Source of the DNA: Deltaproteobacteria bacterium
GTDB lineage: Bacteria; Desulfobacterota; Desulfuromonadia; Geobacterales; Geobacteraceae
Direction: 5' to 3'
DNA length: 27,054 nt
NCBI GenBank assembly: GCA_021810985.1
Contig: JAJZQA010000001.1
Coordinates: forward strand, 1 to 27,054
Below are positions 1 to 27,054 of this stretch, piece after piece. A program made the position numbers and the translations under genes. The stretch's first letter is position 1, and every line of letters begins with the position of its first letter. The notes under the pieces were generated by a model. It was not told the origin of the DNA. It did no database searches and worked only from the letters and a program-made list of their open reading frames with translations.

Positions 1-4
1 GTAG

Positions 5-898
5 GCCCTGCGGCCCAATGATTCCTGCATCGTCGGTATCGGGGTCCGCTTCGACCAGGGGCAGTTTGATCTGGCATCCGAGGTATACCAGGACTACAAT
101 TACGCCACGGGCAACTACTCTGCCGACCGGGAGTCGATTTTCGTCGACAAAACCTATAATTACGTTAGCCCCCGTGTCGGTGCGGTATACAAGATCAATG
201 ACATTTACAGCGTCTACGGCACCATTTCAACCGGTTTCCAGACCCCCCAGTCTTCGGAGTTGAGCACCAGCCAGGGGCTCGATCCCTCTACGACAATCAA
301 CTATGAAACCGGCGCCCGGGCCCGTTTCGAGGGCGGACACAGCATCGACCTGTCCCTGTTTTACATGGACGTTTCCGATGAGGTCGTGCAGACCTATCTG
401 CCAGGTGGCGAATCCTCCTACAGCAATGCCGGTTCCACTACTAAAAAGGGCATAGAACTTTCCGCCAAAGCCCAGGTGCTGCCCGGTCTCTATCTGGGCG
501 GTGCCTATACCTTCAGCGACTTCCACTTCGACACTTTCCAGGAGCCGATAAACGGCACGCTCCATAACCGTGACGGCAATTATCTCCCCTATATTCCCCG
601 GCACCAGTACAGCATGTACGGCTACTACAAGCATCCGTGCGGCTTCAAGGCCAAGCTCGAGACGTACAGTTGGGGCAAGTACTACGTGGACAACGCCAAT
701 TCCGAGCTGTATCACGGCTATGACTTCCTGACCAACCTGATGGTCGGCTATGAGCGCGGTAACTGGGACATCACCTTCGATGTCAACAATATCATCGACC
801 AGAAGTATGCCATAGAAGTCACGAAAGATACTGCGACCACACGCTATCGACCCGGCGCACCGATCAACTTCTTCGGCAAGATTACCTACACATTCTGA
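5..898 (+). CDS. TonB-dependent outer-membrane receptor, C-terminal beta-barrel part (5'-partial; in-frame TAG at 2-4, so possibly a pseudogene fragment)
   Basis: Frame 2 is open from 5 to TGA at 896-898, well upstream of the ORF-track start at 260. It reads ALRPNDSCIVGIGVRFDQ...VSPRVGAVYKIN...ISTGFQTP...INYETGAR...FDVNNIIDQKY...PGAPINFFGKITYTF, with typical TBDR barrel motifs and a C-terminal Phe. A TonB gene lies in the same operon. Confidence 0.9.
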   Translation, partial: ALRPNDSCIVGIGVRFDQGQFDLASEVYQDYNYATGNYSADRESIFVDKTYNYVSPRVGAVYKINDIYSVYGTISTGFQTPQSSELSTSQGLDPSTTINYETGARARFEGGHSIDLSLFYMDVSDEVVQTYLPGGESSYSNAGSTTKKGIELSAKAQVLPGLYLGGAYTFSDFHFDTFQEPINGTLHNRDGNYLPYIPRHQYSMYGYYKHPCGFKAKLETYSWGKYYVDNANSELYHGYDFLTNLMVGYERGNWDITFDVNNIIDQKYAIEVTKDTATTRYRPGAPINFFGKITYTF

Positions 899-908
899 GG
901 TGATGATC

Positions 909-1502
909 ATGAAATTTTCGACTATTGCCCTCTTTAGTCTGTCTGTCGTCATCAGTGCCGTTGCCGCGCATTATCGCTTCCATGATTCCGCCCATGCCAT
1001 CGGAATGCTGAAGATCGGTGGTGGCACGGCACGCCACCCGGCTGTGCTCGACAAGGAGCGTGACTCCCATGTGCTGATTGCCACCGCCGGCGTCGTTCCT
1101 CCGTTCCGCGGCAATGCACGGGTGGTCCTCGAGGGCGGGCGGGGACTTTCGGCTACGTTCCATAATGCCGAACCGGCGGTCAACCTCGGTTTACATCACC
1201 GGCCCGAATTTCGTGGTGACACCTATTACGACCTTCGACCGAAGGACCGGATCGCACTCTGGGTCAGGATCACGCGGAATGACAAACTTGAAAGCATCTC
1301 CAGTCAGATCGGCGCGTCTGTTCCCGCAGGGGCGGACGCCTTGACTGACTGTCCGCAACACCCGGCAGGGAGCGGCCTGCCGGCAGGGAAAAACAGAAGC
1401 GCAGGGCCGGCGCTGGCCTTCTACGATACCGCGACGAACGACCGGCTTCTCGGCATTCCGCTCAGATTCGTCGCATCGGGAGGTGCCAGCCATGGCCGTT
1501 GA
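909..1502 (+). CDS. Exported or membrane-anchored His-rich protein of unknown function
   Basis: ORF 900..1502. ATG 909 was chosen because GAGGTG lies at 897-902. N-terminal hydrophobic segment FSTIALFSLSVVISAVAA. The stop overlaps the next start, as expected within an operon. Confidence 0.8.
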   Translation: MKFSTIALFSLSVVISAVAAHYRFHDSAHAIGMLKIGGGTARHPAVLDKERDSHVLIATAGVVPPFRGNARVVLEGGRGLSATFHNAEPAVNLGLHHRPEFRGDTYYDLRPKDRIALWVRITRNDKLESISSQIGASVPAGADALTDCPQHPAGSGLPAGKNRSAGPALAFYDTATNDRLLGIPLRFVASGGASHGR

Positions 1503-2325
1503 GGAAAAGAACAAAGCAGTCCTTTCGCGGGGCAGAACCCTGATCATGGTTCTGTCACTGGTGCTGTTTCTGCCGCCCCTGGCGGTGATCTTTCAGGCTT
1601 CCTCCAGTGACATCGACTTCTGCGGCACCTGGTGCCCGCGGATGTTTTTTGCCGTGCGCCAGGGAGCCGGCCTGGGTGAAATCGCCGGTGGTATCATGCG
1701 CAGCTACCTGGGGGTGGCATTGGTTGCCGGAGTGCTCGTCAGCACCTTCTTTTTCGGACGCTACTGGTGCAGTCATTTTTGTCCCATCGGCGGTGCGGGA
1801 GAGCTGGGGAGCAAATTGACGCCGGCAAAAATGAAGCTCGATTATTCTTCCATACCCGCCGCGCCGGTGCGCTACGGATATCTCCTGGTCTATTGTGCCG
1901 CACCCTTGCTGGGGCTCGGCAGCCTTTGCTGCAGCTACTGCAATTTCGCCGCGGTTCCCAGCCTCTTCGGCGCGGCATTTGTCTCGGCTGACCTGGATTA
2001 TTTTCTCCGGTTTTACGGTATCATTAACCTTGTGTTGTTTCTCCTGTTGGCCGTTCTGGCGCGCGGAGGCAGGGCCTACTGCAATTTTCTCTGCCCGATA
2101 GGAGCGCTGGATGCGCTCTCAGCAAGGTTCGGACAGGGGATCGGCCGACGGGTGAGGGTTACGGCCGAGCGCTGCACGGCATGCGGCTCCTGCCGTGAGG
2201 TCTGCCCGACCTGGGCAATCAGCCTGGAATCGACGGCAAAAGTCGACCAATTATCTTGCTTTCCCTGCCGCAAGTGCGAGAAAGTATGCCCGGAAGGAGC
2301 GATACGATATGGCAAAGCGAAGTAA
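1492..2325 (+). CDS. NapH/MauN-like 4Fe-4S-binding integral membrane protein (polyferredoxin)
   Basis: GGAGG at 1479-1483 precedes ATG 1492. Several TM segments; CxxxCP motifs CGTWCP, CSHFCP and CNFLCP (the last two in GRYWC/GRAYC context); C-terminal 2x[4Fe-4S] motifs CTACGSCREVCP and CFPCRKCEKVCP. Confidence 0.88.
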   Translation: MAVEEKNKAVLSRGRTLIMVLSLVLFLPPLAVIFQASSSDIDFCGTWCPRMFFAVRQGAGLGEIAGGIMRSYLGVALVAGVLVSTFFFGRYWCSHFCPIGGAGELGSKLTPAKMKLDYSSIPAAPVRYGYLLVYCAAPLLGLGSLCCSYCNFAAVPSLFGAAFVSADLDYFLRFYGIINLVLFLLLAVLARGGRAYCNFLCPIGALDALSARFGQGIGRRVRVTAERCTACGSCREVCPTWAISLESTAKVDQLSCFPCRKCEKVCPEGAIRYGKAK

Positions 2326-2518
2326 ATCGATTGCCTATGGTGTTGTCGGTACCTGCGGTGGTATGGCAACCCTGGTATCGGCGGCCGGTCCCTGTGCAAC
2401 GGGAGAGTGCTCCGCCTGCTTCCGCTGTTTCGGCATGGGTATAATTCTGGTGGCTCTGGCACTTTTTCAACGGATGAGAAGGGGCGAAACGGATGGATTG
2501 GCTCACGACCGGAAATAA
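2309..2518 (+). CDS. Small Cys-rich membrane protein (69 aa)
   Basis: Internal ATG of track ORF 2195..2518, with AGGAG at 2295-2299. It overlaps both neighbours. MAKRSKSIAYGVVGTCGGMATLVSAAGPCATGECSACFRCFGMGIILVALALFQRMRR... has two hydrophobic stretches flanking C-x4-C-x2-C-x2-C. Confidence 0.7.
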   Translation: MAKRSKSIAYGVVGTCGGMATLVSAAGPCATGECSACFRCFGMGIILVALALFQRMRRGETDGLAHDRK

Positions 2519-3344
2519 TCAGCAGGGCGCGGGATCTCCGCTGGTCAGGGGCGGGCACTGTTGGTCGGCCTGCGCGCCTACGTCCCTGTCTGATCCGGCC
2601 GCTTTGCCGGGGAGGCGGGCCAGGCGTGATTTGACAAAGTGGCTTGGTCTTTCCCTCGGGTTGCATCTGGCTGTGCTGGGGTTTCTGGCGTTGTTTGCCA
2701 CCCTGCCGCCCAAGAACATCCGTCCGGTTGTTATCGACCTCACGCTGGCCGATTTTCCGGCAACGGTTGCACGACAGCCGGCGAAGCGGGAGTCGCCTCG
2801 TGCCGCAGCCCGCGTTTCGGTACCTGAGGATCGGAAGCAGGCGCTGAAGCGGGAGCCGGCAGCAAAGGTGAAACAGCCAGTGGTTCCTGCCGCTGAACCG
2901 CGTCTGCCGCCAGCCCTGCCGGTCGACCAGAAAATCGTGCCGGATGCCGGCAAGGCTCCCGGAGTGTCGACCGGCGGCACGGAACGGGTTGCCCGTGGAG
3001 ACACCCACCCGTCACCAGCGGTGTCCTCGGCTGGCAACAAGCAGGCTTCGGCCGGAAATGAAAGTCAGCGTTACCTGGCCGAACATTTCAGGTACATAGG
3101 CGACCTGGTGAGGAAACATCTGGTCTATCCCGCAATGGCGCAAAAGATGGGCTGGGGCGGCAAGGTGGTGGTGTCGTTTGTCATTATGGAAAACGGCTCT
3201 GCCGGCAACATTCATTTGGTGGAGAGCAGCGGTATTCCGCTGTTGGATAGAAGCGCGCTGGAGACGATCAGAAGGGCCTCTCCATTTCCCCGTCCGCCGG
3301 TCAAGGCCGAAATTGTCATTCCGGTCCAGTTCAAACTGCGCTGA
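2493..3344 (+). CDS. tonB: Energy transducer TonB
   Basis: TM anchor with S-x3-H (SLGLH), a Pro/Ala/Lys-rich spacer, and a TonB C-terminal domain (VYPAMAQKMGWGGKVVVSFVI...SSGIPLLDRSALETIRRASPFP...IPVQFKL). Confidence 0.92.
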   Translation: MDWLTTGNNQQGAGSPLVRGGHCWSACAPTSLSDPAALPGRRARRDLTKWLGLSLGLHLAVLGFLALFATLPPKNIRPVVIDLTLADFPATVARQPAKRESPRAAARVSVPEDRKQALKREPAAKVKQPVVPAAEPRLPPALPVDQKIVPDAGKAPGVSTGGTERVARGDTHPSPAVSSAGNKQASAGNESQRYLAEHFRYIGDLVRKHLVYPAMAQKMGWGGKVVVSFVIMENGSAGNIHLVESSGIPLLDRSALETIRRASPFPRPPVKAEIVIPVQFKLR

Positions 3345-3544
3345 ACCGTTGCGGATCTATCGATGGCGGAAAGATGCGAGTTGTCTCGCCGGCGCGTTGT
3401 CACAGGAATCGTCATAACGGTTGAGGTCGCTTTATCGCTGGAATTGCGACATTTTCCAATCAGCTGTTCGGCTAACAGCCGAAATCCAGGTAAACGCCGC
3501 CGGAATTTACCGGAACTATTGCCGGAAATGCAGCGGAGCGCGTG

Positions 3545-3573
3545 TTGACAATTCCCCTTGCCCCGTTTACCCT
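3545..3573 (+). promoter_or_regulatory. Putative sigma70 promoter for the NosL-family gene
   Basis: TTGACA (3545-3550), 17-nt spacer, TACCCT (3568-3573; fits TAnnnT). RBS AAGGAG at 3615-3620 and ATG at 3629. Confidence 0.6.
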
Positions 3574-3581
3574 TAAAAAAC

Positions 3582-3601
3582 AATCCCCCTTATGGGGGAT
3601 T
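3582..3601. promoter_or_regulatory. Perfect C/G-tract palindrome, candidate repressor operator or 5'-UTR hairpin
   Basis: AATCCCCC-ttat-GGGGGATT, 8 bp downstream of the predicted -10 box. Confidence 0.55.
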
Positions 3602-3628
3602 TGAAAAACAACAGAAGGAGATTTTATA

Positions 3629-4201
3629 ATGAAAAAGATTTTGTCCGGTTTTTCAGGCTTGGTGCTTCTCCTGGGTGTAGCCTTTTCTGCCATCGGCGCG
3701 CAACATAAACCATGTTGCGGCATGCCGGCCGCGCCAGCGGCGGTGGCGGCCCCTGCGGCCGGCAATGACGTCAAGACCTATGCTGAGTGCAAATATTGCG
3801 GAATGAACCGGGAAAAGTTCGCCTTCAGCAGAGTCCTTATCGAATATGACGACGGTACCGTCATGGGGTTGTGCAGTATTCACTGTGCTGCTGTCGATCT
3901 GGCAAATAACCTGGACCGGGCCCCGAAATCCATCAAGGTAGGGGATTATAACTCCCGGGAACTCATCGATGCCGAAAAAGCCTTCTGGGTGATGGGTGGC
4001 GCAAAGCAGGGTGTCATGACAAGGCAGCCCAAGTGGGCTTTTGCGAAAGAAGATGATGCGAAAAAATTCATCAAGGAAAACGGCGGAACCCTGGTAACGT
4101 TCGATCAGGCCATGAAAGCGGCCTATGATGATATGTTTCAGGATACCAAGATGCTCCGTGAAAAGCGGAAAATGATGCGGATGAAGATGGAGAAAAAATA
4201 A
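3629..4201 (+). CDS. nosL: NosL-family metal (Cu)-binding exported protein
   Basis: Signal peptide; CKYCGM and CSIHC motifs; IDAEKAFWVMG...GVMT...WAFAKEDDAKKFIKENGG matches the NosL family pattern. Confidence 0.8.
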   Translation: MKKILSGFSGLVLLLGVAFSAIGAQHKPCCGMPAAPAAVAAPAAGNDVKTYAECKYCGMNREKFAFSRVLIEYDDGTVMGLCSIHCAAVDLANNLDRAPKSIKVGDYNSRELIDAEKAFWVMGGAKQGVMTRQPKWAFAKEDDAKKFIKENGGTLVTFDQAMKAAYDDMFQDTKMLREKRKMMRMKMEKK

Positions 4202-4239
4202 AGAGCCGAACCTGCGCGTTTACCGGGGGGACTGATACC

Positions 4240-4290
4240 CTGCCGCTCTTTGCATCTGGTCTGAATAGCGGCAGTACAATTTTGTTGTTT
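4240..4290 (+). terminator. Possible intrinsic terminator after nosL
   Basis: CTGCCGCT (4240-4247) and AGCGGCAG (4267-4274) form an inverted repeat followed by a T-rich tract. The 19-nt loop is long, so this is a weak call. Confidence 0.3.
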
Positions 4291-4425
4291 TAGCTAATTG
4301 CCTTCTGGCATATTTCTCGATGGCAGTCTATTCTTACCTGTCGCTACCGTTTTCGGTCGGCCGTATCTGAACCCTCCGCGGGATCCGATGCCTGCCTGAT
4401 TCCTCCATACGGCAAAGAGTCTTCT

Positions 4426-5634
4426 ATGGCAATGTACGTCTTAAAACTAGGAGCGCCTGACGGGAAGATTCTCACCAGGGAGTACGAAGCGACAGAGCCG
4501 GCCGATTTGCGCAGAGAGCTGGAAGAGCAAGGATACCACATTTTCGAACTGCGCAAGCGGCCGGTACGGGGTTTTCTCAGGAGAGGCTTCGGCCGCGGCA
4601 AGGTAAAAAGTCGAGACCTGCTGCTCTTCAATCAGGAAATGCTGGTGTTGATCAGGGCCGGGTTACCGATTATTCAGGTGATTGACACGGTTCTCGGGCA
4701 GTATGAAAGTGGTCCGCTCAGCGCGGCCTTGAAACAGGTGCGGGAAGATGTAAAAGGCGGAGCCGCTCTCTCAGCTGCCCTGGAAAGACATCGTCAGGTC
4801 TTTCCGCCACTGTATACCGCATCCATACGGGCGGGAGAAAGAACCGGGGACCTTCCCGTTACCATCCAACGGTATATCGGTTATCTCCGGAAAATGGAGA
4901 GCGTGCGCAAAAAAATTATTTCTGCCTTGCTCTACCCCGCGATTCTTGTTGTCGTATCCATTTTCGCCATCAGCCTGCTCCTGTTCTATGTCATTCCGAT
5001 TCTCAGTACTGTCTTTTCCGAGTCCGGGTCGCAATTGCCGTTGCTCACCCGGATGATGATATCGTTTGCATCCCTTGTCAGGAGCTGGTCTCTGGTCGGC
5101 ATCCTTGCGGCAATTCCGCTCATCATTGCCTTCCGCTTCTGGGCTTCCGGCGAGACGGGACGTTATCTGGTTGACCGCTTCAAGCTTAAAATACCGTATA
5201 TTGGCGCGGTTATCATGGATTACTCCCTGACGAATTTTGTTCGCACCCTTGCCAACCTTCTGGGCGGAGGCATTCCGATCGTTGAAGCATTGCACATGTC
5301 AATGGGAACGCTGAACAATACCTATATGGAAAAACGCCTTGCGGGAGGCATCAAATCCATTGAAGAAGGGGGGCGTATTTCGGCCGCCTTCGAAAAGACC
5401 GGCATCATGCCGCCCCTTGCCATTCGCATGCTGCTGGTCGGGGAATCCACCGGAGCTCTTGAAGAGATGCTGGTTGGCATTTCAGAGTACCTTGAAGAGA
5501 CTCTGGAGGAACGGCTCCACCTTCTTACCTCCGCTTTCGAACCAATTATCATGATCGTGATGGGTCTGGTCATCGGGGTGATAATTATCGCCATGTACCT
5601 GCCGATCTTCAAAATTGCCGGAACGGTCGGCTAG
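4426..5634 (+). CDS. gspF: Type II secretion/type IV pilus inner-membrane platform protein (GspF/PilC family)
   Basis: Two T2SSF repeats: LIRAGLPI...IRAGERTGDL...ALLYPAIL and LLGGGIPIVEAL...VGESTGALEEML...EPIIMIVMGLVIGVIIIAMYLPIF. Confidence 0.93.
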   Translation: MAMYVLKLGAPDGKILTREYEATEPADLRRELEEQGYHIFELRKRPVRGFLRRGFGRGKVKSRDLLLFNQEMLVLIRAGLPIIQVIDTVLGQYESGPLSAALKQVREDVKGGAALSAALERHRQVFPPLYTASIRAGERTGDLPVTIQRYIGYLRKMESVRKKIISALLYPAILVVVSIFAISLLLFYVIPILSTVFSESGSQLPLLTRMMISFASLVRSWSLVGILAAIPLIIAFRFWASGETGRYLVDRFKLKIPYIGAVIMDYSLTNFVRTLANLLGGGIPIVEALHMSMGTLNNTYMEKRLAGGIKSIEEGGRISAAFEKTGIMPPLAIRMLLVGESTGALEEMLVGISEYLEETLEERLHLLTSAFEPIIMIVMGLVIGVIIIAMYLPIFKIAGTVG

Positions 5635-5651
5635 CAGAGGATACCTGGACA

Positions 5652-6575
5652 ATGTTTTCAAGGAAATCGCTCGGAGTTTCAGTTTCATCGTCGGCCGTGG
5701 CCTTTGCACGGGTGGGCGGTTCGCCGTCAGCGCCTCTTCTGGAGTCGGTTTCCAGCCGGCCCCTGTCGCCCGGCACCTTGCGCCCTTCGCTGCGGGACCT
5801 GAATGTTCTGAACCCGCAGGGATTCGTCATCGCTCTGCAGGAGGCGCGCAATTCCCTTTTCTGCCGGGGAAAATATGTTTCCGTTTCCCTGCCGGATGCC
5901 AGCGGACGTGTTATGATGTTCGATATGGAAGAGCGCTTTAAAAACCGTTCGGAAGGGCTCGAAATCCTGCGTTGGAAACTGAAGAAAAAACTTCCCTTTG
6001 ATGCGGCTGAGGCGCATCTTGATTTTCAGCAGGTTGGTACGCGGGAAAACGGCGACAGCGTGGTGCTGGTGGTGGTGGCGTACCGGCCGGTCATCGCCCA
6101 ATATGAGGAACTGCTCGCCGCCGCTGGTCTTATTCCGGCAGGGATTGATCTCAACTGTTTCAATCTCAACCGGGTATTCGAACGACGGCTGGCAAAGTCT
6201 GAATCTTACGCCTTTCTGACTCATTTCGATTCTTATCTGGGGATCATGTTCATTGCCGGAGGAAAGTTGGAATTCATCCGGTTCAGGGAACTGGCCGGAG
6301 ATGACGCGGAGTTCAATTCCGTTCATCAGGAAATCAGGCGTTCGTTCCTGTCGTACAAGTCGAAATCTCCGGAAGGAGAGATCAAGAACGTATTCTGCCT
6401 CGCACCGCCGCGGTTGGCTAGCGATTTTTGCGGGATCGCGCGAGATGCGATTGGTATTGAAGCGGTTCTCCTCGATCCAAAATCTGCTCTCGAAATCCGG
6501 GGAAAGGATTTTTCCGTCCCTGATCCGTTATTTCCCTTTATCTCGGCCATCGGAACGGCTTTACGGGCTCTGTGA
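5652..6575 (+). CDS. pilM: PilM-like cytoplasmic assembly protein
   Basis: LGVSVSSSAVAFA start, VSVSLPD, ILRWKLKKKLPFDAAEAHLDF and IAQYEELLAAAGLIPAGID match the PilM/actin-like pattern. It is first in an M-N-O-P-secretin array. Confidence 0.75.
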   Translation: MFSRKSLGVSVSSSAVAFARVGGSPSAPLLESVSSRPLSPGTLRPSLRDLNVLNPQGFVIALQEARNSLFCRGKYVSVSLPDASGRVMMFDMEERFKNRSEGLEILRWKLKKKLPFDAAEAHLDFQQVGTRENGDSVVLVVVAYRPVIAQYEELLAAAGLIPAGIDLNCFNLNRVFERRLAKSESYAFLTHFDSYLGIMFIAGGKLEFIRFRELAGDDAEFNSVHQEIRRSFLSYKSKSPEGEIKNVFCLAPPRLASDFCGIARDAIGIEAVLLDPKSALEIRGKDFSVPDPLFPFISAIGTALRAL

Positions 6576-7114
6576 TGCGATTTACCATTAATCTGGCAAC
6601 CAGAACAATTCTTGATCAGCGGCGGATCGACCGCGCCTGTCTGGTCGCGGTCGTTGTGTTGGCGTTCCTGCTGGCGGCGAATATACTGCTGTTTTCCTGG
6701 AATTTTGGAAAGCTGCGGCGTCTCGACGCGGAAACCAGCGAGATGAAGAAACAGTTGACACGGCCTCTACCGAAGATTCCCGAAAAAGAGCAAAACCTGA
6801 TAGTGGCGGACATAACTTTTTACAACGAGATCATCAAACGCAAGACATACGGCTGGCTTGGTTTCCTGGAAAAGCTGGAAGCAGCTACGCCGAATGGCAT
6901 CTCGCTCACCCTCCTCTCGCCAAACAAGGAAAAAGGCAGCCTGTCTCTCGAAGGTTGGGCACGCAATTTCAAGGCGATCGAAGAGTATTTGACACTGCTG
7001 GAGGACTCGGAAAATTTTTATGACGTTCTCCTGCTGTCTCATGAAAAAGAAGAATTATGGGAGCAGGCCAAGGGTGTCAGGTTTTCCCTTTCCTGCCGGG
7101 TGAGAGAGCAATGA
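6575..7114 (+). CDS. pilN: PilN-like protein
   Basis: MRFTINLA start, single TM, coiled coil, then WLGFLEKLEAATPNGISLTLL...LSLEGWARNFKAIEEYLTLLE, a PilN-type ferredoxin-like fold signature. Confidence 0.75.
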   Translation: MRFTINLATRTILDQRRIDRACLVAVVVLAFLLAANILLFSWNFGKLRRLDAETSEMKKQLTRPLPKIPEKEQNLIVADITFYNEIIKRKTYGWLGFLEKLEAATPNGISLTLLSPNKEKGSLSLEGWARNFKAIEEYLTLLEDSENFYDVLLLSHEKEELWEQAKGVRFSLSCRVREQ

Positions 7115-7656
7115 GACCGTCTCTAAAGGCATTATATGAACGAAAAAAGCCTTGGCTGCTGGTGATCGTGTTGTTGCTGCTCCTCAACATCAGCGCTATC
7201 GTTGTTCTACTGTTCTTCCAGCAGCCGCTGCTCAAGCAGAAGAAAGAGCTCGTGACGGAGCAACGTCAAGGCCTCGCTGCGCTGGAACGCGGGGATGCAA
7301 ACACCCTGTATCGAAAAGGTAAGGCCGATATGGAAAAATTGCAGGGGATGATTCCGCTCAAACGGCAATTTGCCCCACTCCTGGCGGATATCATGGCTGA
7401 TGCCGCGGAATGCCATGTTTCCAGTGACGCACTTACCTATAAACCGGAATATCTCAGTCAAAAGAAGATGCTGGTCTACCATGTTTCACTCTCGGTGAGC
7501 GGGCGATACGCGGATATTCGCTGTTATCTCTACAAAATGCAGACCAGGAAAGAGCTCGTGGTTATTGATTCCGTGATGCTGAAAAGCGAGGATCCCTACG
7601 TGGAAAAGGTCTCCATGGATCTCAAGTTGACGACCTATCTGAGGGACGGCGCATGA
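7111..7656 (+). CDS. pilO: PilO-like (GspM-like) protein
   Basis: ATGA overlap at 7111-7114. Single TM plus coiled coil; LSVSGRYADIRCYLYKMQTRKELVVIDSV matches the PilO pattern. Confidence 0.72.
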   Translation: MRPSLKALYERKKPWLLVIVLLLLLNISAIVVLLFFQQPLLKQKKELVTEQRQGLAALERGDANTLYRKGKADMEKLQGMIPLKRQFAPLLADIMADAAECHVSSDALTYKPEYLSQKKMLVYHVSLSVSGRYADIRCYLYKMQTRKELVVIDSVMLKSEDPYVEKVSMDLKLTTYLRDGA

Positions 7657-8282
7657 ACAGGCAGCGTCTGTTACTGATGATTCTGGTGCCAATACTGATT
7701 GCCACCTCACTCTGGAGCTATTATTCCTTTCCGCGGCAAAAAACCGTGGCCAAGCTAAAATATTCGCCGGGGTCCCGGGCGGTTGCCACCCGGGAGCGCT
7801 TGAAAGCGGCCGGGCCAGGCGTGAAACCAATGGACAGCCGCGTCCTGCGGCTCGATCTTCTGGAAAACCGCCCGGAATTCGCCGGCTACCAGCGGGATAT
7901 CTTCAGCCCGCTGTTTGTCGACCGGGAAACGATGCTGGAGCGGCAAGCCGCGGCAGCAGCGGCGGCGGCCGCCGCGGAGGCGGCGCGCAGGGCTCGCCTG
8001 GCGGGTCCGCCGCAGCCGGTCAAGCCTCTTCCCGTGCCGACCGGGGTGCAGACTGAGCTGGCGGCCTTCAAGCTGCACGGCTTTCTGAAAAAAGATGGGA
8101 AAAAAATCGTATTTCTGGCTAAGGGCCAGGAAATAACCCCGGTCAAGGAGGGAACTACCTTTGCCGGCCGCTATGTCGCGACGTCCATTACCGATCAGGT
8201 CATTATTCTGAAAGTAACCGGTACCGGTGAGGAGATAATAATCCCTTTGATAGAAAACGAGCCGCTGAGAGTTATGCGGTAA
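7653..8282 (+). CDS. Protein in the PilP/GspC position of the secretion operon
   Basis: ATGA overlap. N-terminal TM, RDIFSP motif, Ala/Pro linker, and C-terminal FKLHGFLKKDGKKIVFL...PVKEGTTFAGRYVATSITDQVIIL resembling the PilP/GspC-HR beta domain. Confidence 0.65.
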   Translation: MNRQRLLLMILVPILIATSLWSYYSFPRQKTVAKLKYSPGSRAVATRERLKAAGPGVKPMDSRVLRLDLLENRPEFAGYQRDIFSPLFVDRETMLERQAAAAAAAAAAEAARRARLAGPPQPVKPLPVPTGVQTELAAFKLHGFLKKDGKKIVFLAKGQEITPVKEGTTFAGRYVATSITDQVIILKVTGTGEEIIIPLIENEPLRVMR

Positions 8283-8330
8283 CAGTCGAACCCGGTCCTC
8301 TCAGGGAACCGGCATCCGAGGAGTCGACGA

Positions 8331-10781
8331 ATGCGTTCACTTATGTATCTGCTCTTAGCAGGTTGTGTCACCGCCACCCTGATCGGCTGTGCCGCGGGGC
8401 GGTCCTTCAACGCCGGGCAGGGTCTGGAAGACCAGGGCAAGTACGAAGAGGCCATGCTCAGTTATGCGGATGCCTTTCGTGCTGATCCCGAGGTCGTAGA
8501 ATACCGGGCACGCTTTCTCACCGCACGCGACCGGGCGGCGGAAATTCGCTATGCGAAGGGTCTGGAAGAATTCAGGGCCGGTGACTATCCTGCTGCTTTG
8601 AAGGATTTCCAGGTCGCCTATGTGCTCGACCCCAGCAAAGAGATCTACCGGCAGAAGGTCGATGCCACAATGCGGAAAAGGGATGCGCTAGAGGCGTATA
8701 ATGAAGGGCTGGCGTTCGAGAAAGACAACAAGCCGAAATACGCGAAACTTGCCTACGAGAAAGCTCTTGATCTGGATCCGGAAGAGCCGGAATACAAACA
8801 GGCCAGGGCCCGGGTGCGTGGGCAGCTCGACTCCAGGATGGCCGGGTATGAATTGCAGCTCTCCTCGCTGAAACCCTTTGCCTTCAAATTCAACGGCGCC
8901 GGTCTCAAGGGAGTTTTCCGGATTCTGACTCAGCTTTCCGGCATCAATTTCATCTTTGACGAAGCGGTCAAGGACACTCCGGTTACCATCAATCTGGATC
9001 GGACGAATTTCCGGCAGGTGCTGGATCTGCTGAGCACCATGCACAAACTCGGCAGTACGGTCCTCAATGAAAAGACCGTGCTGATCTTTCCCAAGACGGC
9101 CGATAAGGTCAAACAGTACGAGAATATGGAATTGCACACCTTCCATCTCAATTACATGGACGCGAAAAAGGGCATCAACCTGATTCGCAGCATGTTGCCG
9201 GCCCGCAAGGTCTACGTCAATGAAGAAACCAACTCCATCGTCGTACGGGACAATAGTGATACCGTAGCGGTGATAGAGCGGTTGCTGGATGCCAATGACG
9301 TACCGGATGCGGAGGTGCTGCTGGATGTTGAAGTCATTGAGCTGAACGACAAGGACACCAAGAATGTCGGGCTGCTGTTGAGCCGTTATGGCGTCGATCT
9401 CGGTGCCTTTAATCTGAGCAGCGGCAAGTTGCTGGCCGACACGCTGGTCAATGCCCAAACGACCGGAAGCACCACGACCACGGACGCGAGCATTTCCAAT
9501 CTGATCAATGCCTTCAACTGGAACGGCTTCGGCGGATTCGTGACGGTGCCGAATGCCACCTATAATTTCGGTAAAACGTTTGCGAAGGGAGAGGTCCTCT
9601 CCAATCCGAAAATCCGGGTGAAAAACAAGGAAAAGGCCAAGTTCACGGTCGGCACCCGGGTGCCGATCACCACCACCACGACCAATGGGACGATCGGCGG
9701 TTTCAGCGTGAATGTCCAGTATGTGGATGTGGGGGTAAAGCTCAACGCCGAACCATTGATTCAGCTCAACAACACGATCGACATCAAGCTGAGTCTGGAA
9801 GTCAGTTCCATCGTACAGAAGGAAACGCTGGCCGACAAGACAACTACCGTTGTCACCATCGGCACTCGCAACCTGGAAACCGTGCTGAGCCTGAAAGATG
9901 GTGAAACGAGCGTCATTGGCGGTCTCATATCCCGGACCAATACCGACAGCCAGAATAAGATCTTCCTGCTGGGAGACATTCCCGTCATCGGGCCGTTTAT
10001 CTCCGGAAACAGCAATAGCAAGGAAAAGACCGAAATAGTGCTTGCCATCACACCCCATCTGATGCGAGGCCTGATAGCACCTCCGGCCAATGCCACGTCA
10101 TTCATGTCCGGAAAGGAAGATGACCCCTCCCTGGCCCTGTTCCCGCCAGCTTCCGATGAAGAGCCGGGGCAAGCTGCAGCGGTACCGCGATTCGCTGCTC
10201 CTCCGGCTGTTTCCCAACCGGCTGCGCCGCCGCCCGCTTTCGCGCCGCAGGCTACTTCAACCTCGCTTCCCGGTCAACCTGGGGAAACCCCCGCCGCTAC
10301 GGCTCAGGCTGTTGCTCCTGTGGCGATCCCGGTATCTCCCGGGACAGTTTCGAATCAGGGTTCTTCCTTGCAAAGTGGTTCGCTGATCATTGCGACCCCG
10401 CCAGTGAGTAAAGTGGGTGAGACGTTCACCCTGGAAATTCGTGCCGAGAATGTCGGCGCTGTTATGTCGGCGCCATTTTCTTTGACCTTCGATCCGAATT
10501 ATGTCGAACCTGAAGCTGTATCACCAGGGACATTTCTGCAAAAACAGGGCTTGCAAACGAATTTCTCCAGTTCCACTGACCCAAGTGGCGCTATTAATGT
10601 CGATGTATCACTTCCCGATGGAGCTACCGTCGCAGGCGGAAGCGGTATTCTGGCAACCGCTGTATTCCGTGCCAAAAAGCCAGGGGTCGCGGCGTTCGGA
10701 TTCCGGGATGTTGCGTTCAAATCGGATACAGGAGCTAATGTCCCGGTAATTCCGGTGGCAGCCTCCTTGAATATTCAGTAA
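8331..10781 (+). CDS. gspD: Secretin (GspD/PilQ family) lipoprotein with N-terminal TPR region and C-terminal cohesin-like domain
   Basis: Lipobox LIGC; TPR-like helices; N-domains (FRILTQLSGINFIFD); secretin core (LSNPKIRVKNKEKAKFTVGTRVP, YVDVGVKLNAEP, LKDGETSVIGGL, KIFLLGDIPVIGPF, KTEIVLAITPHL); Pro/Ala linker; cohesin-like VGETFTLEIRAENV...FSLTFDPNYV...GSGILATAVFRAKKPG. Confidence 0.93.
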   Translation: MRSLMYLLLAGCVTATLIGCAAGRSFNAGQGLEDQGKYEEAMLSYADAFRADPEVVEYRARFLTARDRAAEIRYAKGLEEFRAGDYPAALKDFQVAYVLDPSKEIYRQKVDATMRKRDALEAYNEGLAFEKDNKPKYAKLAYEKALDLDPEEPEYKQARARVRGQLDSRMAGYELQLSSLKPFAFKFNGAGLKGVFRILTQLSGINFIFDEAVKDTPVTINLDRTNFRQVLDLLSTMHKLGSTVLNEKTVLIFPKTADKVKQYENMELHTFHLNYMDAKKGINLIRSMLPARKVYVNEETNSIVVRDNSDTVAVIERLLDANDVPDAEVLLDVEVIELNDKDTKNVGLLLSRYGVDLGAFNLSSGKLLADTLVNAQTTGSTTTTDASISNLINAFNWNGFGGFVTVPNATYNFGKTFAKGEVLSNPKIRVKNKEKAKFTVGTRVPITTTTTNGTIGGFSVNVQYVDVGVKLNAEPLIQLNNTIDIKLSLEVSSIVQKETLADKTTTVVTIGTRNLETVLSLKDGETSVIGGLISRTNTDSQNKIFLLGDIPVIGPFISGNSNSKEKTEIVLAITPHLMRGLIAPPANATSFMSGKEDDPSLALFPPASDEEPGQAAAVPRFAAPPAVSQPAAPPPAFAPQATSTSLPGQPGETPAATAQAVAPVAIPVSPGTVSNQGSSLQSGSLIIATPPVSKVGETFTLEIRAENVGAVMSAPFSLTFDPNYVEPEAVSPGTFLQKQGLQTNFSSSTDPSGAINVDVSLPDGATVAGGSGILATAVFRAKKPGVAAFGFRDVAFKSDTGANVPVIPVAASLNIQ

Positions 10782-10784
10782 AAC

Positions 10785-11279
10785 ATGATGAATTTTCTTT
10801 GGAAACGAAAGGGCGTTACCCTCCTTGAGTTGATCGTGGCAATCAGTATCCTGACCATTCTGGTTGCGGGCATCGTGCCGTTGACGCGCATGACCGCAAA
10901 GAGAACCCGGGAAATTGAATTGCGGAGCAACCTGCGCATTATCCGGACCGCTCTCGATGATTTCAAGAAGAGCTACGACAAGGCAGTAAATGATAAGAAA
11001 ATTCCCGTCACGGAGAACAAATCCGGTTATCCCGAGACATTGAATCAGTTGGTCGAGGGGTATGATTTTGGCGGTCTCTATGCGTTTAAGAAGAAGTTTC
11101 TGCGCAAGGTGCCCATTGACCCGATGAACCCGCCGGAACCGGGCGAAGAACCCGAATGGGGAATGCGGTCCTACAGTGATCAGCCTGATAGCAACTCCTG
11201 GGGCGGGGAAGATGTTTATGATGTATATTCACTCAGTGAAGGAACGGGGCTTGACGGTACAAAATACGAGGAATGGTGA
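10785..11279 (+). CDS. Type II secretion pseudopilin (PulG-like)
   Basis: Class III signal KRKG|VTLLELIVAISILTILVAG with Glu5; FLRKVPIDPM motif. Confidence 0.88.
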   Translation: MMNFLWKRKGVTLLELIVAISILTILVAGIVPLTRMTAKRTREIELRSNLRIIRTALDDFKKSYDKAVNDKKIPVTENKSGYPETLNQLVEGYDFGGLYAFKKKFLRKVPIDPMNPPEPGEEPEWGMRSYSDQPDSNSWGGEDVYDVYSLSEGTGLDGTKYEEW

Positions 11280-11298
11280 TAACGTGCGGAGTGGGTTG

Positions 11299-11727
11299 AT
11301 GGTGCGGGGATCTCGGGGCTTTACCTTAATCGAGTTGATGATTGTGCTGTCAATTATCGGCATTCTGTCATCGATTGCCGTGCCGAATTATCAACGCTGG
11401 ATAATCCGGGCGAAAGAGGCCGCACTGAGTGACAGCCTGAATAATTTCCGCAAGACCATCGACGAGTATTATGCCGACCAGGGCAAGTATCCGGATGAAC
11501 TGAACGAACTCGTTGCCAGAGGATACCTGCGGGGGCTGCCGATCGATCCTTTTACCAAAAAATCTGATACCTGGATAACGGTCGCGCCTCCCGAGGGGAA
11601 CACCATCCCGTTAGATTCCGGCACCCAGCCGGTAACCGCCCCGGTGAAGGAACCGGGCAACGTCTATGATGTCCATAGCGGGTCCGACCTGGTCGGCAGC
11701 AATGGCGTGCCCTATAACGAGTGGTGA
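11299..11727 (+). CDS. gspG: Type II secretion major pseudopilin (GspG/OxpG-like)
   Basis: RG|FTLIELMIVLSIIGILSSIAVPNY...YYADQGKYPDELNELVARGYLRGLPIDPFT. Start set at ATG 11299 (GGAG at 11288-11291); GTG 11284 is an alternative. Confidence 0.9.
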   Translation: MVRGSRGFTLIELMIVLSIIGILSSIAVPNYQRWIIRAKEAALSDSLNNFRKTIDEYYADQGKYPDELNELVARGYLRGLPIDPFTKKSDTWITVAPPEGNTIPLDSGTQPVTAPVKEPGNVYDVHSGSDLVGSNGVPYNEW

Positions 11728-11733
11728 AGCAGG

Positions 11734-11770
11734 AGCGATTGGCGAATAGCTAATCGCTGTACTTTTATTC
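11734..11770 (+). terminator. Intrinsic terminator between the convergent pseudopilin and ATPase genes
   Basis: AGCGATTGGC-gaata-GCTAATCGCT, a 10-bp stem with one G-U pair, followed by gtacttttatt. Confidence 0.6.
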
Positions 11771-13534
11771 CACGAAAGTCACCCGGTTGATCTCCCTGAG
11801 AGTTGTTTCTCCGTTCAGAAGTTTTTCTATTGCCGATTCCCGCAGAAATACCACACCAGATTCACGGGCCAATTGTTTGAGCTCGGTTGTGGACGATTTT
11901 CTGATCATGAGATCGCGAATTTCGTCCGTCATATCGAGAAGCTCGACGATGGCCGTCCTGCCGTGGTAGCCGGTGCCGTTGCAGGCTTCACAGCCGTGCG
12001 CTTCAAAAAGGGTCCGCTCCCGCGCGCGCTCGGGAGCAATGCCGGAATCAAGGAGAACCGCGTCCGGATAGCGGGTCGAAATCCGGCACTGTGGACAGAG
12101 CCGTCGTACCAGCCGTTGCGCCATGACACAGTTCAGGCTGGAAACGAAATTGTAGGGGTCGATGTTCATGTGGAAAAAACGGCCGATCACGTCAAAGACA
12201 TTATTGGCGTGAACGGTGGTAAAAACCAGGTGCCCCGTCAATGCCGACTGGACGGCGATCTGGGCGGTTTCTGAGTCACGGATTTCCCCGACCATGATTT
12301 TGTCCGGGTCGTGACGCAGGATTGAGCGCAATCCCCGGGCAAAGGTCAGGCCTTTCTTTTCATTCACCGGGATCTGAAGAATACCGCGCAGCATGTATTC
12401 AACCGGGTCCTCGATGGTGATGATTTTTTCCTCTCCGGTGTGAATTTCGGTCAAGGCGGCATAGAGTGTTGTCGATTTACCGCTGCCGGTGGGCCCGGTC
12501 ACGAGAATCATGCCGTACGGTTCGTGAATCTTCTTGCGAAACCGGACTATTTCCCGGTCGCTGATGCCGAGACTTTCAAGGGTCAAGCCTTTCAGATTGC
12601 TGGCGATCGCTTCTTTATCGAGGATCCTGATTACCGCATCCTCGCCCATAACGCTGGGCATGATGGAGATACGGAAATCGATCGACTTTTCGCCCAAGCG
12701 AATTTTAAAACGGCCGTCCTGGGGGACGCGGCGTTCGGAGATATCCAGTTCGCTCATGACCTTGAGACGCGAGATGATCGGGGCCTGAAACTGGATGCCC
12801 ATCGGATCGCTGGCTTTGTAAAGCACGCCATCGATACGGTATTTGATGACCACGCCTTCCTGGCTGGTTTCGATATGAATATCGCTGGCACGGCGGTTAA
12901 GGGCATCCAGAATCGTGGTGTTGAGAAGTTTGATGATGGGGCTGGTATCCTCGGAAATGCCCTCCACCGTCAGGATTTCCTCGCCGTGATCGTTTTCTTT
13001 AACCAGCTGCAGCATGAAGTCTTCCGAAACTTCCCGCAAGACCCTGCTGGTCGCCGTGCCGGCTTTGAAAAAATCCGCTATTGCTGATTCGGTTGCCACG
13101 CGGACCTTGATACGGCGATCAACCAGGAGTTCCAGTTCGTCCAGTTTGAGTACGTCGGTGGGGTCGGACGTGGCTACAACCAGGGACTCGGAGTCCATCT
13201 CCAGCGGCACGAAGCGGAACCGGTGAATGAAATCGGCCGGTAGTAACGCAAGCAGCTCTTCGTCAATTTTATACTGACTCAGATCGGCGTATTCGAGGCC
13301 GAATTGCTTCGCCAGCGCCTGCGCAAGATTCTCTTCACTGATCAGGCCTTCAAGGATGCAGATTTTACCGAAACGTTGATCCTCCAGGGCGAGTCTTTCC
13401 AGTATGAGAGGCAGATATTCGGCAGCCAGTGAGCCTTGCTCGATGAGAATAGTTCCGATGTCTTTGTTCTGGTAACCCATTGATATCTCACGATCTTTCA
13501 GCTTGGGAATTAGGTGTGGAAGTTGTTGCTCCAT
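11765..13534 (-). CDS. gspE: GspE/PilB-family secretion ATPase with MshEN-like N-terminal domain
   Basis: Walker A GPTGSGKS, Asp box TIEDPVE, LRHDPDKIMVGEIRD, His box GHLVFTTVH, and Zn tetra-Cys CPQC...CEAC. The start overlaps the upstream stop (TAATG); ATG 13480 is an alternative. Confidence 0.95.
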   Translation of the reverse strand: MEQQLPHLIPKLKDREISMGYQNKDIGTILIEQGSLAAEYLPLILERLALEDQRFGKICILEGLISEENLAQALAKQFGLEYADLSQYKIDEELLALLPADFIHRFRFVPLEMDSESLVVATSDPTDVLKLDELELLVDRRIKVRVATESAIADFFKAGTATSRVLREVSEDFMLQLVKENDHGEEILTVEGISEDTSPIIKLLNTTILDALNRRASDIHIETSQEGVVIKYRIDGVLYKASDPMGIQFQAPIISRLKVMSELDISERRVPQDGRFKIRLGEKSIDFRISIMPSVMGEDAVIRILDKEAIASNLKGLTLESLGISDREIVRFRKKIHEPYGMILVTGPTGSGKSTTLYAALTEIHTGEEKIITIEDPVEYMLRGILQIPVNEKKGLTFARGLRSILRHDPDKIMVGEIRDSETAQIAVQSALTGHLVFTTVHANNVFDVIGRFFHMNIDPYNFVSSLNCVMAQRLVRRLCPQCRISTRYPDAVLLDSGIAPERARERTLFEAHGCEACNGTGYHGRTAIVELLDMTDEIRDLMIRKSSTTELKQLARESGVVFLRESAIEKLLNGETTLREINRVTFVE

Positions 13535-14241
13535 TATTTCCGTTCCGGAGCCGCAACCGGGGCAGCCAGGCGGTTGGCTGTCGTAACATACTCGATCACC
13601 GCGGTGTCGGCAGCTCGAGGATCAAAGAGGTCCAAGGGCGGGGCGACGGTGAGCGGATATTCGGTCATCTGTCCGGAAAATGCCACTGTCAGCGAAGTCG
13701 AGAGACTGCCGCGGTTTGGCAGGATTTCCAGTATCCAGATGCCGGTATCGGTCCTCTTTGCCGAGACGAAATGTCCGCCAGTGACGGAAAAAATCGGGGG
13801 ATCATCGGCACGGCCCTGTACGCGCAGGGTAATGGTGGCCACGGTCGTTCCATCCGATAAAAGTACGGCCGGGTTCTGACTGAAGACCGGGTCCCAACGT
13901 GTGAACAGGCCTTCCAACGCTGCTTGGGTTTTTTTTCCGGAAAAGGCTCGAACGCGATCCAGCACACTTTCCTTGCGATCAAAACTTGCGGTTCTTGCGC
14001 CGGGAAACTGGTTGCCCGGCAGGTCCGTTTGCGCCTGGCTGTGGTCTATCGGCAGCAGCAGGAAAAGTGACACTGCATAGGATAGGGTGAGCAAGCGTCC
14101 CGTGGTGCGGAAAAGCTTGGCGATCAGGTTGAAGGAGAAGATGCGCGGGCCGTTGCCCGGAGCAAGAGACAGTGGGCCACCAGGTCCTTTTTCCGGTTGA
14201 GCAATGGAGAATGACGGGGCAGAAAGTATGTATCGAGTCAT
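13534..14241 (-). CDS. Exported or membrane-anchored protein of unknown function, translationally coupled to the ATPase
   Basis: Track ORF 13534..14427. The true start is more likely ATG 14241 (AGGA 7 nt upstream). Hydrophobic segment LLTLSYAVSLFLLLP followed by SQA|Q, then a beta-rich C-terminal domain. Confidence 0.7.
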   Translation of the reverse strand: MTRYILSAPSFSIAQPEKGPGGPLSLAPGNGPRIFSFNLIAKLFRTTGRLLTLSYAVSLFLLLPIDHSQAQTDLPGNQFPGARTASFDRKESVLDRVRAFSGKKTQAALEGLFTRWDPVFSQNPAVLLSDGTTVATITLRVQGRADDPPIFSVTGGHFVSAKRTDTGIWILEILPNRGSLSTSLTVAFSGQMTEYPLTVAPPLDLFDPRAADTAVIEYVTTANRLAAPVAAPERK

Positions 14242-14393
14242 GGCTGATTCCTGTATTGCTAGGAAAGAGATATCGAATGGATATCTCACGGGTTTGTGGT
14301 TGGTCTTGATGTTGTTGCTAAAGTATATCTTACCTGGGGTGTTCGGCCAAGAGACGAATTGTTCCACAAAAGCTGACCTGCAGGGCCTGCGCG

Positions 14394-14437
14394 AAATGGT
14401 ACGTCCGGATTGAAAAAACAGTACCATTTGATACTCT
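14394..14437 (+). promoter_or_regulatory. Putative promoter overlapped by a 9-bp inverted repeat in the divergent intergenic region
   Basis: AAATGGTAC (14394-14402), N18, GTACCATTT (14421-14429). TTGAAA (14410-14415), N16, TACTCT (14432-14437) with an extended TGn. Confidence 0.45.
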
Positions 14438-14535
14438 AGTGTAACGTGTTATCGTGCCGATGCAAAATTCCTGGACAGAAAAGATGTGTTTTGGGGGCGA
14501 TTATAAGCGGCGTTGTGCGCCGAAACCGGGTAAAT

Positions 14536-15105
14536 ATGAAAAAAGTGCTGAATAACAAAGGGTTTGCTCTGCTGGCTGTCTTGACAATGGTCATTGTCAT
14601 GGGCATTACCTTGGGCGCGGCCGGATTGTCATGGCGAATTATCATGAAACGGGAGCGGGAAAAAGAGCTGCTTTTTCGCGGGACTCAGATACGGGATGCC
14701 ATTACCCGTTGGTACTCGCTCAAATCAGTTGAGCAGGCGGCCATGCCTCTTCGGGATCTGAAGGACCTGCTGAAGGACCCGCGGACACCAAAGACGGTGC
14801 GTTACCTGCGTCGGTTGTATACCGACCCGATGACGAACAAGGATTGGGAGTTGATCATCGATCCCTCAAAAGGTATCCAAGGTGTTGCCAGCACCAGTCA
14901 GGAAGAGCCGCTGAAAACGGCCAGATTCCCGGAAGAACTTCAGGATTTTGCCGAAAAGAAGAGCTACCGCGAATGGCGCTTCGTCTATACTCCTTCTACA
15001 TCCTCTGCCCAACCACCGGGAGCTTCAGGCGCAACGCAGACGCTCCCGCCCGGAACGCCGCAACCGGCTGCCAACGGGCAGATTCCCCCGCCAATGACCC
15101 CGTAA
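14536..15105 (+). CDS. Pilin-like type II secretion protein lacking Glu5 (minor pseudopilin)
   Basis: MKKVLNNKG|FALLAVLTMVIVMGITLG class III-like signal; REREKELLFRG...LKDLLKDPRTPKTVRYLRRLYTDPMT resembles the other pseudopilins; Pro/Ser/Thr tail. Start moved from the track start 14446 to ATG 14536. Confidence 0.8.
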   Translation: MKKVLNNKGFALLAVLTMVIVMGITLGAAGLSWRIIMKREREKELLFRGTQIRDAITRWYSLKSVEQAAMPLRDLKDLLKDPRTPKTVRYLRRLYTDPMTNKDWELIIDPSKGIQGVASTSQEEPLKTARFPEELQDFAEKKSYREWRFVYTPSTSSAQPPGASGATQTLPPGTPQPAANGQIPPPMTP

Positions 15106-15132
15106 ACCGAGGTGCTGCTCTCTTATGTAAAA

Positions 15133-16056
15133 TCAGGGTGCTGACACCTCTACCACCGAACTGCTTTCACCGTTGGGGTTGATCACCTGCACGGTAAAAC
15201 TTTTCTCAGCCGAATCGTATGGGTGCCGTTGGTAGATAATCCTGTTGCAGTCCACGTAGATAACCTTTTCCCTTTCGACCGGATTCACCGCGGAGGCCGT
15301 CATGGATTTCCCTTCCACAACGACTTTTGAATTGCTCTGCAAATTCCGGCCTTCGATGATCAGGTCATAGTAGTTTACGTAATTCTCGCCTTGGATTATC
15401 CCGGTAATTTCGGGTTTTGAATCAATAAATAGCGCAAGAGCTGATGACAGGGTTCCGCCCGGATTCTTGACCTGTACGGTATGGAGACCGCTGGCAATCC
15501 GGGGTATGTGAATGGAAATGGTTTCAGCTGACTCGAAGCGGCTTTTGATTACCGCACCATCAAAGAGCACCTGCGAACTCGGCAGAAAATTATCCCCGCT
15601 GATCTGGACTACCCGTTCATTATCCGGGGTGCAGGCATAAATTTTGTCCGGCGTCAGGGAAGTGGCGGACGGTGTCCGGGGGGTCACGGAAAATCTGTAC
15701 CCCTTGCTGACTGTACCGTCTTCGCGTCGCACGAAGAGACCATAGAGGCCCGGCGCCAGATCCGGGATCTCAAAGCTGAGTTGTTTCGGTCCTTGAATGG
15801 TGGTTTGGGCTTCCAGCGGGCCAATCAAGACGTGGGTTCCAGCGCTGAATCCTGATCCGAAAAGCGTCACGCTCATTCCCGGCTCGGCCTGGGAAGGAAT
15901 GATGCTGAGAATCGTGACGGGAACGGTCCGTTCCTCGCGGTTTCCCGGCAGTTGTCCTTCCGCCGGGCCAGATAAGGTACTCAATAAAAATAACACCGCC
16001 AGTATTATCAGCGGAATAATCCCCAACTTGTCAGGTTTTCTCATTATTGCGTACAT
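15133..16056 (-). CDS. Exported IPT/TIG-repeat (Ig-like) protein
   Basis: GGAG RBS; signal or TM segment; three repeats of the type (P)xIxSIxP...G..VTLxGxxF (VTILSIIPSQAEPGMSVTLFGSGF; PSATSLTPD...VQISGDNF; PEITGIIQG...LIIEGRNL). Confidence 0.8.
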   Translation of the reverse strand: MYAIMRKPDKLGIIPLIILAVLFLLSTLSGPAEGQLPGNREERTVPVTILSIIPSQAEPGMSVTLFGSGFSAGTHVLIGPLEAQTTIQGPKQLSFEIPDLAPGLYGLFVRREDGTVSKGYRFSVTPRTPSATSLTPDKIYACTPDNERVVQISGDNFLPSSQVLFDGAVIKSRFESAETISIHIPRIASGLHTVQVKNPGGTLSSALALFIDSKPEITGIIQGENYVNYYDLIIEGRNLQSNSKVVVEGKSMTASAVNPVEREKVIYVDCNRIIYQRHPYDSAEKSFTVQVINPNGESSSVVEVSAP

Positions 16057-16197
16057 GGTTTTTTCTCCGTTTCATTCTGTCAGCTACCGTACTCTCAGAG
16101 TCCGAACCGGCTTTCCTGACAGTGGATGATAGGAATTGTCCGGTACAGCTAAGTGTACCAGCAATTGCGGCGGAGGGAATAGTCCTTCAACAGGCTG

Positions 16198-17871
16198 TTA
16201 ATACCGGTAACTCAGATCAACCTTGCCAATTTGATTGGTGCGGTTGATTCCTCCTGCCAAGTTCACATTATGGATCCGCTCCCAGCCATACATCAGCTGC
16301 AGGTCGATATCACCATGAATCGGGAGTTGCCAGAAAACGCGCAGCGCATTTTTGCGCTCGACGGCCTGAAGGGCGCCATTCGGGTCATAAGCGCCTGCCG
16401 GGTTTACGGTAACCCTGCCGAGGTTTCCTCTCTCGGTGTGAAGGTACTCCAGTGCCAGGTTGTTTCTGACCGAAAACCAGTGGCTGGCCCGAACAAAAAA
16501 CTCCTCAGCCGCCCCGCCTTGGGATGGCCCGATATTCATTCCCCGATACAGGTAACCCCCGGGAAAGGTGCCGCTGGTGGAAAGAATCGCATTGCCAAGA
16601 TAGTATTCCAACCGGAGGTCGTTTTTGCCGTCGGCCGTGAGGCAGGGGATAAAGATGCCGGCAACATAGCTTTCGACGATCGGCCAGAAGGCCGCGGTGT
16701 CCTCCCCGGAAAACTCGCCGTAGATTTCCGTATTTCTCAGAAAAGGCAGTCTTACCCGAAGATCCAGTCCGGCAACGCTGTTCGAGTTGTCACTGCTGGT
16801 GCCGCCAATGAGCCCGCGAAGCCAGTCCCCGAGAGAGTTGTTTACTCCCGGTCCGCCCTGCTGGCGACCCAGGTTGATGCCGAATTCGACGGTGTCATGC
16901 GGTTTAATGGCCAGCTTTGCACCAAGGAAGTACGGTTGTCTGGTTTTTCCGTCCGTCACGGTGGACTCGAAGCGGGAAAACATCAGGGAGTACTTTACCC
17001 AGCCCAGGTAGCGCTTCAGCCAGCCGATATCAAGCGGTTCCGGACTGGAGAGTTTCACCAGATCAAAATTTCTCGCATTATCTGAGAGGGTTATCGCGGT
17101 TCGAGACCCGGGCCCGAACCAGTTAGAATCCCTGCCGATCTCCAGTTCAAGGCCGCCGCCGCCGACTTTCAGATACCCCTTGTTCAACCTGCCTTGCGCG
17201 ACTCGATCCTTGAATGAATAGCTGAGATGTGGCTCGATGAGGGCAGCCGCGAATGAACCCAGATAGGCCTCGCCGCTGAAACGATACTCGACATTACTGC
17301 CCTTCCGGTAGCGGATTCCCTCATTATTCCCCAATAAAGGAGTCCCTTCCGTCCCATGCTGCCTGACGGGAGAGGGGTAGGGATTATCCGGACGCAATCC
17401 TGAGCCGATGCCGAATACGCCATCGCCACCCGGGTCGTGGACCGGCCGCTCATAGCTCCGGGGGACTCCATCGAGGTAGATATAGCGAATCCTTGCTGTG
17501 GAAAACGGATTGTAGTCAAAACGCGGAGCCTTTTCCTGCTCATTGCGCAGGGATACTTCGCGAGGGAGCAGATCGCGTACCCTGGTCAGGAGGCTGGAGG
17601 CAAAGTTGCGCGCGGCCTCGTTGTCGATGCCGGTCAGGTTGCTTTCCGCCTCAAGGGCCAGTCTGGCGGCTTCCGATTTTGAAAAAGGCCGAATTCCCTG
17701 GATGTTCGATGTAATAATGCCAAATCCGGCCAGTTTTTCCAGATATAGGTAGAGAGGACTATCGAGAGGGATGTTGTTCGATGCGAGTGCGAAGGCCCGG
17801 TTTGCGGGAAGGGAGAGGCAGGCGATGAACAGGATGAGGCCGCAAAAAGTGACTGCCGGGCGAGAAAACAT
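16198..17871 (-). CDS. wzi: Capsule assembly Wzi-family outer-membrane protein
   Basis: Signal peptide; LELEIGRDSNWFGPGSRTAITLSDNARNFDLVKLSS, YFLGAKLAIKP and TEIYGEFSGED match the Wzi pattern; C-terminal aromatic YRY. Confidence 0.82.
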   Translation of the reverse strand: MFSRPAVTFCGLILFIACLSLPANRAFALASNNIPLDSPLYLYLEKLAGFGIITSNIQGIRPFSKSEAARLALEAESNLTGIDNEAARNFASSLLTRVRDLLPREVSLRNEQEKAPRFDYNPFSTARIRYIYLDGVPRSYERPVHDPGGDGVFGIGSGLRPDNPYPSPVRQHGTEGTPLLGNNEGIRYRKGSNVEYRFSGEAYLGSFAAALIEPHLSYSFKDRVAQGRLNKGYLKVGGGGLELEIGRDSNWFGPGSRTAITLSDNARNFDLVKLSSPEPLDIGWLKRYLGWVKYSLMFSRFESTVTDGKTRQPYFLGAKLAIKPHDTVEFGINLGRQQGGPGVNNSLGDWLRGLIGGTSSDNSNSVAGLDLRVRLPFLRNTEIYGEFSGEDTAAFWPIVESYVAGIFIPCLTADGKNDLRLEYYLGNAILSTSGTFPGGYLYRGMNIGPSQGGAAEEFFVRASHWFSVRNNLALEYLHTERGNLGRVTVNPAGAYDPNGALQAVERKNALRVFWQLPIHGDIDLQLMYGWERIHNVNLAGGINRTNQIGKVDLSYRY

Positions 17872-17922
17872 TTTTCACCTGAGAGAGATGGAATTTTAGC
17901 TGCCGTCAATGGCGAGATTCTG

Positions 17923-19863
17923 TTATGAAACCGGCTGTCGTAGTGGGATAATTCTTGCGGGTTGTGCACCATCCTTCATTTTTATGCTTTGGCCGGCGGA
18001 AATGGCGTGTTGGTGCCGCTCAGCCGGGTACTGGTGCTGTTGGGATGGTGTGAACTCCATGACGAGGCGACGAAGTGCAATGACCATTCCTTGAATATCA
18101 TGCGTTTCAGCCAGGTGGAACAACTGGGCAAGTTCGGCTGAAAAGCTTTCCGAATCCGCGGCGGCAGAAGCCGCAATCTTGATCTTCCTGTGGGAGGTCT
18201 CCCTGACCCCTTCCTCTTTTGTCAGAAGTTCTTCAAAGAGTTTTTCCCCCGGGCGCAGACCGGTAAATACAATATCAATATCCTTATTGGGAATCAACCC
18301 AGAAAGCCTGATCAAATGTTCGGCAAGATCAAGGATCCGGACCGGGTCTCCCATCTCGAGCAGGAATATTTCTCCTCCCTGGCCAAGGCAGCCTGCCTGC
18401 AGCACCAATTGCGCAGCCTCGGGAATGGTCATGAAATATCTGATAACCTCGGGATCGGTAACGGTTACCGGCCCGCCTTTTCTGATTTGTTCCAGGAAAA
18501 TGGGAATAACGCTGCCGCTGCTTCCGAGCACATTTCCGAAGCGGACCGTAGTGAATTTTGTGGAGCTTTTCTTGGCTAATGACTGGATATAGATTTCCGC
18601 GACGCGTTTTGAGGCACCCATGATATTGGTCGGATTTACCGCTTTGTCGGATGAGATCATGACGAAACTGGAGACACCTGCCTTGTCGGCTGCGTCGGCC
18701 AGAACTTTGGTTCCCCTGCAGTTGTTCAATACCGCTTGGGTGGGATTGTGTTCGAGCAAGGAAACGTGTTTGTAGGCTGCCGCATGGAAGACCACGTCAG
18801 GTTTATAGTGGGAGAATACCGCATCGATTTTGTCTCGGCTCCTTATATCCCCGAGAACAGGAATGATAGTCACTTTGGGATGGCGTGCCGCCAGTTCCCG
18901 GTCGATATAAAAGAGCGGGGTCTCGGCCTTGTCAAGCAGGATCAGTTTTCTGGGATCGAACTCAACGATCTGGCGGCAAATTTCACTGCCGATACTGCCG
19001 GCCGCACCGGAAACCAGGACAGTTTTGCCCTGCAGGTAGTGCCGGATTCCGGATTTATCCAGTGTGACGGGCTCTCTGCCGAGAAGGTCCTCCAGTTCCA
19101 CATCCCGAATCTGGTTCGCCAATACCTTGCAGTTGATGATGTCGCTGATTGCCGGAAGGATTTTGACGCGGGCGCCGGTCTTATTGCAGTTCTCGATCAT
19201 TTTTCGCAAAGCAAATCCCCGCACCGACGGCACGGCCACGATCAGATCTTCGATGCCATGCTTGCGCACAAGCTCCTGCAATTGGTCCTGTTTGCCCAGC
19301 ACCGGTACAGTGCCAAGAATCATGCCCCTTTTACTCTCGTCATCGTCGACGAATCCGACAATGTTGTATTCAGGTGCCTGCTGTCTGCCGATTTCCGTCA
19401 GGAGCAGGCGACCCGCATCGCCTGCTCCCAGGATCAGGGTTCTGTGTCCGGTATTTCTGGTGGAAGTGAAGATGTGTTCCCGGTACAGCCGCCAGGCCAG
19501 GCGGCTCGATGCTGTCAGAAAAAGGAGGATCAGCCAGTCGATGAGGATGATTGAACGGGGGAAATGATCAAAATACTGAAAAAAAGTAAGAAAAAACGAG
19601 GAGCCAAGGGATGCGACGCTAACCACTTTGAAAATTTCGACGGCGTCCCGTACTGAAGCGTAGCGCCATAACTTTCGGTAAAAGCCCATGGAAAGAAACG
19701 CCAGGGGTTTAATAACCGCGACTATACAAAGTCCTTTCCAGAAGATCGCACCGTACGCGGGTGGGATGAAAAAATCGAAGCGGAAAAGAAAGGAGAGAGT
19801 GTATGCCAAGACGATTAAGGCTGTGTCAATTATAATCAGCATCAATACTTTCTGGAACGACAC
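17923..19863 (-). CDS. Polysaccharide biosynthesis nucleoside-diphosphate sugar dehydratase (CapD/WbpM/PglF family)
   Basis: GTG 19863 with AGGAGG RBS (the track start at 20151 runs through promoter DNA). Four N-terminal TMs, ILGAGDAG, VEDLLGR-like ELEDLLGREP, GAAGSIGSE, HAAAYKHV, ISSDKAVNPTNIMGASK, RFGNVLGSSGSV, GLRPGEKLFEEL. Confidence 0.93.
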   Translation of the reverse strand: MSFQKVLMLIIIDTALIVLAYTLSFLFRFDFFIPPAYGAIFWKGLCIVAVIKPLAFLSMGFYRKLWRYASVRDAVEIFKVVSVASLGSSFFLTFFQYFDHFPRSIILIDWLILLFLTASSRLAWRLYREHIFTSTRNTGHRTLILGAGDAGRLLLTEIGRQQAPEYNIVGFVDDDESKRGMILGTVPVLGKQDQLQELVRKHGIEDLIVAVPSVRGFALRKMIENCNKTGARVKILPAISDIINCKVLANQIRDVELEDLLGREPVTLDKSGIRHYLQGKTVLVSGAAGSIGSEICRQIVEFDPRKLILLDKAETPLFYIDRELAARHPKVTIIPVLGDIRSRDKIDAVFSHYKPDVVFHAAAYKHVSLLEHNPTQAVLNNCRGTKVLADAADKAGVSSFVMISSDKAVNPTNIMGASKRVAEIYIQSLAKKSSTKFTTVRFGNVLGSSGSVIPIFLEQIRKGGPVTVTDPEVIRYFMTIPEAAQLVLQAGCLGQGGEIFLLEMGDPVRILDLAEHLIRLSGLIPNKDIDIVFTGLRPGEKLFEELLTKEEGVRETSHRKIKIAASAAADSESFSAELAQLFHLAETHDIQGMVIALRRLVMEFTPSQQHQYPAERHQHAISAGQSIKMKDGAQPARIIPLRQPVS

Positions 19864-20064
19864 GGCTCCTCCTTGGCGGTTGGGCAGGGTAGAAAACAGT
19901 ATGGAATCTGCTGAAAACCTATTTGTTTCGCAAATTTGAATGACAGGGTAACGATATTGTCTTGAAATAGTAACATTATATAAACAAATTACGAGAACTT
20001 TTTTTCCGGGCTTTCGTGGGCAAATGGCCCTAAAGGAAATTTGTCGATAAATTTTTCCCTGTCC

Positions 20065-20093
20065 TCGACAGTATTGAGTTTTTAGCATATAAT
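20065..20093 (+). promoter_or_regulatory. Sigma70 promoter for the wza-wzz-beta-helix block
   Basis: TCGACA (20065-20070), 17 nt, TATAAT (20088-20093), about 100 nt before TTG 20193, which has AGGAG at 20181-20185. Confidence 0.7.
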
Positions 20094-20192
20094 ATTTTTT
20101 CCAATTGACAATGCCTTTATCAATATATTCAGCACTCACATTTATTTGCATACCGGTAAGTAATTGAAAACTGACACCACAGGAGACCGCCC

Positions 20193-22781
20193 TTGAAAAA
20201 AGGAAGTGTGATTTTCATCCTTGCTTTTTGCTGCATGTACCTGGTTGTTTCAAAAGATTGGCGTGTATTTGCTGAAGTTCTGCCCGACTCACCCCCGACC
20301 CGTACGGTGGTGCCTGCCTATTCCCCCCCGAACAAATCCGCAGTTTTTCAGTCCCTCTCTTCAGCGAGATCCTCCCAAAGGGATTCATCCGGATTAGCCG
20401 CAACGAGAAAGCTTCCCGGGTCGCTGAAGGAAAAAATCCGTTCCGACGAAGAAAGACAGTCTAATTTGACCGACGAAGGATCGGTGCCAAAAGGAACGGA
20501 TGATATTTCGCCCATCGAGCAGTCTCTCCTGACTGAAGAAACCACCAAAGACAACTCCCGTCCCCTGCCATACCAGGTAAAGCGCCTGAACCAGTTCGGC
20601 TACAATTTTTTTAAGCCAAGCGAGGGGGGCTTTTCTCCGCTCACCGATATTCCGGTCGGGGCCGAGTATGTTGTTGGCCCGGGAGACAAGCTGATCATCA
20701 ATCTTTGGGGGAGTGTCGAGGGAACCTATGAGTTGGATGTTAATCGCAGTGGGGAAATTTTCCTTCCGCGAGTCGGGAGCGTCAAGGTCTGGGGTGTTTC
20801 TTTCGGTGAACTGCCGAATCTTCTGAAAAGCAATCTGGCGAAAATCTATAAGGATTTCGGTCTGAACGTGACGATGGGCAAACTCCGGGTCGTCAAAGTC
20901 TATGTGGTGGGTGAGGTCCGGGCACCCGGCGATTATAACCTGAGTTCCCTTTCGACGCTGATAAATGCCCTCAGTGCCGCGGGCGGGCCGCTGAAAACCG
21001 GATCCCTTCGCTCGATCCAGATCAAACGGGCCGGGAAGGTGGTGGACACGGTCGACCTGTACGACTTTTTTCTCTCCGGTGACAAAAGCAGAGATATCCG
21101 CCTGCAGTCCGGTGATACGATATTCGTCCCCGTGATCGGCCGGGTGGCGGGAATTTCCGGCAACGTGAAGAGACCCGCCATCTATGAACTCAAAAACGAG
21201 GAGAATCTTGCCGACCTGATCGGACTTGCGGAAGGATTTCTTCCGACCGGCTACCTGCAGCGGGTCCAGCTTTCCCGGGTGCAAGCCCACGAGAAGAGGG
21301 TGGTCTCCGATTTTAGCCTGGACCCGAAGGTTGACGGGAAGACGCTGGAAGAGTTGATGAAGGCGATAAAAATCCAGGATATGGATCTGGTGAAGATCTT
21401 TCCCATCGACAAAACCCTGCGTGACCATGTCAGACTTTCCGGGTATGTGCTCCGGCCGGGAGACTATGCCTTGAAGCCCGGCATGCGGGTGAGCGATCTT
21501 CTGCCGCAGGACAACCTTCTTCCCGAGTATTACCGGGAGGCTGCCGAAATTACACGACTCTATCCCCCGGATTATCACCCGGAAAAACTGTTCATCAATC
21601 TTGCCAAGGCTTTAGCCGGAGAGCCGAATTATAATCTGGAATTGCAGGAATTCGACGAGCTCAAGGTATTTTCCCGCTGGGAGATGGAAGAAATGCCCAG
21701 GGTGTGGGTGAATGGCGAAGTGCAAAATCCCGGAGAATATCGACTCTTTGAAAATATGACGGTACGCGATCTCCTCCTGGCGGCGGGGAACCTGAAGATA
21801 ACCGCCTATCGCAAGTTTGCCGAATTGAGCCGCATCAAGCAGACCGGCGAAACGGTCGCGTCATACCCCCTTACCATCAATCTTGAAGAGGCGCTGAAAG
21901 GGAGCGAAAAGGACAATGTAACCCTCCTTCCTTTTGATGAGTTGAGCGTCAGAAAGATCCCCAACTGGGTCGAGGAGTTGGACCGGCATGTAACGCTCAG
22001 CGGAGAGGTGAAATTCCCCGGTACCTATCCCATCTACAAGGGGGAAAAGCTGAGTTCCATAATCGAAAGGGCGGGCGGCTTTACTGAAAGTGCCTACCTG
22101 CAAGGCGCAAAATTTACCCGGGAATCGGTGCGGGAGACCCAGCAGAAGCGGATGGACGAGGTAATAGCACGGACTGAACAGGAGATATTGAAAAAACAGG
22201 GAGAGCTGGCTGCGCTGGCAGCGTCCAAGGAGGAGCTGGAAGCAACCAAGGCTTCACTGGAAGGATTGCAGAAAGGTCTGAATAAACTCAAGTCGGCAAA
22301 AGCGGAAGGTCGTATGGTGCTCCAACTCGCCCAGTTGCCCGAGTTTGCGAAGAGTGAATATAATGTTGAAGTGATGGGCGGCGATACACTGCAGGTGCCG
22401 AAGACGCCGAGTGAAGTCACCGTACTGGGGCAGGTCTATAATCCCACCTCTCTTGTCTATATGCAGGGCAAAAGCGCGTCCTACTATCTGAGCAAGTCCG
22501 GGGGAGCTACGCGAGATGCGGAAGAAGATGATATGTACATCGTCAAGGCCGATGGTACGGTTGTCAGCAGGCATCAGACGTCATTAGGTTTCAACTGGAA
22601 CGACGATACCAAATCCTGGTACTTCGGCTCATTCCTTTCCACCCAAATGCAGCCGGGTGATACCCTGGTCGTGCCGCAAAAGCTGGAGCGCACCGCCTGG
22701 ATGCGGGAAATAAAGGATATTGCCTCCATCCTTGGCAATATTGCGCTTACCGCCGGGGTGATTATTGCGGCCGGGCTGTAA
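20193..22781 (+). CDS. wza: Large polysaccharide export protein with multiple SLBB repeats (Wza/KpsD-like)
   Basis: EYVVGPGDKLIINLWG Poly_export motif; repeated SLBB units (VYVVGEVRAPG, ISGNVKRPAIY, LSGYVLRPGDY, VNGEVQNPGEY, LSGEVKFPGTY, VLGQVYNP); C-terminal amphipathic helix WMREIKDIASILGNIALTAG. Confidence 0.88.
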   Translation: MKKGSVIFILAFCCMYLVVSKDWRVFAEVLPDSPPTRTVVPAYSPPNKSAVFQSLSSARSSQRDSSGLAATRKLPGSLKEKIRSDEERQSNLTDEGSVPKGTDDISPIEQSLLTEETTKDNSRPLPYQVKRLNQFGYNFFKPSEGGFSPLTDIPVGAEYVVGPGDKLIINLWGSVEGTYELDVNRSGEIFLPRVGSVKVWGVSFGELPNLLKSNLAKIYKDFGLNVTMGKLRVVKVYVVGEVRAPGDYNLSSLSTLINALSAAGGPLKTGSLRSIQIKRAGKVVDTVDLYDFFLSGDKSRDIRLQSGDTIFVPVIGRVAGISGNVKRPAIYELKNEENLADLIGLAEGFLPTGYLQRVQLSRVQAHEKRVVSDFSLDPKVDGKTLEELMKAIKIQDMDLVKIFPIDKTLRDHVRLSGYVLRPGDYALKPGMRVSDLLPQDNLLPEYYREAAEITRLYPPDYHPEKLFINLAKALAGEPNYNLELQEFDELKVFSRWEMEEMPRVWVNGEVQNPGEYRLFENMTVRDLLLAAGNLKITAYRKFAELSRIKQTGETVASYPLTINLEEALKGSEKDNVTLLPFDELSVRKIPNWVEELDRHVTLSGEVKFPGTYPIYKGEKLSSIIERAGGFTESAYLQGAKFTRESVRETQQKRMDEVIARTEQEILKKQGELAALAASKEELEATKASLEGLQKGLNKLKSAKAEGRMVLQLAQLPEFAKSEYNVEVMGGDTLQVPKTPSEVTVLGQVYNPTSLVYMQGKSASYYLSKSGGATRDAEEDDMYIVKADGTVVSRHQTSLGFNWNDDTKSWYFGSFLSTQMQPGDTLVVPQKLERTAWMREIKDIASILGNIALTAGVIIAAGL

Positions 22782-22884
22782 AAGAAAGTGAGTGGCATGA
22801 GGCGCAAGTTGCGGTTTCCCGCCTTGCTTCCCGAACATCGTATTTATAACTCTTGACACTCGATCATGAAATACAGGAGTTGCA

Positions 22885-24120
22885 ATGCATCACACGGAAA
22901 ATTCCAACCCCGAACCTCAAGCCTTAAACTCAAGTCCCACCTCTCCCGGTTTGCTTGATTATCTGACCGTTATTTTCAAGCATCGGCGGATGATATTCCG
23001 CAACACTCTCGCCGTAGCAATCATCACAACGATTTACACTCTTTTATTGCCTAACATCTATACTGCCAAAACCCTGATTCTTCCAAATCAGGAAGACAAG
23101 GGGATGATGTCGGCCATGATGGGTCAGTTGGGCGGATTGGCGGTCCTTGCAGGAGGTGTGGGGGCTTCAATTGGTGGGCCGACTACGGCCGAACTCTATG
23201 TGAGCATGCTGAAAAGCGAGGCGGTTAAAGATCCCGTTATCGAAAAATTTGGACTCATGAAATTGTACTCTGCGAAATACCGCGTAGATGCCTACGCACT
23301 TCTCGATAAGAAAACATTGGTTTCGGCCGGGAAGAAAGACGGGATTATTTCAATTTCCGTCAGTGACAAGGACCCCAAGCTTGCAGCCGCGATGGCCAAT
23401 TCTTATGTTGAAGAACTGGCTCGCCTTGCTTTTCGCCTTAATGTTACTGGTGCTGGCCAGAATCGCACCTTCTTGGAAGATAGGCTTATAACGGCTAAAG
23501 CAGATCTTGCAAGAAGTGAGGATAATCTCAAGTCTTTTCAGGCAAAAAACAAGGCAGTCAACGTGACCGCTCAGGCAGAAGCCGCTATTAAGGGGGTTGC
23601 CGAACTGAGAGCCCAGCTTGCAGTTCAAGAGGTCCAGCTTGCGACCTACCGGCGTCAATATACCGATTCGAGTCAGGAAGTGAAAAACCTTGACACTTCA
23701 GTCAGCAATCTCAGGAGGCAAATTGCAAAACTGGAGGGTGCAGATGGAAACAGTGCCATTCCTTCCGTCGGTTCGGTACCGGCCATTGGCCAGGAATATG
23801 TAAGGCTTATGCGAGAGTTTAAGATCCAGGAGTCTCTCGTGGAGTTGCTAACTAAGCAGTATGAAATGGCGAAACTTTCAGAGGCGAAGGATATTTCCCC
23901 ATTTCAGGTAATCCAGTCGGCCAAAGTTCCCGAGAGAAAAAGTAAACCTGCGAGGTCCAAAATAGTGCTTGTTTGGACTTTTGTAGCTTTCATAACTACT
24001 GTTATTTGCACATTTTTTTTGGAAAACATCGAGAAAATGACGGATCGGAACAAGGACCTGTGGATTGAAACTAAAAAAATATTTTCATTTTGGAAGAAGT
24101 TCAAAAATCAGAACAAATAA
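22885..24120 (+). CDS. wzz: Polysaccharide chain-length determinant/co-polymerase (Wzz/GumC-like, no kinase domain)
   Basis: AGGAG RBS; GLLDYLTVIFKHRRMI, TM, LPNIYTAKTLILP, long coiled coil, FQVIQSAKVPERKSKPARSKIVL and a second TM. No Walker A kinase domain follows. Confidence 0.85.
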   Translation: MHHTENSNPEPQALNSSPTSPGLLDYLTVIFKHRRMIFRNTLAVAIITTIYTLLLPNIYTAKTLILPNQEDKGMMSAMMGQLGGLAVLAGGVGASIGGPTTAELYVSMLKSEAVKDPVIEKFGLMKLYSAKYRVDAYALLDKKTLVSAGKKDGIISISVSDKDPKLAAAMANSYVEELARLAFRLNVTGAGQNRTFLEDRLITAKADLARSEDNLKSFQAKNKAVNVTAQAEAAIKGVAELRAQLAVQEVQLATYRRQYTDSSQEVKNLDTSVSNLRRQIAKLEGADGNSAIPSVGSVPAIGQEYVRLMREFKIQESLVELLTKQYEMAKLSEAKDISPFQVIQSAKVPERKSKPARSKIVLVWTFVAFITTVICTFFLENIEKMTDRNKDLWIETKKIFSFWKKFKNQNK

Positions 24121-24156
24121 CTTTGAATTGCCGTATATTTAAAAAGAGAGATCGTT

Positions 24157-25950
24157 ATGAAAATCAATCTGGCATCTCTATGTATTCATGCAATTCTCGT
24201 TTGCTCAATTACCTTTTTAGCCCCCACAATTCCGTTCGCTGCAACTAATAACAACGTTTCAACTCTGCGTAGTTCATTAGATGCCCCGCGTAACTTTCGG
24301 GAAGGCACATCTAAAAGTGCAACCTCAACGAATTCTCCATTAATCGTTGCAAAAATCGATGCAGGTTTATTTGCCAACTTTTCAGCCGCAGTTAACGATC
24401 CAAGAACTGTCAATAAAACGATCGTTATTTCTAAATCAGAATCCGTGAGTAATTTGATTGTTCCTGCAGATAGGGGGCTTGAAATAGTACAGGGTGGAAG
24501 TTTACATGTTTCCTCCGGCAAAATCCTCACCATAAAAGGTCCATTCTCGGCCGGGCTTTATCAGGTGTTTACAGGCAGAGGTTCCGTAATAGGGTTACAT
24601 AATGCCTATCCAGAATGGTTTGGTGCTAAAGCTGACGGATTTACTGACTCTACAAATGCAATACAAGAAATAATGAACATGAACACCAGTGGTAACCATA
24701 CAGCAATCATTTTCAGCAATGGGGTTTATCTTGTCAATTCTTTGAAATTCTCGTCAACAAAAGGAAACTACGGCGAAAGCATTGTAATGCTCGGCGCTCC
24801 CGTGGCTCAGGGGATTTCAAATAGAAACGTGCAGACGCAATCCGTCCCCCGCGGAACGGTCATCAGAACCAACCAATCGTCAGGCGTCCTGCTCACCGTG
24901 ACGGGAGATGCGAGCGCCATATTAACGCCCGTACGGATCGATGATATCTGGTTCCAGGGTCCGCAGGTCAACCAGGATGGCAAAATCCTTTCCGCTACCG
25001 GTGACGGACTCGTTTTCACACGCACGACCGGCGCGGGCTGTGCCCTGAAACTAAATAATGTCGTGGTGACCGGGTTCGGCAGGGGCACCGGCGTAACGAT
25101 GCATTACGTCGAGAACAGCGTCATAAACAACTTGGTTGTCAATTACAATGGAACCGGCCTGCTGCTGCGGGACGCGACAAACGCGAACGTCTTCAACTAC
25201 CTGGAAGCCCAGGATAACTATGAGTATGGCGTTGTCATCCGGGACGGAGTGCTGGGCAATTCCTTTAACGGCGGGTTGATTCAGGGCAACAAGAAAAGCG
25301 GATTAACAATCCATTCGGGCAATGCCAATGTATTTACGGGCTGGTATTTTGAGAGCAACAACTACACCAACGCGCCGAACAGGCACGCGCTCCAGATAAA
25401 CAGCGTGGACAACCGGGCACCGGTTGACACCACCTCGTTCGTGGGATGTTATTTCAGCAGCCCGAAGGATACGATACTAATCGACGCTTCAATCTTTAAT
25501 GTTTCAGGGATTGAGTTCACGAACTGCAAACAGAAATCATCGACGCTGACGATAACCGGAACCCGTTTCAGCAGAATGAAAATTTCCGGACTGATGAATT
25601 TGATAGACCCCGGTTTTTTCGTGTCCACCGATTTCTGGAGGGATTGGACTCCAAGGGTTTCCGGTGGCGCTGGGGGTGTCGTCAAGGGGAGAGCAAGGAG
25701 AAACGGGGGCAGGATGGAGATATGGCTTCAGGCCTACGGTACGACCGTATCCGGGACAGCATTGTCGATTCCTGCTTTCGGGCACATGGCAACGTCATAC
25801 AAATACCCTCTGTTGGTGAATCGGCTGGGGGGACCGGCCGACAAGGAATATGCCTTTGTGGATGCCGCCGACGGCTTGATACATATAAAAGGCTTAGCCG
25901 CCGGTCCGGTGAATCTGCATCTCTCCGGATTCTACGAGGTATATCCGTAA
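24157..25950 (+). CDS. Secreted right-handed beta-helix protein (pectate-lyase-3/tailspike-like), putative polysaccharide depolymerase
   Basis: Signal peptide; YPEWFGAKADGFTDSTNAIQ motif; Asn/Gly/Val-rich beta-helix rungs; C-terminal beta domain starting WRDWTP. Confidence 0.75.
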   Translation: MKINLASLCIHAILVCSITFLAPTIPFAATNNNVSTLRSSLDAPRNFREGTSKSATSTNSPLIVAKIDAGLFANFSAAVNDPRTVNKTIVISKSESVSNLIVPADRGLEIVQGGSLHVSSGKILTIKGPFSAGLYQVFTGRGSVIGLHNAYPEWFGAKADGFTDSTNAIQEIMNMNTSGNHTAIIFSNGVYLVNSLKFSSTKGNYGESIVMLGAPVAQGISNRNVQTQSVPRGTVIRTNQSSGVLLTVTGDASAILTPVRIDDIWFQGPQVNQDGKILSATGDGLVFTRTTGAGCALKLNNVVVTGFGRGTGVTMHYVENSVINNLVVNYNGTGLLLRDATNANVFNYLEAQDNYEYGVVIRDGVLGNSFNGGLIQGNKKSGLTIHSGNANVFTGWYFESNNYTNAPNRHALQINSVDNRAPVDTTSFVGCYFSSPKDTILIDASIFNVSGIEFTNCKQKSSTLTITGTRFSRMKISGLMNLIDPGFFVSTDFWRDWTPRVSGGAGGVVKGRARRNGGRMEIWLQAYGTTVSGTALSIPAFGHMATSYKYPLLVNRLGGPADKEYAFVDAADGLIHIKGLAAGPVNLHLSGFYEVYP

Positions 25951-25951
25951 A

Positions 25952-27054
25952 TCACGGGAATGCCTGAGCCTGTCTGAACACCTTCTCCACCGCCCGGCAG
26001 GTGGCCTCCATATCTTCGACCGACAAGGTCGGATGAACCGGAAACATCAGGCTTGTCTCCCCCAGCTCCTTTGCCCGCGGCAGACGCACCGTGGGTCGTA
26101 ACCCGTCGAAAGCCTTTTCCAGATAGATTTCGCTGCAACTTCCGCTGAAACAGGGTACTCCCTCAGCGGTAACGGCATTCATAATCCGGTCGCGGTTCCA
26201 GTCGCGCTTGAGCTTGTCGGGACGAACGAAGGCGTAGTATTTGTAATAGGCGTGGCCAATTTCCGCGGGTGGAATGGTTACGCGTAATGCGGGTAACTTA
26301 CTGAATGCCGCAGACAGGACCTCGGCATTTTCCCTCCGCCTCCGGAGCCACTCCGGAAGCTTGCGAAGCTGGACCCTGCCGATTGCCGACTGCATTTCAG
26401 TCATTCGCCAGTTCGTGCCGAAAGATGCGTGCAGCCACTGGAAGCCGGGGGAATGCCGACGATTGTATACCTCATCCCAACTCTTTCCGTGATCCTTGAA
26501 TTCCCATGCCCTTCGCCAGATTTCCCCGTCATTGGTAGTCAACATGCCTCCTTCACCGCCGGTGGACATGATTTTGTCCTGACAAAATGAAAAGGCCGCG
26601 ACATCGCCGAGTGAGCCGACCGGACGTCCCTTGTATGTTGCCCCGTGGCATTGGGCACAGTCCTCTATTACTTTCAGGTGGTGTTCTCCGGCCATCTCCA
26701 TGATTGGATCCATGTCACACGGCCAACCTGCAAGATGTACGACTATTACGGCCTTTGTTCGCGAAGTGACTAGCGGACGTATGGTGTCGACGGTGATGTT
26801 CTGACTTTCCGGGTCCACATCAACAACTATCGGCACGGCGCCGCGCATGACGGCACAGCTGGCCGAAGCTATAAAAGTGCGGCTGGGCACTATCACTTCG
26901 TCACCCGGGCCGATCCCCAGGGCACACAGCGCCAACTCCAGCGCAACCGTGCCGTTCGCCAACGCCACCGCGTGTTCGCAAGCTGCGAAGGCCGCGAATT
27001 CCTTTTCAAAGAGCCTTCCTTCTTCGCCGGTCCAGTAGTTGACCTTGCCGGTCG
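25952..27054 (-). CDS. DegT/DnrJ/EryC1/StrS-family PLP-dependent sugar aminotransferase (5'-partial, PglE-like)
   Basis: The frame stays open to the window edge (TGKVNYWTGEEGRLFEKEFAAFAACEHAVALANGTVAL). GIGPGDEVIVP, VIEDCAQCHGA, and PLP-Lys motif SFCQDKIMSTGGEGG. Confidence 0.93.
   Translation of the reverse strand, partial: TGKVNYWTGEEGRLFEKEFAAFAACEHAVALANGTVALELALCALGIGPGDEVIVPSRTFIASASCAVMRGAVPIVVDVDPESQNITVDTIRPLVTSRTKAVIVVHLAGWPCDMDPIMEMAGEHHLKVIEDCAQCHGATYKGRPVGSLGDVAAFSFCQDKIMSTGGEGGMLTTNDGEIWRRAWEFKDHGKSWDEVYNRRHSPGFQWLHASFGTNWRMTEMQSAIGRVQLRKLPEWLRRRRENAEVLSAAFSKLPALRVTIPPAEIGHAYYKYYAFVRPDKLKRDWNRDRIMNAVTAEGVPCFSGSCSEIYLEKAFDGLRPTVRLPRAKELGETSLMFPVHPTLSVEDMEATCRAVEKVFRQAQAFP

Follow-up and report, generated by a model that had tools for sequence, protein, structure and literature searches.

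The closest known analogue of the gene cluster described here is the copper system of Bordetella, in which one operon encodes both CrtA, a TonB-dependent copper importer, and CrpH, a membrane reductase that overlaps functionally with ccoG (PMC13038864). CcoG is itself a characterized Cu(II)-specific reductase that, in vitro, reduces Cu(II) and not Fe(III) (PMC7558416). In Bordetella pertussis as in the present cluster, a TonB-dependent importer is co-encoded with an inner membrane redox protein proposed to act as reductase of the metal taken up. However, while CrpH is a heme-binding PepSY_TM protein of aerobes possessing heme-copper oxidases, the cluster joins an Fe-S partner of the NapH/YccM fold to a four-cysteine peptide and an orphan periplasmic protein and is found in anaerobes, and the two systems are likened by function. 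The analogy to PepSY reductases drawn in the original prediction has thereby gained a published copper counterpart (PMC13038864).

The cluster comprises the first 4.2 kb (positions 5-4201) of the window, the term used here for the whole 27,054-nucleotide stretch analyzed, which is an entire contig of a 69%-complete MAG; a mine-drainage metagenome is the best holder of this DNA. No description of the cluster was found in the literature searched. We place at roughly one in two the probability that it mediates TonB-dependent uptake of a scarce thiophilic metal, which an inner membrane step based on Fe-S/thiol chemistry would reduce or translocate. Copper is the tentatively favored metal, and iron its main rival. 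If this reading is correct, a metal such as copper would be taken up and reduced in oxygen-free sediments.

A conserved and translationally coupled gene unit

All genes of the cluster lie on the + strand. The first (5..898) supplies the last 298 aa of a TonB-dependent receptor, a beta-barrel (PF00593, E 5e-26) truncated at the contig start, and is followed by P200 (909..1502), a Sec-exported orphan beta-sandwich protein of 197 aa without a Pfam or NCBIfam match; FER (1492..2325), a membrane polyferredoxin of 277 aa (PF12801 Fer4_5, E 1e-17, plus dicluster ferredoxin families); pep (2309..2518), a predicted membrane hairpin of 69 aa with four cysteines that has homologues in relatives and no Pfam family; and a TonB energy transducer (2493..3344; PF03544, E 5e-20; TIGR01352). 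The gene junctions had been quoted correctly in the original prediction: P200 and FER overlap by 11 nt, FER and pep by 17 nt, and pep and TonB by 26 nt, and a Shine-Dalgarno-like purine run precedes each start at these overlapping junctions. P200 starts at an ATG with GAGGTG to its 5' side, a GTG at 900 being an alternative start. The start of TonB is uncertain, as the longest ORF runs from 2493 while homology to relatives begins only at ~2630 (N-terminus compared with related locus L006); the N-terminal TM anchor, Pro-rich spacer and C-terminal PF03544/TIGR01352 domain are all present.

A search of about 185,000 species genomes yielded the FER family in 239 at most. Its 77 best true members, taken as species-level loci, come from at least seven phyla, including Desulfobacterota, Nitrospirota, Acidobacteriota, Planctomycetota, Bacteroidota, Myxococcota and Schekmanbacteria, and the carriers live anaerobically in iron-rich sediments and mine drainage, many of them cycling sulfur. 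Among testable loci, the receptor lies upstream of FER in 57/63, P200 in 61/75 by HMM or 73/80 by BLAST clustering, and a pep homologue directly downstream in 70/77. The core is usually followed by its own ExbB-ExbD-TonB (downstream of pep, TonB in 41/64 and ExbB/ExbD in 32-33/64 testable loci), and the overlapping junctions are kept in Desulfuromonas soudanensis and Nitrospiraceae. A gene-neighborhood comparison, on which the earlier claim of a conserved gene combination was to stand or fall, thus found the receptor-P200-FER-pep order repeated in nearly all of the 77 related loci, and the claim survives. Because the same order recurs in dozens of distantly related genomes, a chance neighborhood is rejected, and the receptor-P200-FER-pep core is one conserved, translationally coupled unit.

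The membrane polyferredoxin FER and its peptide partner

FER has four TM helices, carries three CX3CP motifs as well as an invariant CCxxC, and ends in a 2x[4Fe-4S] domain. Judged by sequence, it is a distinct subfamily of the NapH/YccM/NosR (Fer4_5) superfamily that is neither NapH nor CcoG. Alignment with hhalign relates it to E. coli NapH (E 1e-13) and YccM (E 3e-16), the predicted structures of FER and YccM superimposing with a TM of 0.57. To E. coli NapH it is 27% identical over its full length, and it shares with NapH an architecture of four TM helices, a pair of CX3CP motifs on the cytoplasmic side and a 2x[4Fe-4S] domain at the C-terminus; beyond this layout, FER adds the third CX3CP and the CCxxC. 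As a NapH proper it was rejected, its scores against TIGR02163 and NF007013 (57.2 bits versus 213 and 52.4 versus 234, respectively) falling far below the cut-offs. NapH, MauN, NosH and NosR agree with FER in fold and in the two CX3CP motifs on the cytoplasmic side, but FER occurs without a NapG, NapA, nosZ or mau partner, and NapG and NapA are absent both from the window and from the conserved neighbors of the 77 loci. True NapH homologues recovered by the motif search used for FER, also at 27% identity, reside in napAGHBC operons (loci L083 and L084), and nosZ is found in 0/12 FER-positive genomes of the class, in agreement with the earlier view that the cluster is independent of nap, nos and mau systems.

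The CcoG/YccM (cupric reductase) branch, missed in the original prediction, is resembled by FER at least as well as NapH is. Common to FER, CcoG/FixG and E. coli YccM are the CX3CP motifs and a membrane polyferredoxin with 2x[4Fe-4S], FER carrying the Fer4_5 membrane domain and two [4Fe-4S] motifs typical of CcoG/FixG. It was nevertheless rejected as CcoG/FixG proper: at 277 aa FER is shorter, ending after the ferredoxin domain without the FixG_C Ig-like domain; no cco genes are present in the loci, FER never occurring in a ccoGHIS context among those examined; and it possesses five extra invariant cysteines. These extra cysteines are predicted to be periplasmic; CcoG is directed toward the cytoplasm and has its role in exporting copper to cbb3 oxidase. 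Specifically, the family-specific cysteines fall in the loops of lowest K+R density, the predicted periplasmic side, a placement drawn from hydropathy, charge bias and a medium-confidence model in which FER residues 38-55 have a pLDDT below 50.

Alignment of 87 ORFs reveals that both ends of pep are basic and that its turn carries an invariant C-x(3,4)-C-x2-C-x2-C, with the cysteines located between two hydrophobic segments and conservation extending over the whole length, including the C-terminal tail. The original prediction had cast this Cys-rich peptide as a chaperone; the prediction here is instead that pep forms a hairpin within the membrane as a partner of FER and is not soluble. A small Cys-rich gene close to a receptor also invites comparison with methanobactin-type operons, which likewise include a TonB-dependent receptor, such that pep would be the precursor of a ribosomal peptide metallophore and FER would act in its maturation. 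Though pep does weakly match a heterocycloanthracin/sonorensin bacteriocin model (E 0.007, 16.9 bits versus a cut-off of 35), such a role is highly improbable, given that the loci conserve neither an exporter nor a maturation enzyme (MbnBC, YcaO, radical SAM), that cysteines between hydrophobic segments with basic ends follow the pattern of a membrane hairpin, and that pep is conserved end to end with no visible leader/core split.

For TonB-dependent uptake of a thiophilic metal, the favored reading, the following mechanism is proposed. The receptor, powered by TonB, would import the metal, free or chelated, and exported P200 would receive it in the periplasm by way of invariant His and carboxylate residues and, in most lineages, an inserted YHS domain. 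FER and the hairpin pep would together constitute an inner membrane module in which nine invariant cysteines predicted at the periplasmic face (FER C44-x3-C48 and C146-C147-x2-C150; pep C-x4-C-x2-C-x2-C) may be wired through the membrane to the two cytoplasmic CX3CP motifs and the 2x[4Fe-4S] domain. Electrons from the cytoplasm or from quinol could then lower the oxidation state of the bound metal (Cu(II) to Cu(I), the reaction of the homologue CcoG) or keep the thiolates reduced, and the thiolate-lined site may pass the ion across the membrane or to NosL-type chaperones. We infer that release of the metal could be reductive.

The receptor, P200 and the nature of the substrate

Full-length relatives of the receptor are ~700-740 aa in length and consist of Plug and barrel; the window receptor is 51% identical to residues 395-701 of the D. 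soudanensis protein. Membership of the TonB-dependent receptor class, whose hallmarks are a 22-strand beta-barrel and a Plug at the N-terminus, is indicated by the barrel (PF00593) in the window and by the Plug (PF07715) in four orthologues (L003, L004, L006, L007). Since the window spans the whole contig, the truncation is an assembly effect; the bin yielded no contig carrying the missing N-terminal half. An in-frame TAG at 2-4 was considered as a sign of a pseudogene and dismissed: it lies within the last 5 bases, which lack homology to the intact receptors of relatives, alignment to these starting at base 6, and it is therefore no evidence of pseudogenization. Among the related loci, the receptor is intact in L006 and L007 and frameshifted in L002.

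An outer membrane copper import role, as proposed here, would be held in common with OprC and NosA; however, the comparison with these receptors suggested in the original prediction did not bring to light a copper site of their type. No Cys/Met/His cluster is conserved in 63 near-full-length receptors, in which only His328 is conserved, and OprC is absent among the PDB matches of the full-length D. soudanensis receptor at E below 1e-10, so that assignment to the OprC/NosA type was rejected. The nearest solved structures are instead those of PqqU/YncD (E 1e-43), relatives of a type that import PQQ.

This last relationship is compatible with a cluster that imports no metal at all. The receptor would then deliver some other substrate for periplasmic redox chemistry, perhaps a sulfur compound or a redox cofactor (a quinone or PQQ-like molecule), and FER-pep, as a NapH-like transmembrane electron conduit, would supply or withdraw the electrons. 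NapH-like proteins are modular electron conduits for many periplasmic oxidoreductases (PMC8238504), and many carriers are sulfur-cycling anaerobes. Yet such a role appears improbable: the conserved genes of the cluster include neither a periplasmic oxidoreductase nor a cytochrome, ApbE or an FMN-binding domain, P200 displays no cofactor-binding family signature, and the sole recurring accessory domains, YHS, NosL and PF10080 (the latter in 11/77 loci), are those of metal trafficking. It is the recurrence of these domains around the core that supports the metal link of the original prediction.

P200 is represented by only 88 members among 1.84 billion proteins, with no fusions. It had been described as a His-rich exported protein; export holds, while the His content is modest (10 His in 197 aa, only two of them family-invariant). 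The invariant residues, Asp29, His32, His46, Glu78 and Asp116, would fit Cu(II) but equally Fe, Zn or Ni. Its AlphaFold model has a pLDDT of 75, matches to cupredoxin-like and Ig-like folds are weak, and the likeness to the FixG-related Ig domain 2r39 is at background level (Z 6.5, rank 19). Where relatives have a YHS/TRASH metal-binding domain, the window protein has a disordered insert at residues 129-167. The YHS domain is found inside P200 of distant, Nitrospirota-type members, and the L004 orthologue matches PF04945 at 49.1 bits versus a cut-off of 30.3; in Geobacterales it has decayed to CxxC or DCPQH, and the insert of the window protein, not matched by PF04945, is degenerate and keeps only DCPQH.

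Several of these observations count against copper, namely the lack of an OprC-like cluster in the receptor, the degenerate YHS insert of the window and the absence of NosL from most loci, as does the fact that YHS, DUF2318 and an FtsX-type ABC are also parts of the Campylobacter FetA-D proteins of iron uptake (PMC10783030). In that system FetA, with DUF2318 and YHS, and the FetBCD ABC transporter are all required for iron-limited growth (PMC10783030). For the present cluster, iron uptake would mean that the receptor imports a ferric chelate or colloid, with YHS, DUF2318 and a MacB-type ABC as accessories in the manner of Campylobacter FetABCD. FER-pep would then be a periplasm-facing ferric reductase or an electron sink or source for a redox step, a role proposed in FtrABCD for the polyferredoxin FtrD, which is NapH-like, and in FetMP systems for FetA-F. 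The recurrence of YHS, DUF2318 and ABC parts around FER is consistent with iron, as are the invariant His, Asp and Glu of P200 and the best family-level match of the receptor, the siderophore-receptor subfamily TIGR01783 (209.5 bits, just below the cut-off of 223.5).

Iron, though a serious rival, is judged less likely than copper. Although the FetMP-FetABCDEF and FtrABCD systems share YHS, DUF2318 (PF10080) and FtsX/MacB-type ABC accessory domains with the cluster, the latter lacks thioredoxins; Ftr1/FetM permeases, P19 and Feo are not among its conserved neighbor clusters; and its core has an outer membrane receptor with TonB-ExbBD instead. Fur boxes are not enriched upstream of 56 receptors, and Fe(II) is usually plentiful in the sediments and mine drainage that the carriers inhabit. 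NosL, with its known function in Cu(I) delivery, and the nine membrane-surface cysteines point to a softer metal. CcoG, moreover, leaves Fe(III) unreduced in vitro while reducing Cu(II) (PMC7558416).

NosL and its separate operon

The NosL-family gene (3629..4201; 190 aa; PF05573, 61.7 bits versus a cut-off of 24) lies 3' of TonB behind its own 285-nt spacer (3345..3628), which contains a promoter-like site and a C5/G5 palindrome with an 8-bp stem at 3582-3601. The encoded periplasmic protein has a signal peptide ending AIGA-QH with no lipobox Cys, a CC-G-M near the mature N-terminus and a C-x2-C-G-M motif that NosL relatives at these loci conserve. As a N2O reductase chaperone it was rejected, lacking both the lipobox and a nosZ/nosDFY context: nosZ is present in only 2/401 genomes of the class, and neither the MAG (69% complete) nor any of the 11 further FER-positive genomes of the class yielded a match.

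Thiophilic metals other than copper (such as Zn, Ni, Co or Cd), or thiometallates such as tetrathiomolybdate in sulfidic habitats, would turn the cysteine-lined FER-pep site mainly into a binding or translocation path and not a reductase. Cys-rich TRASH/YHS and NosL domains are able to accommodate Zn in addition to Cu, and the NosL of Shewanella denitrificans is reported, in work cited by PMC11213822, to form a heterometal site. In addition, some loci adjoin genes for the Mo enzyme Nap, and one Acidobacteriota group has a weak TOBE match upstream. Against these points, the nap and TOBE neighbors are not conserved across loci, searches returned no NikR, Zur, ModE or other known operator matches and no riboswitch, Ni/Co and Moco classes included, and the conserved 2x[4Fe-4S] and CX3CP motifs argue for electron transfer, which would be superfluous for Zn or Cd and so disfavors their uptake. 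A metal of this group is accordingly improbable as the substrate.

NosL is a facultative neighbor of the core. Its inclusion in the system, as originally predicted, holds insofar as it recurs within 10 kb of FER (15/77 related loci); it belongs mainly, however, to a separate and far more widespread NosL-s99-FtsX-ABC-P341 operon. Like NosL-NosDFY, this arrangement pairs a NosL-family periplasmic protein with an ABC-type machine, but nosZ and nosD are lacking here, the ABC is of the MacB/FtsX type and not NosFY, and the window NosL has no lipobox. Of the spacer palindrome, part survives in L006 and nothing in L002, and positions 3347-3535 are missing in one strain of run X2. The NosL-s99-FtsX-ABC-P341 operon occurs in 11/12 FER-positive versus 170/389 FER-negative genomes of the class, and the MAG has its own copy on contigs C166 and C71.

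A conserved and coupled gene unit

The receptor, P200, FER and pep genes constitute a conserved, coupled unit with its own TonB system. In the window, which is the entire contig C172 of a metagenome-assembled genome (MAG) of 386 contigs and 69% completeness, and whose closest DNA match is a mine-drainage metagenome, the plus strand carries the last 298 aa of a TonB-dependent receptor (5-898; PF00593), the exported 197-aa protein P200 (909-1502), matching no Pfam or NCBIfam family, the 277-aa membrane polyferredoxin FER (1492-2325; PF12801 Fer4_5 and dicluster ferredoxin families), the Cys-rich 69-aa peptide pep (2309-2518), assigned to no family, TonB (2493-3344; PF03544) and, behind a 285-nt spacer, a NosL-family protein (3629-4201; PF05573). 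Both the cluster and the gene overlaps were as described in the original prediction, and a purine-rich ribosome-binding site is present at every start. Type IV pilus genes occur from 4426 onward, indicating that the unit ends with NosL. The region directly 3' of NosL (4426-10781) contains pilC-pilM-N-O-P and a secretin with a cohesin-like domain, a synteny also found in L002, a Geobacteraceae MAG locus whose FER is 89% identical to that of the window.

Close full-length homologues of FER, of about 277 aa, are found in many uncultured anaerobes, on contigs that also carry P200 homologues. Gene order and overlapping junctions are kept in three annotated contexts, namely a Geobacteraceae MAG, the complete genome of Desulfuromonas soudanensis and Nitrospiraceae MAGs, with ExbB-ExbD-TonB added in the latter two. 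A motif-seeded scan of about 185,000 species, with one genome per species, returned at most 239 FER carriers, the best 80 of which were examined. Three of these 80 loci (27% identity) proved to be true NapH inside napA-napG-napH-napB-napC operons and provided a built-in control; for the remaining 77, neighbors were counted using HMMs built on the cluster proteins. Specifically, the receptor lies upstream of FER in 57 of 63 testable loci and P200 in 61 of 75 (BLAST clustering places P200 near FER in 73 of 80), while pep is found downstream in 70 of 77, TonB in 41 of 64 and ExbB or ExbD in 32-33 of 64, these denominators including the three NapH controls, so that the fractions are slightly higher without them. 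The only further conserved neighbors observed were lineage-specific two-component regulators and SurA.

Carriers belong to the Desulfobacterota, Nitrospirota, Acidobacteriota, Planctomycetota, Bacteroidota, Myxococcota and Schekmanbacteria and, in a few cases, to the Pseudomonadota. In the class of the window 12 of 401 sampled genomes carry the cluster, and in the genus 2 of 15; such rare and scattered occurrence is typical of an accessory and probably mobile trait. No description of it was found by full-text searching of the literature.

In the window the contig end truncates the receptor, whose N-terminal half was not found elsewhere in the bin. An in-frame TAG at 2-4 is not a sign of decay, as the five terminal bases in which it sits show no alignment to intact orthologues; such orthologues exist in the related loci L006 (738 aa) and L007. 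The L002 orthologue (6216-8420) is frameshifted into separate Plug and barrel ORFs, which points to decay in this strain or else to an error of sequencing. Both L002 and L007 are without the TonB gene that the window and L006 possess. The nearest solved structures to the receptor are PqqU/YncD and its nearest family model is a siderophore-receptor subfamily; an OprC-type receptor was rejected, there being no conserved Cys/Met/His cluster of that type.

FER, pep and P200

Three cluster proteins, P200, pep and the FER subfamily, are without a family name. FER is a subfamily in its own right within the NapH/YccM/NosR superfamily: comparison of profiles gave E-values of 1e-13 with E. coli NapH, 3e-16 with E. 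coli YccM, a short CcoG-type protein, and 9e-11 with a Nitrospiraceae NapH, and the predicted structure matches YccM, MauN, NosR and NirI. While FER and NapH share two CX3CP motifs and a 2x[4Fe-4S] domain, both family-specific Cys motifs of FER, C44-x3-C48-P and C146-C147-x2-C150, which are kept in all or nearly all of 50 members, are missing from NapH and YccM. A NapH identity was rejected, given scores far under the NapH model cut-offs and a differing context. In Nitrospiraceae UBA6902 (L004:3721-5423 and L023) the cluster is located immediately downstream of napA-G-H-B-D; there, true NapH and FER stand 4 kb apart, showing that one does not replace the other. Hydropathy, charge bias and an AlphaFold model agree on four transmembrane helices with both termini cytoplasmic, a predicted topology under which both motifs specific to the family would face the periplasm, residues 38-55 being poorly modelled.

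Members of the pep family (65-72 aa) have basic ends and two Gly/Ala-rich hydrophobic segments, together with an invariant turn, C-x(3,4)-C-x2-C-x2-C. The simplest reading of the peptide is a membrane hairpin giving four extra cysteines to the predicted periplasmic face of FER, its Cys turn being predicted to pack against FER loop 1 and the outer end of TM3; that it is a RiPP precursor, of a peptide metallophore, is less likely, and this reading was set aside.

The P200 family has only 88 representatives among 1.84 billion clustered proteins, every one of them stand-alone. The protein is modelled as a signal peptide followed by a beta-sandwich, for which fold searches (Foldseek on PDB and AFDB, VIA-align wide, ESM Atlas) returned only generic beta-sandwich and weak cupredoxin or Ig-like matches, and its likeness to the Ig domain of CcoG is at background level. 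Invariant residues include Asp29, His32, His46, Glu78 and Asp116. In Nitrospirota-type members a complete YHS/TRASH metal-binding domain is inserted between two strands; in Geobacterales this insert has degenerated, leaving a CxxC loop or, in the window, DCPQH.

NosL and the NosL-s99-FtsX-ABC-P341 operon

Metal-trafficking domains have been repeatedly recruited to the core. NosL adjoins it in 15 of 77 loci and lipoproteins of PF10080 (DUF2318) in 11 of 77, and several FER loci contain a NosL-s99-FtsX-ABC-P341 block. In 12 of 12 further genomes examined (L088-L099) this block, with one or two NosL genes, forms a self-contained operon. P341 is polytopic with conserved motifs GAMC, SCC and H-x-C-x2-C; both it and s99 are without a family name, and ESM Atlas feature searches with P200 and P341 found no named relatives. 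P341 is present in 181 of 401 class genomes (45%), including 11 of the 12 FER carriers, a distribution which, together with the operon layout, makes the FER cluster resemble an optional front end for a more common, NosL-centered machine. In the MAG of the window, the operon is found at contig edges (C166:4533-4889 and C71:5765-7879).

The operon appears to encode an ABC machine that depends on NosL, is unconnected with N2O reductase and has so far gone undescribed. The nosZ gene occurs in 2 of 401 class genomes and in no FER carrier, indicating that these NosL proteins are not N2O-reductase chaperones, and a tie to that enzyme was rejected on this ground. In one genome of the same family (L092:2994-10116), a different receptor-NosL-TonB set without FER directly precedes the NosL-ABC-P341 operon; this arrangement ties NosL modules to TonB-dependent import a second time, and independently. 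At 3629-3790, the NosL-like gene of the window encodes a type I signal peptide and no lipobox, and the mature N-terminus of its product, Q-H-K-P-C-C-G-M, is followed by an Ala/Pro-rich linker; NosL proteins of the canonical kind are lipoproteins.

A proposed role in metal acquisition, and searches for regulation

To our knowledge, the supply of copper and of sulfide-trapped trace metals to anaerobic sediment bacteria is largely unknown, and the inner-membrane copper importers and reductases known so far are from aerobes. The cluster would be a variant of TonB-dependent metal acquisition that includes a membrane redox partner and draws on three unnamed protein families. The original prediction holds as an observation, and its interpretation is supported in part. 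A scarce metal would be imported with power from TonB and captured by P200, then reduced and/or guided in its transfer by thiolates at a predicted nine-cysteine periplasmic site of FER and pep, which cytoplasmic Fe-S clusters would feed.

Delivery of Cu(I) is the known role of NosL. Copper is the favored metal, at a probability of roughly 35%, in view of this role, the homology of FER to CcoG, the YHS domains of copper ATPases and the CrtA-CrpH precedent. [quoted passage not shown] Iron, the main rival, is unlikely: YHS, DUF2318 and an FtsX-type ABC are exactly the accessory parts that serve the Fet iron system of Campylobacter (PMC10783030), and the His/carboxylate residues of P200 would suit iron too, but no Ftr1/P19 partner was found among the conserved neighbors, the habitat is rich in Fe(II), and the Fur-box signal is lacking, 56 upstream regions showing no enrichment over control regions. 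Less likely are another soft metal and a substrate other than a metal, for which FER and pep would act as a NapH-like electron conduit; conduits of this type are modular (PMC8238504).

A bolder extension of the copper reading, which we regard as rather doubtful, is that FER and pep, with P200 as periplasmic loader, represent a new class of inner-membrane metal translocase-reductase, and the NosL-s99-FtsX-ABC-P341 operon its distribution machine. Copper from the TonB-dependent receptor would be received and reduced at a thiolate-lined site on the periplasmic face, with Fe-S clusters as the power source, and Cu(I) would be passed inward or to NosL-type chaperones. Were this so, the inner-membrane step that is missing from high-affinity copper uptake in anaerobes would be filled in. 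If the metal is copper, the Bordetella scheme of receptor plus membrane reductase would extend to Fe-S chemistry, NosL proteins of non-denitrifiers would gain a role, a second widespread orphan operon, NosL-s99-FtsX-ABC-P341, would be explained, and the cluster genes could be used to study how metals limit anaerobic processes in sediments and mine drainage; if it is iron, TonB-dependent import would be linked to the poorly understood redox accessory proteins of Fet/Ftr. For testing, a defined four-gene core is at hand in a cultured carrier open to genetics, Desulfuromonas soudanensis WTL (locus L003, at about 3.714-3.733 Mb of CP010802.1).

Upstream of seven orthologous clusters, searches for Rfam elements and riboswitches returned tRNAs only. 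De novo k-mer enrichment yielded nothing beyond the AT-rich bias of intergenic sequence and a few words specific to particular lineages. No convincing matches to IdeR, Zur, CueR, CsoR, NikR, ModE or CopY operators were found, nor was a CsoR/RcnR-family gene in the 69% complete bin, and in two metatranscriptomes of the source study no contigs matched the region. A perfect palindrome (3582-3601) with an 8-bp stem and a C5-TTAT-G5 core separates a strong promoter-like site from the start of NosL. Part of the palindrome is kept, with stem changes, in L006, and it is missing from L002; it may be an operator, or else a hairpin resembling a terminator of the minus strand. In a close strain from a freshwater-sediment metagenome (run X2), 9 other letters replace 189 nt (3347-3535) of the TonB-NosL spacer, indicating that most of this spacer can be dispensed with.

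Follow-up and report, generated by a model that had tools for sequence, protein, structure and literature searches.

The exopolysaccharide locus

The window analyzed here, 27,054 nucleotides in length, is the whole of a 27-kb contig (C172) from a MAG that is 69% complete. Its Wzi protein shares 83-85% identity with those of the Microflora Danica 'delta proteobacterium' MAGs and 62% with that of Geobacter hydrogenophilus, and from these identities the host organism is a member of the Geobacteraceae. The order of the genes was read from Pfam and NCBIfam matches, with 23 ORFs of the window tested (Table 1). The subject of this study is the beta-helix gene that follows wza and wzz and meets a degT gene running in the opposite direction. 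The wzz-like gene ends at 24120, the beta-helix ORF starts 36 bp further on, and a purine-rich AGAGAG stretch precedes it. On the plus strand no terminator-like sites were found between wza, wzz and the beta-helix gene, and the three are probably co-transcribed, as far as sequence patterns can tell. The order wza-wzz-beta-helix gene, with the convergent degT, places the gene within an EPS cluster. An earlier note on this DNA had remarked that there are no phage genes nearby, and indeed none of the 23 ORFs in the 27-kb window matches a phage Pfam family.

Table 1. Features of the window and of the beta-helix protein encoded in it
Feature	Position (nt)	Strand	Basis or remark
TonB-receptor, NapH-like, TonB and NosL genes	260-4201	+	
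Secretion/pilus cluster: GspF, PilM, PilN, PilO, secretin (TPR + cohesin), two pseudopilins	4426-13534	+ / -	
MshEN-type ATPase of the secretion/pilus cluster	within 4426-13534	-	
TIG-domain protein	15133-16056	-	
Wzi	16198-17871	-	
PglF-like dehydratase	17923-20151	-	
Promoter-like site TCGACA-17-TATAAT, upstream of wza	20065..20093	+	pattern scan, 11/12 matches; consensus match only
Wza-like outer-membrane polysaccharide exporter, several SLBB domains	20193..22781	+	Pfam Poly_export, SLBB, SLBB_2
Wzz/PCP-type chain-length determinant, without kinase domain	22885..24120	+	Pfam Wzz, GNVR
Low-GC tract: wzz 3' end, 36-bp spacer, codons 1-203 of the beta-helix gene	23920..24766	+	GC 0.34-0.44 against ~0.54 elsewhere
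Beta-helix gene (predicted exported tailspike-like glycanase), 597 aa + stop	24157..25950	+	
Residues 1-29, Sec-type hydrophobic export signal, no canonical AXA site	24157..24243	+	sequence, hydrophobicity, model helix
Residues 30-64, Ser/Thr/Asn-rich disordered linker	24244..24348	+	pLDDT 40-44
Residues 65-154, N-terminal module, extra beta-helix rungs, no Pfam family	24349..24618	+	pLDDT 98
Residues 155-480, PF12708-type beta-helix body	24619..25596	+	Pfam, alignment A2, fold matches
Residues 490-597, C-terminal beta-sandwich 'head', W..WTP motif	25624..25947	+	
DegT-family sugar aminotransferase, convergent, cut by the contig end	25952..27052	-	Pfam DegT_DnrJ_EryC1, E 7e-98

The Wza-like protein is 79% identical to its ortholog in a genome of the same genus (G005), and the conserved part of the locus can be followed from there into wzz. 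Up to about residue 350, Wzz shares 70-90% identity with five relatives, but only 15-27% over its last ~60 residues; the low-GC tract starts in the last ~65 codons of the gene, and synteny with G005 stops inside its 3' end. Since the drop in GC, the collapse of Wzz identity and the end of synteny coincide, the beta-helix gene opens a variable, serotype-like block. The strain-specific block of this Wzx/Wzy-type exopolysaccharide/capsule locus begins with it. The conserved backbone ends inside wzz (23920-24120) and not at its stop codon, and in G005 the last 60 wzz codons and 400 bp downstream are likewise low in GC.

The beta-helix gene itself is not uniform in composition. GC3 is 0.335 over codons 1-203 and 0.660 over codons 204-597, with ~0.64 in the rest of the window, and the best split lies at codon 203, nt 24766 (chi2 55.8). 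This jump indicates that the gene is probably a mosaic. Judged by composition, its front belongs to the variable block and its body looks host-like. We also considered that the step marks the boundary of the N-terminal module and rejected this, because the homology boundary lies near residue 155 and residues 155-203 still resemble the phage-contig group in alignment A2, which comprises the protein and five relatives.

The window further contains a secretion or pilus cluster. Its secretin (8331-10781; 816 aa) has TPR repeats at the N-terminus and a cohesin-like domain at the C-terminus, and it scores too low to pass either curated cut-off, that for GspD or that for PilQ. With its PilM/N/O parts and an MshEN-type ATPase, the cluster may be a type II secretion system (T2SS) or pilus-like in class. 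Export of the beta-helix protein by a T2SS had been proposed earlier. Apart from the adjacency of cluster and gene we found no support for this proposal, and the PilMNO/secretin cluster is kept beside the locus, in the same synteny, in G005, a genome that has no relative of the gene.

Reading frame and assembly support

The ORF on the plus strand is open for 597 codons and has no internal stops. Translation reproduced the ORF and its coordinates as first described, the gap to wzz was measured at the same 36 bp, and the motif PEWFGAKADGFTDSTNAIQ occupies exactly the position originally given for it (residues 152-170, nt 24610-24666). The public gene call, P0002, is a shorter protein of 425 aa that starts at M173 (24673-25950) and thereby loses the GDG cap motif together with the signal, linker and N-terminal module ahead of it. 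Since this start would remove the cap and a module that has hundreds of homologs, we regard the long ORF of 597 aa as correct.

The assembly deserves closer attention in one region. Logan contigs from the likely source run, of a mine-drainage sample, leave a hole at 24450-24666, where one contig stops at 24449 and the next restarts at 24667, and the depth is 2.9 over 24278-24449 with flanks of 7.7 and 6.8. The join between the N-terminal part and the body (residues ~98 to ~170) is therefore without independent confirmation. The depth dip and the hole over 24278-24666 suggest strain variants or paralog-like repeats in the module region. Taken with the sharp GC3 step inside the gene and with other metagenome runs that contain the body only, the hole could also mean that the assembler joined an N-terminal part and a body that belong to separate genes or strains, or that the gene is a decaying remnant. 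We consider this highly improbable. The GC3 step at 24766 lies inside a single continuous and independent Logan contig (24667-26400) and is hence not an assembly joint, the depths on both sides of the hole are alike (7.7 and 6.8), the frame is open, the modeled helix is seamless with a pLDDT of 97-98 over residues 70-170, and the relatives P0014 and P0015 have the same order of module and then body.

Architecture of the protein

We modeled the protein with AlphaFold as a monomer, from an alignment of 76 sequences (mean pLDDT 79.8). The model has one uninterrupted right-handed beta-helix from residue 65 to 480, mostly at a pLDDT above 90, and a C-terminal beta-sandwich at residues 490-597 that is of low confidence in the full model and reaches a pLDDT of 74 when folded alone. 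The pre-helix region and the rungs that had been read from the sequence are thus borne out, and so, at the lower confidence just given, is the C-terminal domain. PF12708 (Pect-lyase_RHGA_epim) matches residues 155-350 with 29.3 bits, against a gathering cut-off of 27. In the beta-helix body the glutamates E319 and E399 are invariant, and there are four motifs, VENS, ATNANVFNY, LIQGNK and YFESNN.

At the N-terminus AlphaFold places a helix at residues 6-18, and from there to residue 60 the chain is disordered. Hydrophobicity of the N-terminus reaches 2.43 in the best Kyte-Doolittle window of 12 residues, with 2.5-3.3 in relatives that have a clear signal peptide and 0.6-1.1 in phage homologs. 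The sole Ala-rich site, PFA|A, has a proline at -3, and signal cleavage is therefore uncertain; the export signal may be left uncleaved as a membrane anchor. Relatives that share the N-terminal module have canonical signal peptides. Hence, of the Sec signal peptide claimed before, the hydrophobic Sec-type segment is present, but it comes without a canonical cleavage site. Other export classes were considered and rejected. Tat export lacks its RR motif in the N-terminus (MKINLASL...), and a lipoprotein is contradicted by the two cysteines of the segment, as neither Cys9 nor Cys16 lies in a lipobox.

Fold comparison and candidate active site

A Foldseek search of the PDB returned the phage tailspike Det7 gp208 (6f7k) as top match at 5e-11, followed by GVE2 ORF18 (7chu) and Sf6 TSP (2vbk). 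AlgE4, a Klebsiella phage spike, WceF (6tgf, E 2.9e-6), AlgG and RbmB appear further down. Phage tailspikes thus rank first in the fold comparison suggested by the earlier note, but the body fold is not discriminating. The figures are 33 for AlgE-type epimerase/lyases, 32 for phage spikes, 30 for GH28 polygalacturonases and 30 for RbmB, so that the fold of the body cannot by itself separate phage from cellular enzymes. For the C-terminal domain the best structural matches are tailspike, fiber and receptor-binding heads of phages and other viruses, with Det7 as the best of them, in line with the fiber- or tailspike-style domain seen originally. Searches of the PDB by sequence were less informative. 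The single sequence gave only noise, and a profile aligned only the generic GDG-cap motif (6tgf, E 8.7e-4). The ESM Atlas yielded only generic beta-helix clusters; a WcaM cluster and a viral cluster were among them, and none reached the trust threshold.

In alignment A2 the only invariant charged residues are D160, which belongs to the cap motif, and the two glutamates E319 and E399; the alignment has no invariant His, Lys or Arg and no DPH-type motif. Two invariant glutamates and the lack of invariant His, Lys and Arg favor a hydrolase over a lyase or epimerase, as judged from six sequences. E319 and E399 are candidate catalytic residues, a guess from conservation in the same six sequences.

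The same alignment bears on the resemblance to AlgG and AlgE. The protein could modify the nascent polysaccharide in the periplasm at the polymer level, in the manner of AlgG/AlgE-type C5-epimerases or epimerase/lyases, and not depolymerize it. We find this unlikely, because matches to such enzymes span only residues 148-520 at 16-20% identity, while every relative detectable by sequence is a phage-contig protein and the C-terminal head is phage-spike-like. The catalytic His/Asp motif of the AlgG/AlgE mannuronan C5-epimerases is not conserved in the window protein, and these epimerases have neither its N-terminal module nor its C-terminal head. Alternatively, the beta-helix might only bind polysaccharide without cutting it, acting as a non-catalytic lectin, adhesin or matrix cross-linker. 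This seems quite unlikely, since the VENS, ATNAN, QGNK and FESNN blocks and the two invariant glutamates are conserved in the phage relatives, a pattern typical of an active groove.

Relatives of the beta-helix body

Searched exhaustively, a set of 1.8 billion representative proteins yielded 2626 matches at E<=1e-3, of which 493 reach 1e-10 or better and 7 lie below 1e-30. Most of the 2626 belong to the family of the N-terminal module (residues ~65-196), which usually stands directly behind a signal peptide. The body has a much smaller circle of relatives. Residues 155-586, which take in the C-terminal domain, align at 35-39% identity with just four proteins, P0009, P0003, P0004 and P0011; a fifth, P0014, gives a weaker alignment. 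All five are without signal peptide, start at the GDG cap and are encoded on phage-like contigs. On the contig of P0011 (11.9 kb) a second pectate-lyase-like protein is encoded alongside a terminase and a P22-type portal, the neighbors of P0009 match PHROG tail-fiber and virion families, and P0014 likewise sits on a phage-like contig. The protein had been called phage-tailspike-like on the grounds of its sequence features; the same can be said of its descent, since over residues 155-586 no close relatives were found other than leaderless proteins of phage-like contigs. Among more distant relatives of the body, P0042 adjoins a phage lysozyme, and the contigs of P0024, P0019 and P0050 are too short for a classification.

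Residues 204-597 of the body were not found in the 238 other genomes of the order that were searched (38 genera), tblastn against the 50,697 phage genomes of INPHARED gave no match, pattern scans built on alignment A2 found no relative in IMG/VR or in GTDB species genomes, and a word-based search with the C-terminal domain alone (residues 480-597) returned only the protein itself. Pieces of the body (24841-25799) occur at 93-99% nucleotide identity in three other metagenomes, from soil, from freshwater sediment and from one unspecified source; the same three contain nothing from the N-terminal part, from wzz or from degT.

With these relatives the term 'domesticated', which had been chosen for the gene, implies more than can be read from the data, because they are too few to fix the direction of transfer. 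Phage contigs are the sole known reservoir of the body, yet those that encode its relatives have a GC content of 39-42% and the identity is just 35-39%.

The N-terminal module in polysaccharide loci

Module proteins with a signal peptide recur inside the polysaccharide loci of related genomes, and the bodies of these module-bearing ORFs are unrelated to that of the window protein. In G038 such a protein has wzz on one side and a Wzx-type flippase on the other, with methyltransferases and a GT4 coming next, and in G022 (C39) it lies ahead of Wzx and a GT1. In G019 it comes after GT4 and Bac_transf genes and is convergent to a DegT ortholog that shares 72% identity with that of the window. G045 has a module protein near GT2 genes, and the metagenomic protein P0028 adjoins Bac_transf and an epimerase.

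In G011, which belongs to the same genus as the window, the wzz ortholog reads as a pseudogene with several TGA/TAA stops in the match (G011:C23:151525-152847; L030/L037/L038). A short beta-helix ORF of 322-352 aa that carries the module lies 20 kb from it.

Comparison with known enzymes and proposed function

The kind of enzyme considered here is already known, with WceF, AmsF and WcaM and the monomeric VexL and RbmB as examples. Pantoea stewartii WceF is an exported, trimeric, tailspike-like stewartan hydrolase encoded in an EPS cluster (PMC7949094). Knock-outs of wceF lengthen the polymer, according to earlier work cited in that paper, and its authors also propose acquisition from phages (PMC7949094). 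Shared between the window protein and WceF (6tgf; homologs AmsF and WcaM) are the Wzx/Wzy-type EPS cluster, the right-handed beta-helix with tailspike-like architecture and, as modeled here, the C-terminal beta-sandwich. However, the signal of WceF is of the Tat type, and its other parts include a P22-like head domain and a CBA120-like neck. In the window protein the signal is Sec-type and leads into a disordered linker and then a rung module unrelated to WceF; the lineages also differ, Erwiniaceae in the case of WceF and Geobacteraceae here. The window protein has no WcaM match in Pfam or NCBIfam and no Tat RR motif. Because it falls outside the WceF/WcaM sequence family and differs in signal type and terminal domains, it was probably acquired independently of that family.

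With the phage tailspikes Det7 gp208, Sf6 TSP and GVE2 ORF18, and with P0009, P0003, P0004 and P0011, the window protein has the beta-helix body in common, and its identity to the last four extends into the putative C-terminal head. Unlike them, it carries an export signal in place of the virion-attachment domain and is encoded in a chromosomal EPS operon; an oligomeric state and an activity like theirs are what we infer for it. A search for an N-terminal virion- or adaptor-binding domain found none, residues 1-64 being hydrophobic signal and disordered linker.

Vibrio cholerae RbmB (9ozd/9ozl) and Achromobacter VexL are monomeric beta-helix enzymes that cut the matrix or capsule polysaccharide of their own producer. 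Neither has a C-terminal fiber-head domain or a detectable sequence relation to the window protein, and RbmB is titled a lyase.

The reading that we favor, and hold to be reasonably probable, is that of an exported tailspike-type depolymerase that cuts the polymer of its own cell, as WceF does. It builds on the position in the wza-wzz unit at the start of a type-specific block, on the repeated occurrence of module relatives flanked by wzz and wzx and on the precedent of WceF. The enzyme would combine in one chain a Sec-type signal, a flexible linker, a long beta-helix and a C-terminal beta-sandwich resembling a fiber head. After Sec export it would fold in the periplasm, either free or tethered by the uncleaved signal, and probably form a trimer. 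It would then cut the polymer in the periplasm or at the cell surface, and thereby set chain length or release the polymer. A depolymerase of host polysaccharide in an export operon had been the central idea of the earlier note. The export signal and the wza-wzz operon at the variable edge of a polysaccharide locus agree with it, but the idea as such is not new, as WceF illustrates.

The substrate could also be a foreign polymer. The protein would then be directed outward, as a weapon that strips the capsules of competitors or as a shield that removes a phage receptor, and would have no part in the control of the cell's own chain length. Several observations fit such a role: of 239 genomes of the order only this one has the body, copies of it at 93-99% identity in three metagenomes without the flanks are expected of a mobile accessory module, and the phage relatives are by analogy receptor-destroying enzymes. 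Nevertheless, we think that an outward role has a small chance of being correct, since the gene belongs to the predicted wza-wzz transcription unit and opens the serotype-specific block, the placing of module relatives between wzz and wzx elsewhere ties these proteins to the polymer of the cell itself, and no dedicated secretion route was seen.

To our knowledge WceF is the sole characterized trimeric case among the bacterial EPS-locus enzymes that are built like tailspikes. The window protein adds an example from the Desulfuromonadota to this small set. If it is active on the polymer of its own cell, it would be a specific tool at hand for the study of the matrix polysaccharides of Geobacteraceae, which are of importance in biofilms on minerals and electrodes, and it would show how the evolution of capsule types is coupled, between host and phage, to that of the enzymes that cleave them.

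Possible exchange between phage tails and polysaccharide loci

The unusual feature of this protein is that its two halves can be told apart: polysaccharide loci and a prophage tail of related genomes hold further copies of the front, and the body, which no other searched genome of the order yielded, has its relatives only on phage-like contigs. The prophage tail is that of G055, where a module protein directly follows a lambda-type tape-measure and a GpJ-like protein. The genes stand next to pheT (G055:C7; L046 1099-10865) and encode, after the tape-measure, the GpJ-like protein of 1167 aa and a beta-helix protein of 771 aa, which has the same N-terminal module behind an extension of ~100 aa. 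This prophage tail, together with the polysaccharide-locus contexts described above, suggests that the module circulates between phage tails and host polysaccharide loci.

A more far-reaching idea, which we offer tentatively as possible but rather doubtful, is that Geobacterales keep a front end of signal and rung module at their polysaccharide loci and swap the bodies by recombination with phage tailspikes. The GC3 step, the uniqueness of the body, the body-only copies in metagenomes and the module in G055 would then be traces of such swaps. If so, host loci and phage tails would share one pool of depolymerase bodies that are matched to the local polysaccharide.

Two further arrangements of the module were observed. 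In G026:C34 (L047 7842-10550) an ORF of 220 aa weakly matches the T7 tail fiber's N-terminal domain (E 6e-5) and is followed by a module-bearing beta-helix protein of 672 aa with a signal-peptide-like N-terminus, a pair that forms an odd mixture of phage-adaptor and export features. The metagenomic protein P0010 (874 aa), which has strong PHROG tailspike matches, carries four tandem units of GDG cap and rung module before its beta-helix body, and in the light of these repeats the window protein's N-terminal module looks like a repeat of the helix start in truncated form.
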